Below are positions 1 through 64,000 of a stretch of 64,000 bases of DNA, one piece after another. The notes under the pieces are model-generated. The model ran no database searches, had not been told where the DNA came from, and saw only the letters and a program-made list of their open reading frames with translations. The position numbers were made by a program, and so were the translations under genes. Origin of the DNA: Candidatus Woesearchaeota archaeon (GTDB lineage Archaea > Nanobdellota > Nanobdellia > Woesearchaeales > GW2011-AR9); the NCBI GenBank assembly GCA_016214025.1, contig JACRPH010000003.1, forward strand, positions 1,814-65,813, given 5' to 3'. The number at the start of each line of letters is the position of its first letter. Position 1 is the first letter of the stretch.

Positions 1-1
1 G

Positions 2-232
2 GAATTGGGAACTCAAAAAAGAGGGAAAGATGGATTTGTTAGAATGGACAACGACGAAGAGTTACTGAAACATTTAGAAACTCTCTTTAAAGAAGATAGA
101 GAATTCTTTTCTGGCATGAGAACGAAGAAACAATTAGGACGAATTATTGAAATTTCTAATAAAGAAGAAACTTACGAAAAAAAAGCTGAGAAATTCCTAC
201 AATTGATTAGAACGGAGAAAAATGATAGCTAA
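2..232 (+). CDS. C-terminal fragment of an unknown protein (5' end outside the window)
   Basis: Frame is open from the window edge to TAA 230-232. No motif recognised. An 11-nt overlap with ATG 222 of the methyltransferase suggests one operon (possible R-M partner, unproven). Confidence 0.3.
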   Translation, partial: ELGTQKRGKDGFVRMDNDEELLKHLETLFKEDREFFSGMRTKKQLGRIIEISNKEETYEKKAEKFLQLIRTEKNDS

Positions 233-1139
233 AAAAAACGGAACAAAAACCAGTAGCTTTGGAAATAATGGTCGCTATAATCATGATTCTTCTGAGTTTT
301 ATAATAAAAAGATGTACTCTAATGGGAATGGTGAGAAGAGAGTAGAATATGTTGAAAATGAGATAAGCGAAAAATATCTTAATCAAATATTTTGTAAAAC
401 AAGCGAGAATATGAACGAGTTGCCAGATAACAGTGTTCATTTAATGGTAACTTCACCCCCATACAATGTTGGAAAAGAATACGACGAAGATTTATCTCTT
501 AAAGAGTATATCAGATTATTGGAGAACGTCTTTAAAGAGACCCACCGAGTTTTAGTCCCAGGCGGAAGAGTTGCTATAAATATTGCTAATGTCGGACGTA
601 AGCCATATATTCCTCTTCACTCAGAGATTATCAAAGTTATGGATAAATTAGGTTTCCTCATGAGGGGAGAAATTATTTGGGATAAAGGCTCAAGCGCGGG
701 TGGTTCTTGTGCTTGGGGAAGTTGGAAATCAGCAGCAAATCCTACGTTAAGGGATTCTCATGAATATATTTTGATATTCTCTAAAGAATTATATAGTCGA
801 AACAAACTATCCTTTAAGGAAGACACTATTACTCGAGATGATTTTTTAGAATTGACCAAAAGTATCTGGAAATTTAATACCGAATCAGCAAAAAAAGTAA
901 AACACCCAGCACCATTCCCTGTTGAATTGCCGAGAAGAGCTATTGAACTTTATACGTTTAAAGGTGATGTTGTCCTAGACCCATTTGTGGGAAGTGGAAG
1001 CACAGCAATAGCGGCACTTCAAACCGGGCGACATTTTGTAGGGTATGATGTTTCTCAGGAATATGTAGATATTGCTAATAAAAGAATAAGTAAAGAAGCA
1101 GGACAGAAAAAGTTAGCTTATAGTAAATTGCAAAAATAA
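222..1139 (+). CDS. DNA amino-methyltransferase, beta class (N4-cytosine or N6-adenine)
   Basis: Motif IV 'MVTSPPYNVGKEY' precedes motif I 'LDPFVGSGSTAIAA', which is the beta-class order. 'KHPAPFPVELP' is also present. SPPY is typical of the PF01555-like N4/N6 MTases. Confidence 0.85.
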   Translation: MIAKKNGTKTSSFGNNGRYNHDSSEFYNKKMYSNGNGEKRVEYVENEISEKYLNQIFCKTSENMNELPDNSVHLMVTSPPYNVGKEYDEDLSLKEYIRLLENVFKETHRVLVPGGRVAINIANVGRKPYIPLHSEIIKVMDKLGFLMRGEIIWDKGSSAGGSCAWGSWKSAANPTLRDSHEYILIFSKELYSRNKLSFKEDTITRDDFLELTKSIWKFNTESAKKVKHPAPFPVELPRRAIELYTFKGDVVLDPFVGSGSTAIAALQTGRHFVGYDVSQEYVDIANKRISKEAGQKKLAYSKLQK

Positions 1140-1169
1140 TGGAACATTATGCCATGCAATTTACTATAC

Positions 1170-1210
1170 TAGCAAATCTCGACAAGTTCCATAATTAACG
1201 AGATTTGCTA
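1170..1210. terminator. 12-bp perfect inverted repeat between convergent genes (hairpin, possible bidirectional terminator)
   Basis: 'tagcaaatctcg' (1170-1181) and 'cgagatttgcta' (1199-1210) with a 17-nt loop, lying between the MTase stop and the M24 peptidase stop. Confidence 0.4.
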
Positions 1211-1215
1211 TTAGT

Positions 1216-2298
1216 TTATAATGTAATCAATTCTTTAGGGCTTTTCGTCAGCACCTTAACCTTCCCATCAAACCAAACCGTATCTTCAATCCGCAAGCCG
1301 CATTTCTTAGGAAAATAAATCCCCGGCTCTATGGTAAACACCTGCCCGTTTTTTATTTTCTCCTTTGCTTCCAGAGAAAAAGACGGCGTTTCATGTACAT
1401 CTATTCCTACTCCGTGACCTAGAAGATGAATAAAATGTGAAGAATATTTTCCCAATCCCCGCTTTACTGATTGCTGCAGTTCCCAGAATGTTTTTCCAGC
1501 ATTAATTTGAGCAATAGCACTCTGCTGGGCTTTCAGCAATAATTCGTACAGTTCCCGTTCAGCTTTACTTGGTGTTCCTAGAAATAAAGTGCGTGAGCAG
1601 TCCGCGTTATAATTTTGATAACTGGCGCCGAAATCCAATAATAAAAATCCGCGTTTTAATTTCCCTTTAGATGTATGGTAATGAGGGATAGCCGCGTTTT
1701 TTCCCATAGCTGCTATAGTGGGAAAAGCAGTAGTGCACTTATGCTTTCGGAAATATTCTTCCAGAAAATGAGCTACATCTTGCTCGGTTTTGAATTTCTG
1801 TTTCTTCCAGCAATTAACTAATTCATTAAATGCATCATCAGTTACTTTACAGGCATACCCAACCTTCTTAACTTCTTCTTCCGTCTTCTGCGCTCTCAAC
1901 TGTTTTAATTCACCCGAAACATCCACTAGTTTTGCTTTAGGAAAGAGCTTATGCAGCTTCTCCCAGAAGCCCACTGAAACCACATCTTTATTGATTCCCA
2001 CTTTTTTTACTTTGGGGTTAGCCAGCTTCTTTTCCCAGCCTTTCTTAAGCACTTTAACTGAGATGCCTTTAAGCTTTGGAACATCATCCAACCCCGAAAG
2101 ATAAAAAGAAGCTGTAGTAGGAGTTATCGCCAGCAGTGCAAACGACGGCTTTAATTGAGTGAAATAAGTGATATTAATATCGGGATGGATAAATACGGTT
2201 AAGTCAATCTTCTCTTGTTTCAGATATTGCTGGAATTCTTTCAGTCGCATTAGTTTAAGGTAGTTTTTATTAATTATATAAGGTTTTGGATGATTCAT
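1216..2298 (-). CDS. M24 family Xaa-Pro peptidase (prolidase / aminopeptidase P-like)
   Basis: Metal-ligand motifs 'HLLGHGVGIDVHETP', 'FTIEPGIYF' and 'GLRIEDTV' in the C-terminal pita-bread domain. Confidence 0.85.
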   Translation of the reverse strand: MNHPKPYIINKNYLKLMRLKEFQQYLKQEKIDLTVFIHPDINITYFTQLKPSFALLAITPTTASFYLSGLDDVPKLKGISVKVLKKGWEKKLANPKVKKVGINKDVVSVGFWEKLHKLFPKAKLVDVSGELKQLRAQKTEEEVKKVGYACKVTDDAFNELVNCWKKQKFKTEQDVAHFLEEYFRKHKCTTAFPTIAAMGKNAAIPHYHTSKGKLKRGFLLLDFGASYQNYNADCSRTLFLGTPSKAERELYELLLKAQQSAIAQINAGKTFWELQQSVKRGLGKYSSHFIHLLGHGVGIDVHETPSFSLEAKEKIKNGQVFTIEPGIYFPKKCGLRIEDTVWFDGKVKVLTKSPKELITL

Positions 2299-3460
2299 GG
2301 AAGTTTACGAGCCTCAGGAAGATTCTTTTCTGCTGGAGAAGCAGGTAAAAAAGTACGCTTTAGGCAGAGTTCTAGATTTAGGCACTGGCTTAGGAATACA
2401 AGCTTTAGCTGCAGCCGGGAACAAATCAGTTCGGGAAGTAATTGCAGTTGATATAAATTCAGATGCCGTAAATCGCTTTCAAGAAGAGATTGGTCAAAAA
2501 AAGTTAAAGAAGATTAAGGTAATAGTAAGTGATTTATTTTCTAACGTCAAAGGAAAGTTTGATATAATTATCTTTAATCCTCCCTACCTCCCTCAAGATA
2601 AAGGAATTGAAGATGCTGCATTGTATGGCGGAAAGAAAGGCTGGGAAATCTCTGCACGTTTTTTTCGCCAAACGGCTAATTTTCTTGCACTGAAAGGTAA
2701 AATATTGTTTTTGTTCTCTTCGTTAACCTTTAAAACTAAAATCGATGAGATGATACATCAGCATCTTCTAGAAGCGCAGGAATTAGTCAAAGAACGATTG
2801 CCTTTCTTCGAAGAATTGTATGTTTACTTAATTCAGAAAAGCGAGTTATTGTTGGAACTGGAAAGGAAAGGAGTTAGTGACGTACATTTTTTAGCCGCAG
2901 GGCATCGAGGGGCAGTGTATTCCGGAATTTTCACTTCTCCACTACCAGTGAAAGTAGCTATTAAAGTAGAACACAGCAATAGTAAAGCACCCAACCGTAT
3001 TGAAAATGAAGCCAAGTGGCTGAAGATTCTGAATAAAAAAGGCATTGGGCCACAGTTATATTTCTTCCGGAAAAATTATGCAGTAATGGAACTCATTTCA
3101 GGAAAAAGAATCATGGATTGGATAAAAAAACATTCCAAAGAAGAAATAATCCCCGTTCTTGAAAAAATATTGACCCAAGGATTAACAATGGATCAACTAC
3201 GCGTAAGCAAGCAGGAGATGCATCATCCGCATAAGCATATTATAGTAAATAGTAAGAATGAACCAATCATGATAGATTTTGAGCGCTGCAAAGAAACCTT
3301 AGCTCCGACTAACGTAACTCAATTAGTGGAATGGCTGTGCCGAAGCAAAGAAGAATTGGAGCAGAAAGGGATTAAAGTGGAGGTTGAGCGGCTTAGAACG
3401 GCGGCGGCGGATTATAAGAAAACGAAGAACCTCAATCCTATCTTAGCATTGCTCCATTAG
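2297..3460 (+). CDS. Fusion of a HemK/PrmC/Mtq2-type methyltransferase with a Bud32/RIO-like protein-kinase-fold domain
   Basis: N-terminal half has 'VLDLGTGLGIQALAAA' (SAM motif I) and 'IIIFNPPYLP' (NPPY). C-terminal half has 'GHRGAVYSG', 'VAIKVE', 'AVMELISG' and 'IMIDFERC', with an atypical catalytic loop 'HHPHKH'. Confidence 0.6.
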   Translation: MEVYEPQEDSFLLEKQVKKYALGRVLDLGTGLGIQALAAAGNKSVREVIAVDINSDAVNRFQEEIGQKKLKKIKVIVSDLFSNVKGKFDIIIFNPPYLPQDKGIEDAALYGGKKGWEISARFFRQTANFLALKGKILFLFSSLTFKTKIDEMIHQHLLEAQELVKERLPFFEELYVYLIQKSELLLELERKGVSDVHFLAAGHRGAVYSGIFTSPLPVKVAIKVEHSNSKAPNRIENEAKWLKILNKKGIGPQLYFFRKNYAVMELISGKRIMDWIKKHSKEEIIPVLEKILTQGLTMDQLRVSKQEMHHPHKHIIVNSKNEPIMIDFERCKETLAPTNVTQLVEWLCRSKEELEQKGIKVEVERLRTAAADYKKTKNLNPILALLH

Positions 3461-4107
3461 TAAAACTCTGTTTCTCCTTTAAGATATATCCCCTGTTTCA
3501 ATTCTACCGGTCTCCACGTATCCTGAACCAGCTCTGCTCCTAACCAGGCAGCCAGCTCTTCGGGGTTGCCAATAGTAGCGCTTAAGCCAATTAGTTGGGG
3601 CTGAAGCAGGGATTTCAGTAAAGTTAAGATTATTTCTAAAGTAGGGCCCCGGTTGGGATCGTTCAATAGGTGTATTTCATCTATTATGACTAGTTTTACT
3701 TCAGAAAGCCAGCCTACCCTATGGCGTAGCAAAGAATCCAACTTTTCATAGGTTAAGATTAAAAGGTTGTATTTGGCCAGATAATTAGATTCAGAATCCA
3801 AATCGCCGGTGGAAAGGACGGCTTTGTAATTGGTAGGCTCTAGCAGTTTTTGGTATTCTTTGAACTTTTCGTTAGCCAACGCTTTAAGCGGAGAAAGATA
3901 AAGTGCTTTATGGCCTTGCTGGAGGTGGTTGACTATAGCCATAGTAGCTACTAACGTCTTACCTGAAGCGGTGGGGGCGCACACTAGCAGCGAGGTGTCT
4001 GTTAACAATCCTGCTTCAACTGACTTCTTTTGTACGGGGGTTAGGGAAGTGTATTGGGAATAGAATTGATGGAAGAAAGCAGGTAAAGGGAGAGGGGGAA
4101 GGGGCAT
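3457..4107 (-). CDS. Truncated Hel308/Ski2-like helicase (RecA1 domain only; possible pseudogene or split gene)
   Basis: Walker A 'CAPTASGKT', 'DEIH' box and 'GLSAT' motif III are present, then a stop after 216 aa. RecA2, WH and ratchet domains are absent. The end overlaps the convergent gene by 4 nt. Confidence 0.6.
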   Translation of the reverse strand: MPLPPLPLPAFFHQFYSQYTSLTPVQKKSVEAGLLTDTSLLVCAPTASGKTLVATMAIVNHLQQGHKALYLSPLKALANEKFKEYQKLLEPTNYKAVLSTGDLDSESNYLAKYNLLILTYEKLDSLLRHRVGWLSEVKLVIIDEIHLLNDPNRGPTLEIILTLLKSLLQPQLIGLSATIGNPEELAAWLGAELVQDTWRPVELKQGIYLKGETEFY

Positions 4108-4289
4108 GAAAAGGTTGAGTAGGACACTCTTTAATAAAAGTTTGGTTTTGTTTTTAGTTAATCAAATAAACTATTTTGGTAAAGCCCGTTAATTAAAAAC
4201 AAGAGTGTGTTTTATATTAACATCTCGGTAATTTTTTGGGTCTAATGTTAAATAAAAACATTTATATAGTGGTGCCATTTTGTTAAAGT

Positions 4290-4646
4290 ATGGAAGAATT
4301 AATCAATACTTTTGTAGAAGAATACGAAGGGGCCCGGGAACAGTTTGAAAAAGGCAAGTACAAGAATACACTTATTTTGCTTTCTAAAGCTTTATTTGCT
4401 TGGTGTGACGTGCTGTTGTATACCCGATTAAGTAAGCTGCCTGCAAACCATTCTGAACGCTTTAGGATGCTTGAATCTTACTTCCCCGAGGTTTATGTGA
4501 TAGTAGACGAGTTGTTTTCCAGCTACACTGATGCTTATTCTAAGCCGGTGGTGAGTGAAAGTTGTGAGGCATTACAAGATGGAATTCGAAAAATTACCCG
4601 AGTTGCTGAAGTGCCAAAGCGCATTAAAGAACTTGTTGAAAGATAA
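4290..4646 (+). CDS. Small helical protein, HEPN-like partner of the downstream nucleotidyltransferase (tentative)
   Basis: 118 aa, predicted helical, overlapping a minimal nucleotidyltransferase gene. The arrangement resembles HEPN-MNT pairs. No clean Rx4-6H motif was found. Confidence 0.35.
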   Translation: MEELINTFVEEYEGAREQFEKGKYKNTLILLSKALFAWCDVLLYTRLSKLPANHSERFRMLESYFPEVYVIVDELFSSYTDAYSKPVVSESCEALQDGIRKITRVAEVPKRIKELVER

Positions 4647-5130
4647 TATTGTTGACTTTATCCTATTTGGCTCTGTAGTTAAGAGCGGAAGGCCTAGAGA
4701 TATAGATATAGCAATGATAGTGAATGGAGATGCTGGCGCGGGGATTAAAAAAGAAATCCAGGAAGTATTGAATAAACCGGTTGATGTGCAGTTTTTAGAT
4801 GTGAAATCGATTTATTCTTCATTGTGGCTTACTTTAATTAAAGAGGGCTATAGCGTGGCTAAAGAAAAATATTTGTTTGAATTGTATCATATTGCTCCCC
4901 ACGTATTATATAAGTATTCGTTGGCTGAACTAAGTGCGGTGCAGAAGGTGCAATTTGAACGGGGGATTAAGAAAGTGTTAAATAGAGAAGGCAAGGTTAT
5001 TGCCCGGTCAGTTGTTCTAGTGCCCATTCCACTTAAGAATCGTATGCGCGAGTTTCTTAAACAGTGGAAAGTTTATTACGAATGCCAAGAGTACGAGTTG
5101 TTGCCAACCTTGAGGAAAGAAGAGGTGTAG
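4555..5130 (+). CDS. Minimal nucleotidyltransferase (MNT) domain protein
   Basis: 'ILFGSVVKSGRPRDIDIAMIV' is the GS...DxD NTase motif. ATG at 4579 is an alternative start. Confidence 0.6.
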   Translation: MKVVRHYKMEFEKLPELLKCQSALKNLLKDNIVDFILFGSVVKSGRPRDIDIAMIVNGDAGAGIKKEIQEVLNKPVDVQFLDVKSIYSSLWLTLIKEGYSVAKEKYLFELYHIAPHVLYKYSLAELSAVQKVQFERGIKKVLNREGKVIARSVVLVPIPLKNRMREFLKQWKVYYECQEYELLPTLRKEEV

Positions 5131-5278
5131 TGACTATAAAGCTAATGTCCTAAGGGGCGGCGGGGCAGTCACAGAGAGGATGAACGGGCCATGCACATAC
5201 TTTCGAACGGAAGTTTTATAAAGTTGTACTTAATATAGCTAATATATTAGGAAAAACATAATGTTACCGAGGAATTAG

Positions 5279-5845
5279 ATGGTCCATAAAGAAATAGCCA
5301 AATATGAGCCCGAGTTTGGAGATTTGGAAGTTGAAGTCGTGGCAAATAAGTGGTACTTCAAGAAAGAGATAAAACAAGATAAATGGTCGGTAAAAATACT
5401 ATTTTCAAAAAAAGAAGACAAAGCTTCCCTCTTTATCTCAGATGTTGAAGAATGCATAAGATCACTTAACCAACAGTTTGATTTAATTTGTGTTATTCCC
5501 GCGTCAGAGGTGGGAAGTTATTCTCCAACACTCATACCATTAGGAAATATGTGGAGTGAGAAATTTGGAATTCCTTTTGAAAATGTAATCTTAAGAATAG
5601 CCAGACCTATCAAGAAAATGACTGAATGCAAAACTGCAAAAGAAAGATGCCAAGTTCACCGAGGAACATTTGCGTTGAGTAGAAAGTTAAAGCCAAATGA
5701 AAAGATAATACTTTTATTGGATGATATCAAGGCAGAAGGAGACACCAAGCTTATTTGTGCAGAGCTTTTGATCAAAGACGGGGCAAAAATCATAAAAGTA
5801 ATTTGCCTAGGAATTAATACTATGGATGCTTTAAAAACTAATTGA
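5279..5845 (+). CDS. ComF-like phosphoribosyltransferase-fold protein
   Basis: PRPP-binding signature 'IILLLDDIKAEGDT'. Size and adjacency to dprA resemble ComF/ComFC. No N-terminal zinc finger. Confidence 0.55.
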   Translation: MVHKEIAKYEPEFGDLEVEVVANKWYFKKEIKQDKWSVKILFSKKEDKASLFISDVEECIRSLNQQFDLICVIPASEVGSYSPTLIPLGNMWSEKFGIPFENVILRIARPIKKMTECKTAKERCQVHRGTFALSRKLKPNEKIILLLDDIKAEGDTKLICAELLIKDGAKIIKVICLGINTMDALKTN

Positions 5846-5858
5846 TGGGGGGATAAAT

Positions 5859-6776
5859 ATGCTTCAAAAAAAAGAACTGGTAAAATGGATGAAACTAACT
5901 CAGGTTCCAAAACTGGGGCCCAGCAAAATAATGAAGCTATTCCGCCTAATTTCAGACCTAGATAAAATTTTTACCATGGCTGATAATGAGCTGCTCAGGA
6001 CCAGAGTATTTAATGAACCCATGCTTATTGATTTTCATAAATTAAAAGAGGCTTTAGAAGAAAATTTTATTAAAGCTATTTCCGAATGCGAAGAAAATAA
6101 TATTAAAATAATCCCCCTAATTGATAAACGATATCCGGATTTCTTAAAAAATATCCCCTATCCGCCGCTTACTCTTTTCCTAAAAGGAGATTTAAATTTA
6201 TTATATGTTAAAAAAGTTGCTATTGTGGGCAGTAGAAAAGCCGATGAACCCTCCCAAAAGTGGGCTTATAATATTGCCCAAGATTTTGTAAAAAAAGGCT
6301 ATGCCGTAGTGAGCGGCGGAGCAATAGGGATAGATTATTCGGCCCATAAGGGTGCATTAGATGCGAACGGCAAAACCATTTGTGTGTTGGGCTCCGGGTT
6401 CTTCAAGATGTTTCCTGAATGCCACTTAGCTCTATTTCAAGCTATAGCAGAGAAAGGTCTTCTAATCTCGGAACATCTCCCTAATTTTCCCGGTTCAGCT
6501 ATAGCTTTAGTTCAAAGAAATAGAATTACCTCAGGGATATCTGATGCTTTGATTATGGTTGCAAGCGGGGAGAAAGGCGGGGCGATGATTCAAACTAAAA
6601 TTGCGTTCGAGCAAAGGGTTCCTATTTTTTGCCCTGATCGTTCGTTAAATTTACGGCCTAATGTGGGGATACCTCAAGTTATTAATGAGTGGAAAGGCAT
6701 AGAAATAAAATCTTGTGAAGAGGTATTGAAAGTGATAACTTCTCCGGAATCGCAGATAAATTTGAGCCAATTTTAG
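5859..6776 (+). CDS. dprA: DNA processing protein DprA/Smf
   Basis: 'VAIVGSRKADEPSQKWAYNIAQDFVKKGYAVVSGGAIGIDYSAHKGAL' and 'ICVLGSGF' form the DprA Rossmann-like core. Confidence 0.85.
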   Translation: MLQKKELVKWMKLTQVPKLGPSKIMKLFRLISDLDKIFTMADNELLRTRVFNEPMLIDFHKLKEALEENFIKAISECEENNIKIIPLIDKRYPDFLKNIPYPPLTLFLKGDLNLLYVKKVAIVGSRKADEPSQKWAYNIAQDFVKKGYAVVSGGAIGIDYSAHKGALDANGKTICVLGSGFFKMFPECHLALFQAIAEKGLLISEHLPNFPGSAIALVQRNRITSGISDALIMVASGEKGGAMIQTKIAFEQRVPIFCPDRSLNLRPNVGIPQVINEWKGIEIKSCEEVLKVITSPESQINLSQF

Positions 6777-6797
6777 GGAACTATTAATGATACCGGA

Positions 6798-7448
6798 TTG
6801 TGCCGATTAATAGTCCCCAAAAATTGGAAGATGTTAACTCAAGAAAATGTTATAATTGAACCATTTATTCGAAAGCCATGGAAAGCGTTGACCTTCGGAG
6901 AAGTGAAAACGCGGTCTAACAATAAGTCGGATAATTATGTACACACTACTCTAAAAAAGTTGGTTAAAGAAGAAATACTTAAAGAACAAAAAATAGGGAA
7001 TAATATTGTTTACTCCATCAACCAAGCTATTTTCGCTTTAAATACAATCGGTTTTATTGCCGAATTCAAAGCACACCAAGCCAAACACCTGCCGCACAAA
7101 AACATTCAACAGATTATTGGCAAGATAAATAGACCATACTATACTTTTATTATTACGGGAAGCTATGCTAAAAATAAACAAAAAGAAACCTCTGGCGTGG
7201 ATATTGTGGTTATTTGCGATGATCAACAGTCGCCAAATGCTGTATTGTCGCAAATAAAGCTAGAATCAGAGTTAATGGTTCCTGAATTTCATCCCTACGT
7301 ATTTACTCAAGTACAATTTTACGAAATGCTCATCAATAAAGAAGAAAATTATGGCAAAGAGATTGCTAGAAATAATCTTATTATTGCTGGGGGCAGGGAA
7401 TATTATGCCATTTTGCTGGAGGCGGTAAAACATGGATTCAATGGTTAA
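6798..7448 (+). CDS. wHTH plus nucleotidyltransferase domain protein
   Basis: 'IITGSYAKNKQKETSGVDIVVICDD' NTase motif, preceded by a wHTH-like N-terminal region. ATG at 6831 is an alternative start. Confidence 0.55.
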   Translation: MCRLIVPKNWKMLTQENVIIEPFIRKPWKALTFGEVKTRSNNKSDNYVHTTLKKLVKEEILKEQKIGNNIVYSINQAIFALNTIGFIAEFKAHQAKHLPHKNIQQIIGKINRPYYTFIITGSYAKNKQKETSGVDIVVICDDQQSPNAVLSQIKLESELMVPEFHPYVFTQVQFYEMLINKEENYGKEIARNNLIIAGGREYYAILLEAVKHGFNG

Positions 7449-7580
7449 TATCTATTTACCAGATAATTCCTCAAGCGAATAAAGCTCCCGCAGAACTGTC
7501 AGTACAAAACGCATCATTTTTTCTGAAGAATATTAAACTGATTTTAGATAAGCCGAACTGAGCTTAAGTACTGTTGTGGG

Positions 7581-7632
7581 GGTCAAGAATACGAGTTGCT
7601 GCCGGTAATGAAAAGGAAGAGGTGTAAGAACC
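7581..7632 (+). repeat. Degenerate copy of the 3' end of the 4555..5130 nucleotidyltransferase gene
   Basis: 'caagaatacgagttgctgccggtaatgaaaaggaagaggtgta' versus 5086-5129 'caagagtacgagttgttgccaaccttgaggaaagaagaggtgta'. About 70 percent identity by hand alignment; both encode QEYELLP.... Confidence 0.4.
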
Positions 7633-7690
7633 CTACTTTTTTGTTGGAAAAACTCAAAATGGTCGTGCCAAAACTCGAAAAGCTTATATA

Positions 7691-7726
7691 TTACTTAAGG
7701 TTTACTTAAACTTACTTAAAGTTACT
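7691..7726 (+). repeat. 3.5 tandem copies of 'ttacttaa(r)' with 10-11 bp period, between a TATA-like box and the AlbA_2 gene start
   Basis: 'ttacttaagg t ttacttaaa c ttacttaaa g ttact', directly after 'agcttatata' (7681-7690). Confidence 0.6.
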
Positions 7727-7744
7727 ATCAAAGGTTAAAGTAAA

Positions 7745-9127
7745 ATGAAACAAGAAGAACTGTTAGCTCTTATCAAAAACGGAGAAACGCAGGAAGTTGA
7801 GTTGAAAGAAGGTTGTCCCAATGGGCATAAACTGACTGAAATAATCTGCGGTTTAGCTAACACTGACGGCGGATTTCTTATCCTTGGCGTATCAGAAAAA
7901 GGAGAGATAAAAGGATTACAGTGTAATCTTGACAAACTTCAGCAGGATATTGCTAATGCGCGTCAAAGCATTCATTCTTCCCCCCCTGTTTCTACCACAA
8001 TTCATATCATTGAGGATAAGAAAATTGCTCTAGTTGAAATCAATAAAGCCAATGACAAAAATGCTCACACCTATAATGGTGCTGTTTATGTGAGAATTGG
8101 AAGTACTACCCATAAGCTTGAAGGTCAGGAGCTTTTTGATTTTCTTAAAAATAAACAAATCTTATGCTTTGATGAGCAGGATTCAGAAGCAAAAATCGAA
8201 AATCTTGATGAGAATCGAATTAAACTTTATCTCATAAAAAGAGGTCAACCAGATTATTTAAAAGCAAACAATGTCCAAGAGTTCATCATTAGCAACATGT
8301 TTGGCAAGTTAAATGGGAAATTAAAGCTTAAAAACATTGCAGCTTTGTTTTTTGCTAAGGAACCTCATCGCTGGCATCCTCAAAGCGAAGTACGAATAGT
8401 TCGTTTCTCAGGAACAGAACCCATAAACATAGTTGTACAAAGAGATTTTCGTTCTGATCCCATGGAGAATATTGAGCAAACTATCGCGTTTATTAGAGAG
8501 AATATCTCTAAACGGTTTATAATTCCAGAGAATTCTCCAAGACGTATTGAAATTGAAGAATATCCTACATCTGTAATAAGAGAAGCAATTGTAAATGCCG
8601 TAGCCCATAGAGATTATTATAGTTATGATTCTATTCAGATAAATCTCTTTGAAGACAGAATAGAAATTTCTAATCCCGGGGGCTTGCCGCAAGGACTAAC
8701 TAAAGAGTTTTTTGGAAAGCGATCGGTAAGACGCAATCCATTAACATATCGTATCTTAAGAGAAGGTCATTATGTAGAGGGATTGGGTTTAGGTATTCCT
8801 CAAATGAGAAATGAAATGAGGAAAGCCGGACTTAGAGACCCAGAGTTTAATTTTGAAGGGGGATTTTTTGTCGTAACTCTTAGAAATGCCAAAGGCAGCA
8901 TCAAACCAGTGGAAGGGTTAAAAGATTTAAATTCTCGACAGCTTAACGCTTTAGATTATTTAAGACAAAATAAGACTATTAAGTCAAAAACGTATGCGAA
9001 TATCAATGAGGTTTCTTTGCCTATAGCACTTAAAGATATTAATGAACTCATCAAATTCAAATATATTCAGAAAGTTGGTTCGTATAGGGGGGCTTATTAT
9101 GTGTTGAGTGGGGGCGTTTTTAGATGA
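7745..9127 (+). CDS. AlbA_2 (Schlafen-like) plus HATPase_c_4 plus C-terminal wHTH protein
   Basis: N-terminus 'ELLALIKNGETQEVELKEG' is the AlbA_2 motif. The mid region 'IREAIVNAVAHRDY' and 'ISNPGGLP' is HATPase_c_4-like. The C-terminal wHTH is 'LNSRQLNALDYLRQNKTIKSKTYANI'. Confidence 0.8.
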   Translation: MKQEELLALIKNGETQEVELKEGCPNGHKLTEIICGLANTDGGFLILGVSEKGEIKGLQCNLDKLQQDIANARQSIHSSPPVSTTIHIIEDKKIALVEINKANDKNAHTYNGAVYVRIGSTTHKLEGQELFDFLKNKQILCFDEQDSEAKIENLDENRIKLYLIKRGQPDYLKANNVQEFIISNMFGKLNGKLKLKNIAALFFAKEPHRWHPQSEVRIVRFSGTEPINIVVQRDFRSDPMENIEQTIAFIRENISKRFIIPENSPRRIEIEEYPTSVIREAIVNAVAHRDYYSYDSIQINLFEDRIEISNPGGLPQGLTKEFFGKRSVRRNPLTYRILREGHYVEGLGLGIPQMRNEMRKAGLRDPEFNFEGGFFVVTLRNAKGSIKPVEGLKDLNSRQLNALDYLRQNKTIKSKTYANINEVSLPIALKDINELIKFKYIQKVGSYRGAYYVLSGGVFR

Positions 9128-9370
9128 GAATAATGCCCCACTTTCCAGTACTCTTCCGTTAAATGCAATCTATTTTGAAACTATTTTGGAGTGGTTAAGT
9201 GATGTGGGTTGACGTCTGCAGGTAGATTGCAGTTAACGTTACGGCGAACTAAGTTCTAGTTTTAGGTTTTGTTATTTAGGTATAGTGAACGGCTGAATGC
9301 CGCAAATTTTGGGGTTACAGCCGTTCTAGGGGAAAATGAACGCTGCATTTAGCAGGGGTTTGCGAAAGGC

Positions 9371-9377
9371 TTATAAA
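9371..9377 (+). promoter_or_regulatory. TATA-like box upstream of the S-layer gene, implying a ~130-nt leader
   Basis: 'ggcttataaacgg'. Strong SD-like 'aaggaggg' at 9514-9521, about 11 nt before ATG 9533. Confidence 0.4.
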
Positions 9378-9532
9378 CGGTGTGTGGGTTAGGGGTGGTA
9401 ATACTGATTAATTCGGCTTACGCCGCCGTCTCTAAAATCGAAAAGTGGCACCGGCAAGGTGTTTCTTTCGGAACTTTTGGGATGGTGGAAACGGCTGGAG
9501 AACGGTATAATTAAAAGGAGGGTTGAGAAAAA

Positions 9533-11932
9533 ATGGAAATAAAAAGATATGCAAAAAGATTGTTTGCTTTAGGCACGGGAGCATTAATGCTGGGTGCCAC
9601 GGCTATGGGTGCTATGGCCGCTGATTTGAAAGATTATCCGGCGTTCTTGGTGAAGGACGGCTCTTTCAATGGCTATATGGTAGTTGGTGAGAATGCTAAG
9701 CCAATTGATAACTTGGCTATGACTGACATTGCGGCAGGGATGAAATATAAGAAGGCAGCAGAGACGGCTACCACGACGGTGAGTGGAGAGGCTAAGAAAA
9801 TTGAGACTAGCACTGACAACTTTAATATAGGTGATGCTTTTAGTGATATACAGGCAGTTGACTTAGATTTTGAGGATTTGCCCACTACTTTAGCTAAAGG
9901 AACTTACATTAATGATGAAGGCTTAGAATATGACTTTGAACAGGAATTGGCATTTGAGTCTGGAGTGGGAGAATTTGCGTTGTTCTCAGACACAGATTAC
10001 AACGATAAAGAGCCAACTTTAGGAATGAAATTAACTAAAGGAACTGATTTTATAACTTACACGGTAGATTTTACCACCCAACCTTTAAGTGATGCGGGTT
10101 CTTCTGGGGCTCTGCCTGATTTTGAAGACACCTCCCTTAGTATTCTAGGAACAACTTATGATGTTATTGATGCCACTAACAGCTCCACGGACATAACCTT
10201 AACTTTGTTAGGCGGAGCTTTGAAAGACACTTTGTTGTTAGGAGAGAGTAAGACTTTTACGATTGGTGGGAAAGAATACAAAGTAGAAGTAACTTTTGTA
10301 GATGCGGATGATGGAGCTAAGTTTATAGTGAATGGAGAAGCTACTCCTACCCTTGCCGAAGGAATTACCCGAAAGCTTAAAGATGGAACTTTGATTGCAG
10401 TGAAAGAAGTTTTGACCTCCAGCAAAGAGTCTGTTGCAGACCGAGCAGAATTCTACTTAGGAGCTAAAAAGTTAGTCTTAGAGAACGGCGACGAGTTGGA
10501 AGTAGATGATGAAGACGTGGATGGAGTAACAGTAGCAGTTACCGCCTCAGCATCGGGATCTGATATAGCCATGAGTGATATCGTCTTAACATGGGCTCCA
10601 GATGATGATATGTTCATAACTGAAACGAGCAGCGCAGTGTTCCCCGTAGCCGATAGATTTTCGTTTGCATACAAAGGCTTTACCACCGCCGCCAAAGAAA
10701 AGATAACCATAGAGAATAATGGTGATGATGAGATGGCGTTGAACATACCCATTAAATCAGGAAATGCCGAGATTAAGTTATTGGCCTCCACAAATGAGGT
10801 GAACTTTACTTTGATTGGTGGAGCAGATTCTGATGAAGGGTTGAAGACGGTGGCTGGTGCTGCTGCAACTACAGTATGGAACGCCACGAGTCATGAGAAT
10901 ATGGTGGTGACATATATTTCGAGTGGGGCTACTGCGGGAGAGTCTTATCTACTAGAAATAACTAAAATAGACACTACTGACGGAGTAACCTTCAAAGATA
11001 GTGTGAGTAGTGCTAAGTGGGAGGATAAAAAGGCTGCAGACACGTTCAGCGTAGGCAGTGCAACTTTAACCATTAACAGCTTTAACGAAACTACTAATGT
11101 GGTTAACCTTACTGGTGGAGCTGCCACTTACTTTGACCGAGTGATAAGTGACGAAGGGATGACTTTTTACCTACCTATTGCAGGAGCTGCTCAATCAGGA
11201 GGGGGATATACAATTAACACTACCGCCGGAGCTGCAACCTGGATTTTGTATGGTAAAGAAGAAAATAACAATGCTGTTCTTGCAAATGGTAACTTGATAA
11301 ACATAACTATGGATGGCACTGGCGATGTAGAAGTTAGTGCTTTAGCTGGAGCAGGTACTGGTTACGAAATTGCCGATACTGAGGAGTACACGTATTACGT
11401 GACTAGCGCACTCGGAACAAAAGTATTGTTCGACCAAGAGCCCGACCAAGACACTATAGAAATGGAGTATCACGGAGAAGAATCCTATGGTAACTTCTAT
11501 GTGATGGGAAGTGGCGCCTCTACTTCAACTGTTGCTGAAGGCACCTGGACACCTGTAGCTATTGTCGATGCTACCAAGCTGGATAGCGAAGTGGCTGACT
11601 ACAAAGCACAGAACTTAATCGTTGTAGGTGGGCCTTGTGTGAACACCATTGCGGCTTCGTTATTGGGCAACCCCGCGGAGTGCACCACTGGATTTACCGC
11701 CGGAGTAGGCTTAGTGAAGCTGTTCGAGAACGGAGATAAAGTAGCGATGTTAGTAGCCGGATATACCGGAGATGACACCCGAGCCGCAGGCAAGTTTGTA
11801 GCTAACAAGTGGAAAGACTTATCGGGCAAAGAAGTTAACATCGAGACTGCCAGTGGAAGCATAACTACCGTAGCTAAAGTAGAAGCACCAGCAGTAGCAG
11901 CAGAAACACCTGCAGCAACGACCACAGGATAA
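9533..11932 (+). CDS. S-layer (surface layer) protein
   Basis: Signal peptide 'LFALGTGALMLGATAMGAMAADL'. The body is acidic and T/S/G/A-rich with no Cys until the C-terminal 'AQNLIVVGGPCVNTIAASLLGNPAEC' block, which is typical of euryarchaeal S-layer proteins. Followed by a T-tract. Confidence 0.65.
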   Translation: MEIKRYAKRLFALGTGALMLGATAMGAMAADLKDYPAFLVKDGSFNGYMVVGENAKPIDNLAMTDIAAGMKYKKAAETATTTVSGEAKKIETSTDNFNIGDAFSDIQAVDLDFEDLPTTLAKGTYINDEGLEYDFEQELAFESGVGEFALFSDTDYNDKEPTLGMKLTKGTDFITYTVDFTTQPLSDAGSSGALPDFEDTSLSILGTTYDVIDATNSSTDITLTLLGGALKDTLLLGESKTFTIGGKEYKVEVTFVDADDGAKFIVNGEATPTLAEGITRKLKDGTLIAVKEVLTSSKESVADRAEFYLGAKKLVLENGDELEVDDEDVDGVTVAVTASASGSDIAMSDIVLTWAPDDDMFITETSSAVFPVADRFSFAYKGFTTAAKEKITIENNGDDEMALNIPIKSGNAEIKLLASTNEVNFTLIGGADSDEGLKTVAGAAATTVWNATSHENMVVTYISSGATAGESYLLEITKIDTTDGVTFKDSVSSAKWEDKKAADTFSVGSATLTINSFNETTNVVNLTGGAATYFDRVISDEGMTFYLPIAGAAQSGGGYTINTTAGAATWILYGKEENNNAVLANGNLINITMDGTGDVEVSALAGAGTGYEIADTEEYTYYVTSALGTKVLFDQEPDQDTIEMEYHGEESYGNFYVMGSGASTSTVAEGTWTPVAIVDATKLDSEVADYKAQNLIVVGGPCVNTIAASLLGNPAECTTGFTAGVGLVKLFENGDKVAMLVAGYTGDDTRAAGKFVANKWKDLSGKEVNIETASGSITTVAKVEAPAVAAETPAATTTG

Positions 11933-11944
11933 GCCAATAAAGGC

Positions 11945-11967
11945 TTTTTTTTCTTTATTTTTTTTAG
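11945..11967 (+). terminator. Oligo-T tract after the S-layer gene
   Basis: 'cttttttttctttattttttttag' immediately after TAA. Archaeal RNAP terminates on oligo-T runs. Confidence 0.45.
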
Positions 11968-12047
11968 TTTTTCTTCTCAAGTGATTTTAGCCAAACTTCC
12001 CGAGTTAGTAAAGTATTTAAAAGAGAGGAATAATATCTAGAAATAAA

Positions 12048-13250
12048 ATGCCACTTCCAATAAACGCAAAACAATTAATTGAAGAGCACTTAATCGAATC
12101 CGAAAGAATTGAATTAAAAGAAGGATTTAACCCCGAAGCGATAATTCATACTATGTGCGCCTTTGCCAATGATTTCAATAATTGGGGTGGAGGCTATATC
12201 ATTATTGGCGTTGATGACAAAAAAAGGATAATTGGGATAATTGAAACCCAAATCGATTCAATTATGAAAAAAATAGTAGAATTGTCCAATAAGATTCAAC
12301 TGCCGTATTATCCTATTGTTGAGCCAACAAAATACAATAAGAAAAATATTTTAATTTTGTACTGCCCTGGCGGACCTGCAAGGCCGTATAAAGCACCCCA
12401 AGAATTAGGAAGCAGATTTGAGTATAAATATTACATCAGGCACTCGGCTTCAACGGTTATTGCAAATAGAGACGAAGAAAAAGAACTTATAAGCATGTCC
12501 AACCAGATCCCTTATGATGATCAAATAAACCAAAAAGCATCGCTCAGTGATTTAAATCTACGACTGATCAAATCATATTTGCATGATATTAATTCGAAAT
12601 TAGATGCCAACTTATTAAGTTTTAATGAGCTTTGCAGAAGCCTTAATATTGTTGAAGGTCCTAATGAAATGATAAAGCCCAAAAACATAGGGCTGTTATT
12701 CTTCTCTAATGAGCCGGAAAGATACATTAGAACGCCGTGGATAGAGATTACAGTATTCCAAGATAAAATAGGAGATAAATTTAGAGAAGAGAAGTTTTTA
12801 GGGCCAATTCAGAATCAAATCATATCTGCTTTGCAGTATATAAAAAATACAGTAATACAAGAACAAGTTATCAAAGTGCCAAATAAAGCCCAAGCCGTAA
12901 GATTCTTTTCATATCCATATACTGCAATTGAAGAAGCATTAGTTAATGCAGTTTATCATAAGAGTTATGAAATAGATGCTCCGATTGAAGTAAGAATTGA
13001 ACTCGACCGAATAGATATCATTAGTTACCCTGGTCCTCTTCCTCCATTGAATAAAGACAATATTAACGATGCTATCGTAATTTCTAAACGATATAGAAAT
13101 AGAAGAATTGGCGATTTTTTAAAGGAATTAAAGCTTACAGAAGGAAAGAATACGGGATTTAGAAAAATAAGAAACGCGATGGAAGTCAATGGCTCACCTG
13201 CGCCAATATTTATTACAGATGACGAAAGAGTCCAGTTTATTACAAGTTAA
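12048..13250 (+). CDS. AlbA_2 plus HATPase_c_4 protein (second paralogue; wHTH tail detached)
   Basis: 'LIEEHLIESERIELKEG', 'IEEALVNAVYHKSY' and 'ISYPGPLP'. It ends 'ERVQFITS*' five nt after the 141-bp repeat. Confidence 0.8.
   Translation: MPLPINAKQLIEEHLIESERIELKEGFNPEAIIHTMCAFANDFNNWGGGYIIIGVDDKKRIIGIIETQIDSIMKKIVELSNKIQLPYYPIVEPTKYNKKNILILYCPGGPARPYKAPQELGSRFEYKYYIRHSASTVIANRDEEKELISMSNQIPYDDQINQKASLSDLNLRLIKSYLHDINSKLDANLLSFNELCRSLNIVEGPNEMIKPKNIGLLFFSNEPERYIRTPWIEITVFQDKIGDKFREEKFLGPIQNQIISALQYIKNTVIQEQVIKVPNKAQAVRFFSYPYTAIEEALVNAVYHKSYEIDAPIEVRIELDRIDIISYPGPLPPLNKDNINDAIVISKRYRNRRIGDFLKELKLTEGKNTGFRKIRNAMEVNGSPAPIFITDDERVQFITS
13105..13245 (+). repeat. Left copy of a perfect 141-bp direct repeat (3' end of the AlbA_2/HATPase_c_4 gene)
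   Basis: Base-for-base identical to 17419-17559 when read out by hand ('gaattggcgatttttt...gtttattacaa'). Confidence 0.95.
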
Positions 13251-13434
13251 ATCAGAGATCATATTTGGCTTTATTAGATTGAATCCAAAATGTAAAAGGG
13301 CAGATATTGAAAAAAGCACGAAAATTCCTCTTGGAACACTAAAACGATATTTGCAGGAATTAATAAACCAAGGCAGGATTAAAAAAGTCGGACCTGATAA
13401 AACCGGAGGCTATATCACGAGTCCCAGAGAGTGA
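13189..13434 (+). CDS. Detached wHTH domain, out of frame with 12048..13250
   Basis: 'IFGFIRLNPKCKRADIEKSTKIPLGTLKRYLQELINQGRIKKV' resembles the C-terminal wHTH of the 7745..9127 paralogue. The informative part starts right after the repeat edge at 13246. Confidence 0.4.
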   Translation: MAHLRQYLLQMTKESSLLQVKSEIIFGFIRLNPKCKRADIEKSTKIPLGTLKRYLQELINQGRIKKVGPDKTGGYITSPRE

Positions 13435-13467
13435 AAATAATGAACAGAATTTCAAAAATAGCAGCAA

Positions 13468-13563
13468 CTATACTCGATGACATAAATTTTTATACAAAAG
13501 AGTATGTCATCTCCTAATAAGTAAGTGACATTTTGTACAAAAACTAATGTCACTTACTATATT
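13468..13563 (+). promoter_or_regulatory. Repeat element R copy 1: 12-bp inverted repeat next to a TATA-like box, upstream of the Bro-N gene
   Basis: 'agtaagtgacat' (13520-13531) and 'atgtcacttact' (13547-13558), followed by 'atatttatgg'. The ~96-bp element recurs at 16142-16237. Confidence 0.6.
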
Positions 13564-13584
13564 TATGGAAAGGTTTGATGAAAA

Positions 13585-14445
13585 ATGAACTCAGAAAACG
13601 CTTTAATTGTCTTTGAAGGCAAGAATATCCGTAGATTATGGCACAAAGATGAATGGTATTTCTCCATTATAGACATTGTAGCCGTTTTAACTGATAGCTC
13701 CATACCAAAAAGGTACTGGTCTGACTTAAAAGCTAAGCTTCTGGAAGAAGGATTTGAATCGTACGATAAAATCGTACAGTTGAAAATGCCCGCAGAAGAT
13801 GGTAAATTTAGGGAAACTGACAGTGCCAATACAGAAACCATGTTTAGAATAGTCCAATCTATCCCCTCTCCCAAAGTCGAACCATTCAAAAGATGGCTGG
13901 CTCAAGTTGGCTATGAGAGAATCCAAGAAATTGAAAATCCAGAATTAGCACAGGATCGGGCTAAAGGATATTATGAGCTTAAAGGCTACCCTAAAAGCTG
14001 GATTGATAAGCGGTTGAGAGGGATTGCCATAAGGCAGGAATTAACTGATGAATGGAAAAAGAGAGGCATTGAAGAACAGAGAGAATACGCCATTTTAACC
14101 AATGAAATTTCTCAGGCTACTTTTGGAGTACCCATAAAGATTCACAAGGAGATAAAAGGGCTTGAACCAAAATTCAAAAATCAAAATCTGAGAGATCACA
14201 TGACGGACTTAGAGCTTATCTTTTCAATGCTTGGTGAAAGGCTTACTACTGAAGCAACTCGTAAAAAAGATGCCGATGGCTTTGCAGAAGGGTTAGAAGC
14301 AGCCAATGAGGGTGGTACCGTTGCTGGAAGAGCTCGCCGGGATGCCGAAAGAACATTCGGAATTAAAGTTGTTTCTCCAGAAAATTACTTGGATTTAACT
14401 AAAAAGAAAAGAATCGGAAAAGAAACAAATAATAAAAATAGCTAA
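13585..14445 (+). CDS. Bro-N domain protein (prophage antirepressor-like)
   Basis: 'LIVFEGKNIRRLWHKDEWYFSIIDIVAVLTDS...YWSDLKAKL' and 'FKRWLAQVGYERIQEIENPE' match the Bro-N family pattern. Confidence 0.7.
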   Translation: MNSENALIVFEGKNIRRLWHKDEWYFSIIDIVAVLTDSSIPKRYWSDLKAKLLEEGFESYDKIVQLKMPAEDGKFRETDSANTETMFRIVQSIPSPKVEPFKRWLAQVGYERIQEIENPELAQDRAKGYYELKGYPKSWIDKRLRGIAIRQELTDEWKKRGIEEQREYAILTNEISQATFGVPIKIHKEIKGLEPKFKNQNLRDHMTDLELIFSMLGERLTTEATRKKDADGFAEGLEAANEGGTVAGRARRDAERTFGIKVVSPENYLDLTKKKRIGKETNNKNS

Positions 14446-14460
14446 ATTCTCTTGCAACCT

Positions 14461-14530
14461 CAGCAGAAACACCAGCTGTAACTGAATAAGCCGTTAAGGC
14501 TTTTTTTCTTTATTTTTTAAGTTTTTTCTA
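14461..14530 (+). repeat. Copy of the extreme 3' end plus T-tract terminator of the S-layer gene
   Basis: 'cagcagaaacaccagctgtaactgaataagccgttaaggctttttttctttatttttt' versus 11898-11975 'cagcagaaacacctgcagcaacgaccacaggataagccaataaaggcttttttttctttatttttttt'. Confidence 0.7.
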
Positions 14531-14562
14531 AAGAAACATTTTTAAAGAAGCCAATCAATTCC

Positions 14563-14916
14563 TTGTTTATGATAAAAGATGCAGAACTCTTCTTCAAGGT
14601 ATATTCTGGTTTGCCTTTAGGAGAGAGAAAAACCACCATTGCGGTAATAAACAATCAGCCCATTAACTGGAATTTAGCTTATGAAGAAATAAGCAATGAA
14701 ACAGTGTTAGGAAAGAGAATATTAAACACCCTAAAGAGGTTATTGAAAGGCAACAGTGCAAAAGAATCGGTAGAAAAAGCAAAGTCGCTTATGAAGCGGA
14801 ACATATCTAAGTTAAGAACTGATACTTCGCCCGATGCCAAAGATTATGTTCTTTTTTTGTTTAACAATTACTTAGCTCTGTCGTTATTCGGGGATGCCCA
14901 GAAGAAAATACAATAG
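14563..14916 (+). CDS. Small hypothetical protein, N-terminal domain paralogous to 16320..16526
   Basis: Shared pattern 'LP...IAVI..(P).W....EI......GK(R/K)IL..LK.L' with the 68-aa protein. ATG at 14569 is an alternative start. Confidence 0.45.
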   Translation: MFMIKDAELFFKVYSGLPLGERKTTIAVINNQPINWNLAYEEISNETVLGKRILNTLKRLLKGNSAKESVEKAKSLMKRNISKLRTDTSPDAKDYVLFLFNNYLALSLFGDAQKKIQ

Positions 14917-15005
14917 TAGTCGGTGTGTTGCATCAGTAACATGAGGAGACCGCGGTCAAATTTAGCACCAGTAGTAGAAGTCTCAGTTGTAGCAGAAGTA
15001 AGCTG
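14895..15005 (+). repeat. Highly degenerate S-layer gene 3' remnant (LIVVGG segment fused to the tail)
   Basis: 'aatagtagtcggtg' resembles 'aatcgtagtcggtg' at 16117-16130. 'gcaccagtagtagaagtctcagttgtagcagaagtaagc' resembles the S-layer tail 'gcaccagcagtagcagcagaaacacctgcagcaacg'. Confidence 0.35.
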
Positions 15006-15053
15006 GGTAAAAAATTTGATTATTATGGAAAAATGTAAAGATGCTCTTGAAAA

Positions 15054-16076
15054 ATGACCAAAGAACTTGCCATAAAAGACGAAACTAGAGAGTTCTTACT
15101 TTACACTACCCCTAACGGAAAAGTAAAAGTGGAAATATTTCTGCACAACGAAAACATCTGGCTCACTCAGGAAAAAATAGCGTTGTTATTTGGTGTACAA
15201 AGGCCTGCAATAACCAAGCACTTAAAAAACATCTTTGAGAGCAAAGAATTGATAGAACAGTCAGTTAGTTCCATTTTGGAACATACTGCCCAAGACGGTA
15301 AGAAATACCTAACCAAATATTACAATCTCGATGCCATCATTTCCGTAGGATACAGAGTCAATTCGACACAAGCAACCCAATTTCGCATCTGGGCGACTGA
15401 AAAGCTCAAAGAGTATATTATCAAAGGGTTTACTATGGATGATGAAAGACTCAAAAATCCGAATAATGTGTTTGGGAAAGATTTCTTTGAAGAACAATTA
15501 GCTCGGATAAGAGATATTCGATCCAGCGAACGCCGTTTTTATCAAAAAATAACTGATATCTATGCCCAATGCAGTGCAGATTATGACCCCAACAGTGAAA
15601 TTACACAACGATTTTTTGCAATTGTACAAAATAAGCTGCATTGGGCAATCAGCCGCCAAACCGCAGCCGAAATTATCTACTCTCGTGCTGATAGTGAAAA
15701 ACAAAACATGGGTTTGACTAACTGGAAAAATGCCCCTAAAGGACAAATACGGAAATTTGATGTAAGCATTGCAAAAAATTATTTAAACGAAGAAGAACTC
15801 AGCCAACTCAATCGCATTGTTTCGATGTACTTGGATTATGCAGAAATGCAGGCAAATAATCGGAAAATAATGACCATGAAAGACTGGGTCATTAAATTAG
15901 ATGCATTTTTACAATTCAATGAGAAAGATATTCTAACTAATACCGTAACAGTAACGGCTGAGATCGCAAAACAATTTGCAGAAACAGAATTTGAAAGATA
16001 TAAAGTAGTGCAAGATAAGTTGTTTGAATCTGATTTTGACCAAGCCGCTAAAAAACTATTAAAACAAGCTGGATAG
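15054..16076 (+). CDS. RhuM family protein
   Basis: 'VKVEIFLHNENIWLTQEKIALLFGVQRPAITKHLKNIFESKEL' and 'YYNLDAIISVGYRVNSTQATQFRIWATEKLKEYIIKGF' are the canonical RhuM pattern. Confidence 0.8.
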   Translation: MTKELAIKDETREFLLYTTPNGKVKVEIFLHNENIWLTQEKIALLFGVQRPAITKHLKNIFESKELIEQSVSSILEHTAQDGKKYLTKYYNLDAIISVGYRVNSTQATQFRIWATEKLKEYIIKGFTMDDERLKNPNNVFGKDFFEEQLARIRDIRSSERRFYQKITDIYAQCSADYDPNSEITQRFFAIVQNKLHWAISRQTAAEIIYSRADSEKQNMGLTNWKNAPKGQIRKFDVSIAKNYLNEEELSQLNRIVSMYLDYAEMQANNRKIMTMKDWVIKLDAFLQFNEKDILTNTVTVTAEIAKQFAETEFERYKVVQDKLFESDFDQAAKKLLKQAG

Positions 16077-16143
16077 CGAAGTGGCTGACTACAAAGCACA
16101 AAACTTAATCGTAGTCGGTGGATCTGGCGTGAGCACCGTAGCT
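16065..16143 (+). repeat. S-layer gene fragment (encodes KLDSEVADYKAQNLIVVGG...)
   Basis: The 35-nt run 'caagctggatagcgaagtggctgactacaaagcaca' is identical to 11575-11609, then diverges. The RhuM stop codon lies inside this fragment. Confidence 0.85.
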
Positions 16144-16237
16144 ATACTCGATGACATAAATAATTATACAAAATAGTATGTCATCTCCTAATAAGTAAGT
16201 GACACGACGTATAAAAATTAATGTCACTTACTATAAA
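16142..16237 (+). promoter_or_regulatory. Repeat element R copy 2, upstream of the three-gene cassette
   Basis: 'ctatactcgatgacataaat...' with the 11-bp inverted repeat 'agtaagtgaca' (16194-16204) and 'tgtcacttact' (16222-16232), followed by 'ataaatacc'. Confidence 0.6.
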
Positions 16238-16319
16238 TACCACACTCCCCTGAAAGGTGTAAATCACAAAGAAGAATTTGTTCAACGAAAGCTTTATTAA
16301 AAACACTTCATTTTAGCTC

Positions 16320-16526
16320 TTGATGACAGGTGACGACTATACCATTCTCCGAACAAAGTTTCTGAAAGCATTTGCTAATCTCCCGGAAAAAGCAAAATCA
16401 GAAGAGGTTATAGCAGTTATAGATGAGAAACCTTACACCTGGATTGCTGCTACTATAGAAATTAAGAGTGAATCAGCGACAGGAAAAAAAATATTACTAA
16501 TCCTTAAAGAATTAGGCGTCCTATGA
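16320..16526 (+). CDS. Small protein (68 aa), first gene of a coupled three-gene cassette
   Basis: ATG at 16323. The stop overlaps the next start as ATGA (16523-16526). Paralogue of the 14563..14916 N-terminal domain. Confidence 0.5.
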   Translation: MMTGDDYTILRTKFLKAFANLPEKAKSEEVIAVIDEKPYTWIAATIEIKSESATGKKILLILKELGVL

Positions 16527-16750
16527 ATGAAAAAATATCCCGTGAATTGAAAAAAATTGTACTTTGGAGATTAGACACAATTCCCCCTAACTTTAAATTA
16601 TCTATCGGTAATGAGGGCACTTTTACCAAAGAAGAATTGAGACAACACGTAGAAAAAGAGGATCAAATTGGGGTGACTTTTGCTAAAATGCAGCTTAATT
16701 TTATGAAAGCATTAGCCAGCGGTGAATTCTCCAAGACATTATCTGAATGA
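16523..16750 (+). CDS. Small protein (75 aa), second gene of the cassette
   Basis: ATGA overlaps at both ends (16523-16526 and 16747-16750). No motif recognised. Confidence 0.5.
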   Translation: MNEKISRELKKIVLWRLDTIPPNFKLSIGNEGTFTKEELRQHVEKEDQIGVTFAKMQLNFMKALASGEFSKTLSE

Positions 16751-17400
16751 AAACAATCATTACCATGCCGAACTATGATGATGCCACTGCTTACCTTTAT
16801 TGCTATGCTGAAGAATTGGTAAAATTTGCAGAAGAGAAAAATATCCTGATGAGTCAGTTAAAACGTCCAAGATTACGGAGAAATATTCTGGAAGAAAGCA
16901 TACAAAAGCAAAACCCCCCGCTGCTTCTCTTTAATGCGCATGGCGATGAAATTACAATTTATGGCGACAAAATTGAGGGGGAAGAAGAGTATCTTATTCA
17001 AGAGGGAGAGAACCACCAACTTCTTACAGGAAAATTAACCTATGCCAGAGCGTGTAGCGCAGCGGCTTCACTTGGAAAAGCATGCACGCAGAAAGATGGC
17101 TGTTTCATCGGCTACAATCAGCCATTTAGTTTCTGGACAGATACAAGTAGAACGACCACGCCATTAAAAGATAAAGTTGCACAGCTCTTTCTCCAACCTT
17201 CCAATGAATTAGCACTTGCTCTCCTTCGTGGTAAGAGTGCACGTGAAGCAGCAGATACTTTTCTCAATATGTCAAAGAAAAATATTCTCCATCTGCTGGC
17301 GAAACAAGATGAACCCGGAGCAATGGCTTCTGCAATGCTTCTTTGGAATAACATGATGGCACAAGAAGTTCTTGGAAACGAAGAAATGAGATGTTCTTAA
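16747..17400 (+). CDS. Caspase/CHAT-like (clan CD fold) protein, tentative
   Basis: A strand-His-Gly element 'PLLLFNAHGDE' is followed about 45 aa later by a strand-Ala-Cys element 'KLTYARACSAAASLG'. This spacing and order match the clan CD His/Cys dyad. Confidence 0.4.
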   Translation: MKTIITMPNYDDATAYLYCYAEELVKFAEEKNILMSQLKRPRLRRNILEESIQKQNPPLLLFNAHGDEITIYGDKIEGEEEYLIQEGENHQLLTGKLTYARACSAAASLGKACTQKDGCFIGYNQPFSFWTDTSRTTTPLKDKVAQLFLQPSNELALALLRGKSAREAADTFLNMSKKNILHLLAKQDEPGAMASAMLLWNNMMAQEVLGNEEMRCS

Positions 17401-17418
17401 CTGTTAAAACGCCTGGGC

Positions 17419-17559
17419 GAATTGGCGATTTTTTAAAGGAATTAAAGCTTACAGAAGGAAAGAATACGGGATTTAGAAAAATAAGAAACGCGATGGAAGT
17501 CAATGGCTCACCTGCGCCAATATTTATTACAGATGACGAAAGAGTCCAGTTTATTACAA
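17419..17559 (+). repeat. Right copy of the perfect 141-bp direct repeat
   Basis: Identical to 13105-13245. Confidence 0.95.
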
Positions 17560-17606
17560 AAACGAGCAGATATTCAAGAAAGTTCGCTTCGCTCACTAAA
17601 AACTAA
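17419..17606 (+). pseudogene. Orphan 3' remnant of an AlbA_2/HATPase_c_4 gene
   Basis: Encodes 'RIGDFLKELKLTEGKNTGFRKIRNAMEVNGSPAPIFITDDERVQFITKTSRYSRKFASLTKN*' with no upstream body. Confidence 0.7.
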
Positions 17607-17608
17607 TT

Positions 17609-17863
17609 TTACATCCTAATTTCTTTCTTTTTTCTTGGTTTATTAGGTAAGAAGATTAGAATTCCTCTTCCTTTGATATTTCCATGCCACTCCTGTAAGC
17701 TTACGTTCCCCATATCATACAGTTCATAGTGCAGACCATTTAATGAAGAATGCAAGTATAACTTTGACTTAGGATATTCTTTACCATTGCATTTCGTAAT
17801 GTGCTTTGATATTTTGCCTACTTTTAGCAGTTTAATTTCGAAAGGCTTATATGAAAAGACCAC
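17609..17863 (-). CDS. Hypothetical protein (84 aa)
   Basis: ORF only; no motif recognised. Confidence 0.3.
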   Translation of the reverse strand: MVFSYKPFEIKLLKVGKISKHITKCNGKEYPKSKLYLHSSLNGLHYELYDMGNVSLQEWHGNIKGRGILIFLPNKPRKKKEIRM

Positions 17864-18340
17864 TTTACTTTAGAAATAAGCGTAATTCTTAAGCTTTGTG
17901 GCTACAATCGAAGTTATACTTCACTGTATTATTAGGCAGTTCCAAGTGCTCCACACGCTCCATCGGAAAGGGTTTTATACTTTATATACAACTAAAATGT
18001 GCAAAGAGTTTATTTATGCCGCCAGAGAGATAATTCATAGTCAATAGCGACAAAAAAAGTAAAGGTGATGCAGGAAATCCAGAATGGGCATATGCAACTG
18101 TACTAATGATGAAAACAAGACCATTATTGCCCAAACACCTGCTCTTTAGATAATAACTTCCCTTCTTTTTCCTCTCGTAGTGCTAATTCTACTGCTTCTT
18201 TATCCTCAGAATAGGTTACAATTAGCGGGATTAGAGTGGTAAAATAAATACCCCAAATAGGGTAAAGTATTTAAAGTAAAACTATTTATTACCACAAAAA
18301 TGGTAAAAAAGGGGTATTTTACTAGGGGCAGGATTACCAC

Positions 18341-18904
18341 ATGATCAGCCAGATTTTCACCCCAGACTGCTTTAAGGTTCTCTCTTTATTCAGCATCTCT
18401 CCCGGTTCTCGATTTAACCGCACTGAAATAAAAAACAGAACCAGACTAAATAATGTGCCTTTGGACAAAGCACTGTTGCTTTTGCTTAGTTCGGGAACAA
18501 TCACCCGTACCAAAAATTATTATGGATTAAACTTTGAGAATGACAATATTAAACCTTTATTGGAGCTATGTTCTAAACAATATAAGCAATTAAGAGAACT
18601 GCCTTTAAACGTTTATTATCTATTATTAGATTTAACCGCAGGCTTATCTTTGGTGAAAAAAGTTGAAGTATTTTTGTTTGGGTCCTATGCCAAATTAGTG
18701 TATAAAGCGAACTCCGATGTGGACATAGCTGTTTTATGCTCAAGTCAGCTTGGTAAAGCAGCCATTAGTAAGTTAACTGCAAAATTGGAACAACAATATC
18801 AACTGAAACTTAAAGTACATTACTTTGAAAAGAAATCATTTTATAAAACCAAGAAAAAACCATTAATAAAAAGCATCTTAAAAGATGGAGTTAAATTAAT
18901 ATAA
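18341..18904 (+). CDS. wHTH plus nucleotidyltransferase domain protein
   Basis: 'VFLFGSYAKLVYKANSDVDIAVLC' NTase motif. Sits immediately upstream (2-nt gap) of the surface locus. Confidence 0.6.
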   Translation: MISQIFTPDCFKVLSLFSISPGSRFNRTEIKNRTRLNNVPLDKALLLLLSSGTITRTKNYYGLNFENDNIKPLLELCSKQYKQLRELPLNVYYLLLDLTAGLSLVKKVEVFLFGSYAKLVYKANSDVDIAVLCSSQLGKAAISKLTAKLEQQYQLKLKVHYFEKKSFYKTKKKPLIKSILKDGVKLI

Positions 18905-18905
18905 A

Positions 18906-21350
18906 ATGTCAAAAAAGAGGTCGTTCGGCAGCTCAGGACAGGTAACTATATTCATAATTCTAGGGATATTGCTGCTGTTTGGCTTCCTTTCTATGATGTA
19001 CTTAACCGGCTCCGTTAAACAGGAGCAACTTAAAACTGAACAAACCAAATTTACTTCTAATTTATTTCAGAAAGAAGCCATGCGCCTGTACGTGGAAGAT
19101 TGTTTGGAAGATGAATTAGAAAATGGCTTGATTCTACTGGGAAAACAAGGCCGAATCTGGGAAGATCAGCCGGGCGGAACTAAACCTTATGCAGAAGGAA
19201 AAAACGGAGCCAGTTATGATGGGGAACGGGTATTATTCGGCATCAGTAGAGAAGAATATTCTTCATTTCAGAATGCCTATCCCTGTAACAATGATACTGC
19301 CCCTACTGAATTTTGCCGATATAAGCACCCTGACCTTAAAGTGGGCTTTGGCATTTTAGAACTAAAAGAAAGCACCCTAGAAGAAGACTTACAGCGATAC
19401 TTGATTAACCGCACGTTATGGTGTGTAGAAAACTTTACTAAGAGTAACATCTCTCAAAATGCCGAATTAGTGACTAAAAAGCTAGACTTAACTGTAGATA
19501 TCATCCAAGAAGGAATCAATGTTAAGGTTTACTTTCCGTTAAAGCTTAAAATAGGAAAAGAAGAATTTTCTCAATTAACTCAGTTTGATTTCTTTTATCC
19601 GTCGAGATTTAATGATCTGCTCGACGCTGCCGTAGCTCGCCCCTTGAAAGAGGATTACACTAAAGTAAACTTCAATTATACCCAAAGTTTCTTAGAAAGC
19701 CCCGAATTTGGGTATTATGACACTTATCTTTCATTAGGAGTCCAGATGGAAAAGCAGGAAACATCTAACGGAGATAATTTCTTTAAGTTCACCCCGGTAA
19801 TGTTTAGCGTATTAAATAAGCCGGTGGATTATTCATTCCATATTGCCCGGCAGAATCGGCCTCCAGCGCTGGATTATGTAGAAAGACTCGCCTGTCCTTC
19901 GTTAGGCTATGATTATTTAGTTATCGAAGGAGATAATTCATCATTGGGAGAAATAAACATCACCTTGAATGCTTTGGATCCAGATGAAGACGGTTTTAAT
20001 TATAGCTTCAATGAAGTTCTTGCTTCTTGGATTGGAGCAGCGGGTGGTAAGAAGACGATAAATAACTCTAATTTATATGTATCTAAAGATTTGCTTCAAC
20101 AAAATTGGTACAACTTTACTGCCAACGCCACTGACGAACACAACTTAAGCGACTGGCAGACGGTAAGAGTGCTGGTAGATAGACCACTTACAGTAAATGT
20201 AACTTTCTCCTCACCATATGCCGATATTGAAGGGATGAGCGGCGGCGTGGCAATTGTATCCCCTGAAGACCCTGCTTTCATTAACTTAATTCTTCCAAAT
20301 GATTCATTAGTTCCAAATGCTTCACCGCAGATAACTTTGAATTATTCCAATGACGACGGAATTACTGCCTTTGGATACGAAATTCCTTCAGTAGAGATTC
20401 CCATAAGTCCTGATGGCTGTTACAGTTTCCCGCTCAAAACCGGTAAAAAGTGCAAATTAGCTTCTTATGGTGCACCAACAGAAATAATTGGCTTGTTTCC
20501 TGACAATACTTTTGGCTTAGGGCAAACCAATGGTTTACTTAACTTATCTTATTCCATGGACTATTGCAGCAACCTGAACGCGTCTAAGTCGGTAGAAATT
20601 CCAGTATATGTTGCACCCTGTGTTCCACATAAGAATCCAGAACGGCCGTTTGCGTACCCTTATCACATCTACAAATTCTTGGATTATAACTTTACCTTGG
20701 GAAATGGGACTTTTGACCAAAAAGAAACCGGAACTACCACTGGATTCAATCCTTTGGAAGCTACTCACTCTTGTTGTATTGGTGTTCCTGAAAATCCCGG
20801 CGGCTGGAAGCTGGTCGACGAGAATGATCTTAAGAATCCCTGTTTTGTTAATCCGGCTCCGGGCTGTTATGGTGTAATTGCCGATTACTTAAAATTAGAA
20901 AAGAATTATGGTGGTTATGTTCTGGAAAAAGAAATGCAGCTGTGCGACGGAACCAGAGGAAATGTGTGTGAAGGCGGCCCAGCCGGGGAATTATGGGACG
21001 ATAAGCTTACTTGCGGGGAAAACAATAAGAATAAATGCAATGGTATCTCCTCCAAATGTCAAGGGCTTCCCGCGTTTGGATTAATTCCGGACAAAGGCTG
21101 GTGTTATGGCAAGATGGGATGTGAGAAACTTTGTCCATCATCTCAAAGCGTAGTTAGCCTTGATAAATATAACAATGCGCCAACAGAAATGATAAATGCC
21201 CGAGCAAAAAATAACCAACTCCTGAGCGACGGAAAAGAGCTGGGTTTCGTCTGCGGCTGCTCAGGCCATGATGGAAGTACCTGCGACTCCAACTTTAATG
21301 GTTTTTTCAGTGGGAAATGTGACGGTGGAAAATGCAAAGGAGATAATTAA
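18906..21350 (+). CDS. Large Cys-rich secreted protein with a pilin-like N-terminus (814 aa)
   Basis: N-terminus 'MSKKRSFGSSGQVTIFIILGILLLFGF'. The C-terminal third is Cys-rich ('CCIGVPENPGGWKLV', 'CGCSGHDGSTCDSNFNGFFSGKCDGGKCKG'). Confidence 0.6.
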   Translation: MSKKRSFGSSGQVTIFIILGILLLFGFLSMMYLTGSVKQEQLKTEQTKFTSNLFQKEAMRLYVEDCLEDELENGLILLGKQGRIWEDQPGGTKPYAEGKNGASYDGERVLFGISREEYSSFQNAYPCNNDTAPTEFCRYKHPDLKVGFGILELKESTLEEDLQRYLINRTLWCVENFTKSNISQNAELVTKKLDLTVDIIQEGINVKVYFPLKLKIGKEEFSQLTQFDFFYPSRFNDLLDAAVARPLKEDYTKVNFNYTQSFLESPEFGYYDTYLSLGVQMEKQETSNGDNFFKFTPVMFSVLNKPVDYSFHIARQNRPPALDYVERLACPSLGYDYLVIEGDNSSLGEINITLNALDPDEDGFNYSFNEVLASWIGAAGGKKTINNSNLYVSKDLLQQNWYNFTANATDEHNLSDWQTVRVLVDRPLTVNVTFSSPYADIEGMSGGVAIVSPEDPAFINLILPNDSLVPNASPQITLNYSNDDGITAFGYEIPSVEIPISPDGCYSFPLKTGKKCKLASYGAPTEIIGLFPDNTFGLGQTNGLLNLSYSMDYCSNLNASKSVEIPVYVAPCVPHKNPERPFAYPYHIYKFLDYNFTLGNGTFDQKETGTTTGFNPLEATHSCCIGVPENPGGWKLVDENDLKNPCFVNPAPGCYGVIADYLKLEKNYGGYVLEKEMQLCDGTRGNVCEGGPAGELWDDKLTCGENNKNKCNGISSKCQGLPAFGLIPDKGWCYGKMGCEKLCPSSQSVVSLDKYNNAPTEMINARAKNNQLLSDGKELGFVCGCSGHDGSTCDSNFNGFFSGKCDGGKCKGDN

Positions 21351-22451
21351 ATGAAACACAACATACTCTTTTGGGTTGTACCTTTCGCAGTATTAATCTC
21401 TGCTTCTTTTGCTTTAGCCGAAGATGGCTGCTTCACCTACGCTGATAGCCCATTATATTGTAAAACCATTTCCATTGAAGAAGCGCAGGATGAATGCTCA
21501 TTGTATGAAGATTGTACTCTCGAAGCTGCTTTTTCCTCCGGAACTTGTGATGATACTTCTGCTTTCCCTTCCTGCCAGAAAGTCCTGTGCAAAAGCTCTT
21601 GCAGCGAAACTTTCGTAGAAGAATGTTCTGCCGGAATAATTCCCGAGGAGGAGCAGGCAGAATGGTGCTCTCCCGGCTGCTGCAAGTTTTCTTATTCTGA
21701 AGGCGATTTTTGTGAATACAAACCCTCCAAATGGCTGTGCGAAGTAGAAGCCAAGAATAAAAATATCGTTCAATTTAATTTTGGAATTTCTGATGAGGAA
21801 CAATGTGCTGATTCATGTGCAACTGCAACCTCACCCTTAGAGAAAGAAAATGTTCCCATCAAGCCCAGCACCAAAAATATTTCCCAAACCAATCTTACCG
21901 ATACTAACGAAACTGAAACTAACTCTTCCGGATTAGGCTGGTTTTTAGTATTCCTGTTAGTGGTAATCGTAGGAGGAATAATATTTTATTACCGCAAGCT
22001 CATTTCTTTCAACCTAAGTAAATTATCCCCAGAACCAGAAGAGGAATTAGAAGACGTTACGCGCCCACCGAAACCTGAAGACGATGACAGCTTCTCCAAA
22101 ACGTTGTGGAAATATTTGATAAAAGAAAGGCTGAAGCCGCTTACAGCAAAGTATGGGCGCAAAGTTAAAATAAAGCAACGCGAGGAATTCTTGATGGAAA
22201 CCGGCTTAACCGTGGAAAAGGCTCCGGAAACTATCTTTACTAAGTTGAAGAAATTATCCCGGAAGAATAAGCACGCCGAACCTGCTCCTAAACCCAAGCC
22301 AGAAAAGAAAGCATTAGAGCGCTTAAATGAGCTTACTGCCAAGCCCTCAGCAAAGTCAGGTTCTGCTGAAATTCCATTAACTTCTACTAAGCCTAGTTCT
22401 AAGCGCAACGAAGCTCTGGAAGAGTTAAAAAAAGTGGCCAAAGGAAAATAA
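21351..22451 (+). CDS. Type I membrane protein: signal peptide, Cys-rich head, TM, K/E-rich tail (366 aa)
   Basis: 'FWVVPFAVLISASFALA' signal; head includes 'EWCSPGCCKF'; TM 'GWFLVFLLVVIVGGIIFYY'; tail ends 'LEELKKVAKGK'. The head and tail are paralogous to those of the giant protein. Confidence 0.65.
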   Translation: MKHNILFWVVPFAVLISASFALAEDGCFTYADSPLYCKTISIEEAQDECSLYEDCTLEAAFSSGTCDDTSAFPSCQKVLCKSSCSETFVEECSAGIIPEEEQAEWCSPGCCKFSYSEGDFCEYKPSKWLCEVEAKNKNIVQFNFGISDEEQCADSCATATSPLEKENVPIKPSTKNISQTNLTDTNETETNSSGLGWFLVFLLVVIVGGIIFYYRKLISFNLSKLSPEPEEELEDVTRPPKPEDDDSFSKTLWKYLIKERLKPLTAKYGRKVKIKQREEFLMETGLTVEKAPETIFTKLKKLSRKNKHAEPAPKPKPEKKALERLNELTAKPSAKSGSAEIPLTSTKPSSKRNEALEELKKVAKGK

Positions 22452-22510
22452 CTTCTTGATCCAACATACCTCAAATCCCTTTCTCTTTCTCCTGAAACGG
22501 GCTCGGAACA

Positions 22511-22518
22511 TTTATAAA
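22511..22518 (+). promoter_or_regulatory. TATA-like box 28 nt upstream of the giant-protein start
   Basis: 'catttataaacg'. ATG at 22546. Confidence 0.4.
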
Positions 22519-22545
22519 CGATTAAGGTTTTATTCGGGGTATCAG

Positions 22546-25500
22546 ATGACAAGTAAAAAAAGAGGGATGTTTTACGTAGTTTTAGCTTTATGTTTGATAC
22601 TTTTAGCTCCGTTAGCGTTCAACCCCGTTAATGCTGCCGTAAACGGCTGTTATACTTATTCCAAAGCCAGCGAGGATTTATATTGTGCATCAGGCGGAAT
22701 TTTAGAAGATGAAGCTAAAGCGGATTGTGTAAAATATCCTGATTGTAAAATTGACCAACACTTTATTCCTGGCTCTGACTGCAGCGATATCGATGATTGC
22801 AAAGAAATAACCTGTAAAGTTGACTGCAAAACCCACACTTGGGGCAAATGCCAGCAGTTAGCCGGAGCAGGAGTCTCAGATTTAGAAGTGCCTGCCGAGG
22901 AGTATGAGGCGTGGTGTAATCCGGGCTGCTGCAAATTCACCCCCACTAAAGGAGCTAAAGATTTCTGCCAGTTTAATTTGAACCAATATCAATGCACTAA
23001 GCAGGCAGCGTTAAATGGAGTTACTGATTCACAAAAAATCATTTTTGATAATTCTGCTGGGATGAACTTAAACCTCTGTGCCCAGACCATTTGTAAGCTT
23101 CAAATTACTCCCTCTGACTTAACCATTTTTGTTAAAGATAGCAATGAGAAAGGGATTGAAGGAGTTAAAATAGTACTTCAGGGAGAAGCTCAAGAAAAAA
23201 CCACTGATTCTTCGGGAAAAGTAACTTTTTCTAAACTCACACCCAAAACTTATCTGGTAAAAGCAACTAAAGACGGATTTCTTTCTGCTTCTGCTACCAT
23301 TCCGTTAGCTTCAAACCTTTCTAAAACGTATAATTTTACTTTAGTTACCGCCGAGGGAACGGCTTCAGTTTCCGGAACTATAACTGACACCAATGGAGCA
23401 GCACTAAATGGAGCAACCCTGTCTTGGACGGGCGTAACTGAAGGAAAAACTACTGCTGATGCTTCCGGTAAGTTTTCTGCCAGTACTCTTCCCCCCGGAA
23501 CCTATACTTTCACTGCCAGTATCATCGGCTACAAGCCCAGTATTCAGGCTGCCACTTTGGAAGCAAAAGTCCCTGCCACGTTAGACTTTAAATTAGAAAA
23601 AAGCGCCTTGCAGGGCATAACCGGAACCACTTATTTAGATTCCAATGATAATACTGAGCTTGATGCCGGAGACCAACCTATCGCCGGAGCTAAGATTTAT
23701 GTTGATGGAATATTCAAAGGCCTTTCTATCTATCCCGAAGGCAAATTTGAGATTAGTGTGGAAGTAAAAGCTACTGAAGGTAAAGAAACCCATAAGCTTT
23801 CAGCTGTATATCAGGACTACAACGCTGAAATAGAAGTAGAATTAACTAAAGGAGAAACCCTTTCACAGAATTTGCTATTAGTAAGGTATCTGGGCGAATG
23901 CAGTAAAGGTGGCGTTAATGAGCAGAAAGATGTAGAAGCGTTTTATGCCGTTCCCGTTCCTGGAAAGAAAGAAGTGCAGTTAAACTGGAACAAGCCTTGT
24001 CCGGAAGTGATAGGATATGGAATAGAGAAATGTAAAGCAGAAGAGTGTAGCTCTATTCCTCTTCCCCCCACGGCTAACGCTTATACTGACACTGAAGTAG
24101 AATGGGAAGCGGCGTACAGCTATAAAATTTGGGCCGTCTATGATTATGGCTTGTCCAAAAATATGGTCGAACAAGCTATCACTTTAGGCAGTGAATTATG
24201 TGCTGGGCGTTATCACGAGCTAACTGGATGGGAAACGTTCTGCTTTGGCAAAACTCCGGATGAGCGCAAAAAAGTGTGGACCTGCGACGATGGAAATAAA
24301 TTAATTGGCTCCAAAGACTGCGGCGAGATGGACGGCACCGGAGAAAATTATTATTGCGCTAGAGTAGCTGAAGGCGTAGCTGAATGCAAAAATACGGGCT
24401 CGTGCGGATTGTTTGGAAATCCGTTTGGATTATATTATAATTCAGAAATGTGTTATGGCAGTATGGTCGCTGAAGGAGCAAAGCCCGCTAATTACTGTTA
24501 TTATGAATACACCAATACCGTAGTAGAGCAATGCAAATCCTGCACCCAAGTTAATAGCTGTTTTGATTATCAAAGCCAAGATGCATGCGAAGTAAACAGC
24601 TGCCTCAGTAAAGATTGTACCTGGCTCAATGCTGCCCAAAACGAAGAGCCCATCATAGATTACGGTTTAATTCTTCCCGGATTAGTCACGCCCGAAACCG
24701 GAGCAGGCTATTGTGTGGAGAAAGATTATACTAAAGATGATAAATGCTCGTTATGCAGCCCCTCGGCCAGCTTATTTGACAATTATTTTTGCACGGCTCA
24801 AATATGCACCAATTTAGGGAACTGTTTTGCTTCGGCGGGATTAAAATACTGCCAATCCTGCGGCGAAGCCCCCACTAAAGACACTAATTGTTATAGCTAC
24901 GGAAGCAAATTGGAATGCGTAGGCAGCGATGAAGGTGAAGAAGCCGGAATTTACAAAGATCCGTCAGAGCACATAACTGCTTCTAAAGATAAATGCTCGT
25001 GGAAGAGATGCCGCTGGGAAGGGAACTCGGGAACGGATGGCAAGTGCATCAAAGACGGGAATGTAGATGAAGTGGATGACTGCGAAGCCTTTGCAGATGT
25101 GGGCAGCGCTAATACCTGCCGTATGGACAACTCACCACCTAAAACCGTAGTTGAGCCCGCTGGAGTTAACGTTGTTTCTTTGGCTCATCCCAATATCACT
25201 TTCTTTGGGAATGATAAATATCATAAGTACGCGAATCAGCAGAGCGATATGGGTGCACTGGGATATTGTTTAACTTCAGGAGACCCCACTGCATCAGATA
25301 GTTGTGTAAGAGATAATGAAGGGAATTCTGCGTTCATTGAAGTCCCCTATGCCGGAAAGCTCCCCGAAGAATATCTTACCGTAGATTTAATCAATTCAAA
25401 ATATCTTGCTGGGCAAAGCATTGAAGGAGACACCTATAAATTAAAATTTTATTCTCAGGACAAATATTTCAATCAGGAAGACCTTCAAGAAACGTTTGTG

Positions 25501-28500
25501 TTTGTAGATAATGTAGTTCCCGAATTTGAAATCAAAGATACTCAAGAAACTACTGCCGATATTACTGATTTAACTATAACTTTGGAAGGCATCGACGAGC
25601 CGTTAGAATGTAAATTTGATTTGATTTCAATAGTCCCTCAAGGAAGCGTACAAACTCAAACCGTAGCCCGAGAAACCGAATTAAAAGAAGTTAAGTTTGA
25701 AGGGTTAACTGGAGTAAAATATGATTTAAACGTTACTTGTAAAGACGACCATGATAACACCAACACTAAAAATGCCACTTACGTATTCGACTTAGAGCAA
25801 AACATTGATGTTATCGAGCCGGCGCTTAAAGGAGTAATTGCTGCTACCGATATCGTGTTTAAGATTCATACTGATGTAGGCGCTATCTGTGCGTTATACT
25901 TAGCTGATACTAATGAAAAGATAACTGATTTTATTCCAAATGAAGAAGGCAAAGAGCATTATACCAACACTGTAGTTGGATTTACTGAAGGAAAATATAC
26001 TGGAACCCATAAAATTGTGTGCACAGATCTTCTTAATGGCGAGGTAATGGAAGATTACTTTGACTTTACGGTTGATTTCACTCCGCCTACCACCCAGATA
26101 ACCCTAAAAGAAGGAAAGAGAGAAGTAAAACCGATTGATTACGGCTGGGAGGAATATTTCATCAGCTCCGTAAATATTGACTTTGAATGTACTGCTGACG
26201 GCTTTGGATGCAGTAAGACTTTTTATTGCCTCGGAGTAGGATGCGAATTAATCGGAAGCCCCGAATATAAAGAATACACTGGAACGGTTGCGTTAAACGA
26301 AACCAGCCAGATATGTTATTATTCCACCGATGCGGGAGATAGCATGGTATTCTCTCCGCTGTGTGGAAAAATTGTAGTAGATGGTTATGGAATAACTTTA
26401 GAGCAGCCACCCCCGTATTTTTACCAAGGAGAAGTATGGGGAATCAGCAACTTGCCGGTATTTAACTGGGGATTCTTTACTAAAGTACCCACTAAAGAAT
26501 GCGGGTTTGACTTTACTTCTGGAATTGATTATATGAGCCTGCCTGACCATAAAAAGAAACCGCTCAACAGCGAACAGAAATACTTATTTGAAAATTTCCC
26601 CCAAAGCGTATTAACTTCTTACGCTGAAGATGGCGGCACCAAAGCCGTTTATGTTAAATGCCTGAACCATGAAGATGAAATCGGTCCCGAGAAAAAGATG
26701 AATTTAGAGTATGACCCCACTCCTCCGGAAATTACGGAAGCCTATGCTAAGCCCAATTTAGTACTAGAAGAAATTTTCACCAACCTGTTTACAGTAACTG
26801 ATGATAAGACGTTATGCAAATTCAGCGATAATTCTGAAGGTGCCGGAAGCAATGAATATTATACTATGGAATTCCCTTTCCCCGGCTTAGAAAGTAATAC
26901 TTTAAATATTACTCATCAAGCCGAGTTTGGAATTTCTGACGTGGGCGATGATGGCATGAAAGATTATTCTTTATTTGTGCAGTGCCAGAATGGAGCAGAG
27001 AACTTATCCAATGTCAAAGATATAAATTTCTCAGTCGATTATACTGCGGTCGGCTATATTATTGCTAGCTCACTTGCCCCCGGCGGGTATGTAACTATTC
27101 CTGACGTGACTTTAAAAGCAGAGACCAGCAAAACTGGCTTGTGCGAGTTCAGAGAGAATGTTAATCAATCATACACCCAGATGGACGGTGCCGGAGGAAA
27201 GCTCCACGGTTCTGTGTTAAGTAAACTTCCCGAAGGCGCACATAAATTTTTAGTTCGGTGTGCTATGGGGGATCATGTTGCGGAAGCAGCGATAGATTTC
27301 ATTATAGATTTAACTCCCCCCACCATCAAAGAAATTAATGACGGCAACCGCACCTGCGGCCAGGACAAGCTAAGTGTATCTGTATATACTGATGATGCCA
27401 ATGTAACCGGATATTATTATGAATTGTATGATGCCGGGGAAGATAAAAATTATATCGTGCCTGCTCCAGCGGTTAATACATCTAAATCACTGCTCAATGC
27501 TTCTAAGCTTCCCGTGCCTAAAGCTCCGATTCCTAAAATTAATGCATCTTTATCAGCACCCAAGAGCGGAGCAACTCTAGTTGGGAATGGAACCCTGCCT
27601 TCCAGCTTTCCATTAGAAATACCGGCTCCTGTCGGAATTAATATTTTAGGAGCTAATGCTTCCGGAGGCAATGCTTCGGGGGTTAATGCATCAAGTGTTA
27701 ATGCTTCCGGGTTTATTGTTGGTCACAAGTATGTGGTTAAGGTAAAAGCGCAAGACGCGGCTGGAAATTGGGGCGGGATGAAAGAAAGCGACGGCGTTAC
27801 TGCCACTTACAAAAATTACTCGGCTTGCATTGCGGATATAACTGCACCTAAAGTGACTATGTTATTAAACGATAATTGTACTCTGAACCAGCCAGTGGTA
27901 GAATTACATTGCGAAGATGAAAATGGATGCACTGGATTCAAATATGGGAAGTCTTCCACTTCTGCCTGTAATGCTACGTTAAGCTACACTGGAACTGCTA
28001 TTCCGGTAGACAAGAAAAGCTGGTTATGTTATTATGTAGCTGATACTAAAGGCCAGAATATTTCCGAAACCAAGCCGGTGTTAATCGTTGATGATGACGG
28101 AGATGGAATTGTAAATAAATGCGATCAGTGCCTGCTCACTCCTGCTGGAAAAGTAGCGGATAAAAGCGGCTGCGCCTCCAATGACACTTTCACTGGACAG
28201 AATAAAACTGTTACCGATATAGATAATGACGGCTTGCCTGATGATTGGGAAAAGAAATATGATGCCGAAAACTGCGAATTTGATTACACTAAGAAAGATT
28301 CTGACGGAGACACTATTGCTGATTCAATGGAAGATTATGATGGAGACGGGTTGAGTAATCATAAGGAATATACTTTAGGTACTAACCCCTGCATCAAAGA
28401 GCTGATTGGGCCCAAGATAGAGCCGGGAAAATTGGGCTCAGAACAGAATAAGACTAATGTGACTAAACTTCCTTCTGAAGAGGAAACTTTGCTTCCAGTG

Positions 28501-29037
28501 GAAGAAGGGAATTTGGTGGCATGGATATTGCTAATTATTGGTTTGCTATTAACCTTTGGAGGAAGCGGATATTTAATTTATTATTACAAATACGCTCCTG
28601 CCCCAACTAGGGCGGTTTCTGGACCGGTTACATCTACTTCTAGAATCACACCTAGTGCAGGTGAAGGTGTAGTTAATGCGTTGCGTTCTAAACTAACTTT
28701 GCTCAGGCAAGGTCGGGATGATCGGCTGAAGCAAAGATCACGGGAAGATGTATTTGGCAAGTTTACTTCTAAATCTACTGAAATCCCTCACGTTGGTCCA
28801 GTATTATCCAGCAAAGCTTCTCCCATAGAAAAAGTACAGCAAGCGGCGCAGAAATACGTCGAGCATAAAGAAGAAATAAAATCCGGATTAAAGGCGGGGG
28901 AGAAAGGAATCTTTTCCAAGTTAGAGGGAATTGCTAAGCAGGGCAAAGCTCCAGAGATAACTACTACTGAAGCTAAAGATATTTTCTCCCAATTGAAAGA
29001 ACTGAGCAAGAAAAGGAAAGAGGTGCATGGAAAATGA
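22546..29037 (+). CDS. Giant modular surface protein (2163 aa from ATG 22546), adhesin-like
   Basis: Signal 'MFYVVLALCLILLAPLAFNPVNA' and a Cys-rich head ('AWCNPGCCKF'). Two CarboxypepD_reg-like modules ('GVKIVLQGE...SGKVTFSKLTPKTYLVKATKDGF'). TSP3-like Ca-binding repeats ('DDDGDGIVNKCDQC', 'DIDNDGLPDDWE', 'DYDGDGLSNHKEYTLGTNP'). C-terminal TM 'WILLIIGLLLTFGGSGYLIYYY' plus a basic tail. Confidence 0.75.
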   Translation: MTSKKRGMFYVVLALCLILLAPLAFNPVNAAVNGCYTYSKASEDLYCASGGILEDEAKADCVKYPDCKIDQHFIPGSDCSDIDDCKEITCKVDCKTHTWGKCQQLAGAGVSDLEVPAEEYEAWCNPGCCKFTPTKGAKDFCQFNLNQYQCTKQAALNGVTDSQKIIFDNSAGMNLNLCAQTICKLQITPSDLTIFVKDSNEKGIEGVKIVLQGEAQEKTTDSSGKVTFSKLTPKTYLVKATKDGFLSASATIPLASNLSKTYNFTLVTAEGTASVSGTITDTNGAALNGATLSWTGVTEGKTTADASGKFSASTLPPGTYTFTASIIGYKPSIQAATLEAKVPATLDFKLEKSALQGITGTTYLDSNDNTELDAGDQPIAGAKIYVDGIFKGLSIYPEGKFEISVEVKATEGKETHKLSAVYQDYNAEIEVELTKGETLSQNLLLVRYLGECSKGGVNEQKDVEAFYAVPVPGKKEVQLNWNKPCPEVIGYGIEKCKAEECSSIPLPPTANAYTDTEVEWEAAYSYKIWAVYDYGLSKNMVEQAITLGSELCAGRYHELTGWETFCFGKTPDERKKVWTCDDGNKLIGSKDCGEMDGTGENYYCARVAEGVAECKNTGSCGLFGNPFGLYYNSEMCYGSMVAEGAKPANYCYYEYTNTVVEQCKSCTQVNSCFDYQSQDACEVNSCLSKDCTWLNAAQNEEPIIDYGLILPGLVTPETGAGYCVEKDYTKDDKCSLCSPSASLFDNYFCTAQICTNLGNCFASAGLKYCQSCGEAPTKDTNCYSYGSKLECVGSDEGEEAGIYKDPSEHITASKDKCSWKRCRWEGNSGTDGKCIKDGNVDEVDDCEAFADVGSANTCRMDNSPPKTVVEPAGVNVVSLAHPNITFFGNDKYHKYANQQSDMGALGYCLTSGDPTASDSCVRDNEGNSAFIEVPYAGKLPEEYLTVDLINSKYLAGQSIEGDTYKLKFYSQDKYFNQEDLQETFVFVDNVVPEFEIKDTQETTADITDLTITLEGIDEPLECKFDLISIVPQGSVQTQTVARETELKEVKFEGLTGVKYDLNVTCKDDHDNTNTKNATYVFDLEQNIDVIEPALKGVIAATDIVFKIHTDVGAICALYLADTNEKITDFIPNEEGKEHYTNTVVGFTEGKYTGTHKIVCTDLLNGEVMEDYFDFTVDFTPPTTQITLKEGKREVKPIDYGWEEYFISSVNIDFECTADGFGCSKTFYCLGVGCELIGSPEYKEYTGTVALNETSQICYYSTDAGDSMVFSPLCGKIVVDGYGITLEQPPPYFYQGEVWGISNLPVFNWGFFTKVPTKECGFDFTSGIDYMSLPDHKKKPLNSEQKYLFENFPQSVLTSYAEDGGTKAVYVKCLNHEDEIGPEKKMNLEYDPTPPEITEAYAKPNLVLEEIFTNLFTVTDDKTLCKFSDNSEGAGSNEYYTMEFPFPGLESNTLNITHQAEFGISDVGDDGMKDYSLFVQCQNGAENLSNVKDINFSVDYTAVGYIIASSLAPGGYVTIPDVTLKAETSKTGLCEFRENVNQSYTQMDGAGGKLHGSVLSKLPEGAHKFLVRCAMGDHVAEAAIDFIIDLTPPTIKEINDGNRTCGQDKLSVSVYTDDANVTGYYYELYDAGEDKNYIVPAPAVNTSKSLLNASKLPVPKAPIPKINASLSAPKSGATLVGNGTLPSSFPLEIPAPVGINILGANASGGNASGVNASSVNASGFIVGHKYVVKVKAQDAAGNWGGMKESDGVTATYKNYSACIADITAPKVTMLLNDNCTLNQPVVELHCEDENGCTGFKYGKSSTSACNATLSYTGTAIPVDKKSWLCYYVADTKGQNISETKPVLIVDDDGDGIVNKCDQCLLTPAGKVADKSGCASNDTFTGQNKTVTDIDNDGLPDDWEKKYDAENCEFDYTKKDSDGDTIADSMEDYDGDGLSNHKEYTLGTNPCIKELIGPKIEPGKLGSEQNKTNVTKLPSEEETLLPVEEGNLVAWILLIIGLLLTFGGSGYLIYYYKYAPAPTRAVSGPVTSTSRITPSAGEGVVNALRSKLTLLRQGRDDRLKQRSREDVFGKFTSKSTEIPHVGPVLSSKASPIEKVQQAAQKYVEHKEEIKSGLKAGEKGIFSKLEGIAKQGKAPEITTTEAKDIFSQLKELSKKRKEVHGK

Positions 29038-30827
29038 TATCTAAGTATTTGTTTAGTATTATTTTGGCAGTAATATTATTGTTTTTGTTAACTTCTTGTT
29101 CTAAAGAAATAACTCCCCCCAAACAGGTTCTTTGTGAGGGTTATAAAAATAATCTTATCAGAGAACAGTGTTGGATTAGGTTAAGTATGGTAAAATCAGA
29201 TTTGACTTATTGTGATAAAATCTCCTTTCCAGAATATAAAGAGGGCTGTTATCGAGATTATTTACTGAAATCTCCTGCTGAAAATATTGACCTTTCCTTC
29301 TGTGAAAAGTTCATCCTTTCCGAAAATAAAGATACTTGTTTATTAAATTATGCAGTATATAAAAAGAATCTGGAGAGTTGTAATAAAATTCAAAGCCAGA
29401 GCCTGAAAGATTCTTGTACAATGGCAACAAGCTTCATTAATGGCGGTGTTGCTAATTGTGATGCTTTGGACTTTAAAGACGATTGCTATATGTTTGTTGC
29501 TGCGGGAGAAAAAGATTCTTCTTTATGTGAAAAAATTAAAGATGAAAGTGGAAAGGATGTCTGTTATTTACGGGTAGCCTATGTTACTCACGATGATTCT
29601 CTTTGCGACAAAATTCAAGATAAAGATGCCGACTATATCCACTCCGACCAATGTTATAATTCTGTTGCTCTGGCTAAAAAAGACGTTAAAGTGTGTGATA
29701 AGATTAAAGGCTTTAATATGTCATGCTATCAGAATATTGCTATAGCTACAGAAGATCCTCTCATTTGTGAGTTAATCGGTGTTTCAATAGTTTCTATGGA
29801 TGATACTGGTATGGAAATAGATATTAGTAAAGATGAATGTTTTAATTCTCTTGCACTTTTAATTCCCGATGCTTCTCTTTGCGGGAAGGTTAAAGAGAGT
29901 TATACTCGATCTCGTTGTTATTACGATATTGCTATCTCTACTGATGATGCGGGCCTCTGTGATTTGATTTTAAATGATTTGAAAAGTAGTTGCCATACGA
30001 CTCTAGCTGCGTATAAAGAATCCTGTGAATCTCTAACCTCGCCGGAGGATAAAGACGGATGTTATTACCAAATTGCTGAATATAGTGTCAATGCTAATTT
30101 TTGTGGGAATATTCAAAATGAAATTACCCAAAGTAGTTGTTACTCGGCTATTGCTCATACTTTAAATGATTCTTCTCTTTGTGAAAGTATTCCTAATCAA
30201 GAACAAAAGGGAGAATGTTATGCTTCATTTGGTGCAATTACTGGTACTCTGGAAATTTGTGAAAAAATAAAAAGTCAAAATGAAAAAGATAGGTGTTATA
30301 GAAACGTAGGGGTAACCATCGGAAATCTTTCTTTATGTGACTTTGGAGGGGATTCTTATGATAAACAGATGTGTTACGAATCTTTAGCCAAGAAGAATAA
30401 CAATCCTGCTGGCTGTGCTAAAATTGAAGATAATATAGGTGCTAAAGACCTCTGTTTTAATGATGTAGCAACAGCAACTAACTCTACGATTATTTGTAAT
30501 CAAATTAGTGATTCTGAACTAACCGAGTCTTGTTATTATTATGTGGGCTTGAACACCAAAGATCCTTCAGTATGTGCCAAAATTAAAACACAATGGTACT
30601 ATCGGAATGAGTGTTACCAAAGTGCAGCCATTGCTAAAATAGACGTTTCTTTATGCGAAAAGATACAAGAAACGGAAAATGACCAATATGTAATTACCAC
30701 TAAAGATGCTTGTTATCAAGAGATTGCTGCCAAACTAAAAGATTCAACCCTTTGTGAAAAAGCACATTCTTCAGAAGCAAAAGAAAATTGTCTTAATCTC
30801 GTTAAGCTAAGTTCACCAAACAGTTAA
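29034..30827 (+). CDS. Lipobox-bearing protein built of ~17 Cys-pair repeats (597 aa)
   Basis: 'LLFLLTSCSKE' is lipobox-like. It contains repeated units of the type 'D.CY..(V/I)A......D..LC(E/D)KI'. The start overlaps the upstream stop as ATGA. Confidence 0.6.
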   Translation: MISKYLFSIILAVILLFLLTSCSKEITPPKQVLCEGYKNNLIREQCWIRLSMVKSDLTYCDKISFPEYKEGCYRDYLLKSPAENIDLSFCEKFILSENKDTCLLNYAVYKKNLESCNKIQSQSLKDSCTMATSFINGGVANCDALDFKDDCYMFVAAGEKDSSLCEKIKDESGKDVCYLRVAYVTHDDSLCDKIQDKDADYIHSDQCYNSVALAKKDVKVCDKIKGFNMSCYQNIAIATEDPLICELIGVSIVSMDDTGMEIDISKDECFNSLALLIPDASLCGKVKESYTRSRCYYDIAISTDDAGLCDLILNDLKSSCHTTLAAYKESCESLTSPEDKDGCYYQIAEYSVNANFCGNIQNEITQSSCYSAIAHTLNDSSLCESIPNQEQKGECYASFGAITGTLEICEKIKSQNEKDRCYRNVGVTIGNLSLCDFGGDSYDKQMCYESLAKKNNNPAGCAKIEDNIGAKDLCFNDVATATNSTIICNQISDSELTESCYYYVGLNTKDPSVCAKIKTQWYYRNECYQSAAIAKIDVSLCEKIQETENDQYVITTKDACYQEIAAKLKDSTLCEKAHSSEAKENCLNLVKLSSPNS

Positions 30828-30856
30828 ATCTGTACCACAAAAGAGGAAAAACCATT

Positions 30857-31441
30857 ATGAACAAAAAAGCCATGGGCGTAGGACAAGTGTTCATCTATAT
30901 CGTAGCTGCCATCTCGTTTGCATTGATAATGATTTTCGGATACAAAGCCATTAACAGTTTCTTACAGAGCGGAGAGCAGGTGCAGTTAGTACAGTTTAAA
31001 ACGGATTTGGAAAGCTCCATTAAGAAAGTTTATACTGAATATGGCTCAGTACGGGTGGAAAAGTATCGTATTCCGGGAAACTTTGAACAGATATGTTTGG
31101 TGAATATGGAATATCCAGCGACTCCAGAGGAAATTGATGATCTTTGTAAAGAGAATGTTTACGCTTGCAAAGTGTGGGAAGATGCAGTTGCTGCTCAGAA
31201 ATTATCTGAAGCTGACCCAGCCAACTATCCCAAAGACGGCTACGACAGTGTAGATGAGAATGTATTTCTAACACCAATAACTGAAGGCTTGACTCAACTT
31301 AAAGTGTATCGAATTAGTATCGATCAAGATGCCGATGAAGTAGAAGAGGGTTTCTTGTGCGAACCCATCAAAAAAGGCTCATTCTCATTAGTTCTAGAAG
31401 GGAAAGGCGATCACACACAAATTTATCAAAAAACCAATTGA
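30857..31441 (+). CDS. Class III signal peptide (type IV pilin-like) protein
   Basis: N-terminus 'MNKKAMGVGQVFIYIVAAISFALIMIFGY'. Confidence 0.55.
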   Translation: MNKKAMGVGQVFIYIVAAISFALIMIFGYKAINSFLQSGEQVQLVQFKTDLESSIKKVYTEYGSVRVEKYRIPGNFEQICLVNMEYPATPEEIDDLCKENVYACKVWEDAVAAQKLSEADPANYPKDGYDSVDENVFLTPITEGLTQLKVYRISIDQDADEVEEGFLCEPIKKGSFSLVLEGKGDHTQIYQKTN

Positions 31442-31443
31442 AC

Positions 31444-32595
31444 ATGATTTCATCCAAACGCGCCCAGCTTGAAGTTACATTTAATTGGGTGTATGTGCTG
31501 ATCGCAGGAGCAGTAATCCTGTTATTCTTCGCTGGAATTGTAGTAAAACAAAAAGCTGCTTCCGAAGATAATTTAAGCCGGATGGCAATGAACATCATGG
31601 ATAAGATATTTGCCGGAGCCCGAGCGGCTGAAAAAACTAAAGATTTTGTGGATATAAGCGGATTAGCAGATTATACCTTTTACTTTGACTGTGATAATGA
31701 AGTCAGCACTTACGGGCTGAAAGGCTATGCTAATCCCAAAGAAGACGAAGTGCACGCTATTTTTGCACCATTAGAACTACAAGGGACACGGATGATTCTA
31801 TGGAGTTTACCTTACAAACTTCCTTACAAAACAATGGATTTTTTGTTTATTACTACGGATAAAACCAAGTATTTCTTCGTTGGGCAGGATGAGTTTGTAG
31901 AAGAATTCTTAAACGCTACTCAAGATAATACCGATAAGAGGAAAAGCATCAGCGCCGAAGCGGTTATTGATTTAGAAGATATTACTCCCGGAAAGACGTT
32001 CCAAATAAGAATTGTGGATGTAGAAGGGAAAATTCAACCTAAAGCCCTTTTACCTCCGCCGCTTTTGGATAAATTAAAAGGCTACGGCGACAATAAAGTA
32101 ACTGCAGTTTCTTTTACCGGAACCAATCAGGTTAATTTCTTCCAGAAAGAAGATGATCATTGGAAGCAGCTGAATTCCAATCCGGTTCAAATTGTCTCGC
32201 TGGGAGGAGAGCGTGATGCCGCTAAATATGCAGCTGTTTTTGCGGGAAATGACAAAGTGTACGAATGCAACATGAAGAAAGCATTTAGGCGATTAGAATT
32301 AGTTAATGAAGTTTATGGGGGGGTGGAGATAGTTAGCTTAAAGCCAGGTGGAAAACTAGGCGAAATTGCTGCTTATTACCAAGCTCATCCTGAATTGGGA
32401 TTAACCGGCCAATGCCAGAGTTATTTGAGTGAAGCTGAGGAAAATGTAATGGTAAGTATGCAGATGCATCAGTTAAAGACAAAAATGTGTAAATTAGAAT
32501 ACACCAAATGCGTCGAATTAATTGATTCCGCCGATAAACTAAAAAAAGCTAATACCAACTTGGCTGAAAAAGGAGATTGTATCCCACTATACTAA
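31444..32595 (+). CDS. Class III signal peptide (pilin-like) protein, 383 aa
   Basis: N-terminus from ATG 31444 is 'MISSKRAQLEVTFNWVYVLIAGAVILLFFAGIV'. The ORF-track start at 31357 overlaps the upstream gene and is unlikely. Confidence 0.55.
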   Translation: MISSKRAQLEVTFNWVYVLIAGAVILLFFAGIVVKQKAASEDNLSRMAMNIMDKIFAGARAAEKTKDFVDISGLADYTFYFDCDNEVSTYGLKGYANPKEDEVHAIFAPLELQGTRMILWSLPYKLPYKTMDFLFITTDKTKYFFVGQDEFVEEFLNATQDNTDKRKSISAEAVIDLEDITPGKTFQIRIVDVEGKIQPKALLPPPLLDKLKGYGDNKVTAVSFTGTNQVNFFQKEDDHWKQLNSNPVQIVSLGGERDAAKYAAVFAGNDKVYECNMKKAFRRLELVNEVYGGVEIVSLKPGGKLGEIAAYYQAHPELGLTGQCQSYLSEAEENVMVSMQMHQLKTKMCKLEYTKCVELIDSADKLKKANTNLAEKGDCIPLY

Positions 32596-32596
32596 A

Positions 32597-33124
32597 ATGG
32601 CACTTCGTTCCAAAAAAGCACAAATGCACATCACCGAAACTATTGGAGTGCTATTCATCTTCTTTATCTTGGTAGCATTTGGGTTGATATTTTATTACAA
32701 GTACACTGAGCAGGCGATAGAACAAGAGCACTACCAGCAGATTGACGACAGGGCAGTTAAACTGGCATTAGAGGTATTTACGCTTCCAGAATTAGCCTGT
32801 ACTCGAGGAGACGCAGAGTTAGAAGATTATTGTGTGGATATGGCTAAAGTGCGGCATCTTAATGAGACATTTGATATTCATGTGAAGGATTACTATTTCA
32901 AGCTGTTTGGATATGCGAAGATAAGAGTAGTGCAATTATATCCTCCTGATGGACAAAATTATACTTTGTATGATAAAAAAATGCCACTTAATGAAACTTC
33001 CACACCCGATTTAGGAGTCACTTGGTTTGTGGTAGCATTAAAAGATGAAGTTACTGATATGGAGAAAACTCCGTACAGTTTTGGATATATTGAAGTGGGT
33101 GTATATTCCCTGCCGTGGGAATGA
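32597..33124 (+). CDS. Class III signal peptide (pilin-like) protein
   Basis: N-terminus 'MALRSKKAQMHITETIGVLFIFFILVAFGLIF'. Confidence 0.55.
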   Translation: MALRSKKAQMHITETIGVLFIFFILVAFGLIFYYKYTEQAIEQEHYQQIDDRAVKLALEVFTLPELACTRGDAELEDYCVDMAKVRHLNETFDIHVKDYYFKLFGYAKIRVVQLYPPDGQNYTLYDKKMPLNETSTPDLGVTWFVVALKDEVTDMEKTPYSFGYIEVGVYSLPWE

Positions 33125-33133
33125 AAAAGAGAA

Positions 33134-33688
33134 ATGAACAAAAAAGCACAGATGGAAATGATTGGGATTGTGGTAATTGTAATTCTCGTAACGTTAGGAA
33201 TGCTGTTCATGGCGCAGTTTGCATTTAAAGAAGACAAAACTAAGAAAGTGTTTACGGCGCGAGGATTGGCTGCGAGCACGTTAGGTGCATTGTTTAAGAC
33301 TACGGTAACCGATCCTGGTTGTGTGCAAGAATTTGGCGCAGCGGCTTTGCCACAAATTGGGGAGGAGTTGTTAGAAGATTGCGCCTTGAACTATGAAACT
33401 AAAGACGAGCCAAATGGATATTCTTTGTATACTTGTGGTGGGATGCATACGTGTGAGTTTGTGGAAGGAAGCGCTACTTCTTTATTAGGAGACACTTTAG
33501 GCAAATGGGGCAAGAAGTATCATTTTACAGCTAAATTGCTGGTTCCGGGCGGGAAAACAAATTTTATTAATCTGACTGAAGTTAAGAACAGTGGCTGCCC
33601 CAAAACTCAGGGAGACAGAGACTGCTCCCAGCAGCCTTTATCTACCGAAGCTGGGCAGGTGCTGGCAGAATTGTGCATTTGCGGGTGA
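33134..33688 (+). CDS. Class III signal peptide (pilin-like) protein, Cys-containing
   Basis: N-terminus 'MNKKAQMEMIGIVVIVILVTLGMLF'. Its last 26+ nt are duplicated at 38273-38298. Confidence 0.55.
   Translation: MNKKAQMEMIGIVVIVILVTLGMLFMAQFAFKEDKTKKVFTARGLAASTLGALFKTTVTDPGCVQEFGAAALPQIGEELLEDCALNYETKDEPNGYSLYTCGGMHTCEFVEGSATSLLGDTLGKWGKKYHFTAKLLVPGGKTNFINLTEVKNSGCPKTQGDRDCSQQPLSTEAGQVLAELCICG
33656..33681 (+). repeat. Left copy of the 26-bp direct repeat flanking the radical-SAM island
   Basis: 'caggtgctggcagaattgtgcatttg' is identical to 38273-38298. Weaker similarity extends about 20 nt upstream. Confidence 0.85.
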
Positions 33689-33693
33689 AAGCG

Positions 33694-34311
33694 TTAATTA
33701 AGTGTTGAATTCAATAAATTCAGATGTTCCGTACAATTTATTTTATGAAAAGTCTTTTTATTACCTTCTATCTGCACCATAGAAAGAGCAGTATTCTTTT
33801 TAGGAAGATAATTTTTATAGAACTCAATGGGTTTATCATGTAAATATGTTAATAAGCACGACAAAGGCCCACCATGACCGACTATTAATACACAGGACTC
33901 TTTATACTCTTTCATGACTTTTTCTAAAAAGGGAATTACTCTCTCCCAAACCTCTATTAGGGACTCCCCTTCTTCTGGTTTGAATATATAATAGGGTATG
34001 TTTAGTTTATCTAAGTCTTCATTTCTTTTTAAGTTTGATTTGCCTTCGTAAATCCCTTTAGACTGTTCTCTCAAATCTTTAGTTAAAATTGGACTAATAT
34101 TTTTATGAAAGGTTAAAATTTCCATTAAAGTGTCTTTTGCCCTATCTAGGTCGCTCGAAAAGGCATAATCAATTTTTTTTCCTTTGAGAAATAAAGCTAT
34201 TTCCCGTGCTTGTTGAATCCCCGTGGGAGTTAGTTGAGAATTTAAATGACCCTGACAGATCCCCGTAATATTTTCAAATGTTTCACCATGCCTGACTAAA
34301 ATTAATTCCAT
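33694..34311 (-). CDS. Histidine phosphatase (phosphoglycerate mutase superfamily)
   Basis: 'MELILVRHGETFEN...QG' RHG motif, 'SSDLDRAKDT', and second His in 'LIVGHGGPL'. Confidence 0.75.
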   Translation of the reverse strand: MELILVRHGETFENITGICQGHLNSQLTPTGIQQAREIALFLKGKKIDYAFSSDLDRAKDTLMEILTFHKNISPILTKDLREQSKGIYEGKSNLKRNEDLDKLNIPYYIFKPEEGESLIEVWERVIPFLEKVMKEYKESCVLIVGHGGPLSCLLTYLHDKPIEFYKNYLPKKNTALSMVQIEGNKKTFHKINCTEHLNLLNSTLN

Positions 34312-34377
34312 AACGCTAACTTATTTTGAGAGAGTATAAAAAGTTTTTGATGGGGTTTTTATAATATTCGGCCCTCT

Positions 34378-34995
34378 TTATTTTAAATGGGAGGTATTAT
34401 TCCAATCAAGAATAGTAAATTTTTCATCATTATATTTTATTCTTGTAATCGAACTTTTAGCTGGTTTGAGCAGGTCATAATCCTCAAACGGTTGATTGTT
34501 TAAATATAAACCAAAGGCTGTGATTATACCCCCATGCGTTACAATTAATATTTGTTCCTGGGGTAATGTGGGGATGTAATTAAAAAAAAAATCAACTGCT
34601 CTTTGCTGTAATTCTACTGTCGATTCTCCATTTTCTGGCCGGTATAAGTACAGCGGGAGGGATTGTTGAATTAAAACTTCATGAACTAACTCTCGGGGTT
34701 TTCCACAATAAATCCCACTTCGTTTTGCTCTAAGCCCATTGGTTATAATTAATTCTAGGTTTGGATGATATTTTGCTAGTTCTTTGCAGGTCACAAGGCA
34801 ACGATTTAACGGGCTAGACAAAGCTAGTTCAAATGATTCATCTCTTAGGGCATGTCCTGTTAACTCTATCTCTAATTTTCCTTGCTCAGAGATATCCCCT
34901 TCGATTTCCCACCCTTGATGAATACCGTTAATATTTTCAATAGTTGTCGCATGTACCACAACCACAAGATTCTTGGATTTATGTTTAGGTTTCAC
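34378..34995 (-). CDS. Histidine phosphatase-fold protein with a degenerate RHG motif
   Basis: 'VVVVHATTIEN' replaces RHG (Arg lost, His kept). 'SSPLNRC' and 'IVTHGGII' are retained. Confidence 0.55.
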   Translation of the reverse strand: MKPKHKSKNLVVVVHATTIENINGIHQGWEIEGDISEQGKLEIELTGHALRDESFELALSSPLNRCLVTCKELAKYHPNLELIITNGLRAKRSGIYCGKPRELVHEVLIQQSLPLYLYRPENGESTVELQQRAVDFFFNYIPTLPQEQILIVTHGGIITAFGLYLNNQPFEDYDLLKPAKSSITRIKYNDEKFTILDWNNTSHLK

Positions 34996-36040
34996 TTTCT
35001 TTAATATTTCCTAAAATTGAATACAGTTTTTTCTTATTTATCACGGAAAGATTTCTTATTATCCAATAAGGGTTATTAGTCCTATCAATTGATTTTGAAA
35101 ATTCAACATCCTTTCGAAGTTTACTTAATATCTTTTTGAAGGGTATGAGAACCAAATTTGTGTGGGCCGGACTATTGGTAACAAATTGTGTTATTCTTTC
35201 GTAACTAACTCTCTCGCGGTTTATATTTCCTATAACTTCTGTTTCTATGCCATAAAATAAAACGTCACCATTAGGGTTAATAGTGATGTCTAACCCGGGT
35301 TTTTCCCCGGCACAGATATAACCCAATGTAAAATCTTTCCTATACTTTTTTTCTAAACAATCAACATACGTGCCTATATCATACTTATCTTTTATTCCGT
35401 AGTTTGTGGGGTTTACAATACTTTGATAACAAATAAAAAACGATTTATTGTTAATTATCAGCTTAGTTTTAATAGCATTAAGATTCTCTAGCTTAAAACT
35501 TAAATTAGCTTTTTCTAATTCTTTAGAAACATATTTTTCTACAAAATCTTTATCTGTCGTGATGGAACGAAACATTAATTCTAGATGAGAGGGCTCTTCT
35601 TTTAAAAAATAATTTATTAACCATAAGAAATGGTTATGAGTGATTTTTGAAAGATGGTGTCGGTCTAAACTAAAACGTAATCTCAGAAAAGAACCATTAT
35701 TCTTAACTATTTCTTCCATATTTTTGATAAAAATCATAAACTTTTTCTGCGGGATATTTCCACTAGTAATCAATTCAAATTGTTTATTCCTGCCACAAAT
35801 TTTTAAGATATCAAATACAGCATTTTGATTAAATATTGGGTCGCCTTGACCACTAATGCCGATTAGTTTACATTTTGAAGTCAACTCTTGGAGATTATCT
35901 TTTACAATTCCCCGAACAATTAGATTATCTCTTTTTCTTTTATTGTTACACATGCAAAAATCACAATTAACATTGCAAATATCTGTAACTAGTATGTATA
36001 TCAAATGATTATCCTGTGAAAAAATATTTTTTGATTTCAT
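34985..36040 (-). CDS. Radical SAM protein
   Basis: 'LVTDICNVNCDFCMC' is CxxxCxxC. 'GISGQGDP' is a SAM-binding glycine motif. The C-terminal 'INPNGDVLFYG...IGNI' looks like a Cys-less SPASM/twitch remnant. Confidence 0.7.
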   Translation of the reverse strand: MKSKNIFSQDNHLIYILVTDICNVNCDFCMCNNKRKRDNLIVRGIVKDNLQELTSKCKLIGISGQGDPIFNQNAVFDILKICGRNKQFELITSGNIPQKKFMIFIKNMEEIVKNNGSFLRLRFSLDRHHLSKITHNHFLWLINYFLKEEPSHLELMFRSITTDKDFVEKYVSKELEKANLSFKLENLNAIKTKLIINNKSFFICYQSIVNPTNYGIKDKYDIGTYVDCLEKKYRKDFTLGYICAGEKPGLDITINPNGDVLFYGIETEVIGNINRERVSYERITQFVTNSPAHTNLVLIPFKKILSKLRKDVEFSKSIDRTNNPYWIIRNLSVINKKKLYSILGNIKESET

Positions 36041-36041
36041 T

Positions 36042-37025
36042 TTATTTGAAAACCAAATATGTATGATGAGTCATAGGACAAAGTTTACACCAGCCCGATC
36101 CCCCTTTACGGATTTTTTTCCAATTATCTGAATCCCACAATTCTTTTAGTGATTTTTTGTGTAGATTTCCAACAATTGGCTTATGAAAATACTCAATTGC
36201 ATTACAAGGGTGGATGTCGCCGTTGGCTAATATCAAAGCTAGACTTTTTCTATTTTTACAGTTGATTGAATTTGAACAGTTATAAATCCCTCGTGCTAAA
36301 TCAGAATATGAGACGCCCCATTTAAATAAATGGTTTAGATTCTTCAGGTTTTTTTGGAGTATAGTCCCTTTAAGTTCTTTTTTCAAATAATCTTGGCAAT
36401 TAGGAACGACTGTTTCTTTAAAATGAGTGATATCCTCTTTTGAGGGATGGTTGATATTATTGTAGCCTTCCAAATACGAAATAAACATTTTTTTTGGATT
36501 TTGTTTATGTGCTAATTTAATAAACTCCAAAAAATAAGCCATATTATCAACAGTTAATATCGTTTGTAAGTTTAACTCTATACTTGTTTTATGGATATTG
36601 TTCATCGCCAATAATGCTTTAGCAAAAGCGCCATCGTAAGACCGAATAGAATCATGTTTTGCTGGCGAAGCAGAATATAATGAAATTGTACAGGAATCTA
36701 ATTTTGCACTATTCAGATTTTGGACATATTTTTTATTTGCTAAAAGAATTCCGTTCGTATTTAAGTTTACTTTTAGACCCAAAGATTTAGCGTGTTTAAT
36801 TAAGTCTATAAGTCCACCATATAATGTTGGCTCACCACCACTAATGTGGACACTTTTGAGACCCAACTCCTTTCCCGTTTTTAATATTTTTTTCCAGTCT
36901 TTAAGAGACAATAACTTTTTTCCCTCATTCTTTTCATAAAGCTCCAACCGCGATTCACAAAAGTTACAACTACAATTACATCCTAAATTGGGTTTTATAA
37001 TCAAATATTTTAATTTTTCATTCAT
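36042..37025 (-). CDS. Radical SAM / SPASM-domain protein
   Basis: 'LGCNCSCNFCESR' is CxxxCxxC. 'HISGGEPTL' is also present. The C-terminal 'NGDIHPC...VGNL...SLKELW...WCKLCPM' is SPASM-like. ATG 37025 is preferred over 37064 because it avoids a 47-nt overlap. Confidence 0.75.
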   Translation of the reverse strand: MNEKLKYLIIKPNLGCNCSCNFCESRLELYEKNEGKKLLSLKDWKKILKTGKELGLKSVHISGGEPTLYGGLIDLIKHAKSLGLKVNLNTNGILLANKKYVQNLNSAKLDSCTISLYSASPAKHDSIRSYDGAFAKALLAMNNIHKTSIELNLQTILTVDNMAYFLEFIKLAHKQNPKKMFISYLEGYNNINHPSKEDITHFKETVVPNCQDYLKKELKGTILQKNLKNLNHLFKWGVSYSDLARGIYNCSNSINCKNRKSLALILANGDIHPCNAIEYFHKPIVGNLHKKSLKELWDSDNWKKIRKGGSGWCKLCPMTHHTYLVFK

Positions 37026-38178
37026 TTTCTTTACCAAATAATGTTTCGTAATATTGGGTAGCAATTGTTTCGGGAGACAAATATTTTTTAATACTGCTTA
37101 AAGATGGTTTCTCATTCTTTTTATTGTTTTGCCAGATGAAATATCTTTCTCGTAATTTATTAATAAACTTTTTTTTGTTACCTAACTTTATTAAAGTGAA
37201 ATATTTTGGGTCATAGTATTTTAATACAATTCTGGTTCCGGGGACATCATAGCAAATGATATGCATTCCAGAACAACAAGCTTCAAGTATTGAGTTACAA
37301 AATCCTTCTCGATAGGAGGTAAAAAGAAATATATCTGCTATTTTATATATCATTGGCATGTCTTTTTCGTTAAATGGTCCGATGAATCTAATGTTTTGTA
37401 TGTTCTTATTTTCAACAAGTTTTTTGATTTTTTTTAAATATTTTTTACCCAAATAACAATCGATACCAACAATGAATAAAGTCCCTTTAATTTTTGACCT
37501 GTTCCAAATATCAATTAAATCTTCTAAGTGTTTAATTGGGTCTAATCTTCCCGTCCAGAGTGCAATGAATTCTTTTTCTTTAACACCTAATCTTTTTTGA
37601 AAAACCAATCCCTTTTTCTGCGAATCATTGGCAAATCTCTGGAGGTCTAATAAGTTTGGGATGTAACGGCAAGAAATATTATATTTATTACACCCATTTA
37701 TTTCTTTTTTGATTTCCGGGTTGATGGCAATTATTTTTTTAACATTACTAATCTTCTTTAAGCGAGCCTCCCTGCCATAGATAACATCAAAGAAATCTTT
37801 ACTTGTAGCTATCCTAAGGAAAATTTCTTTTCCAAAATTAGATAACTCTTTGATTAAGTTAAGTTGATCATCAATCAGAGTTTCATATTCTAAACCAATA
37901 ATTAATATTTTTCTGATGTTTAAATTCTTACTTAATTTGGTAGCTTTCTTCCAAAAAGTTTTTCTTTTCCCGCCAATTCTTATTATTTTAATTCCCCCAT
38001 CTAATTTTTGCTTAACTGTTTCCCTTCCTTCCTCTGGTCCAGGTACGATAAAAGTAATATCCCCATTGTAAAATTTTTTAAGAGACCTGTACAATCTATA
38101 AGTAAAATTTTGTAAACCCCCGTATGTGGGAAAGAAATACTGCGGGATTATTATCAACTCATTCTTTTGTTTTATCAT
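37018..38178 (-). CDS. GT4-family (GT-B) glycosyltransferase
   Basis: N-terminus 'IIPQYFFPTYGGLQNF' and C-terminus 'FLFTSYREGFCNSILEACCSGMHIICYDVPG' (EX7E region). Confidence 0.75.
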   Translation of the reverse strand: MIKQKNELIIIPQYFFPTYGGLQNFTYRLYRSLKKFYNGDITFIVPGPEEGRETVKQKLDGGIKIIRIGGKRKTFWKKATKLSKNLNIRKILIIGLEYETLIDDQLNLIKELSNFGKEIFLRIATSKDFFDVIYGREARLKKISNVKKIIAINPEIKKEINGCNKYNISCRYIPNLLDLQRFANDSQKKGLVFQKRLGVKEKEFIALWTGRLDPIKHLEDLIDIWNRSKIKGTLFIVGIDCYLGKKYLKKIKKLVENKNIQNIRFIGPFNEKDMPMIYKIADIFLFTSYREGFCNSILEACCSGMHIICYDVPGTRIVLKYYDPKYFTLIKLGNKKKFINKLRERYFIWQNNKKNEKPSLSSIKKYLSPETIATQYYETLFGKENE

Positions 38179-38272
38179 TTAGTTAGTTGATTTATTCGAC
38201 AATATTTAAGTTTTTCTATCAGAAAGTGGTGATTAACCGGTTTATGGTGGGAACCAGTTTATTCTTTGGGGC

Positions 38273-38298
38273 CAGGTGCTGGCAGAATTGTGCATTTG
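38273..38298 (+). repeat. Right copy of the 26-bp direct repeat
   Basis: Identical to 33656-33681; non-coding here. Confidence 0.85.
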
Positions 38299-38392
38299 TG
38301 GTTAAAAACTATCGTAAGGTTTATATAGAAACTTTCTTTTGTCATTCTTTAAATAATAGTCATAAAGCTAAATCAAAAGAGGTGCATGGAAA

Positions 38393-38734
38393 ATGGGTTC
38401 TAAGAAAGGGATGGAGATGTCCATAAGCGTAATTATCGTAGCCGTACTAGCTTTAGTTATATTAGTAGTGTTGCTGGCTATTTTTATGGGGAAAATAACT
38501 GGGTTTGAGAAAGGAGTAAGCAAAGAGGCCCAGACCGAATTAATTACGATGAAGATAACCTATGGTAATTGCCGTCCTTTGGCTAGTGCAGAAACCGCCT
38601 TTACCACCGATTTAAGCAAAGCGGAAACCGATGATGCCAAAGAATTTATCAAAGCCAATTTTAAAGACGCTATTAGCTCGTGCAAGACCAACACTGAAAA
38701 AGCCAACTGTGCCGGGAATTGCGTGTGGGGTTAA
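38393..38734 (+). CDS. Small pilin-like protein with a Cys-containing C-terminus (113 aa)
   Basis: N-terminus 'MGSKKGMEMSISVIIVAVLALVILVVLLAIF'. C-terminus 'SSCKTNTEKANCAGNCVWG'. TATA-like 'tttatata' at 38320-38327. Confidence 0.55.
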   Translation: MGSKKGMEMSISVIIVAVLALVILVVLLAIFMGKITGFEKGVSKEAQTELITMKITYGNCRPLASAETAFTTDLSKAETDDAKEFIKANFKDAISSCKTNTEKANCAGNCVWG

Positions 38735-38763
38735 GCAGGATAAGCTAAATGAGGCGAATTAAC

Positions 38764-39072
38764 ATGAATAAAAAAGCTGACGCCAATATGTGGTGGATAA
38801 TCATTGGAGCAGTGATAGCTTTAGTGGTGCTGATAATCCTGATGGTGATATTTACCACGAAGACCGGAAAATTGGAAGGGGGGTTGTCTGAATGCGGGGG
38901 TAAGAGTGGTGTGTGTGTGTCCGGGGGCATCTGTCCAAAGTCTACGTTAGAATCATCAGCATTTACTTGTAGCAGTTCTTCTGCTATCTGCTGTATTGGC
39001 TCGCCCAAGAAAAGCCCGTGTAATTCTGTTGATGAATATGAAGGCGAAGGCGGTTATTGCTTTGGAAAGTGA
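38764..39072 (+). CDS. Small pilin-like Cys-rich protein (102 aa; alternative start 38749)
   Basis: N-terminus 'MNKKADANMWWIIIGAVIALVVLIILMVIF'. C-terminus has 9 Cys ('CGGKSGVCVSGGICP...AICCIG'). Confidence 0.55.
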   Translation: MNKKADANMWWIIIGAVIALVVLIILMVIFTTKTGKLEGGLSECGGKSGVCVSGGICPKSTLESSAFTCSSSSAICCIGSPKKSPCNSVDEYEGEGGYCFGK

Positions 39073-39074
39073 GA

Positions 39075-39206
39075 ATGCTTAACAAAAAAGGCGTGGATTG
39101 GAGCAGTCCGGAAACACTGGTGACGATTTTGCTAATCGTTTTATTGGCTTTAATTTTCTTTTTTGTATTCATTCGCGGGAAAATAGGAGGAATACTTAAA
39201 ATATGA
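39075..39206 (+). CDS. Micro-ORF (43 aa) with a pilin-like N-terminus; not in the supplied ORF track
   Basis: Hand translation 'MLNKKGVDWSSPETLVTILLIVLLALIFFFVFIRGKIGGILKI*'. Its TGA overlaps the next ATG as ATGA (39203-39206). Confidence 0.45.
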   Translation: MLNKKGVDWSSPETLVTILLIVLLALIFFFVFIRGKIGGILKI

Positions 39207-39367
39207 ATAAAAAAGCGGGTTTATGGAAAAGCAAAAAAGGGATGGAAATGTGGATGTTGGTGCTGATGATATTAGCAATTATATTATTATTATTTGTATT
39301 AGGATGGTATTATGGATTGAGTAAAAGCGGTGGAAGTCTGCTGGACAAGGTGAGTAATCTGCTATGA
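39203..39367 (+). CDS. Micro-ORF (54 aa) with a pilin-like N-terminus; not in the supplied ORF track
   Basis: Hand translation 'MNKKAGLWKSKKGMEMWMLVLMILAIILLLFVLGWYYGLSKSGGSLLDKVSNLL*'. ATGA overlap with the next gene at 39364-39367. Confidence 0.45.
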   Translation: MNKKAGLWKSKKGMEMWMLVLMILAIILLLFVLGWYYGLSKSGGSLLDKVSNLL

Positions 39368-40137
39368 ATATGGCTTGGAATAAAATTGGTACTATTGTCA
39401 TTGCGGTAGTAGTGATGCTTATATTGTGGGCAATTTATTTTCCAAGTGGAGGAATGTTTGACAATCTAAAAGAACTAGTTAAAGGAGTAGCAGAATATGC
39501 CCCGAACGTTTCTATTGGAATGAACGAGTTGAACGCTTCCGGGGTAGCCCTTCCCGGAGAACAAGGCGCAGAAGTTAGTGCATTAAAATCAGCCATAGAA
39601 GGTATGCTTTCCAGCAACAAAACCAACTGCTTTGGCAGCTTTGGCGGGTTTGAGAGTGAACTTGGAAACAGTGACAAATCAACTAATATTAATATCTATT
39701 ACAACAATGATCCTCAATCTATGAAGATAGTTATATCTAATCAAAATGGGCAGGTATATAAAATATTCAACTTTAATAATACGCACCCGTGTGTGATTGC
39801 CGGGAGAAGTAATGAAGCAAAGAATTTCTATGCTCATTATATTGACGGAGAGCAATTAGTAAGTCCTTATTCTAGCACCGTCCAAGGCTTAACTATTTTT
39901 TATCAGAAAGAATGGACGAGCTATAACGGAAATACGATAAGAGTTATGGGTTGGCCAGAAGATGGCCCAGTTAATGATGAGGGAAATAATTTTGACAATA
40001 GTGGATTACTGTTTAAAGGGGGGGGCAATGAAATTTGTTTCTTTCCAACTAATAAACATATTAATGCTGACGATGATGGAATAGAAGATGATTACGTTAA
40101 ACAGCTAAAAGAGGATGGAGCTAATCTTTGCTCATAA
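39364..40137 (+). CDS. N-terminally anchored secreted protein (257 aa)
   Basis: N-terminus 'MNMAWNKIGTIVIAVVVMLILWAIYF'. Confidence 0.5.
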   Translation: MNMAWNKIGTIVIAVVVMLILWAIYFPSGGMFDNLKELVKGVAEYAPNVSIGMNELNASGVALPGEQGAEVSALKSAIEGMLSSNKTNCFGSFGGFESELGNSDKSTNINIYYNNDPQSMKIVISNQNGQVYKIFNFNNTHPCVIAGRSNEAKNFYAHYIDGEQLVSPYSSTVQGLTIFYQKEWTSYNGNTIRVMGWPEDGPVNDEGNNFDNSGLLFKGGGNEICFFPTNKHINADDDGIEDDYVKQLKEDGANLCS

Positions 40138-40141
40138 TAAC

Positions 40142-41128
40142 ATGTTATTCAAACTCTCCAAAAAAGGCATGGAAGCGGGATTTTTAGTAGTCTTAATCAT
40201 AACTATTGCTTCATTCATACTTATTGCTGGCGTAGTAATGCGGTTTATGTCTTCGGCTGATGATAAGGAAGCAGAAATTTTGTGCCATGATAGTGTTTTA
40301 ATGCGGGCGCAAAGTGTAGTAAATATTGACACTACTTTAGCTGATGCAGAAATTAAAATAGTTCCAACCATGTGTAAAACCATCGACAAAAAGATTAAGG
40401 GCGATAGAGAAGAGCTGAAACGCCAGATAGCAGATAAAATGGCTCGCTGCTGGTGGATGTTTGGTGAAGGAAAGTATGAAGAAATACTGGCTGGCTCTAA
40501 TGTTGATGTGCTTCCTTCGGTGTTTGGGACGGAAAATCAGGAAAATCAGTGTTTTAACTGCTACAATTTAATGATTGATGAAGATAAGATTGAGGGAGGA
40601 TCTATTACTGGAACGGAGATGAACGAGTTTATGTACAACGAAAAATATTCCCGAACTAATGCTACCTACATGGAATACATCCAAAGTTATGGTGGGCCGG
40701 GAAGAGTGGTATTTACTGCAGCCGATATTTCACCCAGAGAAGCGTATGCTCTGTCTTTCCTGCCCAAAAATAAAGAATATGACGAGAAGTCTTTTTGGTC
40801 GGGGGTAGGAAAAGTAGTTATAGGTGGGGCGGTAGTAATTGGGGTCGCTGCCGGAGCGGTTTGTATTGTTAGTACTGCTGGAATATGCACTGCTGTCGTT
40901 GGACCTTTAGCTGCGGTGGCCACGGGAACAACAGGAATCGGGCTGACTATACTGGCCGCCCCCACAACCGTCGCAGTAGGAACTGCCGCCGCTGCAGTAA
41001 TAGCTACTACCGGCTATTGGGATATCATGGATGGAATGTACGCTGAGCGGGAGGTTAGTTCAGTTTATGTGGGATATTTGGCTGTAGGAGAGAAAATGTG
41101 CGGCTCTGGTGACATCGCAGGAGAATAA
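40142..41128 (+). CDS. Pilin-like N-terminus plus a Gly/Ala/Val-rich C-terminal membrane region (328 aa)
   Basis: From ATG 40142: 'MLFKLSKKGMEAGFLVVLIITIASFILIAGVV'. C-terminus 'VVIGGAVVIGVAAGAVCIVSTAGICTAVVGPLAAVATGTTGIGLTILAAP'. Confidence 0.5.
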   Translation: MLFKLSKKGMEAGFLVVLIITIASFILIAGVVMRFMSSADDKEAEILCHDSVLMRAQSVVNIDTTLADAEIKIVPTMCKTIDKKIKGDREELKRQIADKMARCWWMFGEGKYEEILAGSNVDVLPSVFGTENQENQCFNCYNLMIDEDKIEGGSITGTEMNEFMYNEKYSRTNATYMEYIQSYGGPGRVVFTAADISPREAYALSFLPKNKEYDEKSFWSGVGKVVIGGAVVIGVAAGAVCIVSTAGICTAVVGPLAAVATGTTGIGLTILAAPTTVAVGTAAAAVIATTGYWDIMDGMYAEREVSSVYVGYLAVGEKMCGSGDIAGE

Positions 41129-41158
41129 ATAATAAAAAATAAAAAGGTGAAACATAAC

Positions 41159-41467
41159 ATGAAACTTTCAACCAAAGCCGATGCCAACATGTGGTGGATA
41201 ATTGCCATTGCTATTTTAGTTTTACTAGTGGTAATCCTTATACTAATGTGGTTCCGAGGAAGCGGCGATAGGGCTTTTGGAGAGGTCGGTAAGAAGATTG
41301 GCAACTTAGAAGATTGCGATAATGATAACGTCGCTAATATGTGGGATAAATGCCCATGTGCTCCTGCCGGAAACAATCCTGAATTTGAAGGCTGTCCTGA
41401 TTCAATTAAAAAAGATGCCCCTAAAGAGACCCCTGAGTTTACCAATAAAGATTGTTGCAGTAAGTAA
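41159..41467 (+). CDS. Small pilin-like Cys-rich protein (102 aa)
   Basis: From ATG 41159 (SD-like 'aggtga' upstream): 'MKLSTKADANMWWIIAIAILVLLVVILILMWF'. 'DCDNDNVANMWDKCPCAPAG' resembles the TSP3-like repeat in the giant protein. Confidence 0.55.
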   Translation: MKLSTKADANMWWIIAIAILVLLVVILILMWFRGSGDRAFGEVGKKIGNLEDCDNDNVANMWDKCPCAPAGNNPEFEGCPDSIKKDAPKETPEFTNKDCCSK

Positions 41468-41493
41468 AAATAAAATAATTAAAAAGATGCCCC

Positions 41494-42156
41494 ATGAACA
41501 AAAAAGCTATAATGGTTTCGTTTTTAACTACGCTTATTCTAGCTTTAATCATCTTCGTTCCGGCGTGCATGGGGGTGTCCAAGTTTTTCCGCTTGAGCGA
41601 CCAGGCTAAAGATAATTTTAACAATTTTGTAAAAGAGATCCAATCGCTGGCAAAAGATGGAAAAGAAGGCGAGAATCGCAATGATGTATTGATATTAGAC
41701 CAAGCCACCGCCGCAGTTTATTTTGAGCCGAATTCAGAAGAGGTTAAAGTAGAAGTAAATGCAGATTTTTGGTCGTGGAACTTTCCTACCGATTACACCA
41801 TTTATATTAAACCTCCGGGAAAGTGCGAAAAGGGAAAAGGGTGCTTATGTTTAATTCGCAAAGCCAAGTTTGATGCTACGTGGTGGGAACTGGCCCCTAG
41901 TAAAGTAATAATAACCGAGGATACCTCCACCCCTGCTATTTGTAAAACAGTTGACACTAAATTGATATTAAGCAAATGTGGAATTGGTGTTCCTACTAAA
42001 GTTAAGTCTTACACTTGCTCCGGCGGGTTTATGATAGAAAGGCAACTAGCTAAAGATTCCAGTTGGATTACCGTTTCTTACTACGAAGCCAATCGCAGAA
42101 CCTTCTTCGTTCTAACTAAAGCCGGAGATTCCATCAAGCTTACCCCCCAAACATGA
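41494..42156 (+). CDS. Class III signal peptide (pilin-like) protein
   Basis: N-terminus 'MNKKAIMVSFLTTLILALIIFVPAC'. Confidence 0.5.
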   Translation: MNKKAIMVSFLTTLILALIIFVPACMGVSKFFRLSDQAKDNFNNFVKEIQSLAKDGKEGENRNDVLILDQATAAVYFEPNSEEVKVEVNADFWSWNFPTDYTIYIKPPGKCEKGKGCLCLIRKAKFDATWWELAPSKVIITEDTSTPAICKTVDTKLILSKCGIGVPTKVKSYTCSGGFMIERQLAKDSSWITVSYYEANRRTFFVLTKAGDSIKLTPQT

Positions 42157-42557
42157 ACCGCAAAGCTTCTTCAATTCTGGTAATGATTATAGAAATCCTC
42201 GCCGTATTAGTGGTAGGAGTGATGATAACCAAGTATGCAGTTACTATTGCCCATTCCGAGACGGTAACTAAAATTAATTTGGCTAACAATTTACAGATGA
42301 TGATGAATACGTTAGTAGCCACTCCCGGAGATGCAGTAGTGGCATACCCTTACAATGCGTCTAAATTTAATTTGATTTTATCCCAAAGCAGCGTTACGGT
42401 AACTCAGCCTAACGATTTAAATGTAGAAAAGATAATTCGAGGGTTTAATCTTCCTGCGGGTTATGAAGCATTAGGTGTATTAGAACAGAAAGATAAAGCA
42501 TGCTTGGAAAAAAAATCAACTCGGATAATCTTAAGGGAATGCAATACCGGTGAATAA
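42153..42557 (+). CDS. Class III signal peptide (pilin-like) protein
   Basis: N-terminus 'MNRKASSILVMIIEILAVLVVGVMI'. 4-nt overlap with the upstream gene. Confidence 0.5.
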   Translation: MNRKASSILVMIIEILAVLVVGVMITKYAVTIAHSETVTKINLANNLQMMMNTLVATPGDAVVAYPYNASKFNLILSQSSVTVTQPNDLNVEKIIRGFNLPAGYEALGVLEQKDKACLEKKSTRIILRECNTGE

Positions 42558-42562
42558 TAAAA

Positions 42563-43039
42563 ATGTCAGAAGGCATGTTTGATTTTACCCGAAAAACCAT
42601 CTTTTGGACGCTTGCCGGAGTAGTTATTACTATTGTCGTATTTGCATTTGTGTTAGGAATTAGCGGTTATTTGAATAAATTGACTTACGTTCCGGAGAAA
42701 TTGCGGGCAGAGTTTATTTCGTTGCGTTTCGCCAATATTCCCGAGTGTTTTGCATATCAAGACCCAGAAACCGGCAGAGTTTATCCCGGAATTATTGACC
42801 TTTCCAAATTTACCAATGACCAGATGAATTTAAGCTGTTATCACACTGAATCGGAAAAAGGCTATGAAGAGCATAATTTCCGGTTGAAACTAATGAAAAA
42901 CGGAGCAGAAGTGCGTTCCAACAATTACTTCCATAAAGACAGTTTTACTTTATTCAGGAAAGTGTTGGTTAAAATGAATAACACTAATCAGACTCTTACT
43001 GAAGATGAGATGTACATATTCGTACAGGTGAAAATATGA
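42563..43039 (+). CDS. N-terminally anchored protein (158 aa)
   Basis: N-terminus 'MSEGMFDFTRKTIFWTLAGVVITIVVFAFVLG'. Confidence 0.45.
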   Translation: MSEGMFDFTRKTIFWTLAGVVITIVVFAFVLGISGYLNKLTYVPEKLRAEFISLRFANIPECFAYQDPETGRVYPGIIDLSKFTNDQMNLSCYHTESEKGYEEHNFRLKLMKNGAEVRSNNYFHKDSFTLFRKVLVKMNNTNQTLTEDEMYIFVQVKI

Positions 43040-43338
43040 TTCAATCCAAAAAAGCCATGATGGACGACCTGTTTGATTTCCTGTTTTTAGTAATTGTAAT
43101 GATGTTTATCATGTTTTATTTTCAAGTGAGCGTTATTGGGGCCATAGATAAGAAGAACGAGCAAAGCTTGGTGTTAGCAGATAGGAACGGAAAGGTGGAT
43201 GATTATTTAATTCAGAATAGAATTGATTTAGAGCACAATAAAACAATCGAAACCGAAATGCTTAATACCAAAGTTAAGGAAATTTATGCCGGGAAAGATA
43301 ACCTGCCATTGCTGCCGGACAGCGCGTTGAGGTCGTAG
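43036..43338 (+). CDS. Class III signal peptide (pilin-like) protein (100 aa)
   Basis: N-terminus 'MIQSKKAMMDDLFDFLFLVIVMMFIMFYF'. 4-nt overlap upstream. Confidence 0.5.
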   Translation: MIQSKKAMMDDLFDFLFLVIVMMFIMFYFQVSVIGAIDKKNEQSLVLADRNGKVDDYLIQNRIDLEHNKTIETEMLNTKVKEIYAGKDNLPLLPDSALRS

Positions 43339-43339
43339 C

Positions 43340-44497
43340 ATGAACAAAACCGCAGCCGTATTCCATTGGATTGTGTTTATTGTGCTGGCAGCCATGGCTT
43401 TAATCTACATTTTTAGTGCAGATTTAGAAATAGCCGAGTACAAAGGGGCGTGGCAGTTAAGCTATTTGAGGGCATTTCAAGCTTCCGAGAAAAATTTATT
43501 ATTTTTAGACCAAGAAATGACCCAAAACGCGGAGAAAGTAGCTAAAAACTTACCCGCAGCATTATTTTCTTCTGAGCTAGGCTGTGGAATGTATGAAAGC
43601 ATCGCAGTGTGGAATAAAAAGAGTGATTTCTGTCTGATTGAGCCGGAAAAGAAGTTTGTGGAAGCGTTTAAAGCGTTGCTAGGGGAGAAAGAAGCCATGT
43701 ATTCTAATTTTACAGTAGGAGTTAATGAAATTGTGGGAATAAGTCAAAATAAAAGCATCGTTGGCTCTTCGTTAGACTTAATCCCTACCGAAAGAAGGTC
43801 AGCCACTTGGTTTACTTCATATGACGCATTTACCATCAAGCCTTTTTACCTGAAATACGAATATGCTCCTAGTTTTAGAGTCAAAGTTAATTTGAGTTTT
43901 GAAGAGTACAAAGAGTTAGAGGTCCAAGCTAAGAAGTTGGTGGGAAAATGCCAGAATGAGCCGGAATTAAAATCCTGCCTGGAACAGAACAAAAATAAAG
44001 CATGGAAGTTAGGCTCGTGTGGTTCAGAAAGTTATTCTAATGCTGCTCGAAAAGTGTTATTTTGCACTTTAATTAAAGCTCAAGAAACTAAGTTTGCTCT
44101 TGATTTCACTTCAGAGAAAGTTTCGCCCCCTTCAGATGTAGATGCGGAAGCGGTAGCTGACGGCTTTTTAATTACTTTCCCTCAAAATGAGCTGGCAGAT
44201 TCTTATGTAATTCATTATACTGATTGGAGCATTGCACCGCAGAAAGTGCCGAATACTGCTGATAATATCTTTTTTGGAGTTCCTACATTTAATTTGTATC
44301 AACAGGTGGCTTTAATTCCTCCTGCTGATGAAAACTGTCCCGTAGATAAGTTACCCGGAGAGACATATTTGTGTTCGGGGAAGATAAATTACATACTTGA
44401 CGATGCCCAATTAACTTCAGGAATGTATGTGGGGGTAGCTGCAGTTAAAGATGGAGTAGAATCGCAGATAAATGAGTTTGTGGTTATATCTTCTTAA
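43340..44497 (+). CDS. N-terminally anchored secreted protein (385 aa), last gene of the locus
   Basis: N-terminus 'MNKTAAVFHWIVFIVLAAMALIYIF'. Confidence 0.5.
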   Translation: MNKTAAVFHWIVFIVLAAMALIYIFSADLEIAEYKGAWQLSYLRAFQASEKNLLFLDQEMTQNAEKVAKNLPAALFSSELGCGMYESIAVWNKKSDFCLIEPEKKFVEAFKALLGEKEAMYSNFTVGVNEIVGISQNKSIVGSSLDLIPTERRSATWFTSYDAFTIKPFYLKYEYAPSFRVKVNLSFEEYKELEVQAKKLVGKCQNEPELKSCLEQNKNKAWKLGSCGSESYSNAARKVLFCTLIKAQETKFALDFTSEKVSPPSDVDAEAVADGFLITFPQNELADSYVIHYTDWSIAPQKVPNTADNIFFGVPTFNLYQQVALIPPADENCPVDKLPGETYLCSGKINYILDDAQLTSGMYVGVAAVKDGVESQINEFVVISS

Positions 44498-44508
44498 TCA
44501 CACAAAAC

Positions 44509-44518
44509 CTTATAAATA
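44509..44518 (+). promoter_or_regulatory. TATA box upstream of rpa
   Basis: 'aaccttataaatatac', 41 nt before ATG 44559. Confidence 0.45.
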
Positions 44519-44558
44519 TACTTCTAAATTCGAATTTACATTAAAAGGGTGGTTAATT

Positions 44559-45548
44559 ATGTATAAAATTCCTCTTCCTGAAATTAAAGAAAAGCTTATT
44601 GCTAGCGGCAAGATTACCCCTCGCGAGCTAGATGAGCGTATCAAGAAGAAGATAAATGACCTTTCTGGCCTAATCAGCGAAGAAGGAGCAGCACATATTC
44701 TGGCTAATGAGCTGGGAGTGGAGTTATTCACTTCCGGACAAAAACGGCTGAAGATTAAGGAAATATATGCCGGAATGAGAGATGTTTCTACTATCGGCAG
44801 GGTCGTGCGCAAGTTTGAGCCGAGGGAATTTGCCAAAGGCGAAACTACCGGCAAAGTTTGTTCTATCATATTGGGCGATGATTCGGGAACGATTCGGGTA
44901 GTGTTCTGGAACGAACAGGTTGAGCTGTTGAGTAAAGTCAAAGAAGACGACATTCTCTTGATTAAAGAAGCTTATGTGAGAGAAAATAATGGAAATAAAG
45001 AAATTCATCTGGGCAGCCGGGGAGAGATAACCATTAATCCTGCTGGTGAAGTGGTTGCTCCGGTAACCCAGACTCCGGCTTCTTTTGAACGCAAGAAAAT
45101 CGGCGAACTGAAAGATAATGAAGATGGAGTAGAAATTATGGGTACAGTAGTTCAAGTTTTTGATCCTCGTTTCTTTAATATCTGTCCGGAATGCGGCAAG
45201 AAAGCGGTAGAATCAGAAGGCAGTTTTAAGTGCGAACTGCATAATGTAGTGGTTCCAACTCTATCTTATGTGGTTAATGCCATTTTGGATGACGGCACCG
45301 GAACGATTAGGGGGGTATTCTGGAGGCATCAGGCTAATCATCTTACCGGAAAGGAAGATAAAGTTATGGCTGGGTATAAAGAAGACTTATCCCAGTTTGA
45401 GAACGTCAAGAATGACTTGCTGGGAGAGCAGTTCAAGTTGATTGGGCGGGTAAAAAGAAATGATTTGTTTGACCGATTAGAGTTTAATGTCCAGCTGGTA
45501 GAGAAGGCCAACCCAGCCGAAGAGATGGCTAGATTGGAAGGGAAATAG
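44559..45548 (+). CDS. rpa: Replication protein A (archaeal ssDNA-binding protein, OB folds plus zinc ribbon)
   Basis: From ATG 44559: 'LSGLISEEGAAHILANELGVEL' is the typical archaeal RPA N-terminus. OB-fold 'GDDSGTIRVVFWNEQ' and 'DDGTGTIRGVFWRHQ'. Zinc motif 'CPECGKK...CELH'. Confidence 0.75.
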   Translation: MYKIPLPEIKEKLIASGKITPRELDERIKKKINDLSGLISEEGAAHILANELGVELFTSGQKRLKIKEIYAGMRDVSTIGRVVRKFEPREFAKGETTGKVCSIILGDDSGTIRVVFWNEQVELLSKVKEDDILLIKEAYVRENNGNKEIHLGSRGEITINPAGEVVAPVTQTPASFERKKIGELKDNEDGVEIMGTVVQVFDPRFFNICPECGKKAVESEGSFKCELHNVVVPTLSYVVNAILDDGTGTIRGVFWRHQANHLTGKEDKVMAGYKEDLSQFENVKNDLLGEQFKLIGRVKRNDLFDRLEFNVQLVEKANPAEEMARLEGK

Positions 45549-45566
45549 ATAGCCCAAAATGATGAT

Positions 45567-45908
45567 TTAATCTTTCTCGCTTAGAACCTTCTTAATTTGC
45601 TTTTTTAATAGAGGAAGATCTTTTTGTGTAATATCCCAAACGATGTCTAAATCTATACCAAAGTAACCATGAATTACCTTATCTCTTGTTCTAATCATCT
45701 CACTCCAAGGAAGGGAGTTATGTTTATTTTTGAAATCAGAAGTAATATTCTTTGCCGCCTCGCCCATAATCTCTAATCTTCGAATAATAGCATCTTGAAG
45801 TTGAATTTGCTTGGTAAATTTTTCTTTAGAACTGTTTTTGGTATAGCTTTCAATTTTCTCGATACTTTCCAAAATATGCTTAAGAAAAATTAGGTCTTTC
45901 TCATTCAT
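45567..45908 (-). CDS. hepT: HepT (DUF86, HEPN-domain) toxin
   Basis: 'RTRDKVIHGYFGIDLDIVWDITQKDLPLLKKQI' is the DUF86 signature with the Rx4H-type motif. Confidence 0.8.
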   Translation of the reverse strand: MNEKDLIFLKHILESIEKIESYTKNSSKEKFTKQIQLQDAIIRRLEIMGEAAKNITSDFKNKHNSLPWSEMIRTRDKVIHGYFGIDLDIVWDITQKDLPLLKKQIKKVLSEKD

Positions 45909-46207
45909 AAAATTCTCACCTCTTCATTCAAAACTCTTTCTTTAATTAAAGGATGAATAGATTTATAGGTCAAAAGATCAACTTTTTTCTTAAGTTTCTT
46001 TTCCAATTCTGTCTCTAATCGTACTAGGTCAAATAAGCTTTTACTCTTATTGTATTGAATTAAAATATCCACATCGCTTCTCTTTTTCTGTTTCCCGTGA
46101 GCATATGACCCAAAGATTCCCGCTTGGACTACGTCATTCCTTTTTAAGAGGGGTACAATGATTTTCTTTATGCGATTAATTTCATTATTTTTTGCCATAA
46201 CTTTCAT
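45905..46207 (-). CDS. mntA: MntA nucleotidyltransferase antitoxin
   Basis: 'GIFGSYAHGKQKKRSDVDILI'. 4-nt overlap with hepT. Confidence 0.8.
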   Translation of the reverse strand: MKVMAKNNEINRIKKIIVPLLKRNDVVQAGIFGSYAHGKQKKRSDVDILIQYNKSKSLFDLVRLETELEKKLKKKVDLLTYKSIHPLIKERVLNEEVRIL

Positions 46208-46344
46208 CTAATCGTATTCTTTATATAAAATTTCCTAGTTTTTGTACGGGAGGTTCGGTATTTCAGTTTTACTTTGGAGTAACAAAAAGCTTATAAACTA
46301 ACCTGCTTTTACACTACAAAATAACCCTTAGGAGGAACTAAACC

Positions 46345-47289
46345 ATGTCTGAGCCAACCCCGTTAATTGAAATAATCGAAGGAAATTATCTTGATGCATT
46401 CAAGGCATCTGTACCGGAAACATTGCTTACTTCTGCTGAAGTTCAGGCTAAAAGAGTTGAATTTGGAAAGAGAGGAGACACTTCTTTAAATCGCTGGCTT
46501 TATACTGCTAACACTCCTTTGTATGGAATGGCTGGTAAAACTGCAATTCATTTCTTAGGCGGAAGAGAAGCTTTCTTGAAATTATATTCTCCACATATAG
46601 ACGACGTTTATGCTCAGATTGTTAACGGCAGGAATAATGGTTATGCGCTTCCTTCTGAAGATGCTCAATGGGTCAAAGCAGGGATGGATCCAAGAGCATT
46701 ACAGCAGTTTGATTTGAAAAGTCTTATTGAGGAAAAAGATGACAATGAATGGGGTCACTATACTATAAACACTGCTAAGCCAGATAAAATAAAAGGAGAA
46801 AGGCGGGCACATGCGGAATTAGTTTATGGTGAAAGCGATGCTTTTTACGCAGTTATGGAAATGCTTAATCAAAAAGGCATTGCTCAAACTAATGTTTATT
46901 TGTTGCTCCCGAAATTTGTTCAAAAATCATGTGCAGAAAAAGCTCAAATTGTTGGGCGGGGCGCTTGGCTTGACGACGTGAGCAACTACTCCAACTTCGT
47001 CGGTGATGCTCGTGATCTTGGCAGTCACTTCGCTTTCCTCGGGGTACGTCGTAGGGCGAGCGTTAGCGAGCCAGTAGTTGAATGCCCGAAGGGCGTCGCG
47101 CCGGAAAATGCAGTAGTTTCTGAAACTCCACCAATCGGTTCGCCAGTAATTCAGCTGAATCCTGAGATGGTTTTGGACTACATCAGAAATAAAGAGAATA
47201 GGGCGGCGTTTTTATCGAAGATGAATGATGCCGATGCTTTGCTGATGCAATACCTCGCAGGAGAATATACTCAGAAACTTTTTGCGTAA
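46345..47289 (+). CDS. Hypothetical protein (314 aa)
   Basis: SD-like 'taggagg' upstream. Contains 'GRGAWLDDVSNYSNFVGDARDLGSHFAFLGVRR', which is duplicated downstream. No family assigned. Confidence 0.5.
   Translation: MSEPTPLIEIIEGNYLDAFKASVPETLLTSAEVQAKRVEFGKRGDTSLNRWLYTANTPLYGMAGKTAIHFLGGREAFLKLYSPHIDDVYAQIVNGRNNGYALPSEDAQWVKAGMDPRALQQFDLKSLIEEKDDNEWGHYTINTAKPDKIKGERRAHAELVYGESDAFYAVMEMLNQKGIAQTNVYLLLPKFVQKSCAEKAQIVGRGAWLDDVSNYSNFVGDARDLGSHFAFLGVRRRASVSEPVVECPKGVAPENAVVSETPPIGSPVIQLNPEMVLDYIRNKENRAAFLSKMNDADALLMQYLAGEYTQKLFA
46948..47042 (+). repeat. 95-bp segment, copy 1 (inside the 314-aa gene)
   Basis: 'attgttgggcggggcgcttggctt...cgctttcctcgg' recurs at 47500-47594. Confidence 0.85.
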
Positions 47290-47499
47290 AGTATTTAACT
47301 CCATTTATTTTTCTGGTTCTTGTCTCAGCAACAGCTTTACAAAAGCGGTGCTGGACTACACGCCCTGTTGCTACGATCGAGGCGACTCGATTATAAAACC
47401 TTCAGGTTGAACACGTTCCAGCTTGATAAATTACAATGGCGACAGAAATGAAGCCATGGTGCGCTAAGGAAGAGAGCACTTCCACGGCAATGGGGCTAC

Positions 47500-47594
47500 A
47501 TTGTTGGGCGGGGCGCTTGGCTTAACGACATGAGCAACAACTCCAACTTCAACGGAGATGCTCGTAATCTTAACAATCACAACGCTTTCCTCGG
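47500..47594 (+). repeat. 95-bp segment, copy 2 (upstream of the YdjM-like gene)
   Basis: Same length as copy 1, about 13 substitutions. Every difference I could align is a change to A in this copy. Confidence 0.85.
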
Positions 47595-47628
47595 AATAGC
47601 CCGGCAGTTGCTGAGACCATTTATACCT

Positions 47629-48081
47629 ATGCTCTTCCTTACCCACCTCCTGCTTGGACTAATATCGTTTCTCCTGGTTAAAGAGGAGCTCGTTGGAAAT
47701 CAGCTTATTATCCTGCTCTTAATTCTGCTCGGAAGCATCCTTCCCGATATTGATGAAGAGAACAGCCGAATCAATAAATGGGGGCGTATTCTAGGAAAAG
47801 TAATCGCTTTCTTCTCTAAGCATCGGGGAATGTTTCATTCGCTATTGTTTGCAGTATTGTTAAGCGCAATTTTAGGTTATGTGTGGAGTTGGTATTATGG
47901 GATCGCTCTGTTTATTGGTTATCTCTCGCACCTAATTGGCGACGCTTTAACTCCGATGGGCATACAAGTATTCTACCCCTTCTTAAAGTTCAGAATTAAA
48001 GGTCCGATTAAGACGGGTGGTTGGATGGAATGGGTGGTGAGAATTATATTAGTGGTGTTAATTGTAAAAGAAATATTGTAA
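47629..48081 (+). CDS. YdjM/DUF457-like membrane-bound metal-dependent hydrolase
   Basis: From ATG 47629: 'MLFLTHLLLG', 'LPDIDEENSRI', 'HRGMFHSLLF' and 'SHLIGDALTPMGIQVFYPF'. The ORF-track start at 47530 covers the repeat copy and is unlikely. Confidence 0.65.
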   Translation: MLFLTHLLLGLISFLLVKEELVGNQLIILLLILLGSILPDIDEENSRINKWGRILGKVIAFFSKHRGMFHSLLFAVLLSAILGYVWSWYYGIALFIGYLSHLIGDALTPMGIQVFYPFLKFRIKGPIKTGGWMEWVVRIILVVLIVKEIL

Positions 48082-48093
48082 AAATAACAAAAA

Positions 48094-48642
48094 CTATTCT
48101 TCAGTTATCCTCGGAAACACATAACTGGTAAAGCAGATAGCCACTAAAGCCGTCCCGTACTGTTTTTTTGGAGTAAGACTTTCTTTGAGCACTTTAATGT
48201 CTTTCAGCTCATACTGCTCCGTAAATCCGTTTTCATATAACTCCCCGATGCTGGCTCTAAGTTTGCTTTCAATGTCTTCTAGAGAATAATCGCCATTGTG
48301 TTCGCATACTAATCCCCCATATTTTGCACCAGTCTCTTTGTCATATAACTCTCCGTAAATTATTCCTGCAGTAGCTCTCTGTCCTTTTTCAGCGTGGGCT
48401 ACAGCCATGATAGATTCCAACACCGCGCCATGCACTAAAGCTGGCTTCTTCACTTCTTTAGAAATACCGGGCATGATGGACGAATAAGTCATGATGTTGC
48501 ATCGTTCTATCCCTGCTTTTTGAAGTGCCAGATGGTAAGAACCGGCATGAATGGTAATGTCGCTTTCTCCAGTTCCTTGAGTAGTAAAATAATCTTTAGG
48601 TATGCGACAACCCAAAACAATGCCCTCAACGTCTGGTGTCAT
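48094..48642 (-). CDS. pdaD: Pyruvoyl-dependent arginine decarboxylase
   Basis: 'YFTTQGTGESD' and the self-cleavage site context 'NIMTYSSIMPG' (compare ISSIMP in archaeal PdaD). Confidence 0.8.
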   Translation of the reverse strand: MTPDVEGIVLGCRIPKDYFTTQGTGESDITIHAGSYHLALQKAGIERCNIMTYSSIMPGISKEVKKPALVHGAVLESIMAVAHAEKGQRATAGIIYGELYDKETGAKYGGLVCEHNGDYSLEDIESKLRASIGELYENGFTEQYELKDIKVLKESLTPKKQYGTALVAICFTSYVFPRITEE

Positions 48643-48931
48643 TTTAATCTTATTTTTGTTCCCCTTATTTTCGTTTAGAATTTAAATCGATTTTAGCGTT
48701 AATTATTTGAGAAAGAGCTGCTCCATTGCTGCTGGGCGGCTCGAATAGTCCTGATTTATGGTAAGTTAGATTAAGTATCATTCCCCCTTTTTTTGGCGTT
48801 GTCGGCTTCTTTCCTCCTGCACTGATGAAGTTATCCAGTATTTTATTACTGCTTTATAAATATTACTATTTTGACTTATTTGTAGTCTTTAAATCAAAAA
48901 GCACCATTATTTTTGATTTTAGAAAATCCAT

Positions 48932-49273
48932 TTATTTATGATTTGGGATTTTCTTTAATTTTGATTCAGGCGGCAGGTCCTGCTTGCCCGTCAGCGTCAC
49001 AATTCCGTCTTTCACGTCTATATCTAATTCTACCAGGTTATTTATCACAATATCGTTGCCCAATAGATAGTAAGACACGTTCCTGAGTTCTTTGATTCTG
49101 ACTTTCTCAATCTCTTTGAATTCCAGCACGTGCACCGGCTCTTTTCCTTTCAGATGCGGGTTATTTTCGTTGAATAGCCCGATAAAAGCAGTCCATAACA
49201 TATCTTTGTTCTTTCCCGGCTTTCTGCTGATCACCACGCTCTTTATTTTGTAATGGTTTATCATACTTTTCAC
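48932..49273 (-). CDS. Hypothetical protein (113 aa)
   Basis: ORF with a 4-nt overlap to the upstream membrane-protein gene; no motif. Confidence 0.4.
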   Translation of the reverse strand: MKSMINHYKIKSVVISRKPGKNKDMLWTAFIGLFNENNPHLKGKEPVHVLEFKEIEKVRIKELRNVSYYLLGNDIVINNLVELDIDVKDGIVTLTGKQDLPPESKLKKIPNHK

Positions 49274-49623
49274 TTAATGAATTTCTCACTTTTAAATATT
49301 ACTATAATTTTTTTCAAATGGAGGTAATAGGATATTACAAATGATGCTCCGAAGAAAAGCAATATTCCGAAGCGGCTGCCCCAGAAGCCCCCGATTAAGT
49401 AGCCCAGCAGGAAGCCAATGATAATTAAGATAGAAGGAAGAATAGGCTGGGAAAAGCGCTTGATGTAATAAATTCTGCCGGCAATCAAACCGGCTAATAC
49501 GATGGTAATGTAACCAAACAGGACGTTGCGCAGCAGCATAGACACCACTAAAGCCAGCACCATTAACGCTGCCGCTAATACCTCTGCCCAATTTTCCTGC
49601 AACGTTTTCGGTTCAAAATCCAT
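49270..49623 (-). CDS. Small membrane protein (about 3 TM)
   Basis: Hydrophobic segments 'VLAAALMVLALVVSMLL', 'ITIVLAGLIAGRI', 'ILIIIGFLLGYLIGGFW'. Confidence 0.45.
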   Translation of the reverse strand: MDFEPKTLQENWAEVLAAALMVLALVVSMLLRNVLFGYITIVLAGLIAGRIYYIKRFSQPILPSILIIIGFLLGYLIGGFWGSRFGILLFFGASFVISYYLHLKKIIVIFKSEKFIK

Positions 49624-49665
49624 TTCTCATATACTCGACTTGTCTCGTAATAGCAAATGCGTTTG

Positions 49666-50478
49666 CTATACCTCTGACATGACCAACCAGTTTACAATAC
49701 CGGCAATTATGGCCAGTATCCAGGCTACAATCAATCCAATAACGTTTTGGCTGATTAATAATACCGTAAACACCACCACCACTCCGATAGCGATGTAATA
49801 TAACATTCTCCATCCCCAAAAGATGCTTAACCCATCCAACTGTGGAAGAGGCAGCATGGCGCACCACGCCATAATTATATTGAAGAGCAAGCCTTTATGA
49901 AAGAAGTAATTCTCGGGGAAGAGGTATAATCCCAAAGCGAACAGCAAGGCCAGGATTAAATTACCGATAATCCCCCAAAATGCGATTACTCCGTTTATCT
50001 GGTATGAATGCCCGTAACGGAATTCTCCTAATCTAAGCTTGACCATGAATGAAGTTATCATCACTCCGGCGAGGATTATAGGGAATCGACCGTTGGTGAT
50101 GAAAGCCAGCACTAAAGCGATAACAATTCCTACCCAGAACGTCTTGAATTCAGCTTTGAACCCGTCGAATAAGCTGTTGACTTTTTGCAGGGAAAGGCGG
50201 AAGAAGAGGGAGATAAAGATTACAATTAGAGTGAGAATAAGATTTCTCATCCCCAAGGCTAAATCAAACGTTTCTGCCCCCCAGTCGCGGAAAGAAAAGA
50301 TAAATGCCGAGGCAATAGCAATAGCTATTATTCCAACTAATTCCTGCTGGCTGAATCTAAAATTATCTTTACATCTATGCCACAGTTCAGTAAAGGACAC
50401 CATCTTTTTACTGGAAGAATGTGTTTTGGTATATAAAGGATTTGTTTCATTTGAGAAATTCTTTGCTATAAAAATCAA
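49666..50478 (-). CDS. Polytopic membrane protein, M50 (site-2 protease)-like but lacking HExxH
   Basis: 'AMLPLPQLDGLSIFWGW' resembles the M50 'LLPxxPLDGG' motif. No HExxH anywhere in the 270 aa. Confidence 0.35.
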   Translation of the reverse strand: MIFIAKNFSNETNPLYTKTHSSSKKMVSFTELWHRCKDNFRFSQQELVGIIAIAIASAFIFSFRDWGAETFDLALGMRNLILTLIVIFISLFFRLSLQKVNSLFDGFKAEFKTFWVGIVIALVLAFITNGRFPIILAGVMITSFMVKLRLGEFRYGHSYQINGVIAFWGIIGNLILALLFALGLYLFPENYFFHKGLLFNIIMAWCAMLPLPQLDGLSIFWGWRMLYYIAIGVVVVFTVLLISQNVIGLIVAWILAIIAGIVNWLVMSEV

Positions 50479-50575
50479 CTCCCCTTTCTTTTCTAATTTC
50501 TTTAATGATCTTTTTGGTACTTTTAGTAAACTTTAATGCTCCAAACAATTCTTCCAAAACGGTTTTCTGCGCCAT

Positions 50576-50859
50576 TTAATTTTCTTCCAGCCACCTTACT
50601 ATATCCTCAACCGACCATCGTCTAAGGCCAGCTTGGTCAAAGTGCGGATCATTGCTGAATATTCCCCGGTTCGAAACGGAAAGGCTTAACGCCACAAAAG
50701 GCGCATCCTTCGGGTCAATGCTTTTCATTATGCTCTCTGCTTCCGGAAGTTTAGAAACAAATTGGCTTTTTGACACTATTTCAACACGCTGCAAAATATA
50801 GAATTCTTATTAATCAGTGCAGAAATAATCCTGTTGCTGTTAAGAATGAGCGCCAGCAA
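50576..50859 (-). pseudogene. Frameshifted PIN-domain (VapC-like) gene
   Basis: The N-terminal piece (50859-50776, TTG start) reads 'LLALILNSNRIISALINKNSIFCSVLK*', with N where the first catalytic D is expected. The rest is in another frame ('DAPFVALSLSVSNRGIFSNDPHF'). Confidence 0.5.
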
Positions 50860-51073
50860 GGTAATGCTCCCGATAGAGATTTTCTTTTATTTTCTCACCG
50901 ATTTCTTCAGCATTCTCTTCCGTAAGCTTGCTTTTTTTGAGTATTTCCTCCACCAATTGGCGTTCACTCACTTTAAGAAAGAGCTCTCTGACTATGATTT
51001 CATTCCAGTTTGTGAACTGGTCTTTTTTCATTTCTCTTCCAATGGCGTCCGGAATCTGTAGTTTCATTTCCAT
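50840..51073 (-). CDS. Putative antitoxin upstream of the decayed PIN gene
   Basis: 77 aa; 'ILKKSKLTEENAEEIGEKIK' resembles archaeal VapB-like partners. Its end overlaps the PIN fragment. Confidence 0.4.
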   Translation of the reverse strand: MEMKLQIPDAIGREMKKDQFTNWNEIIVRELFLKVSERQLVEEILKKSKLTEENAEEIGEKIKENLYREHYLAGAHS

Positions 51074-51135
51074 AGACTTTGAGAAGGTTGTTTTCTTTAT
51101 AAAAGTTTGTCTCTATTTTTCTACTTTAATTTTCT

Positions 51136-52248
51136 TCACAACTTCTCCATCAGCCACACTTTGTGGAAGCTCTCCCCGCGCTGAATCTCTTCTTCAGAAA
51201 TTAACTTGAATTTTGAAGAAATCGACAGCTCAAACCCTTTTCTTCCGATAATCAGCAGCATCCCGCCGGATTTCAGCAGAAACGATGTCTGGTAATATAT
51301 CTCATTTAGATTAGCTTCGTCTTTAGTAGTTATGTGCATAATTATCCGGTCAAACTCCCCTTCTGAAAATTTCAGTTCTAATTCGTCCAAAGCATACTTA
51401 TGGAATTCCACATAATTTTTAGTCTTGGCCAGGGCTGAATTTTTGTGAGCAGCAATAACGCTCTGCATGCCCAAGTCAAACGCTTCAATCACCGTAGCTG
51501 TTTTGGGCACAGTAAAAGTTTCTTCAGCGAACTTAGCAAAATCGAATTCTTTGAACAAGGGAAACTTATGGAAAGAAAATTCTTTGCTGTCTGCGGTAAC
51601 TCTTAGTTCGTTAGCGTACACTGCTGCTTCAATCGCTACCGTCCCATCTTTGGCGAACCCGGACAATAATTTTTCTCCGGCCCTAAATCCGCTCTTCCGC
51701 ACCAAATAATACCCCAAATCTCCTTTAAATGCAGCGTGATTAACAAATAAGCGATAGGCGCGGGCATTTAACTCTCTTCCGCAAACATCCAATCCCATAA
51801 AATACTCTTCGCCGCTGCGATGGATTAAAACTTCTACCTCGGGGTGCTTCATCTCAATATGAGGAGAAGACTTAAACTCTTTTTCCAGCACCGGAAATAA
51901 TTGAGCAATAACTTTTCTAGAGATTTCCAGGCGATTATCATTACCTTTGACATTTTCCACATTTATTTTAAGCTTAGTATCCGCAGAAAGAAAATCTTTC
52001 CAATTTATTTTTAAGGTGCTAAAATCAATTTTATCAACTGAGGCAAACTTTCCGATGTTGACTGCAATTCTCTTCACCGATTGCAGCCGATGCACTAACA
52101 ATAATAGCTCTTCTTTGGATTTAACTTTGGATTTGACTTTAAATTCAACTAACGCTTCATGTGTCGTAGCCTTGGCTTTAACTAATTCTTTTACTTCTTG
52201 AGCAGCAAGTTGCTCCATTCCAGAATTAACCGTTGCGAATAGTTCCAT
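51136..52248 (-). CDS. THUMP-domain protein with a methyltransferase-like C-terminal domain (catalytic motifs degenerate)
   Basis: THUMP: '[17 protein letters not shown]'. '[19 protein letters not shown]' stands where DPMCGSGT is expected, and '[11 protein letters not shown]' where NPPY is expected. Confidence 0.55.
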
Positions 52249-54730
52249 TATTATTCCCAGTGTTATTTTCGGTTACATTCTCCCCGCCGTTTCCGTTCTC
52301 TTCTCCAATCATCTGTGCTGCCGCTACTAATTGGTCGCTTTCGCTTAGTTTGATAACTCGAACGCCCTGAGTAGCTCTTCCTACTACCGAAATGTCGGTG
52401 CACTTCATCCTGATGGCAATACCATTCTTAGACATCACCATCAAATCCTCGGAGCCGTCTACCAGCATTACTACTTTTACTACCCCGTTCTTATCAGTTA
52501 TTTTGATGTTAGTAACTCCTTTTCCTCCGCGGGCACATAATCTATACTCAGATACGGGGGTTCTTTTACCATAGCCCTTCTCGGTAAGCGTCAAGATTTC
52601 TTTACCTTCATCTGCTGCCAGCATACCGATAACTTCATCTCCTTTTCTTAAACGTATTCCTCTTACCCCACCAGCCGTCCTTCCCATGCTTCTTACATCG
52701 CCTTCATTAAAGCGGTTGGCTAATCCTCTTTTAGTAGCTAGAATTATCTCATTATTCCCAGTAGTGTATTTAACTCCCACTAAAGTATCCGTTTCATCCA
52801 AATTAATCGCTCTGATGCCGCCTTTGCGCGGATTACTGAACTCTTTTAATTCGGTCTTCTTTACCGTGCCTTGTTTAGTGGCCATGAATAAATAACCTTC
52901 TGTAAAGCTTCTTACCGGGACGATAGCGGTTATCTTTTCTCCCTGCTCCATTTCCAACACATTAGCGATGTGCTTGCCTTTGGCCTGCCGGCTTCCTTCC
53001 GGAATGTTATACACTTTCAGCCAATATAATTGGCCTTTATCCGTAAATATCAATAAGTAATCATGGGTGGAAGCTACGTATACTTTTTCTACAAAGTCTT
53101 CTTCTTTCATCTCCGTTGCTTTCATGCCTTTTCCGCCGCGTTTCTGGGTGCGGTAAGTATCCAAAGGCAGGCGTTTGACATAACCTGAATTGGTCATGGT
53201 TACGATAACCCGCTCTTCTTCGATTAACGTTTCCCAATCGATATATTCATCATCATTTCCCGGCACAATTTTAGACCGACGGGCATCACCATAATCAGCT
53301 TTGATTTCATTTAACTCTTCTTTAATTAGTTCAAGAACTTTTTGGGTTGAGGCTAAGATACTTTGGTAATAAGTTATTTTCTCTAATAATGAGCTATGCT
53401 CTTCTTTTATTTTCTCCTGCTCTAATGAAGCTAATTTCTGCAATCGCAGCTCTAATATGGCTTTGGCTTGAATCTCAGTTAAAGATAAAGTGTTTATCAA
53501 GAAGTTCTGGGCATCTTCTACGGTACGGGAATTTCTGATGCCCGGGATTACTTCATCTAAATGTGCCAATGCGATCAACAATCCATCTAAAACATGCACT
53601 TTTTTCTGGGCTTCGTTTAGCTCATATTGGGTTCTGCGGGTAATAACTTCCTGACGATGGGCAATATGATGCTGTATAAATTCTTTCAACCCCATCACTT
53701 TAGGCTCATTATTAACTAATGCCAGCAAAGCAATACTGAATGATACTCTTAGATTGCTGTACTCATACAATTGATTGAGAATGAAATTAGGATCGACATC
53801 TTTCTTAAGGTCAATAACTACCCTTATTCCCTCGCGGTCGGATTCATCATTAATATTACGAATTCCTACCATGCGCTTATCTTTTACTAATTCAGCTATC
53901 TGTTCTATCATCTCTGCTTTGTTGATCATGTATGGAATCTCAGTAATGATTATCTGATCATCTTTAATCTCCGCGATGGCTTTAATAGTAACTTTTCCTT
54001 TGCCTTTAGCATAAGCATAATGCAAAGAAGGCCCGCAGATAACTTCTGCCCCGGTAGGGAAATCCGGCCCGGGAATTATTTGCATCAGTTCTTCTACGTT
54101 GATTTCCGGATTGTCGATAGTGGCGATGGTGGCATTACACACTTCAGTTAGGTTATGAGGAGGAATACTGGTAGCCATCCCTACTGCAATCCCAGTTGAG
54201 CCGTTAATAAGAAGATTAGGCAGTTTACTGGGCAGCACTACTGGCTCTTTCAGGCTGCCGTCAAAGTTGTCTCTAAAGTCTACGGTTTCTTTGTCTAAGT
54301 CTTTGAGGAGTTCTTCGGCTAGTTTGTTTAGTTTGGCTTCTACGTAACGCATCGCCGCCGGGCTGTCCCCGTCAACGCTGCCCACATTGCCTTGACCTTT
54401 GATTAAAGGATATCTAAGCGAAAAGTCTTGCGCCATCCTCACTAAAGCATCATAGACCGCCATATCACCGTGCGGATGATATTTTCCAAGCGTATCTCCC
54501 ACGATTCTGGCGCATTTCTTAAACGGCTTGTTGTGAGTGACTCCCATCTCATGCATCGCATACAAAATTCTTCTATGCACCGGCTTCAACCCGTCCCTGA
54601 CATCGGGAAGGGCTCTCCCTACGATAACTGACATGGCATAATTTACATACGCCGTCTTCATCTCTTCTTCGATAAGACGAGGAAGAATTTTGTCAGATGC
54701 AGCTGGTTTTGGGGTAGTTTCTTCAGGCAT
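52226..54730 (-). CDS. gyrA: DNA gyrase subunit A
   Basis: '[29 protein letters not shown]', active-site context '[10 protein letters not shown]', and C-terminal beta-pinwheel repeats. Confidence 0.95.
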
Positions 54731-55009
54731 TTTTTAGTTAGGAATAATTTGAGTTTATCGTCGTTAATTTGACAAGAATTTGAGACGTTTTAGGTTTATA
54801 AACCTGTCGGTGGGAATTGATAGATTTGAGAGAAAAGAAGCAGAAAACAGATTAGAGCGCCTGAAAGCCAAAGCCGGCTTCTTTTGGAAGAAGAAATAAC
54901 TCACACCAACCCAATCCCGTCATTCTTTATCTCTTCTACCAACATTTCATCCCAAAAATAGTATTTCCCATATTAAATCCTGTACCTTTGTACTGAAAAC
55001 AGTATAAAA

Positions 55010-55645
55010 TTACAACTCTTCCCTTCCTTTCTTCATTTCCTGCATGGCTTTCTGTATCTCGCCTTTGCCTTCTTTCTCCCCTTGGTCTAACTCAATCAGT
55101 CGTTCTACTTCATCCGCTTCTTTGTCCACGGCTTCAGCTTCCTGCAGCACTGCCGGAGGAACTTGTTTGATGAATGCCTGCTTGGCTTCGGCGCTGGGCA
55201 AATCAAAATACTCAAAGAATTTCTTAATCAATTTTAGCTTAAACGTTCGTCCAAACTTCTCTTTTTCAATGAATCCTTGCTCTTCCAAAGCGCGCATATG
55301 CTCATAAGCCCCCGAGCCTCTTAGCTTAATCACTTCTGACTGCACAATAGGATATCTCCATGCAATTACGGCTAAAGTACCCATCATCGCCGTATCCATT
55401 TCAGTGCTGGAAACAATACTGCTTACTAAAGGAACAAACTCATCTTTAACGGTTAATTTCCATCCATTTTCTTTTTTGACAATCTGTAATGAATGTTCCC
55501 TTTGGGCATAATCCTGCTGTAACTGGGTAATAATTCTTTCTACCTCAGATGCTTCTATTGCACATAAGCTGGCGATTCTTTCGGTAGAAATATCTCTGCC
55601 TACGGCAAACAGTACTGCTTCCACCTTCTTTTCATTAATTTCCAT
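55010..55645 (-). CDS. scpB: Segregation and condensation protein B
   Basis: 'VEAVLFAVGRDISTERIASL', 'GWKLTVKDEF' and a second wHTH 'LAVIAWRYPIVQSEVIKLRG'. Confidence 0.75.
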   Translation of the reverse strand: MEINEKKVEAVLFAVGRDISTERIASLCAIEASEVERIITQLQQDYAQREHSLQIVKKENGWKLTVKDEFVPLVSSIVSSTEMDTAMMGTLAVIAWRYPIVQSEVIKLRGSGAYEHMRALEEQGFIEKEKFGRTFKLKLIKKFFEYFDLPSAEAKQAFIKQVPPAVLQEAEAVDKEADEVERLIELDQGEKEGKGEIQKAMQEMKKGREEL

Positions 55646-56228
55646 TCTCTTTTCCGTTTTCTTTGAGTAGGAAATAAACCCCTTCTTTTAAATCTACCTT
55701 CTTCTCATCAATCAGCTTATCCAAAAAATCTTCCACTTTATCTAACGGAACTCCGGTCAGCTTGGCTAATTGTTCTGATGTCATCGCTCCTCTGCTTCCC
55801 AATAATACTTGGATATAATTCCGCAGCAATAAGCTCATATTTTTCAGGATATGCTCATTTTCCAGCTTTAACTGCTTGGCTATCATATCGATATTATGCA
55901 GTTTTCCTTGCATTTCGGTCAGAAAGGTAGATGCTTCCACATCGGTGAAGTTTAATTGCTCCGGTCCGATTATCTCTATAATAGAAGGCATGTACTCAAA
56001 GCAGAACGCCATGATATGGGATAAGCTTTCTGTTTCCAATTCCATTTCTACAAAGGTTGACCATAATTCTACCCCTTCCTGCTGCCTGATTTCAGCATAT
56101 TCCTCGCTCAGCACTTTATACTTAGAATCTTGCTTCAGCTTGGTGATATAATTCTTAAAGGTGCTTTCTACATGCTCTTTAGGTTTTCCCAGCACTTCGA
56201 TGATGCTTCTAAAGGTTATTTTGCTCAT
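55635..56228 (-). CDS. Hypothetical protein with a C-terminal wHTH, co-operonic with scpB
   Basis: 11-nt overlap with scpB. 'MTSEQLAKLTGVPLDKVEDFLDKLIDEKKV' is wHTH-like. It occupies the position where scpA often sits, but no ScpA motifs were recognised. Confidence 0.4.
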   Translation of the reverse strand: MSKITFRSIIEVLGKPKEHVESTFKNYITKLKQDSKYKVLSEEYAEIRQQEGVELWSTFVEMELETESLSHIMAFCFEYMPSIIEIIGPEQLNFTDVEASTFLTEMQGKLHNIDMIAKQLKLENEHILKNMSLLLRNYIQVLLGSRGAMTSEQLAKLTGVPLDKVEDFLDKLIDEKKVDLKEGVYFLLKENGKENGN

Positions 56229-56266
56229 GGAAGCAGTAAATAAGAGGGTATTTTTTAAGCCTTTCT

Positions 56267-56476
56267 CTCAAATGCGAAGTTGTATTTGAGATTGAGAGAC
56301 CATAGGTCGAACTTATCTCAAATGCGAAGTTGTATTTGAGATTGAGAGACCATAGGTCGAACTTATCTCAAATGCGAAGTTGTATTTGAGATTGAGAGAC
56401 CATAGGAGACCATAGGTCGAACTTATCTCAAATGCGAAGTTGTATTTGAGATTGAGAGACCATAGGTCGAGTTTAT
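56267..56476. repeat. Tandem repeat: 4 copies of a 50-bp unit, each with an internal 8-bp hairpin
   Basis: Unit 'ctcaaatgcgaagttgtatttgagattgagagaccataggtcgaacttat'. Copies 1 and 2 are identical. Copy 3 carries a 10-bp internal duplication 'agaccatagg'. Copy 4 ends 'tcgagtttat'. Confidence 0.95.
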
Positions 56477-56502
56477 GGAGTAGAGGAGATAAATGAGGTT
56501 AC

Positions 56503-58710
56503 TCACTTTTTCTTTATCACTAATACTATACATACTAGCCCCAGCACAATCGCCAGAATATATGGAATAAGATTCCTGGCCTTTTCTGTGCTGGATTCAT
56601 ACGCTACAAAACCGGCTCCGATTAAAGTTCTATTGGAAGAAGGCACTTCAAGATTGCTTTTGTTCGTCTTAGCGGTACTTAACGCCGGAAGGTTTGCTTC
56701 CTGTTTCTCGGATTTCTCTTCCGGAACGTTTACATAAACCTCTCCAGTAAGCTCGTGCTCAGTTTTTTGCTCATCTTTAATCCATTTTACTTTAACTTTA
56801 TACTCTCCTTCTTCAATCTTTTCATCCAAATTCAGCCAGAACGACACTTCTTTTTCTTCTTCGGGCTCAAGCTTCACTTCTTTAGCATTATCTTCCCTTT
56901 CTTTTTCGCCGCAGGAATAACACTTACTTCCCCGATAGATGTAACTCCATACTTTAACTTCATGCGGTTTTTCATCCCCAATAAGCTTAACTTTAACCTC
57001 CAGTGGTTCCGAAGGCAGCACCACCGAAGACAAATCTACCAATTCTCCAGAAAGCAGGGCGGAACTTGATTTCTTGGTAGTTTCTTTAGTTGTAAATCCT
57101 TTTTTAGAAGCTGGGTTCTTAGCTTCACTTCCGCATTTTTTTTCATCAATGGAAACGGAAATGGTTTCTTCATCCGTATCTCCCAACCCTTCTACTATCA
57201 CCTTAGCTTTTCCTTCTTTCAGATTGCAATTGTCATCTAGTTTAATTGGCAGTGATAATTTATACTTAGAATATTTGGTGTACAGGTTTACTTTAGTTTT
57301 CTCGCTGATTTCTTTGCCGTCTTTTTCTACCCATGCCGATACCGAATACTTAAGAGTATTTCCTTTGTAAATGTCAACGTCAGCTTTGATTGTATCTCCA
57401 AATTTTGCATCAGTTGGTGTTATTTTAGTAGTAGAAATAGAAGAGTCATTGTTTTTAGTGCCGGAATTACTCTCGCTTTCCACCAGAGCCGCATTAACTA
57501 AATTAGAATTTTCATTGGTAACAATTATCATTCTCTGCGCTAAATTATCTCCTTCATTCTTATCTTTGCACATTGGATAAACTTTGGCTTTAATCCACAA
57601 TACTCTGTCCTGCTCCCCAATATTCGCTTTCCACGATTTTTTATTAGTATTAGTGGTGTTATATTTTGCTTTTACTGTTTGCCCAAATAAATCCTCAATC
57701 CAGTATTCTATAATAAACGGAAACGATTCATTATTCACGGCAGGAGTAAACTGTATTGTCTCTCCTTGAGCAAAGAGCAATTTATCCGACAGTGAGATAC
57801 TAACAGCTATATCACACTCCAAAGTATAAGTATCAATAACTTCGAACTTGGAACATACCGAGCTGGAAGATAAATCGGCCTTAATCAAAGTAGAATTAAT
57901 TACCTTCCCACACAGTTCATACATTCCGGCTTTAATTGGAATAAACTTGCCGGTAGAAGAAGAACCGCTGCAGCCTACTTCTTTGGTAAACGTTCCAGCA
58001 GAGTTAACTTCTCCAGTGACGGTATATTCAACGGTAATATTGTCTTTAACAGAACAATTCCCTTCTTTTCCGCTTAAAGTAATCTTAAACAAATCATCGT
58101 AAAGCGTTCCCGTATAAGTAACATTAGGAATATTACCGGCAAGAATGATTTTGATTCTAGACGAGGTTTCATTTGAAATGGAAGTATTGGTGGTGAAGTT
58201 ACTAAGCGCATTTTCGCTTCCGGGAGTGGGCAGGCACTCTTTCCATAAATCGTCCACTAAACACAAAGTGTATCCTTTTCCTGAAGCTAATGGAAGAGGA
58301 ATGTAAGTTAAAATAAAGGCAACTGTTCCGATTCCATCTACCATCGCCAGTTCTTCTCCACTGTTGCTCAATCCGGAAGTAAAAGTAGAATCAAATAACA
58401 TTGAGTTAAACTGAGGAAAGTCAACTAGAAAAGTAGTGGTATCATCAGCGATTATGACGTAATCCCCAGAATTAAGTATCCAAGTTTCTTTCATTAAAGC
58501 CAAATTATGGTTAGTTCCTCCTTCTTTTAGCTTCCACCCGCTTAAATTAACTGGCTCATTGCCATTATTATATACCTCAATCCATTCATGCTTAGTATCG
58601 GTTCCAGGGGCATCATACATTATTTCATTTATCACCACTTGAGCAAAAACCGCCGTAATTCCTAATATCAACAGCACAAAACATATCCAAACCCCCCTTT
58701 TCCACCCCAT
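56503..58710 (-). CDS. Surface-anchored lamin-tail-domain (LTD) protein
   Basis: Signal 'VWICFVLLILGITAVFA'. LTD 'VVINEIMYDAPGTDTKHEWIEVYNNGNEPVNLSGWKL'. C-terminal TM 'IPYILAIVLGLVCIVLVIKKK'. Confidence 0.75.
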   Translation of the reverse strand: MGWKRGVWICFVLLILGITAVFAQVVINEIMYDAPGTDTKHEWIEVYNNGNEPVNLSGWKLKEGGTNHNLALMKETWILNSGDYVIIADDTTTFLVDFPQFNSMLFDSTFTSGLSNSGEELAMVDGIGTVAFILTYIPLPLASGKGYTLCLVDDLWKECLPTPGSENALSNFTTNTSISNETSSRIKIILAGNIPNVTYTGTLYDDLFKITLSGKEGNCSVKDNITVEYTVTGEVNSAGTFTKEVGCSGSSSTGKFIPIKAGMYELCGKVINSTLIKADLSSSSVCSKFEVIDTYTLECDIAVSISLSDKLLFAQGETIQFTPAVNNESFPFIIEYWIEDLFGQTVKAKYNTTNTNKKSWKANIGEQDRVLWIKAKVYPMCKDKNEGDNLAQRMIIVTNENSNLVNAALVESESNSGTKNNDSSISTTKITPTDAKFGDTIKADVDIYKGNTLKYSVSAWVEKDGKEISEKTKVNLYTKYSKYKLSLPIKLDDNCNLKEGKAKVIVEGLGDTDEETISVSIDEKKCGSEAKNPASKKGFTTKETTKKSSSALLSGELVDLSSVVLPSEPLEVKVKLIGDEKPHEVKVWSYIYRGSKCYSCGEKEREDNAKEVKLEPEEEKEVSFWLNLDEKIEEGEYKVKVKWIKDEQKTEHELTGEVYVNVPEEKSEKQEANLPALSTAKTNKSNLEVPSSNRTLIGAGFVAYESSTEKARNLIPYILAIVLGLVCIVLVIKKK

Positions 58711-58800
58711 TTATGGCTGAAAATCGCTCCAGAATATATAATTTATGTTTTCACTATTTGAGAATACTAAACAAAGTTTTTAAACCCTCTCCGTTTAGTA

Positions 58801-59295
58801 GTGATTACAATGGGACTTGGATGGTTATTTGGAACAAAGAAAGTGCAGCCTAAGATTCCGCTGCCTGGAAGCCGGCCTTTTGATGAAAAGACGTTTCAGT
58901 TCTCTAAAAAATTTGGAAAAGAGACCTTAATTGAGCCGGAACATTTGCAAGCGGCGGCTGGATTTGATAAGTTGTTTAGCTTTCCGGAACCAGCCGGTAG
59001 AGGAGCTCCGCCTGGGCCAATGATGCCTTCGTTTGGCGAACAGGAAGTTGAGCCCACCGCATTACCAGTAGCTAAAAAGCCGATTTATCTGAAAGTTAAC
59101 CTGTATGAGAAAATATTGTGGGAAGTAGACACTTTAAAGTATGACTGCATCAAATTGCAGCAGGTAAATAATCATTTAGAAACTTCGGAGTATAATGAGG
59201 AGCATCATTTGGAGAAGCTTAAGAAAGATCTGAAAGCACTGCATGATAAATTGGGGCGCATAGATAAAGTATTATTCAAATATCCGGGGGAATAA
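58801..59295 (+). CDS. Hypothetical protein with a C-terminal coiled-coil module
   Basis: ATG at 58810 is an alternative start ('MGLGWLFGTKK'). The C-terminal 'PIYLKVNLYEKILWEVDTL...HHLEKLKKDL' is paralogous to the next gene. Confidence 0.45.
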   Translation: MITMGLGWLFGTKKVQPKIPLPGSRPFDEKTFQFSKKFGKETLIEPEHLQAAAGFDKLFSFPEPAGRGAPPGPMMPSFGEQEVEPTALPVAKKPIYLKVNLYEKILWEVDTLKYDCIKLQQVNNHLETSEYNEEHHLEKLKKDLKALHDKLGRIDKVLFKYPGE

Positions 59296-59296
59296 A

Positions 59297-59524
59297 ATGG
59301 AACACATGCCTGTTTTTGTTAAAGTAGAAGATTATCAGGAAGTCCTGAATCTGATTCGTTTGGCCCGAAAGAAGCTGGACGAAGCCAAAGAAACCTTAAA
59401 TAAGGTTAATGAGCTTAAGAACGAAGAAGACCACCAGTTAGAGCAGTGGCATAATAATTTGAACGAAGTGGAAAAGAAGATAGATTTTGTAGAGCATTCA
59501 TTGAACGAGCCCGAGAATTATTAA
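59297..59524 (+). CDS. Small coiled-coil protein (75 aa)
   Basis: 'MPVFVKVEDYQEVLNLIRLARKKLDEAKETL...HQLEQWHNNL'. 1-nt gaps to both neighbours. Confidence 0.45.
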   Translation: MEHMPVFVKVEDYQEVLNLIRLARKKLDEAKETLNKVNELKNEEDHQLEQWHNNLNEVEKKIDFVEHSLNEPENY

Positions 59525-59525
59525 C

Positions 59526-59981
59526 ATGAAACATGCTAAAGCTAAGCCCGTATTGAAAGCCACCAGAACTGTCCCGATGGCGAGAGAGCCGGAGTTTACG
59601 ATACAGATTGGCGATCCGCAGGCGTTGCGCAAAGATTTGCTGGAATCTGTTCGTGAGCTAATTTTATTTATGCAGGGGTTTGATCGATTTAAGAAGTTGC
59701 AGCAGGAAAAACTGGCTGAATTTTCAAGATTGAAAGCAGATGCCAGAGCGTTAACTCTTTTGGTAGACGCTAAAATGAGGCGATGCCTGCCTAAAGGGAC
59801 ATTAAAGAGCAAAGCGGTAAAAGAAGAGAAAGCTAAGCCTGTAAAAGGCCCGGTTGCTTCTCTGCCTGAAAGTGTTGCTCCCAGCCTGCCACCAGAGCCC
59901 GCTCCTAAGTCAGAGCATTCTGAATTGGAAGAATTGGAAGCGCAGCTGCAGGAAATTGAAGCTCAGCTGAAGAAAGTGTAA
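59526..59981 (+). CDS. Coiled-coil protein (151 aa)
   Basis: 'FTIQIGDPQALRKDLLESVRELILFMQGFDRFKKLQQEK' shows the same module pattern. C-terminus 'ELEELEAQLQEIEAQLKKV'. Confidence 0.45.
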   Translation: MKHAKAKPVLKATRTVPMAREPEFTIQIGDPQALRKDLLESVRELILFMQGFDRFKKLQQEKLAEFSRLKADARALTLLVDAKMRRCLPKGTLKSKAVKEEKAKPVKGPVASLPESVAPSLPPEPAPKSEHSELEELEAQLQEIEAQLKKV

Positions 59982-60111
59982 ATTAATATTTTTGTTGGTT
60001 AAATTTTTTTACAAGCCACCTTTTTTTTGGTACATTTTTTTCTCGTCGACAACTTCAAAAAACAAAAACCATTTTATATTACTGCGATTTTCATGTAATT
60101 GGAATTAAATA

Positions 60112-61692
60112 ATGAAACAGTTTACCGACGATAAGAAAGACAGCGCAACCATAGTTACACCTATAGAGTCTATTAAAATCCAGCCAAAAGCCGCTCCAGT
60201 GATTAAACCGGCTCACCCCAAGAAAAAGAAATCTTCTTTTAACTTTATCAGCAGGCTCTTCCAGCCTAAAGTGTTTGAAGTAAATTCCGCCTTGGTTGAA
60301 AAAGGGATTGAAATAACTTTAGCCAAAGGCGCAGACAAACATACGTTCCAGTTAGAATTTCCCGAGGAAGCATGGAAAGCTTTTCCATCAGACTCTAAAA
60401 ATTTTCTTCGTGATAACCTCTCTTTTCTTTCTTCGATTGAGTTGGGGGTAATGTTCAATGCCAAGAAAATAAAGTATAATACCCCCCTGCCGTTGTTCAA
60501 GTCTTTCTTTATGGAATTGCTGCTGCGCTGCCTGTTGTATAGCGGAGATTGCGATTCCAAGCGCGCAGTGGAATATGTTACTAGGTTATGCAACTTGGAG
60601 CTGGTGTTTAAAAGCGAGAAAACCACATCTCATAACTTTACTTTTGCTACTTCAGAAAAAAGCATTAATACGCTAACTTTTGGCAAAGAGAGCTTATTGG
60701 GGTTTGCTTTAGCCCAAGAAATTGGATTAGACCCGGTTCCGGTAATTATAATCGAGCCCGATTCAGATGTGGTGTATAGGAATGTACATCTCCGCACCTT
60801 TGAAGAAGCACACAAAAACAAGTTAATCCCCGAGTTTGAGAAAGAATTTAACCTTAAAGTGCAGCGCATCAGGAATGAATGGTGGTTCTTGCGCGATTAT
60901 ACTTTATGGGACTTAGATAAAACTGATTTGGGGTGGTCCAGCCAGCTGACTCAATATTTATTTTTCCTGCTTCCGTTTAATTATGCCTTTTCTTCCAAAT
61001 ATATGATTTATGGCAACGAATACTCTTGCGATACTTGTTATTACAATGAAGAAGGCTTTAGGTGCCATTTAGTGTATGACCAATCACCGGAATGGATAAG
61101 CCATATGAATACAATATTAAATACGGTTACTAACAGCATGGTTAAGGCTACATCTTTAGTACAGCCGTTGCATGAGATTGCCGTAGCTAAGTTGTTATAT
61201 CAGAGATATCCCCAATATGCTAAATACCAGATGTCTTGCCATGCGGATAATGAGAATGCCCAGAAAAGCCGCTGGTGCTGTTCTTGCGCAAAGTGCGCTA
61301 CCTGTTTTGCTTATATGAAAGCGCTGGGATTCGATCCGCTTTTGGCTGAATTAAAAGAAGATATGTTTACAGCCAAGTTTAAAGATTTATATTGCATCTT
61401 TAATGAAGGGAAAGGCCTTTATTCCAATCCGTTGGGAAAAGAAGAACAGTTGTTTGCATTTCACTTAGCCGCAAAACGCGGGGTGAAAGGAGAGCTGATA
61501 GATTTATTCATAGAAAAGTACGGTATCGATACTGCTTCCCGGGAAGATGAGTTCAGGAATGAGTTTTTTAAGGTCCATCGGCCGCTGAATATCCCTAATC
61601 CTTTGTGGAAAAAGCTTAAGCCAATCTTTGAGGAAGAGCTGAAGAAGCCGGAAGTGCTTAGCGAGGTTAAAGAGGTAAAGAAAGAAGAATGA
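60112..61692 (+). CDS. Hypothetical protein, PP-loop-ATPase-like with a C-terminal Cys cluster (tentative)
   Basis: 'TFGKESLLGFALAQEIG' sits where SGGxDS would be. 'SCHADNENAQKSRWCCSCAKCATCF' resembles the QueC-type zinc cluster. Confidence 0.3.
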   Translation: MKQFTDDKKDSATIVTPIESIKIQPKAAPVIKPAHPKKKKSSFNFISRLFQPKVFEVNSALVEKGIEITLAKGADKHTFQLEFPEEAWKAFPSDSKNFLRDNLSFLSSIELGVMFNAKKIKYNTPLPLFKSFFMELLLRCLLYSGDCDSKRAVEYVTRLCNLELVFKSEKTTSHNFTFATSEKSINTLTFGKESLLGFALAQEIGLDPVPVIIIEPDSDVVYRNVHLRTFEEAHKNKLIPEFEKEFNLKVQRIRNEWWFLRDYTLWDLDKTDLGWSSQLTQYLFFLLPFNYAFSSKYMIYGNEYSCDTCYYNEEGFRCHLVYDQSPEWISHMNTILNTVTNSMVKATSLVQPLHEIAVAKLLYQRYPQYAKYQMSCHADNENAQKSRWCCSCAKCATCFAYMKALGFDPLLAELKEDMFTAKFKDLYCIFNEGKGLYSNPLGKEEQLFAFHLAAKRGVKGELIDLFIEKYGIDTASREDEFRNEFFKVHRPLNIPNPLWKKLKPIFEEELKKPEVLSEVKEVKKEE

Positions 61693-61858
61693 AAAGAAGA
61701 AAAGAAAGAAGAGGAGAAGAAAGAGGGAAGTGTGAAAGCCGAAGAAAAGAAGAGTGATGAAGCTCAGAAAGACGATAAGAAAAGTGATGAGACTAAAAAG
61801 AACAGTTCTACAGAGAAAAAGAAAGCTAAAAGTGAAGAAGCTCCAAAAGAGAAGTAAG

Positions 61859-61868
61859 TTTTATAAAA
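61859..61868 (+). promoter_or_regulatory. TATA box 25 nt upstream of the tRNA 5' end
   Basis: 'gttttataaaatagg'. Confidence 0.5.
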
Positions 61869-61892
61869 TAGGCTCTGAATGTAATTCTTGAT

Positions 61893-62087
61893 GCGGATGT
61901 GCCGGAGTGGTCAAACGTAGTAAGCTTGGCTTATGCGGACTTGACGGGATAGCTCATTTTGGTTCTATCCGAATGAATCCAAACTCAAGGCATGGGAAGA
62001 AAGAGTGCTCATCAGAGTGCTATGAATAATCCCTGTAAGTCATCTATTGGCTTAGTGCCTACCCAGGTTCGATCCCTGGCATCCGCA
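61893..62087 (+). tRNA. tRNA gene (class II-like) interrupted by ~100 nt of intervening sequence; isotype unresolved (Ser-UGA-like 'gcggacttga' is a candidate anticodon arm)
   Basis: Acceptor 'gcggatg' pairs with 'catccgc' plus discriminator a. D-loop 'agtggtcaaa'. T-arm 'ccagg ttcgatc cctgg'. Variable-arm hairpin 'ggc ttagt gcc'. Total 195 nt; followed by a T-tract. Confidence 0.6.
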
Positions 62088-62100
62088 TTTATTTTTTAAC

Positions 62101-62499
62101 ATGGAACGCCCAGAAGAAAATAAAATGACCCCGGCCATTTCCGATTTAAACCAACTCTTGAAATCTATGCAGCCTAAGCTAGTTTCTGGAAAATACGTCT
62201 TCTGCACCGTTCCTAAAGTTAAATTAACTTCCCTAAAAATTACTCCAAAACTGCTATTCCAAGAAGAAGAGGGTGTAACACTAATTCTCGAGAAAGAAGT
62301 TGCAGATGAGAACAAGCTTTCTAAAATTTGCTCCGATAACTACCCCGCCCTCAGCTTCCCGGTCAGCTGCGGCCATAAGAAATCCAGCCCTTCGATGGCT
62401 TCTATGCGCTGGGTGGTTCCGTCACTGGCACGGTTGTATGCCGTTATTCCGGAAGTTTTTGATGTCGGAAACAATAACTTTCGTATTTCGCCCGATTAA
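62101..62499 (+). CDS. ACT_7-like protein; N-terminal half conserved, C-terminal half unrecognisable (possibly disrupted)
   Basis: 'ISDLNQLLKSMQPKLVSGKYVFCTVP' and 'EEEGVTLILEKEVADENKL' match the ACT_7 pattern. The expected 'VHSSLEAVGLTAA...HDHIFV' half is absent. Confidence 0.4.
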   Translation: MERPEENKMTPAISDLNQLLKSMQPKLVSGKYVFCTVPKVKLTSLKITPKLLFQEEEGVTLILEKEVADENKLSKICSDNYPALSFPVSCGHKKSSPSMASMRWVVPSLARLYAVIPEVFDVGNNNFRISPD

Positions 62500-62746
62500 G
62501 GCAGTTAGTTCCATCACGACAGGTTGCTTGGCAAAGTGGGATTTGTTTTAAACTGGTCACATCATACACTTTGTTTATACTATCAACTAAAGTTGAGATT
62601 CCTTCATGGTGGTCGGAGAAAGCTTTGATAAAAAAATGATTGTCCACTTTCTGAAACGAGTAAACTTCTTTACGGAGAGCTAAAAACTTAGAGAAGTCTC
62701 CCCTACAATTATCTGGTACCCCCACCTCTAAAACGCAACTGGGCAT
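62444..62746 (-). CDS. Hypothetical Cys-containing protein (100 aa), possibly frameshifted at its 3' end
   Basis: 'CQATCRDGTNCLNRAKYESYCFRHQK'. A further open frame 'GITAYNRASDGTTQRIEAIEGLDFLWPQLTGKLRAG*' continues downstream in another frame. Confidence 0.35.
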   Translation of the reverse strand: MPSCVLEVGVPDNCRGDFSKFLALRKEVYSFQKVDNHFFIKAFSDHHEGISTLVDSINKVYDVTSLKQIPLCQATCRDGTNCLNRAKYESYCFRHQKLPE

Positions 62747-62847
62747 TTAATCTCTTAACATAAGCTAAAATATATACCTAATCGATATGTTTTTATATAA
62801 GTATGTATCTTATATATCTTAATTAGTGCAATTACTCAACCAAACCC

Positions 62848-63807
62848 ATGGAAGAAAGAAAAATAGTCAAGTCGGGAAATACTAGTTATATCCTAGCTTT
62901 ACCTATAAATTGGATTAGAAAGAACAATTTAAACCGCGGAATGCAGGTGCAGGTTTATGAAAACGAATTGGGAGACTTGGTAATTGCCACCAAGAGAGCG
63001 CTAACTGCGCCCAAAGAAGCAATTGTTACCATAAAAGTTGATGGAAAAGACTTTGATGGCATCTGTTTAGAATTTCTAATAGCATATATTCATGATGCAT
63101 CTTCCATCATCTTTGAAGGAAAAGATATTACTAAAACCAGCGGCAAGCTATTGGATTTTGTAAAATTTTTCATCGGACTTGATGTTATAGAACAAAGCAC
63201 AAAGATAATTGTAGTGAAGAATTTTTTTTCATTGGATAAAGAGACCTCCCCGGGAGTTATTATTAAGAAAATGGATATGATAAATCGAGCAGAATTTGAG
63301 ATGTTGCAGCATTTTTTTCATAAAGGATTTGCAAAAGAGGATTTTTCTGAACTTCAAAGATTAAATGACCAAAATGAACGGTTATTTAACTTGGCAAGAA
63401 AAAGTACATTAAAGCTATTTGAATATCCGCAGTTGATGAAGAATGTGCAAACCGATGCACTTCAACTGGTCAAAGACAAAATGCTGGCACAAGCACTGAG
63501 AACAATATCCGTCGGCTTGCTAAATAGTGGAAATTCATTTCTGTTTTTAGACAATTCCAGAAGTGAGATTAAACCATTAAAAGAATTCTTTGAAAAAGCT
63601 TACTCCGATTATCAAGATTTATTTAATGCTGTATACAACAAATCTGGCGATAGAATAAAAAGTTTTATTAAAAAGCACTTTGGAGATATGGAAGACTTAG
63701 ATAAACTCCTTAAGACTTTAGAGGACCCGCTGATGATTCAAGTTACTAATTCACTCCACATAATTAGATATAATTTAGAGATTATTGCTCAAGAAGCTTT
63801 AATGTGA
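62848..63807 (+). CDS. AbrB/SpoVT-domain plus PhoU-like regulator (archaeal phosphate uptake regulator family)
   Basis: 'RKIVKSGNTSYILALPINWIRKNNLNRGMQVQVYENELGDLVI' is the AbrB-like N-terminus. The helical PhoU-like repeats follow. Confidence 0.65.
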   Translation: MEERKIVKSGNTSYILALPINWIRKNNLNRGMQVQVYENELGDLVIATKRALTAPKEAIVTIKVDGKDFDGICLEFLIAYIHDASSIIFEGKDITKTSGKLLDFVKFFIGLDVIEQSTKIIVVKNFFSLDKETSPGVIIKKMDMINRAEFEMLQHFFHKGFAKEDFSELQRLNDQNERLFNLARKSTLKLFEYPQLMKNVQTDALQLVKDKMLAQALRTISVGLLNSGNSFLFLDNSRSEIKPLKEFFEKAYSDYQDLFNAVYNKSGDRIKSFIKKHFGDMEDLDKLLKTLEDPLMIQVTNSLHIIRYNLEIIAQEALM

Positions 63808-63999
63808 GTTCATCTTTGCTTTTCCCGTATTTACTATAAGTATTTTTTTATGGTTTGGAATCTTGTCTCTCATCTGCAGAAGCATTCCCAGCCCGGCAAT
63901 ACCAGACGGCTCACATACAATGTTTAACTCGTTTGCTAAGTCAACGGCTTCATCTAGGAATTTCTCGCGAAGCAAATATACATTTGAATCCGGTCCGCA
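63799..63999 (-). CDS. C-terminal part of a fold-type II PLP-dependent enzyme (threonine synthase / dehydratase-like); 5' end outside the window
   Basis: Hand translation '...VCEPSGIAGLGMLLQMRDKIPNHKKILIVNTGKAKMNSH*'. Not in the ORF track because there is no start in the window. Confidence 0.45.
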   Translation of the reverse strand, partial: CGPDSNVYLLREKFLDEAVDLANELNIVCEPSGIAGLGMLLQMRDKIPNHKKILIVNTGKAKMNSH

Positions 64000-64000
64000 G

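What the first reader, a model, noticed from the sequence alone, without database searches (positions are those of the whole stretch)
21351..29037. A 366-aa and a 2163-aa membrane protein share the same Cys-rich head and the same cytoplasmic tail
Hand alignment shows a ~130-aa N-terminal module conserved between the two adjacent genes. The 366-aa protein reads 'GCFTYADSPLYC...EDC...CQKVLCKSSC...IPEEEQAEWCSPGCCKF...DFCEY'. The giant protein reads 'GCYTYSKASEDLYC...PDC...CKEITCKVDC...VPAEEYEAWCNPGCCKF...DFCQF'.

Both proteins end the same way. Each has a single TM followed by YY(Y)(R/K), then a long K/E-rich tail with repeated 'IF(T/S)(K/Q)L(K/E)' motifs, finishing '...KKVAKGK*' or '...KEVHGK*'.

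Between head and TM, the giant protein inserts CarboxypepD_reg-like modules, long Cys-rich regions and TSP3-like Ca-binding repeats.

Inference: this is a family of type I receptors or adhesins in which a common head and a common cytoplasmic docking tail flank a variable stalk. A conserved tail implies an intracellular partner.
Basis: partly seen in the sequence, partly recalled or inferred. Interest (0 to 1): 0.7.

Follow-up and report, generated by a model that had tools for sequence, protein, structure and literature searches.

The report
Paired giant and mini archaeal surface proteins
Two neighbouring genes of a tiny symbiotic-type archaeon (Woesearchaeota) encode a 2163-residue and a 366-residue membrane protein that share a new 16-cysteine outer domain and a new 150-residue inner tail, and they sit in a conserved cluster of pilin-like genes that probably builds the cell's attachment apparatus.

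Summary
The heads are homologous: BLASTP E 2e-19, profile-profile E 9e-34, and all 16 Cys are aligned and at least 98% conserved in 168 heads. The tails are also homologous, but this shows only at profile level: hhalign Prob 96%, E 3e-9, score 57 against at most 24 for 100 column shuffles.

Both proteins have one signal peptide and one transmembrane helix. The tail is about 150 aa, Cys-free and net +17. The ectodomain is Cys-rich and acidic. This fits a type I topology with the tail inside the cell.

The "variable stalk family" reading fails. An exhaustive search of 1.84 billion proteins found only two fixed architectures, 300-440 aa and 1950-2290 aa, each conserved as orthologues in Woesearchaeota/Nanoarchaeota genome bins.

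The pair lies in a syntenic operon, B-C-D-F1-F4. It continues into G1-G10, so at least 15 genes carry prepilin-like N-termini. No assembly ATPase is nearby.

The small gene is missing in one subclade. In two genomes it is reduced to TM plus tail, so the tail works without the head.

Neither module has a relative in Pfam, NCBIfam, PDB sequences or Foldseek-PDB.

Best reading: a long-reach and short-reach pair of surface adhesins or receptors belonging to a pilin-based apparatus, coupled to a common cytoplasmic partner. Function is inferred, not shown.

The parts
18906..21350 (+). Gene B: 814-aa Cys-rich protein with a prepilin-like N-terminus (KKRSFG/SSGQVTIFIILG...). It is always immediately upstream of the pair.
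   Evidence: Orthologues in about 30 loci sit in the same position. The N-terminal [KR][GA]Q + hydrophobic motif is conserved. No Pfam or NCBIfam hit. No similarity to the giant. Its stop codon abuts the ATG of the small gene.
21351..21419 (+). Small protein C: Sec-type signal peptide (MKHNILFWVVPFAVLISASFALA|ED).
   Evidence: Hydrophobic segment. An AxA-type site sits just before the first head Cys in all orthologues. There is no [KR][GA] prepilin motif: 3 of 24 orthologues match.
21420..21830 (+). Small protein C: head, a 16-Cys domain (residues 24-160).
   Evidence: BLASTP to the giant head gives E 2e-19. hhalign gives E 9e-34. AF2 pLDDT is about 97 over residues 30-160, a mixed alpha/beta fold. 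Foldseek-PDB finds no match with E below 1. No Pfam, NCBIfam or PDB sequence relative.
21831..21929 (+). Small protein C: 33-aa S/T/N-rich linker with four N-x-S/T sequons.
   Evidence: Read from the sequence. AF2 pLDDT is about 50, so it is probably flexible.
21930..21998 (+). Small protein C: single TM helix ending in FYYRK.
   Evidence: Hydropathy peak of 2.71 at residue 194. AF2 helix 194-222.
21999..22451 (+). Small protein C: 150-aa basic, Cys-free cytoplasmic tail. It holds a basic helix (RLKPLTAKYGRKVKIKQREEF) and then three amphipathic motifs (IFTKLKKLS, ALERLNELT, ALEELKKVA).
   Evidence: hhalign to giant tails gives Prob 96%, E 2.6e-9, and passes the shuffle control. AF2 helices are 248-283, 295-307, 321-330 and 352-364. 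Composition statistics are and hydrophobic moments.
22546..22638 (+). Giant protein D: signal peptide (MTSKKRG-MFYVVLALCLILLA-PLAFNPVNAA). The KKRG is invariant.
   Evidence: Orthologue starts. The AxA-like c-region argues for Sec. KKRG plus a hydrophobic run fits a relaxed class-III pattern in 20 of 24 orthologues. The signal type is unresolved.
22639..23100 (+). Giant protein D: head, with the same 16-Cys framework as C (residues 32-185).
   Evidence: In a neighbour-joining tree the D heads and C heads form two separate clades, apart from one long-branch C sequence (L034_C) that falls outside both. This points to one ancient duplication.
23113..23601 (+). Giant protein D: two CarboxypepD_reg (prealbumin-like beta-sandwich) domains. 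A weak third follows at about residues 375-445.
   Evidence: Pfam PF13620 at E 9e-32 with 2 stretches. PF13715 at E 0.0088 for the third.
23602..28086 (+). Giant protein D: about 1500-aa stalk with no strong family match. It has a Cys-rich stretch at about residues 545-880, then modules that begin with D-x-(T/S)-x-P (residues 861, 1177, 1390, 1588, 1764), and an N/S/A/G-rich sequon tract at about 1690-1715.
   Evidence: Only a weak Big_3_3 hit, E 4e-4. The family holds 74-82 Cys per ectodomain. Reading the modules as Ig-like is my inference, not a result.
28087..28425 (+). Giant protein D: Asp-rich Ca-binding-type repeats (DDDGDG, DIDNDG, DYDGDG) next to the membrane.
   Evidence: Pfam TSP3_bac PF18884 at E 2.7e-6, 27.5 bits against a 25-bit cut-off, 2 stretches.
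28513..28587 (+). Giant protein D: single TM helix ending in the invariant GYLIYYY.
   Evidence: Hydropathy. Invariant G, Y, L and Y columns. AF2 helix with pLDDT 94-97.
28588..29037 (+). Giant protein D: 149-aa cytoplasmic tail. It runs from a flexible linker to a basic helix, then the IPHV loop, then KYVEHKEEIKSGL, then IFSKLEGIAKQ and IFSQLKELSKKRK.
   Evidence: Homology to the C tail. In the 180-residue TM-plus-tail segment that was modelled, AF2 gives mean pLDDT 84, and 81-94 per ten-residue block from segment residue 91 to the end, with helices at segment residues 58-87, 100-105, 110-123, 125-131, 137-148 and 157-179. Many columns are invariant or near-invariant. No Pfam, PDB or Foldseek relative.
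30857..33688 (+). Genes F1-F4 (194, 383, 175 and 184 aa): four prepilin-like proteins that always follow the giant gene.
   Evidence: Same order in about 25 loci. Conserved K[GA]|Q + hydrophobic N-termini, with Q at +1 in F2-F4. No Pfam pilin hit.
38393..44497 (+). Genes G1-G10: ten more small proteins with prepilin-like N-termini. In other genomes they follow F4 directly and end at the RPA gene.
   Evidence: N-terminal sequences. Gene-for-gene match to L038 and L039. Only G1 has a faint Pilin_N hit, E 0.046.

Best explanation
C and D are ancient paralogues. Both are type I membrane proteins of Woesearchaeota-type DPANN archaea (DPANN is the superphylum of very small, mostly host-dependent archaea).

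Both are exported by a signal peptide. Both display the same novel 16-Cys head outside the cell. Both are held by one TM helix, and both carry the same novel helical tail of about 150 aa in the cytoplasm.

D places its head at the end of a stalk of about 1800 aa, built from CarboxypepD_reg and other probable beta-sandwich modules, a Cys-rich stretch and Ca-binding TSP3-type repeats. C holds the same head about 35 residues from the membrane.

They are co-transcribed with at least 15 prepilin-like proteins in a cluster conserved across the lineage. I therefore read them as the membrane-anchored adhesin or receptor pair of a type-IV-filament-related surface apparatus, most plausibly one that contacts other cells or surfaces. 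On this reading the heads bind one common extracellular ligand, or each other, at long and short range. The tails dock both proteins to one common cytoplasmic partner, or to each other.

Shown: homology of both modules, predicted topology, the two fixed architectures, synteny, and retention of the tail without the head.

Inferred: adhesion, the ligand, the partner, and any signalling.
For: Head and tail homology.

Topology: one signal and one TM in all 48 + 8 sequences. Compartment signature: Cys 4.1-8.5 per 100 aa outside against 0.01-0.02 in the tail; charge -16/-145 outside against +17 in the tail.

Confident AF2 models of head and tail helices.

Only two architectures among the 150 best hits from 1.84 billion proteins.

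Synteny: B-C-D-F1-F4 keeps the same order in about 30 species-level genomes and extends to A0...G10-RPA.

Prepilin-like N-termini, with Q at +1, are conserved in B and F1-F4 and are seen in G1-G10.

Operon-like packing: the B stop abuts the C start, and the gap between C and D is 95 nt.

TM-plus-tail-only derivatives of C lie between B and D in L038/L033 and in L028. The tail therefore has a function that does not need the head.

A separate S_layer_C protein at 9533-11932 makes it less likely that D is the main S-layer protein.

The literature reports large adhesin-like and C-terminally anchored Cys-rich proteins as recurrent accessories of archaeal type IV filament loci (PMC4858521; bioRxiv 10.64898/2026.04.22.720090).
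Against: There is no functional data of any kind, and the organisms are uncultured.

No assembly ATPase, platform protein or prepilin peptidase lies in the window or in any 10-kb flank.

The pilin assignment of the neighbours rests on N-terminal motifs only. Pfam pilin models do not reach threshold.

C is absent from its position in one D subclade and a few other loci. A strict C-D partnership therefore cannot be essential.

No known adhesion domain (lectin, vWA, cadherin, integrin) was detected.

Only 150 of the 292 profile hits could be inspected.

No model coordinates were available, so neither a disulfide map nor the packing of the tail helices could be examined.
Confidence: 0.45

Rival explanations
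1. Envelope scaffold. D is a stalk-type S-layer anchor or spacer, working like SlaB or tetrabrachion, that sets the width of the pseudo-periplasm. C is a short version of it. The tails simply fix both proteins to a sub-membrane layer. On this reading the pilin-like neighbours need these proteins in order to cross the envelope, not for adhesion.
For: D has a signal peptide, a very long beta-rich stalk, Ca-binding repeats next to the membrane and a C-terminal TM. D is universal in the lineage and its length is tightly fixed at 2000-2180 aa. S-layer-like C-terminally anchored Cys-rich proteins are described in archaeal T4P loci (PMC4858521). The 2026 preprint suggests such proteins may prime the cell wall for filament passage. 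There is a weak partial NCBIfam hit to an anammox S-layer glycoprotein, confined to the CarboxypepD_reg region.
Against: The window encodes a separate protein with an S_layer_C domain. From my own knowledge, not tested here, known S-layer anchors have very short cytoplasmic tails, whereas this tail is 150 aa, conserved and predicted helical. This reading does not explain why the same N-terminal head would be kept both at the far end of D and next to the membrane in C.
Confidence: 0.2
2. Machine subunits. C and D are bitopic parts of the filament assembly machine. They would work like GspL/GspM or PilN/PilO but with inverted topology. Their tails would bind the assembly ATPase or platform, and their ectodomains would guide or cap the pilin fibre.
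For: Invariant co-location with at least 15 prepilin-like genes. The cytoplasmic domain is conserved. Tail-only derivatives are retained, which fits a cytoplasmic role being the essential one.
Against: No ATPase or platform gene is linked to the cluster. A 1950-aa ectodomain is far larger than any alignment subunit I know of (my own knowledge). There is no sequence or fold relation to GspL/M or PilN/O.
Confidence: 0.15
3. No shared partner. The common tail is only inherited baggage from the duplication. It would be a basic, amphipathic, membrane-hugging segment that fixes topology or retains the protein, with no specific docking function. The pair would have no joint mechanism.
For: The tail is lysine-rich (23-25% K+R) with short amphipathic helices, hydrophobic moment 0.44-0.56. 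It has no detectable relatives. The small tail has diverged so far from the giant tail that pairwise BLAST fails.
Against: After an ancient duplication the tails keep the same length (150 and 149 aa) and collinear motifs. The giant tail has many invariant non-basic positions (F, E, L, P, G, Y, I). AF2 confidence is about 90. Headless TM-plus-tail genes are kept between B and D.
Confidence: 0.1

Closest known systems
Large adhesin-like and S-layer-like accessory proteins of archaeal type IV filament loci (Makarova et al. 2016, PMC4858521; bioRxiv 10.64898/2026.04.22.720090)
   Same: They are large secreted proteins encoded among many pilin genes. Some are anchored by a single C-terminal TM and rich in conserved Cys. 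A role in adhesion or envelope passage is proposed from context only.
   Different: Those descriptions mention no conserved cytoplasmic domain and no mini-paralogue that shares both ends. The head and tail here have no family assignment. Sequence relationship to the named arCOGs was not tested. No ATPase or platform gene lies in this cluster.
Epd pilus cluster of Methanococcus maripaludis (archaeal TFF system 1)
   Same: It is a multi-gene cluster with many minor pilins. From my own knowledge, its prepilins are cleaved after [KR]G with Q at +1. The preprint reports system 1 in some DPANN archaea. F2-F4 and B here show K[GA]|Q.
   Different: The Epd locus carries its own peptidase and machinery genes, and none are linked here. 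The Pfam Pilin_N model does not reach threshold on these proteins. No C/D-like pair is described there.
Bacterial minor-pilin plus PilY1 tip complex
   Same: Several minor pilins are encoded with one very large, Ca-binding, non-pilin surface protein thought to mediate adhesion or sensing.
   Different: PilY1 is soluble and pilus-associated, with a beta-propeller, and has no TM or cytoplasmic tail (my own knowledge). No PilY1 or DUF2341 signature is found here.
Stalk-type archaeal S-layer anchors (SlaB, tetrabrachion) - from my own knowledge
   Same: A signal peptide, a long extracellular stalk and a C-terminal TM anchor.
   Different: Those have only a few cytoplasmic residues, whereas here the tail is a conserved 150-aa helical domain. 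No sequence similarity was found, and a separate S_layer_C protein is present in the window.
Eukaryotic type I adhesion receptors (integrins, cadherins) - analogy only
   Same: A type I topology, a large Ca-binding and disulfide-rich ectodomain, and a conserved cytoplasmic tail expected to dock an intracellular partner.
   Different: There is no homology. No partner, heterodimer or signalling has been shown. The organism is an archaeon.

Membership tests
Type I (Nout-Cin) single-pass membrane protein | A cleavable N-terminal signal peptide plus exactly one further TM helix | tested here: met
   Two hydrophobic segments are present in all 8 small and all 48 giant sequences. An AxA-type site lies before the first head Cys. 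This is a prediction only.
Type I (Nout-Cin) single-pass membrane protein | The C-terminal segment is cytoplasmic | tested here: met
   Tails have 0.01-0.02 Cys per 100 aa against 4.1-8.5 outside. Tail net charge is about +17 against -16/-145 outside. The 15-residue flanks of the TM average about -1.3 to -1.7 on the N side and +1.9 to +2.4 on the C side. This is indirect evidence; no experiment exists.
CarboxypepD_reg-domain surface proteins (the GenBank name of the giant) | A Pfam PF13620 match above the gathering score | tested here: met
   109.7 bits against a 32.3-bit cut-off, 2 stretches. This covers only about 8% of the protein and says nothing about head or tail.
Bacterial TSP3-type Ca-binding repeats | A Pfam PF18884 match above the gathering score, or DxDxDG motifs | tested here: met
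   27.5 bits against a 25-bit cut-off. Three DxDxDG motifs lie at residues 1849, 1891 and 1930.
Archaeal type IV pilins / class III signal peptide proteins (neighbours B, F1-F4, G1-G10) | A short basic leader ending in [KR][GA], followed by about 20 hydrophobic residues at the N-terminus | tested here: met
   The motif is conserved across orthologues: 17-23 of 22-23 sequences for F1-F4 and 18 of 28 for B, with Q at +1 in B and F2-F4. The pattern definition was recalled from memory.
Archaeal type IV pilins / class III signal peptide proteins (neighbours B, F1-F4, G1-G10) | A match to curated pilin models (Pfam Pilin_N and similar) | tested here: not met
   Only G1 gives Pilin_N, at E 0.046 and 15 bits against a 25.2-bit cut-off. 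The others give nothing.
Archaeal type IV filament (TFF) system | An assembly ATPase, a platform protein and a prepilin peptidase encoded with or near the pilins | tested here: not met
   None is found in the 64-kb window or in the 10-kb flanks of about 35 loci. Whole genomes could not be searched, so these genes may lie elsewhere.
PGF-CTERM / archaeosortase-anchored surface proteins | A PGF motif, a TM and a few basic residues at the extreme C-terminus | tested here: not met
   The TM has no PGF motif and is followed by 150 aa. There is no NCBIfam hit.
PilY1-like tip adhesins | A PilY1 beta-propeller or DUF2341 domain, and a soluble protein | tested here: not met
   No such Pfam hit even at E up to 5 on segments. 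The protein is TM-anchored.
C-terminally anchored Cys-rich 'S-layer-like' proteins of T4P loci (arCOG05471-type, PMC4858521) | A signal peptide, a single C-terminal TM, conserved Cys, and a gene inside a pilin locus | tested here: met
   All four descriptive features hold.
C-terminally anchored Cys-rich 'S-layer-like' proteins of T4P loci (arCOG05471-type, PMC4858521) | Sequence homology to the arCOG | not tested
   No arCOG library was available.

The most novel reading that the evidence does not exclude
C and D form an archaeal transmembrane coupling device. The extracellular head would engage a host-cell ligand or the pilin fibre. The conserved helical tail would transmit this to, or be driven by, a cytoplasmic machine such as a filament ATPase or the cytoskeleton. 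That would make it an integrin-like, outside-in/inside-out adhesion system that arose independently in DPANN archaea and is central to how Woesearchaeota attach to and exploit hosts.

A sharper variant: D's invariant KKRG leader makes it a prepilin-peptidase substrate. One 2000-aa chain would then be tied both to the pilin fibre, through its N-terminus, and to the cytoplasm, through its C-terminal tail.
Probability: 0.15. Interest if true: 0.85.

Novelty: new variant of a known kind. Interest (0 to 1): 0.55.

Why it matters
Woesearchaeota and their relatives are abundant, uncultured, small-genome archaea thought to depend on other cells. How they attach to partners is unknown.

One groundwater study even states that type IV pilus components are missing from DPANN genomes.

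This locus is a conserved block of about 25-30 kb, a large share of a genome of about 1 Mb. It holds at least 15 prepilin-like genes and up to three giant secreted proteins.

The C/D pair adds something unusual for archaeal surface proteins: a conserved, folded cytoplasmic domain, duplicated onto a long and a short ectodomain that carry the same novel head.

This gives concrete and testable handles: two new domains, a defined pair, and tail-only natural variants. They can be used to study cell-cell contact in DPANN archaea and to ask whether archaea couple surface adhesion to the cell interior.

Tried and rejected
1. Pfam and NCBIfam on the whole proteins, on five giant segments and on both tails. 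Nothing was found for head or tail.

2. The head-plus-tail profile against all PDB sequences. The best E was 0.41, which is chance.

3. Foldseek against PDB with the small-protein model and with the giant TM-plus-tail model. No match had E below 1. Both models include TM or flexible parts, which lowers sensitivity.

4. Similarity of B (814 aa) or A0 to C or D. None was found.

5. Internal repeats in the giant tail by hhalign self-comparison. None was significant.

6. Using the 90-sequence alignment A4 to scan genomes.

7. Apparent third architectures among the hits (P0190, P0197 and proteins of 566-1773 aa). All turned out to be contig-end fragments of giants.

8. Remnants of C in the B-D gaps of loci that lack C. 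None was found, apart from the tail-only genes.

9. Curated pilin models on the first 60-70 residues of ten neighbours. They did not reach threshold.

10. Literature searches for a description of this cluster or pair. None was found in the held library.

11. Reading D as a PGF-CTERM protein or as PilY1-like. Both were rejected on their defining features.

Full report
**Source and gene models.** The window comes from a Candidatus Woesearchaeota (DPANN archaea) genome bin. The 366-aa protein is 100% identical to NCBI HZC30_00435, and the giant is annotated only as a "carboxypeptidase regulatory-like domain-containing protein". The small gene C is 21351-22451. The giant gene D is best started at the ATG 22546, not at the TTG 22456 that opens the ORF, because all orthologues begin M(x)xKKRG. 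That gives 2163 aa ending at 29037.

**The head is shared.**
- BLASTP of C against D gives E 2e-19, 32% identity over 152 residues.
- Profile-profile comparison of 85 small-type and 83 giant-type heads gives Prob 99.9%, E 9e-34 over 138 columns.
- The same 16 Cys columns are at least 98% conserved in both families across 168 heads.
- The head spans C residues 24-160 and D residues 32-185.
- In a neighbour-joining tree the C heads and D heads form two separate clades, apart from one long-branch C sequence (L034_C). The duplication is therefore ancient and single.
- AlphaFold2 (AF2), with a 90-sequence alignment, models the head at pLDDT about 97 as a compact alpha/beta domain.
- Foldseek against PDB finds nothing with E below 1. 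Pfam, NCBIfam and a PDB sequence profile search also find nothing.

**The tail is shared, but only at profile level.**
- Pairwise BLASTP sees just one motif, at E 0.26.
- With 8 small tails against only 4 giant tails, hhalign was marginal: Prob 9.7%, P 0.003.
- With 46 giant tails it gives Prob 96%, E 2.6e-9 over 99-103 collinear columns.
- Shuffling alignment columns 100 times gives scores of 12.5 +/- 2.5 (max 24) against the real 57.4. The reversed alignment scores 19.7. The match is not due to K/E-rich composition.
- The tails are 150 and 149 aa long.
- Both share the same order of elements: a TM ending in aromatic residues (FYYRK / GYLIYYYKY), a flexible linker, a basic helix (xRLxxLxxKxxxKxKxxREexF), and then three amphipathic motifs of the type hydrophobic-F-x-K-L-x-x-hydrophobic-(A/S)-K-K, running to a basic C-terminus.
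- The giant tail additionally has a near-invariant IPH and KYVEHKEEIKPGL. Some small proteins keep a related "VTHMD".
- In the modelled 180-residue TM-plus-tail segment of the giant, AF2 gives mean pLDDT 84, and 81-94 per ten-residue block from segment residue 91 to the end, with six helices after the TM helix.
- No Pfam, PDB or Foldseek relative was found.

**Topology.** All 8 small and 48 giant sequences have one N-terminal hydrophobic signal and one further TM. Across 88 small and 83 giant proteins:
- Ectodomains hold 8.5 and 4.1 Cys per 100 aa, while tails hold 0.02 and 0.01.
- Ectodomain net charge is -16 and -145, while tail net charge is about +17.
- The TM flanks obey the positive-inside rule.

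It remains a prediction.

**Stalk.** Pfam confirms two CarboxypepD_reg domains (E 9e-32), a weak third, a weak Big_3_3 hit, and TSP3_bac above its cut-off next to the membrane. Three DxDxDG motifs are present. About 1500 aa have no family. The number of ectodomain Cys is tightly fixed at 74-82.

**The "variable stalk" reading does not hold.** The giant is a full-length orthologue family: 48 clusters at 37-86% identity, 2000-2180 aa. A head-plus-tail profile searched against 1.84 billion representative proteins returned 292 hits. The 150 listed are either 300-440 aa or 1950-2290 aa, or are contig-end fragments of these. Within the 64-kb window, HMMs of head and tail hit only C and D. One exception was found elsewhere: a 521-aa lipobox-type protein (L037) that carries the C-terminal two-thirds of the head with no TM or tail (E 2e-16). 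It is rare, with 2 clusters in 5.8 billion proteins.

**Context.**
- A scan of GTDB species genomes gave 34 loci, all from bins labelled Woesearchaeota, Nanoarchaeota or "archaeon". Some TPA records are titled "uncultured Methanosarcinales", probably default labels.
- The order B(814 aa)-C-D-F1-F2-F3-F4 is conserved throughout.
- Longer loci show the full block: A0 (a 1650-1865-aa secreted giant with no TM), then B, C, D, F1-F4, G1-G10, then RPA.
- In the window, G1-G10 are at 38393-44497. They are separated from F4 by a 4.7-kb minus-strand insertion. A0 is missing except for a 38-aa remnant.
- B, F1-F4 and G1-G10 all begin with a short basic leader ending in [KR][GA], followed by about 20 hydrophobic residues. 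Q at +1 is seen in B and F2-F4. From my own knowledge, this is the signature of archaeal prepilins of the Epd type.
- Curated pilin models do not reach threshold on these proteins.
- No ATPase, platform or peptidase gene is linked to the cluster.
- Published surveys describe large adhesin-like proteins, and C-terminally anchored Cys-rich proteins, as recurrent members of archaeal type IV filament loci. I found no description of this pair.

**Natural variants.** C is absent between B and D in one tight D subclade (L024, L026, L027, L029-L032) and in L036. In L038/L033 and L028 the position holds a gene of 135-146 aa with only a TM and a tail. hhalign against the small tails gives Prob 89%, E 2e-6, and the tail HMM gives E 7e-6. 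So D is the constant member and C is dispensable or movable. When C decays, the tail is what survives.

**Interpretation.** The anatomy is solid. The function is inferred from anatomy and context. I favour a long-reach and short-reach pair of surface adhesins or receptors that belong to a pilin-based surface apparatus and share a cytoplasmic docking domain (confidence 0.45). The rivals are an S-layer-anchor-like scaffold (0.2), inverted-topology assembly-machine subunits (0.15), and a tail with no specific partner (0.1).

**Unresolved.**
- Whether D's invariant KKRG leader is a Sec n-region or a prepilin-peptidase site.
- Whether the 16 Cys form disulfides or bind metal.
- What the tail binds.

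Noticed in passing
window 29034-30827 (+): A 597-aa protein with a lipobox-like N-terminus (LLTSC) and many repeated Cys-containing units lies between the giant gene and F1. It overlaps the giant's stop codon by 4 nt. It is absent from every other locus examined, so it is a lineage-specific insertion into the operon. It has no Pfam or NCBIfam hit.
   Followed up: partly
window 33694-38178 (-): A 4.7-kb minus-strand block holds two His_Phos_1 genes, two radical SAM genes (one with SPASM) and a GT1 glycosyltransferase. It interrupts the otherwise contiguous pilin supercluster between F4 and G1. In L038 and L039, G1 follows F4 directly.
   Followed up: partly
window 38393-44497 (+): Ten further small genes (G1-G10) have prepilin-like N-termini and match L038 and L039 gene for gene up to the RPA gene (44472-45548). 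A groundwater DPANN study states that type IV pilus components are missing from DPANN genomes. These clusters suggest the pilin side has been overlooked.
   Followed up: partly
window 62349-62462 (-): A 38-aa stretch matches the extreme C-terminus of the upstream secreted giant A0 of other genomes (55% identity, E 8e-8). It has no intact ORF around it, so it is apparently a remnant. A0 is otherwise absent from the window.
   Followed up: partly
L038 9529-9936 and L028 5808-6245: Genes of 135 and 146 aa lie between B and D and consist only of an N-terminal TM and a C-type tail. They are headless derivatives of the small protein.
   Followed up: yes
L037 9548-11110: A 521-aa lipobox-type protein carries the C-terminal two-thirds of the head (40% identity to giant residues 88-176). 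It has no TM or tail and lies far from any cluster gene. Only two clusters of it are known.
   Followed up: yes
window 22546-22638 (+): The giant's leader has an invariant KKRG directly before the hydrophobic stretch, which resembles a prepilin cleavage site. It also keeps an AxA-type signal-peptidase-I site. The small paralogue has a plain Sec signal.
   Followed up: partly
window 47324-47504 (+): An Rfam RT-16 RNA (RF03019) match scores 51 bits, just above the 50-bit gathering score.
   Followed up: no
window 7745-17400 (+): An island holds two Schlafen AlbA_2 + HATPase_c_4 proteins, a Bro-N protein and a RhuM-family protein, so it looks mobile or defence-related. It also holds a 799-aa protein with an S_layer_C domain (9533-11932), the likely true S-layer protein. 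A DprA gene lies at 5859-6773.
   Followed up: no
L004, L008, L012-L014, L018, L020, L024, L025, L027-L030, L032, L035, L037: The GenBank titles say 'uncultured Methanosarcinales archaeon'. All but L037 carry genes of this Woesearchaeota-type cluster, and L037 carries only the partial-head protein. The organism labels look like defaults of the co-assembly project rather than real taxonomy.
   Followed up: no

What the first reader, a model, noticed from the sequence alone, without database searches (positions are those of the whole stretch)
33656..38298. Opposite-strand radical-SAM / glycosyltransferase / phosphatase island inserted into the pilin-like locus, flanked by a 26-bp direct repeat
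Seen in sequence:
- 'caggtgctggcagaattgtgcatttg' forms the last codons of pilin-like gene 33134..33688 and recurs non-coding at 38273-38298.
- Between the copies lie five minus-strand genes: GT4 glycosyltransferase, radical SAM with SPASM-like Cys motifs, a second radical SAM with a Cys-less SPASM remnant, a histidine phosphatase with RHG changed to VHA, and a canonical histidine phosphatase.
- Hand counts of single 60-nt lines give 17, 20, 23 and 23 G+C inside the island, against 22 and 31 in the flanking pilin genes. This is only suggestive.
- Just after the right repeat there is a 20-nt remnant of a giant-protein-type gene tail (see the next finding), so the insertion probably replaced or truncated a gene.

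Inference: this is an acquired cassette that may modify the surrounding surface proteins or their glycans. The five-gene combination does not match a pathway I can name.
Basis: partly seen in the sequence, partly recalled or inferred. Interest (0 to 1): 0.75.

Follow-up and report, generated by a model that had tools for sequence, protein, structure and literature searches.

The report
Ophion-related gene cassette in archaeal pilin locus
A five-gene enzyme cassette really was inserted at the end of a pilin-like gene in a Woesearchaeota (DPANN) archaeon, and its core enzyme is related to the radical-SAM protein of the recently described bacterial anti-phage system Ophion, so it probably makes a modified nucleoside- or sugar-like compound rather than decorating the pili.

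Summary
An exact 26-mer (33656-81 and 38273-98) brackets five minus-strand genes: GT4, radical SAM/SPASM, a second radical SAM, and two histidine phosphatases. Their G+C is 0.31 against 0.39 for the rest of the window.

Four related Woesearchaeota contigs have the predicted empty site. A deeper outgroup also lacks the island.

The repeat is not an att core. A fifth relative (L009) carries the same island at the same site, flanked by a 205-bp duplication of the pilin gene's 3' end. The window's 38-nt right copy is the eroded remains of that duplication. Nothing was replaced or truncated.

The island is old: 83% nt identity between the two carriers, with purifying selection on all five genes. 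Carriers are not sister lineages, so either repeat-mediated loss or lateral spread has occurred.

The same cassette sits beside aEF-2 in another archaeon, between a different 28-nt repeat.

The Cys-less radical SAM is a full-length homologue of OpnA of the Ophion defence system (33% identity, E 6e-66). Ophion's PHP phosphatase is replaced here by histidine phosphatases, and its PRTase is absent; GT4 and a SPASM enzyme are present instead.

This is most likely a new archaeal variant of an Ophion-type small-molecule module. That function is inferred, not shown.

The parts
33134..33688 (+). Target gene: pilin-like protein (184 aa) with a class III signal peptide (MNKKA|QMEM + hydrophobic helix). 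It is still intact.
   Evidence: ORF. Motif scan finds 12 consecutive such genes at 30857-43338. 53 homologues, mostly Woesearchaeota. No Pfam family.
33491..33690 (+). Copy A: the 3' part of the pilin gene plus a few nt past the stop. This is the segment duplicated on the far side of the island in L009.
   Evidence: Window 33491-33681 matches both L009 copies: 82.8% to copy B and 78.5% to copy A. L009 A/B repeat is 187/205 identical.
33653..33690 (+). Left copy of the 38-nt direct repeat (exact 26-mer at 33656-33681). It encodes GQVLAELCICG*.
33694..34311 (-). HP1: canonical histidine phosphatase (RHG present), 205 aa.
   Evidence: Pfam His_Phos_1 E 6e-45. Best NCBIfam hit is CobC alpha-ribazole phosphatase at 90.8 bits, below the 162.9 cut-off. 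Orthologues in L009 and L016; inverted in L016.
34378..34995 (-). HP2: histidine phosphatase variant with VHA instead of RHG. The other catalytic residues are kept. It lies immediately downstream of rSAM2 in the window, L009 and L016; in L015 and L034/39 a second SPASM gene lies between them.
   Evidence: Pfam E 2e-28. V/S-H-A is conserved in L009, L016 and L015 orthologues. Most conserved island gene: codon position 2 identity 0.95. Only about 5 relatives in 5.8e9 clusters.
34985..36040 (-). rSAM2: OpnA-family radical SAM (CNVNCDFC). It has a SPASM/twitch-like C-terminal fold without conserved cysteines.
   Evidence: 33% identity over 330 aa to P. aeruginosa OpnA/OphA, E 6e-66. AF2 pLDDT 89. 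Foldseek best match is EpeE, TM about 0.6. Family has 65 representatives at E<=1e-30 out of 1.84e9.
36042..37025 (-). rSAM1: radical SAM with SPASM domain. The likely start is ATG at 37025; the ORF is open to 37064.
   Evidence: Pfam Radical_SAM E 3e-19 and SPASM E 3e-10. No NCBIfam equivalog reached; best are PqqE, AhbD and MoaA. PDB matches: SuiB, BlsE, PqqE, MoaA. Start as called in L001 and L016.
37018..38178 (-). GT4 glycosyltransferase (386 aa), first gene of the operon.
   Evidence: Pfam Glycos_transf_1 E 6e-23. PDB matches: TreT, sucrose-phosphate synthase, BshA. The L016 orthologue passes Pfam GT4-conflict (37.4 bits against cut-off 26), but the window protein does not (12 bits).
38179..38269 (-). 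Island-borne non-coding leader/promoter region of the GT4 operon. Its outer part is the decayed 5' end of copy B.
   Evidence: 38191-38234 is conserved with L009 (AATATTTAAGTTTTTCTATCARAAAGTGGTGATTAA). Identity falls to 0.43 over 38191-38269.
38270..38307 (+). Copy B remnant: right copy of the 38-nt repeat (exact 26-mer at 38273-38298), non-coding here.
   Evidence: It aligns with the end of the 205-bp copy B of L009. The upstream ATG is out of frame.
38308..38392 (+). Native intergenic region with TATA-like box and SD of the 113-aa gene. It is not part of the island.
   Evidence: Collinear with island-free L003, L004 and L007. The 20-mer at 38376-95 is present in the relatives.
38393..38734 (+). 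Downstream neighbour: 113-aa pilin-like gene. It directly follows the pilin gene in island-free relatives.

Best explanation
Shown:
- A self-contained five-gene operon (GT4, rSAM/SPASM, OpnA-family rSAM, variant His-phosphatase, canonical His-phosphatase) was inserted into a conserved type-IV-pilin-like locus of a Woesearchaeota genome.
- The insertion lies immediately 3' of a pilin-like gene. It duplicated about the last 200 bp of that gene, so the gene stayed intact.
- The 26/38-nt repeat in the window is the eroded right-hand copy of that duplication.
- The island contains no recombinase.
- A second, independent insertion of the same cassette elsewhere is bracketed by an unrelated 28-nt target duplication.

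Inferred about integration and history:
- Integration was duplicative and homology- or replication-based, not att-site-specific.
- The long direct repeats allow scar-free loss. Together with lateral spread, this gives the patchy presence among close relatives.

Inferred about function:
- The cassette is an archaeal variant of the Ophion type of radical-SAM module.
- The conserved core is an OpnA-family radical SAM enzyme plus a small-molecule phosphomonoesterase: HisJ-type PHP in bacteria, histidine phosphatase here.
- The sugar-transferring step is done by a GT4 in place of Ophion's PRTase. A second SPASM radical-SAM enzyme adds a tailoring step.
- The product would be a modified glycoside or nucleoside-like small molecule made in the cytoplasm. 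By analogy with Ophion, it is probably used against viruses.
For: Insertion:
- Empty sites in L003, L004 and L007/L008 are collinear with the 33681|38299 join.
- Outgroup L042/43 has the same locus without the island.
- G+C and GC3 are deviant.
- The island is the only minus-strand block in a 25-kb plus-strand region.

Duplication:
- L009 has the same island at the same site, with a 205-bp repeat at 91% identity.
- The window's copy B aligns to the end of that repeat.

Second insertion:
- L016-19 carry the cassette next to aEF-2, between 28-nt repeats with 1 mismatch. There is no other copy in 10 kb.

Functional genes:
- Codon position 3 is the least conserved in all five genes between the window and L009.
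- The VHA variant is conserved across orthologues.

Ophion link:
- Window rSAM2 against OpnA: 33% identity over 330 aa, E 6e-66.
- The bacterial relatives form rSAM-PHP-PRTase_3 triads in 14 of 15 loci.
- Their rSAM is 51% and their PHP 50% identical to OphA and OphB.
- Ophion was reported as an anti-jumbo-phage system (bioRxiv 10.1101/2025.09.30.679545).
- The Ophion-type PHP scores above the HisJ-family cut-off, 121 against 90 bits, so it is a phosphomonoesterase type.
- GT9-like and GT32-like genes follow the triad in 8 or more bacterial loci.
- The L016 GT4 passes Pfam 'GT4-conflict'.
- An IS1-like element disrupts rSAM2 in another strain.
Against: - No PRTase and no PHP are present. In Ophion the PRTase is reported to be essential.
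- PADLOC gives only generic viperin/radical-SAM cross-hits.
- The Ophion chemistry itself is unknown and rests on one preprint.
- Foldseek places rSAM2 nearest a peptide epimerase (EpeE) and the sugar enzyme DesII, not viperin.
- No viral contig and no neighbouring defence gene ties the archaeal cassette to conflict.
- The window's own GT4 does not reach the GT4-conflict cut-off.
- The 28-nt repeat in L016 includes a BRE/TATA-like promoter, so it could be two similar promoters rather than a duplication.
Confidence: 0.6

Rival explanations
1. First reader's reading. The cassette modifies the neighbouring pilin-like surface proteins or their glycans, for example by glycosylation followed by radical tailoring.
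For: - It is embedded in a block of 12 pilin-like genes.
- It includes a GT4.
- Bacterial relatives often carry GT9-like and GT32-like genes.
- Low G+C is typical of variable surface-glycan loci.
Against: - The same cassette lies next to aEF-2 in L016-19 and next to unrelated genes in L015.
- Relatives with the same pilin locus do without it.
- No family hit indicates a membrane, flippase, polyprenyl-phosphate or oligosaccharyltransferase function, and all five match soluble-enzyme families. Transmembrane segments and signal peptides were not predicted.
Confidence: 0.2
2. The 26-mer is the core of an att site, and the island is an integrative element moved by a site-specific recombinase acting in trans or since lost.
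For: - There is a perfect 26-nt core with mismatches only outside it, and the target gene's 3' end is regenerated.
- Empty sites exist in relatives.
Against: - No integrase lies in or next to the island.
- In L009 the repeat is 205 bp, not a short core.
- The independent insertion in L016 has an unrelated 28-nt repeat.
- No tRNA gene is present.
Confidence: 0.1
3. RiPP-type peptide maturation. The two radical SAM enzymes cross-link or epimerise a Cys-rich peptide such as the pilin C-terminal tail, or the 75-aa ORF formed by copy B in L009.
For: - rSAM1's best PDB match is the peptide maturase SuiB.
- rSAM2's best structural match is the peptide epimerase EpeE.
- Copy B in L009 is an intact ORF with an ATG and three Cys in its tail.
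Against: - Copy B is reduced to 11 out-of-frame-initiated codons in the window, while the enzymes stay under purifying selection.
- No candidate precursor lies next to the cassette in L016 or L015, or in bacterial Ophion loci.
- Phosphatases are not expected in RiPP pathways.
Confidence: 0.05
4. An ordinary accessory metabolic pathway with no role in conflict. For example, a compatible solute or cofactor-like glycoside made by a GT4 plus phosphatase pair, as in sucrose-phosphate or glucosyl-phosphoglycerate synthase/phosphatase systems, and then tailored by radical chemistry.
For: - GT4's nearest solved relatives are TreT, sucrose-phosphate synthase and BshA.
- The synthase-then-phosphatase logic is well established for such solutes (established knowledge).
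- HP1 and HP2 best resemble CobC/PspA-type small-molecule phosphatases.
Against: - It is extremely rare and patchy: about 5 archaeal lineages in 5.8e9 protein clusters.
- It shows indel polymorphism and IS disruption.
- Its only characterised relative is a defence system.
Confidence: 0.15

Closest known systems
Ophion anti-jumbo-phage defence system (OpnA radical SAM, OpnB PHP, OpnC PRTase), bioRxiv 10.1101/2025.09.30.679545
   Same: - rSAM2 is a full-length OpnA homologue (E 6e-66). It shares the family's invariant motifs: CxxxCxFCM, SGxGxP, FRSI, NNPYW.
- It is translationally coupled to a phosphomonoesterase gene.
- The unit is compact, low in G+C and patchily distributed.
   Different: - There is no PHP. 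Two histidine-phosphatase-fold enzymes, an unrelated fold, take its place.
- There is no PRTase. A GT4 and a SPASM radical SAM are present instead.
- The host is a DPANN archaeon, not Gammaproteobacteria.
- No defence phenotype has been tested.
Prokaryotic viperins (pVip)
   Same: Both are radical SAM enzymes proposed to make antiviral nucleotide analogues. rSAM1 cross-hits the pVip models (PADLOC 72 bits).
   Different: - The NCBIfam viperin model scores 63 bits against a cut-off of 180.
- rSAM1 has a SPASM domain.
- rSAM2 scores only about 15 bits.
- Foldseek did not return viperin structures among the top matches.
Genomic islands that integrate into the 3' end of a gene and regenerate it (tRNA/tmRNA-type integrative elements)
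   Same: A direct repeat of the target's 3' end flanks the insert, the target gene stays intact, and empty sites are found in relatives.
   Different: - No integrase and no tRNA target.
- The repeat is 205 bp of a protein-coding gene.
- A second insertion uses a different target and repeat.
GT4 synthase plus phosphatase pairs of glycoside biosynthesis (sucrose-phosphate synthase/phosphatase, MshA, BshA, GpgS/GpgP)
   Same: A retaining GT4 with the EX7E-type C-terminal motif sits next to small-molecule phosphatases. PDB and NCBIfam cross-hits go to SPS, TreT, BshA and MshA.
   Different: No equivalog threshold is reached. Two radical SAM enzymes are part of the operon, which none of those pathways has.

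Membership tests
Ophion defence system | OpnA-family radical SAM protein | tested here: met
   BLASTP of window rSAM2 against P. aeruginosa OphA from Table S1 of the preprint: 33% identity over 330 aa, E 6e-66. The authors' own HMM cut-off (500 bits) could not be applied.
Ophion defence system | PHP-domain protein (OpnB) encoded next to the rSAM | tested here: not met
   No PHP domain in any island protein. The adjacent genes are two His_Phos_1 proteins. Bacterial relatives do have the PHP, 50% identical to OphB.
Ophion defence system | PRTase (OpnC), reported as essential for protection | tested here: not met
   No PRTase_3 or other PRTase hit in the island or in L009, L015 or L016.
Ophion defence system | Protection against (jumbo) phage | not testable with these tools
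   Phenotype is known only for the P. aeruginosa system.
Radical SAM / SPASM enzymes (rSAM1) | CxxxCxxC cluster motif plus a Cys-rich SPASM domain | tested here: met
   Pfam Radical_SAM E 3e-19 and SPASM E 3e-10. Motifs CNCSCNFC and C..C...CxxC are present and conserved in orthologues.
SPASM/twitch radical SAM (rSAM2) | Auxiliary-cluster cysteines in the C-terminal domain | tested here: not met
   No invariant Cys after C29 across 19 family members. The fold still resembles EpeE, SkfB and DesII.
Histidine phosphatase superfamily, branch 1 | RHG motif with catalytic His, second Arg, Glu and His | tested here: met
   HP1 has RHGET, SSDLDRA, GES and HGG.
Histidine phosphatase superfamily, branch 1 (HP2) | Arg of the RHG motif | tested here: not met
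   HP2 has VHA, and SHA in L015. This is conserved in orthologues, while the His, NRC, GES and THGG residues are kept. The Pfam domain match is still strong, E 2e-28.
Prokaryotic viperin | Score above the curated family threshold | tested here: not met
   NCBIfam viperin_w_prok scores 63 bits against a cut-off of 180 for rSAM1. rSAM2 gives no match.
Site-specific integrative element | Element-encoded integrase and a conserved att core | tested here: not met
   No integrase among the island ORFs. Repeats at the two independent sites are unrelated in sequence.
Site-specific integrative element | Direct repeats at both ends and an empty site in relatives | tested here: met
Archaeal type IV pilin-like proteins (target gene) | Class III signal peptide: K/R-G/A cleavage motif followed by a hydrophobic helix | tested here: met
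   MNKKA|QMEMIGIVVIVILVTLGMLF. Twelve neighbouring genes have the same motif. This is motif-level evidence only; there is no Pfam match.
Pfam GT4-conflict (PF20706) | Score above the gathering threshold (26 bits) | tested here: inconclusive
   Window GT4 scores 12 bits and L009 19.7 bits, both below threshold. The L016 orthologue scores 37.4 bits, above it.

The most novel reading that the evidence does not exclude
The island is the first archaeal (DPANN) member of an Ophion-type antiviral chemistry. In it, hexosyl transfer by a GT4 replaces phosphoribosyl transfer, and a histidine phosphatase replaces the PHP phosphatase. This would define 'OpnA-family radical SAM + phosphomonoesterase' as the true functional core and imply a new class of radical-SAM-made glyco-nucleoside-like antiviral compounds. 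The cassette would also spread without any recombinase of its own, by duplicative integration that leaves long target repeats.
Probability: 0.25. Interest if true: 0.8.

Novelty: new variant of a known kind. Interest (0 to 1): 0.55.

Why it matters
- Ophion was described only in 2025, and its chemistry is unknown.
- A natural variant keeps only the OpnA-type enzyme and a non-homologous phosphatase, and swaps the PRTase for a glycosyltransferase. This narrows which steps are essential and gives a second, independent system for working out the product.
- It would extend this enzyme family to DPANN archaea, whose defences against viruses are poorly known.
- The locus is also a clean natural example of presence/absence polymorphism in uncultivated archaea, with filled, empty, eroded and IS-disrupted states available for comparison.
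- It shows how a duplicated gene end keeps the target gene functional.

Tried and rejected
- Exact look-up of the window's 184-aa pilin protein found nothing. The 176-aa form did.
- The sequence search of PDB with rSAM2 gave no match. A structure prediction was needed.
- PADLOC gave only generic viperin cross-hits.
- Two scans of viral contigs, with the rSAM2 profile and with HP2, found nothing.
- Three literature searches on domain combinations or on Woesearchaeota returned nothing relevant. The fourth found the Ophion preprint.
- Homologue search with HP2 added no new contexts.
- The metagenome scan added only fragments, plus the IS-disrupted copy.
- Rejected, 'remnant of a giant-gene tail': the 20-mer is native to the 113-aa gene's start region.
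- Rejected, 'common intergenic motif': neither the 26-mer nor the flanking 24-mer recurs elsewhere in the window.
- Rejected, assembly chimera: an independent assembly agrees.
- Rejected, recent acquisition: the island is 17% diverged between the two carriers.
- Not resolved, single ancestral gain with losses versus later lateral spread:
  - Carriers are not sisters in the flank tree, 200/200 bootstraps.
  - Third-codon-position identity is higher in the island (0.67-0.75) than in the flanks (0.59).
  - The immediate flanks show no special affinity between the window and L009.

Full report
**1. Observation**

The 26-mer CAGGTGCTGGCAGAATTGTGCATTTG occurs exactly twice in the window, at 33656-33681 and 38273-38298. 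None of 100 dinucleotide-preserving shuffles gave a match. The similarity extends to 38 nt (33653-90 and 38270-307), with 34 of 38 positions identical. Read in the frame of the pilin-like gene, both copies encode GQVLAELCICG followed by a stop. All four differences are synonymous, including TGA versus TAA.

Five minus-strand ORFs lie between the copies.
- 33694-34311: His_Phos_1.
- 34378-34995: His_Phos_1 with VHA in place of RHG.
- 34985-36040: Radical_SAM only.
- 36042-37064: Radical_SAM + SPASM.
- 37018-38178: Glycos_transf_1.

None of them reaches an NCBIfam equivalog cut-off.

The composition is deviant. G+C is 0.311 in the island against 0.393 elsewhere. Three of the five genes are the lowest in the window. 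GC3 is 0.25-0.28 against 0.381 +/- 0.057 for 43 other genes, p = 6e-4.

An independent Logan assembly from run SRR12113407 covers window 31013-43688 with two mismatches. The junctions are therefore not an assembly artefact.

**2. Host and locus**

Homologues of the 184-aa protein are almost all from Woesearchaeota/Nanoarchaeota MAGs. An RPA-type gene lies downstream.

Twelve consecutive plus-strand genes between 30857 and 43338 start with a K/R-G/A motif followed by a hydrophobic helix. This is the archaeal class III (prepilin-like) signal. Almost nothing else in the window has it. 'Pilin-like locus' is therefore justified at motif level, although Pfam has no model for these proteins.

**3. 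Empty sites**

Four related contigs carry the same locus with the pilin gene followed, after about 100 bp, by the 113-aa gene and no island:
- L003 (88% protein identity).
- L004 (GCA_020053615.1).
- L007 (GCA_964542815.1).
- L008.

Joining window 33681 to 38299 gives a sequence collinear with these sites. A more distant, widespread relative (L042/L043, 53% identity) has the same conserved locus and also lacks the island. The island-free state is therefore ancestral for the locus, and the island is an insertion.

**4. What the repeat really is**

A fifth relative, L009 (GCA_053533595.1), carries the same five genes at the same site. It is collinear with window 30838-38247 at 81% nt identity. 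In L009 the right-hand repeat is not 26 or 38 nt. It is 205 nt, at 187/205 identity. It comprises the last ~190 nt of the pilin gene plus ~12 nt beyond the stop, and it forms an intact 75-aa ORF.

The window's right copy aligns with the end of this segment. The sequence just upstream of it aligns with the decayed beginning. The window has evidently lost about 165 bp of copy B. The 26-mer is thus the remnant of a duplication of the target gene's 3' end, made when the island went in. That duplication is why the pilin gene remained intact.

In L009 the last ~113 nt of the two copies differ at only 2 positions, while the first ~90 nt differ at 16. In the window the surviving 38 nt contain a perfect 26-nt core. 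This points to gene conversion between the copies (inference).

At 38376 it is the Shine-Dalgarno/start region of the 113-aa gene. It is present there in island-free relatives. No gene was truncated.

**5. Age and history**

The island is 82.9% identical between the window and L009. The 6 kb of upstream flank is 79.9% identical.

In all five genes the third codon position is the least conserved (0.67-0.75) and the second the most (0.88-0.95). All five, including the VHA phosphatase, are therefore under purifying selection.

A neighbour-joining tree of the flanks splits {window, L004, L007} from {L003, L005, L009} in 200 of 200 bootstraps. The two carriers are not sisters. Two scenarios fit:
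- The island entered before this group radiated and was lost two or three times, with a 205-bp direct repeat offering a scar-free route.
- It spread between lineages later.

Third-position identity is higher in the island than in the flanks (about 0.71 against 0.59), which leans towards later spread. AT-rich codon bias could contribute to that difference, and the immediate flanks show no special window-L009 affinity. I leave this open.

Two further observations bear on turnover:
- The contigs L005 and L006 both end 14 nt after the pilin gene. That is what a repeat or a polymorphism at that point would cause.
- In another strain (L038), rSAM2 at 89% nt identity is cut after about codon 275 by IS1-like ORFs.

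**6. The cassette elsewhere**

| Locus | Gene content | Context |
|---|---|---|
| L016-L019 | All five genes at 44-54% protein identity; HP1 inverted | Directly downstream of an aEF-2 gene, not in a pilin locus |
| L015/L037 | rSAM1, rSAM2, a further SPASM enzyme, HP2-type phosphatase | Among unrelated genes |
| L034/L039 | rSAM2 (cut by the contig end), a SPASM enzyme, HP2-type phosphatase | Short contigs |

In L016 the cassette is bracketed by a different 28-nt direct repeat, at 453-480 and 4930-4957 with 1 mismatch. There is no other copy in 10 kb. That repeat includes the BRE/TATA-like promoter of the downstream gene.

The two independent insertions have unrelated repeats of different length, and no recombinase gene is present. 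This argues against a site-specific att mechanism and for duplicative, homology- or replication-based integration (inference). The L016 repeat could also be two similar promoters.

In every genome the cassette is 4-9 points lower in G+C than its surroundings.

**7. Function**

rSAM2 belongs to a small, sharply delimited family:
- 19 clusters by the word-indexed search.
- 65 representatives at E <= 1e-30 among 1.84 billion.

Outside the Woesearchaeota the family occurs in diverse bacteria, in a conserved cassette of rSAM, PHP and PRTase_3 (14 of 15 loci). GT9-like and GT32-like glycosyltransferases often follow.

A 2025 preprint (bioRxiv 10.1101/2025.09.30.679545) describes exactly this triad as 'Ophion':
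- It is a three-gene system: OpnA rSAM, OpnB PHP and OpnC PRTase.
- It protects P. aeruginosa against jumbo phages.
- The rSAM and the PRTase are essential.
- The mechanism is only proposed, as nucleotide modification.

I compared sequences using the OphA and OphB sequences from the preprint's Table S1:

| Comparison | Result |
|---|---|
| Window rSAM2 vs OphA | 33% identity over 330 aa, E 6e-66 |
| Bacterial L011 rSAM vs OphA | 51% identity |
| Bacterial L011 PHP vs OphB | 50% identity |

The Ophion-type PHP scores above the HisJ-family histidinol-phosphatase cut-off, 121 against 90 bits. It is therefore a small-molecule phosphomonoesterase type, not the PolX exonuclease type.

The feature conserved across bacteria and archaea is thus an OpnA-family rSAM linked to a phosphomonoesterase, directly adjacent in the window, L009 and L016. 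That phosphomonoesterase is PHP in bacteria and histidine phosphatase in these archaea, a non-homologous replacement.

The archaeal cassette has no PRTase. It has a GT4 and a SPASM radical SAM instead. PRTase and GT4 both form a glycosidic bond from an activated sugar.

I therefore propose that the cassette keeps the same logic: sugar transfer, dephosphorylation and radical tailoring, yielding a cytoplasmic nucleoside- or glycoside-like product. By analogy, that product is probably antiviral. This is inference; no step has been shown.

Supporting hints are weak:
- The L016 GT4 passes Pfam 'GT4-conflict', but the window's does not.
- A distant, frameshifted rSAM2 homologue in another Woesearchaeote sits next to an ITP/XTPase-family gene.

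Contrary hints:
- The predicted structure of rSAM2 (pLDDT 89) is closest to the peptide epimerase EpeE, then DesII, SkfB and SpeY, and not to viperin.
- PADLOC recognises nothing specific.
- No viral contig carries the genes.

**8. Comparison and verdict**

The cassette is not a member of Ophion as defined, because two of the three defining genes are absent. It shares Ophion's signature enzyme and, I infer, its logic.

It is weakened because the cassette occurs in non-pilin contexts and encodes only proteins from soluble-enzyme families.

A RiPP role is unlikely. No precursor travels with the cassette, and copy B is decaying in the window.

Overall, this is a real, old, polymorphic insertion whose flanking repeat is a decayed gene-end duplication. 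It carries a new archaeal variant of a recently described kind of radical-SAM module.

Noticed in passing
window 29034-30827: A 597-aa Cys-rich repeat protein gene has G+C 0.338 and GC3 0.242, the lowest in the window. It is absent from L009, L003, L004 and L007, where the giant gene is followed directly by the 194/204-aa pilin-like gene. This is a second lineage-specific insertion in the same locus.
   Followed up: partly
window 29017-29036 and 38376-38395: An exact 20-mer, AAAGAGGTGCATGGAAAATG, is shared by the end of the giant gene and the start region of the 113-aa gene. Both copies look native: they are SD + ATG contexts, and relatives have similar sequence at both places. The exact identity may reflect a small conversion.
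   Followed up: yes
L038 (Ga0209541_10187275) 1-1839: An rSAM2 gene 89% identical in nt to the window's is truncated after about codon 275. IS1-like ORFs follow it (InsA zinc-ribbon, E 6e-5, below the Pfam cut-off). The island is being inactivated in another strain.
   Followed up: partly
L009 (reverse-complemented) 13251-13478: Copy B of the pilin 3' end is an intact 75-aa ORF with its own ATG: MEEHSKSPSNSTLGKWGKK...AESCIC. Whether it is expressed is unknown.
   Followed up: no
L005 and L006, contig ends: Two independent contigs from the sister lineage of L009 both stop 14 nt after the pilin gene. That would be expected if a repeat or a presence/absence polymorphism breaks assembly there.
   Followed up: no
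L020-L032, L011 (bacterial Ophion loci): In at least 8 of 15 loci the rSAM-PHP-PRTase triad is followed by GT9-like (heptosyltransferase-like) and/or GT32-like glycosyltransferase genes. These are fused in Vibrio. No glycosyltransferase appears in the preprint's main text (0 occurrences of the word), which describes a three-gene system.
   Followed up: partly
L035 (Woesearchaeota UBA10207) 6656-9995: A distant rSAM2 homologue, split by a frameshift, lies beside an NTPase_I-T (ITP/XTPase family) gene, a methyltransferase and PCNA.
   Followed up: no
window 33680-33688 vs relatives: The window's pilin gene ends CICG*, whereas all five relatives end CIC*. The extra Gly codon and the new stop seem to come from a ~12-nt deletion in the former intergenic region. 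Both repeat copies share this feature.
   Followed up: partly

Follow-up and report, generated by a model that had tools for sequence, protein, structure and literature searches.

A tRNA-Leu(CAA) gene of a Woesearchaeota archaeon with three predicted introns and a putative kink-turn in the canonical intron

What kind of gene begins and ends as a tRNA gene and is 195 nt long? We asked this of a locus at positions 61893-62087 (+ strand) of the window, the whole 64-kb stretch of DNA from a Woesearchaeota groundwater archaeon that was analyzed here. An initial annotation, made from the sequence without database searches, had offered two readings, a multi-intron tRNA or a tRNA disrupted by a small insertion. 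Its description of the tRNA ends and of the gene length was accurate in every element. A 7-bp acceptor stem (GCGGATG/CATCCGC) is followed by A73, the D-loop reads AGTGGTCAAA, the T-arm is CCAGG-TTCGATC-CCTGG, and the variable arm is a GGC/GCC hairpin; CCA is not encoded at the 3' end. The TATA-box promoter element TTTATAAAAT (61860-61869, + strand), which had been placed 25 nt upstream, can be read directly from the sequence and ends 24 nt 5' of the gene, and the same element is found upstream of orthologues in the aligned sequences. The T-rich tract TTTATTTTTT (62088-62097, + strand), also read directly, is a likely transcription stop. The analysis described below indicates that the locus is in all likelihood a real, functional class II tRNA-Leu(CAA) gene with three protein-spliced introns.

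Standard searches do not recognize this gene. ARAGORN with default settings returned no genes in the 64-kb window, and Rfam gave nothing at the gathering threshold and no match to the locus at E ≤ 10. Related genomes, together with the ARAGORN call on the spliced form given below, place the locus well beyond a chance resemblance. A tRNA-Leu(CAA) gene is conserved in all 41 related genomes searched, and the motif at the 3' intron/exon junction occurs in 107 stretches of public Woesearchaeota/Nanoarchaeota genomes. One orthologue, L020, is an intron-less Leu(CAA) gene of 84 nt, and alignment of orthologues with zero, one, two, and three introns left three blocks of gaps, covering gene positions 23-51, about 61-90, and 98-149. 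Complete Leu(CAA) genes, 99 distinct ones in all, carry a single intron in 40 cases, two in 45, and three in 14. About 100 orthologues with one to three introns use five recurrent sites; the intron 2 site (30/31) is used in many relatives, and the window copy and three other genes (L055, L114, and L125) have the same three sites in common. Multi-intron tRNA genes are a known kind of gene and are common in the Woesearchaeota lineage.

Removal of the three introns in silico left an 84-nt class II tRNA that ARAGORN identified as tRNA-Leu(caa), with a 7-bp acceptor stem, a 3-bp D-stem, a 5-bp anticodon stem (and one additional G+U drawn), a 5-bp T-stem, and a variable arm. When only the canonical intron was kept, the intron mode of ARAGORN reported Leu(caa) with a 52-nt intron; when either non-canonical intron was kept, ARAGORN gave no call or a wrong call. 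In leucine tRNAs the Leu anticodon sits in a loop of 7 nt between U33 and a purine at position 37, the variable arm is long, and the discriminator is A73; the spliced form has the loop CUCAAGA, a long variable arm with a GGC/GCC stem, and A73. The multi-intron alternative was correct. The intervening sequence, which had been put at about 100 nt, totals 111 nt and is indeed not a single canonical intron.

The ARAGORN cloverleaf and the orthologue alignment, including the intron-less gene, divide the tRNA into four exons, all on the + strand. Exon 1 (61893-61914) contains the 5' strand of the acceptor stem, U8-G9, the 5' strand of the D-stem, and most of the D-loop. Exon 2 (61944-61952) provides the end of the D-loop, the 3' strand of the D-stem, nucleotide 26, and anticodon-stem nucleotides 27-30. 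Exon 3 (61983-61989) is only 7 nt long and supplies nucleotides 31-37; its anticodon is CAA (61986-61988), and its ACTCAA is invariant in 96 of 96 aligned relatives. Exon 4 (62042-62087) holds nucleotide 38, the 3' strand of the anticodon stem, the variable arm, the T-arm, the 3' strand of the acceptor stem, and A73.

The three introns, likewise on the + strand, were placed by comparison with relatives and by their fit to a bulge-helix-bulge (BHB), in which the cuts of archaeal protein splicing fall within the bulges. All three junctions have the archaeal geometry, a site for a 4-bp central helix between two 3-nt bulges. Intron 1 (61915-61943, 29 nt) lies in the D-loop at about Sprinzl position 21/22 in our own numbering. 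Extra D-loop sequence had been noticed in the initial annotation and estimated at about 10 or about 19 nt; it is there and measures 29 nt, so that the longer estimate came nearer. Owing to an ACG repeat, the sequence by itself leaves a 3-nt ambiguity in the boundary; only the junction 22/52 (gene coordinates) allows a 4-bp inner helix together with two 3-nt bulges and a fully paired (4/4) central helix, GGUC/GACU. Intron 2 (61953-61982, 30 nt) interrupts the anticodon stem at position 30/31 and has a 4/4 central helix, GGAU/AUCC, and a 6-bp inner helix, both of which are present in the minimum free energy fold of the whole precursor. Intron 3 (61990-62041, 52 nt) occupies the canonical position 37/38 and shows 72-90% identity among the family matches that span it. 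Its central helix is paired at three of four positions (C34 faces A), and it is flanked by the anticodon stem and by an inner helix of 2+3 bp, CA/UG and GGG(A)/(U)CCC. The roughly 70 nt previously left unexplained before the variable arm thus resolve into intron 2, the 7-nt anticodon exon, and intron 3, and the direct repeats reported there, AGAGTGCT (62002 and 62014) and ATGAAT (61973 and 62022), are both present. The BHB motifs of introns 1 and 2 are relaxed forms, as the outer helix is absent in intron 1 and only 1 bp in intron 2. The splice folds share nucleotides, in that the central helix of intron 2 uses nucleotides 25-28 that also belong to the D-stem and anticodon stem, and therefore some order of splicing would be needed.

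The genome encodes the proteins that such a gene would depend on. A single splicing endonuclease gene (contig C62) encodes 246 amino acids with the Pfam domains tRNA_int_endo_N and tRNA_int_endo and is of the alpha type, and an RtcB ligase is encoded as well (573.6 bits). Transcription would start about 24 nt 3' of the TATA box and end in the T-tract, and the 195-nt precursor would form a relaxed BHB at each intron, a geometry that fits at all three. The alpha-type endonuclease would then cut the six bulges and RtcB would join the four exons, yielding the 84-nt tRNA to which CCA would be added. The alpha4-type endonuclease was classically thought to be strict; however, according to a comparative study that included one Woesearchaeota genome, DPANN archaea have alpha4 enzymes with an extra loop, more tRNA disruption, and incomplete predicted tRNA sets (PMC5829648). 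A close known parallel is found in the multi-intron tRNAs of Thermoproteales, which, as summarized in a review (PMC4033280), carry several short introns at canonical and non-canonical sites (D-loop and anticodon stem), with BHB or relaxed BHB motifs cleaved by a protein endonuclease. That review, covering Sugahara et al. 2007/2008, gives three introns per gene as the maximum. Unlike those Crenarchaeota, the present organism belongs to the DPANN/Woesearchaeota and has one alpha-type endonuclease gene instead of an (alpha-beta)2 enzyme.

Other readings of the locus have points in their favor. It could be a pseudogene, left when three small insertions (MITE-like or random) broke a tRNA-Leu gene and ended its tRNA production: it escapes the standard finders, no proper outer helix accompanies the BHB of intron 1 or 2, and an 8-nt direct repeat, TTGGCTTA, is present in intron 1 and in the variable arm. 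However, the exon stems are all intact after in-silico splicing, a 4-bp helix between 3-nt bulges lies exactly at junctions that the alignment had fixed independently, these three sites recur throughout the order, and the promoter and T-tract are retained. The inserts are single-copy, as a genome search did not find them elsewhere and its only other Leu-like match was a Leu(CAG) gene (contig C35). Nor did we find a second Leu(CAA) gene, the isoacceptor check proposed earlier, in a genome that is 97% complete and whose tRNA catalogue is incomplete: ARAGORN by default finds only 14 tRNAs in it, and there are 22 matches to the Rfam tRNA model at E ≤ 1, of which 19 exceed its cut-off. By our estimate, chance alone would produce an 8-mer repeat in a sequence of 195 nt about 0.3 times. 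We also considered TTGGCTTA as the target-site duplication of a MITE and rejected this, as the repeat is expected by chance and deleting one copy together with the intervening DNA destroys the anticodon arm. We regard a pseudogene as very unlikely. The earlier suggestion of disruption by a small insertion finds no support, in view of the BHB-type geometry of all three inserts, the recurrence of their sites in relatives, and their single-copy nature.

Two different tRNA identities have been suggested by parts of the sequence. In the initial annotation, GCGGA (61935) and CTTGA (61940) were taken for a Ser(UGA) anticodon arm with TCCGA (61968) as a possible 3' strand, which would make the gene a tRNA-Ser with several non-canonical introns; these motifs are all present, and the class II variable arm is as in Ser tRNAs. 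But the GCGGACTTGA stretch is the 3' end of intron 1, where it forms the inner and central helix of the BHB, and it is absent from same-genus orthologues and from the single intron-less one. By eye, it offers no 7-nt loop in which position 37 would be a purine; the invariant ACTCAA(G) loop, with CAA, is found in another part of the gene, and ARAGORN calls the spliced form Leu. The intron search of ARAGORN (-i) points to yet another identity, an 80-nt tRNA-Ala(ggc) with one 117-nt intron. Alanine tRNAs are marked by G3:U70, whereas the acceptor stem here has G3:C70; furthermore, the D-stem in the ARAGORN drawing has only two pairs, the proposed anticodon arm consists of intron 1 sequence that orthologues lack, and the call rests on the chance repeat TTGGCTTA. 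Judged by the orthologue alignment, Ser(UGA) is already refuted and has a negligible probability, and comparison with relatives refutes Ala(GGC), to which we give next to no chance.

In intron 3, the two AGAGTGCT copies are the strands of a hairpin stem within a candidate kink-turn module (62001-62025, + strand) composed of a D-like box AAGA, a 6-bp stem GUGCUC/GAGUGC closed by the loop AUCA, a 3-nt bulge UAU, and GA (C'-like UAUGA). Compensatory changes are seen at all six stem pairs, and pairing is kept in 92.4% of cells in the aligned relatives, compared with 24-42% when the partners were slid as a control. GA is found on both strands in 92 of 96 aligned relatives; bulge position 2 is A in 94 of 96, and position 3 is U in 96 of 96. 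Covariation therefore indicates that intron 3 folds into a kink-turn, which is likely to bind L7Ae. The arrangement is like the kink-turn/L7Ae motifs of C/D and H/ACA sRNAs, rRNA, and RNase P RNA, described with a canonical stem, a 3-nt bulge, tandem G.A/A.G pairs, and a bulge U next to GA (PMC1874613, PMC7994747); unlike these, it sits in tRNA introns, with the splice motif on one side and a terminal hairpin on the other. The module matched no Rfam family at the locus (E ≤ 10) or at the loci of seven relatives (E ≤ 1), where a spurious tmRNA match was the sole result besides tRNA and no C/D family came up. The bare kink-turn pattern is uninformative outside tRNA genes because its 119 matches in the genome are within the range of block-shuffled genomes (104-131). 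Within the 16 long tRNA-like genes of this genome, it occurs in five, against 0.68 expected. In one of these five, a Trp-like gene, the match overlaps presumed exon sequence and is doubtful. Kink-turn modules are also present in tRNA-Cys and His-like introns of this genome.

What might a kink-turn do in a tRNA intron? In most relatives, the 7 nt directly 5' of the D-like box are antisense to nucleotides 31-37 of the tRNA. In the best register, C34 occupies the 'N+5' position of box C/D guides in 76 of 95 parsed Leu introns, and 56 of the 95 combine N5 opposite C34 with at least six contiguous pairs, an outcome seen in 182 of 19,000 trials with shuffled guides. The guide-target helix in the Leu relatives is 89.5% paired. 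All 26 distinct tRNA-Met(CAU) introns contain the kink-turn, and 25 of them have at least five contiguous pairs from nucleotide 31 with N5 opposite C34. In Met, the N2 nucleotide that faces G31 is C, whereas in 86 of the 96 Leu sequences A31 is faced by U. Because the exon is invariant across the family, there is no within-family covariation for this helix. The boxes are degenerate relative to box C (RUGAUGA) and box D (CUGA) and retain the essential GA pairs: the D-like box in relatives is mostly NUGA (ATGA in 35, TTGA in 23, and CTGA in 11 of 95) and the C-like box mostly GAUGA, while the window copy has UAUGAAU and AAGA. The antisense of the relatives is in the N+5 register and, at 5-7 bp, short of the usual 10-12. 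No second box motif was found in the parsed Leu and Met introns, each having one kink-turn compared with two in natural archaeal C/D RNAs, whose C/D and C'/D' motifs lie some 12 nt from each other, and by eye no second box pair was seen in the exons or other introns of the window gene.

The same nucleotide is a known target elsewhere. Pyrococcus C/D sRNAs are reported to target position 34 of tRNA-Leu(CAA), Leu(UAA), Met, and Trp, and the tRNA-Trp intron is itself a C/D guide in a source that also states the N+5 rule (PMC7994747); the sR47 RNP of P. abyssi methylates C34 of tRNA-Leu(CAA) in vitro (PMC5558902). On the other hand, single-motif C/D complexes are described as weakly active or non-specific in vitro (PMC1635284). 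The genome encodes fibrillarin, Nop5, and L7Ae. We tentatively propose, giving it somewhat less than even chances, that in Woesearchaeales the canonical introns of tRNA-Leu(CAA) and tRNA-Met(CAU), and perhaps those of other tRNAs, are box C/D modules with one kink-turn and a circularly permuted layout, whose 5' part would pair with nucleotides 31-37 and recruit L7Ae, Nop5, and fibrillarin, so that C34 would be methylated before splicing. Methylation would have to precede splicing because the guide fold excludes the BHB fold. The window copy would be a decayed member: only three of its seven antisense positions are able to pair, and the antisense is replaced by a strand that pairs within the intron (GGGA/UCCC). 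A search for other targets of this copy gave at best 5 bp with two G.U pairs, opposite nucleotides 39-43, and a match placing C32 at N5, found by hand, was 4 bp; both were rejected as too weak. The antisense in this genome has decayed, the local copy probably retaining an L7Ae-binding and structural role only, and guide function of intron 3 in the window is improbable.

Alternatively, the kink-turn could be unrelated to methylation in any lineage and act as an L7Ae clamp that presents the splice motif or stabilizes the excised, circularized intron, with the antisense as a by-product of intron history. We consider this a real possibility, if a little short of an even one. It would agree with the retention of the kink-turn in this genome and its subclade despite the decayed antisense, with the single kink-turn per intron, and with the tRNA-Cys and His-like introns of this genome, in which we found by eye no convincing antisense to position 34; moreover, CUCA is common to the anticodon loops of Leu and Met, which would allow the two introns to be paralogues. 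It accounts less well for an antisense that is conserved where it is unpaired within the intron, such as in short forms of 45-50 nt, and that keeps a fixed spacing to the box, with N5 facing C34 in the Leu (76/95) and Met (25/26) introns. N2 also differs between Leu and Met so as to match nucleotide 31, and position 34 of exactly these tRNAs is the Pyrococcus C/D target noted above. A further point against guide function comes from five genomes without a kink-turn Leu(CAA) intron, in which a search for a stand-alone guide (canonical C-box, antisense, and box) gave no matches, and a looser pattern gave three, compared with two for a reversed-pattern control, none with a hairpin.

If the introns do guide methylation, as we tentatively propose, they would differ from the guides they most resemble. 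The intron of pre-tRNA-Trp in Pyrococcus (sR50) and Haloferax volcanii is likewise a 37/38 intron with kink-turn boxes and an antisense that puts the tRNA's own C34 at N+5 (PMC7994747), and it guides Cm34 and Um39 (Clouet d'Orval 2001 and Singh 2004, cited in PMC7994747). It is, however, a complete C/D RNA with boxes C, D', C', and D and two guides of 10-12 nt, whereas the Woesearchaeales introns have a single kink-turn in D'-hairpin-C' order, an antisense of 5-7 bp, and Leu(CAA) and Met(CAU) as hosts, and the window copy has lost most of its antisense. The sR47 RNA of P. abyssi (Nolivos 2005, cited in PMC5558902) shares the target nucleotide and the tRNA species but comes from a separate gene and has two box motifs (K-turn and K-loop), while the candidate guide here lies inside the intron of its own target. 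As cited in PMC7994747, a minimal single-domain C/D snoRNA of Drosophila (Deryusheva and Gall 2019) indicates that one kink-turn and one antisense can guide; that RNA, from a eukaryote, is linear and has its antisense, of 14 nt, between boxes C and D, in contrast to the permuted topology here, in which the stem is closed by a loop and the other side is open.

Genes of this type are missed by default tRNA finders. Multi-intron genes are overlooked in this way, and therefore the 'missing tRNAs' of DPANN archaea reported in PMC5829648 are at least in part hidden multi-intron genes and should not be read as gene loss or host dependence. The approximately 100 orthologues provide a clean series for following the gain and loss of tRNA introns under one alpha-type endonuclease. 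Should the kink-turn module prove to be a guide, one box motif and 5-7 bp of antisense would be enough in cis, and the persistence of these introns would be linked to wobble methylation, which bears on why tRNA introns are kept. It would then be the smallest natural archaeal methylation guide and would couple tRNA modification to intron removal across the lineage.

The tRNA gene at 61893-62087 (+) has a 7-bp acceptor stem with A73, a D-loop that reads AGTGGTCAAA, a T-arm and, 5' of the latter, a short GGC/GCC hairpin. A TATA box (61860-61869) lies upstream and a T-tract (62088-62097) downstream, and the gene contains two direct repeats of 8 and 6 nt; all of these features, already listed in the initial annotation, were found in the sequence. 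ARAGORN in default mode reported 0 tRNA across the whole window, and Rfam had no match for the locus with the threshold relaxed to E ≤ 10. Run in intron mode on the locus, ARAGORN returned a tRNA-Ala(GGC) with a 117-nt intron, which we judged unconvincing; its arm is a false one built on a further 8-nt direct repeat, TTGGCTTA. The two copies of this repeat, at 61926-61933 in intron 1 and at 62047-62054 in the variable arm, probably arose by chance.

We used the locus as a query against 40 related genomes and the window's own genome (G000), and it was matched in 41/41 genomes searched. Matches fell into two separate blocks, one covering the first 25 nt of the gene and the other its last 110-160 nt, at a spacing that differed among genomes. 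One orthologue, L020, lacks any interruption and is a textbook class II tRNA-Leu(CAA) of 84 nt with a 3-bp D-stem, the loop CUCAAAA, a 15-nt variable arm and A73, while the remaining extracted orthologues have between one and three inserts. In an alignment of eight orthologues, the intron-less gene was gapped at three places, corresponding to nt 23-51, about 61-90 and 98-149 in the window's gene. The latter therefore consists of four exons (61893-61914, 61944-61952, 61983-61989 and 62042-62087, all +) and three introns of 29, 30 and 52 nt. When these introns were cut out by coordinate with a script, ARAGORN, silent by default, called tRNA-Leu(caa) of 84 nt. The call was still Leu(caa), with a 52-nt intron, when only the canonical intron was retained and intron mode was used; with either non-canonical intron retained, there was no call or a wrong one, which explains why tRNA finders miss the gene. 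Hence, the initial annotation was right to propose a multi-intron tRNA, but its Ser(UGA) isotype has to be replaced by Leu(CAA), as given by both the spliced form and L020.

The archaeal bulge-helix-bulge comprises a 4-bp helix, each strand of which is followed by a 3-nt bulge containing the cut. We checked this geometry at the junctions already set by the orthologue alignment. Because of an ACG repeat, the junction of intron 1 could lie at any of four places, and the one after nt 22 of the gene is the only one with a complete central helix (GGUC/GACU, 4/4) and a 4-bp inner helix; the three alternatives give 1-2 pairs. The GCGGA-CTTGA stretch, previously read as an anticodon arm, falls at the 3' end of intron 1 and supplies strands of the inner and central helices. 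Intron 2 (30/31) has a 4/4 central helix (GGAU/AUCC) and a 6-bp inner helix, both recovered when the 195-nt precursor was folded without constraints (MFE). At intron 3, the canonical 37/38 intron, UAAG pairs with nt 32-35 at 3/4 positions, with A opposite C34, and the central helix is bordered by the anticodon stem and an inner helix. There is no outer helix at intron 1 and one of 1 bp at intron 2; these motifs are therefore relaxed. G000 (97% complete, 85 contigs) encodes RtcB and a single splicing endonuclease, 246 aa long, in which Pfam identifies the N-terminal and catalytic domains.

A second gene for the same isoacceptor, which the initial annotation had raised, was not found in G000, whose tRNA catalogue is incomplete; searching this genome with the gene gave Leu(CAG) on contig C35 as the sole match besides the query. 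ARAGORN in default mode (no introns) detected 14 tRNAs in G000, and the Rfam tRNA model gave 22 matches at E ≤ 1, 19 of them over the cut-off. The majority of the tRNA genes of G000 are probably hidden by introns. Elsewhere in the window, an Rfam match to RT-16 RNA (RF03019) at 47324-47504 (+) scores 51 bits, where the cut-off is 50. It falls within 240 nt of GC-rich sequence separating an unknown 314-aa ORF from a YdjM-like one. No adjacent gene encodes a reverse transcriptase, and the match could be another, misnamed structured RNA.

To follow the gene among relatives, we ran a degenerate 28-nt pattern over the intron 3/exon 4 junction on a collection of species-representative genomes. It matched 107 stretches, and the titles shown were mostly Woesearchaeota, Nanoarchaeota or Nanoarchaeia, with about 20 'uncultured Methanosarcinales' and a few given just as 'archaeon'. 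After excluding five loci with a missing landmark or 3' end, we parsed 99 distinct complete genes, of which 40 have one intron, 45 two and 14 three; this sample presupposes intron 3 and is uninformative on the frequency of the intron-less form. Introns recur at five sites (early D-loop, 21/22, 30/31, 37/38 and T-arm), and three other genes (L055, L114 and L125) share the site combination of the window's gene. PMC5829648, whose sample included one Woesearchaeota genome, reports more tRNA disruption and incomplete tRNA sets in DPANN archaea, and the gene structure is therefore of a known kind. By sequence comparison, we assign the gene as a predicted multi-intron tRNA-Leu(CAA) that is ordinary in its lineage. 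In two public Woesearchaeota/Nanoarchaeota contigs (L063 and L095), more than 200 nt of AT-rich, ORF-like sequence takes the place of the 5' exons upstream of the 3' part of tRNA-Leu(CAA), which runs from the end of intron 3; a split gene, an inserted cassette or a very long intron could account for this arrangement. A tRNA-Leu(UAG) gene of genome G014 (L023, contig C32) has a D-loop intron whose final 12 nt are identical to the final 12 nt of the window's intron 1, a canonical intron with the box-like words AUGAUGA and CUGA, and a T-loop intron. This likeness across Leu isoacceptors suggests spread of introns from one paralogous gene to another.

Intron 3 stands out for its conservation, with 72-90% identity among the family matches spanning it. 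From 121 loci we obtained 102 distinct intron-3 sequences, and in 95 of them a D-like box (NNGA) is followed by a hairpin with 4 or more bp, then a 3-nt bulge and GA. In an alignment of 96 sequences (six were excluded as shorter than 44 or longer than 63 nt, or not re-located), compensatory changes are seen at each of the six stem pairs, and the paired fraction of cells is 92.4%, compared with 24-42% in controls with partners shifted by 1-3 columns. Both GA dinucleotides are kept in 92/96, and the bulge is N-A-U. Kink-turns are defined by a canonical stem with a 3-nt bulge and tandem G.A pairs (PMC1874613 and PMC7994747), and the conserved module has this signature. The AGAGTGCT repeat, noticed earlier but left unexplained, supplies both sides of this stem, paired with each other via G.U wobbles. 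Rfam has no matching family for the module (locus at E ≤ 10; relatives' loci). One intron 3 (L081) measures 107 nt, with about 55 extra nt 3' of the kink-turn that may be an insertion inside an intron. L7Ae, Nop5 and fibrillarin are all encoded in G000, and a second L7Ae-family match (L135, C5:23985-24239(-), 44.5 bits) has one in-frame TAA. The same module is present in G000 introns of tRNA-Met(CAU), tRNA-Cys(GCA) and a His-like tRNA gene (L137-L139; C63:12657-12786(-), C5:41152-41262(-) and C5:33679-33859(-)). Overall, 5/16 long tRNA-like genes of G000 contain it, where shuffles predict 0.68.

Most relatives have, in the 7 nt 5' of the D-like box (consensus UUUGAGU plus one nucleotide), a sequence complementary to tRNA nt 31-37, as in a candidate methylation guide. 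The nucleotide at N5, the box C/D rule position that places the methylated target, faces C34 with at least 6 contiguous pairs in 56/95 introns and in 182/19,000 trials with shuffled guides, a comparison that shows conservation and is not an independent test, as the sequences are related. The guide-target helix is 89.5% paired in the alignment, and the exon is invariant, making covariation impossible within the Leu family. The canonical 53-nt intron of tRNA-Met(CAU) in G000 has orthologues with the kink-turn in 26/26 distinct sequences; in 25/26, antisense to nt 31-35 is kept, with at least 5 contiguous pairs from nt 31 and C34 facing N5. Opposite nt 31, the Met introns have C, facing G31, and the Leu introns U, facing A31 (86/96). 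PMC7994747 describes the N+5 rule, the tRNA-Trp intron as a guide, and stand-alone Pyrococcus guides targeting position 34 of Leu(CAA), Leu(UAA), Met and Trp; the sR47 RNP methylates C34 of tRNA-Leu(CAA) in vitro (PMC5558902). Against a guide function, each kink-turn intron has only one box motif, and single-motif complexes showed poor or non-specific activity in vitro (PMC1635284); a minimal one-domain guide is functional in Drosophila (PMC7994747). The antisense stretch is also short, the kink-turn introns of tRNA-Cys and the His-like gene lack clear antisense to position 34, and five genomes without the kink-turn intron yielded no stand-alone substitute.

The window's own intron 3 deviates in the antisense region, where 3/7 positions are able to pair with the anticodon loop. 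A GGGA/UCCC pairing within the intron replaces the antisense pairing, and this helix, read by eye, covaries in the small subclade having this form; the kink-turn is intact. On these grounds, we interpret the window's intron 3 as a canonical intron that carries a putative L7Ae-binding kink-turn and whose guide part has decayed. The kink-turn intron module is the feature of this gene that exceeds the publications located in our literature search, which gave only the tRNA-Trp case.
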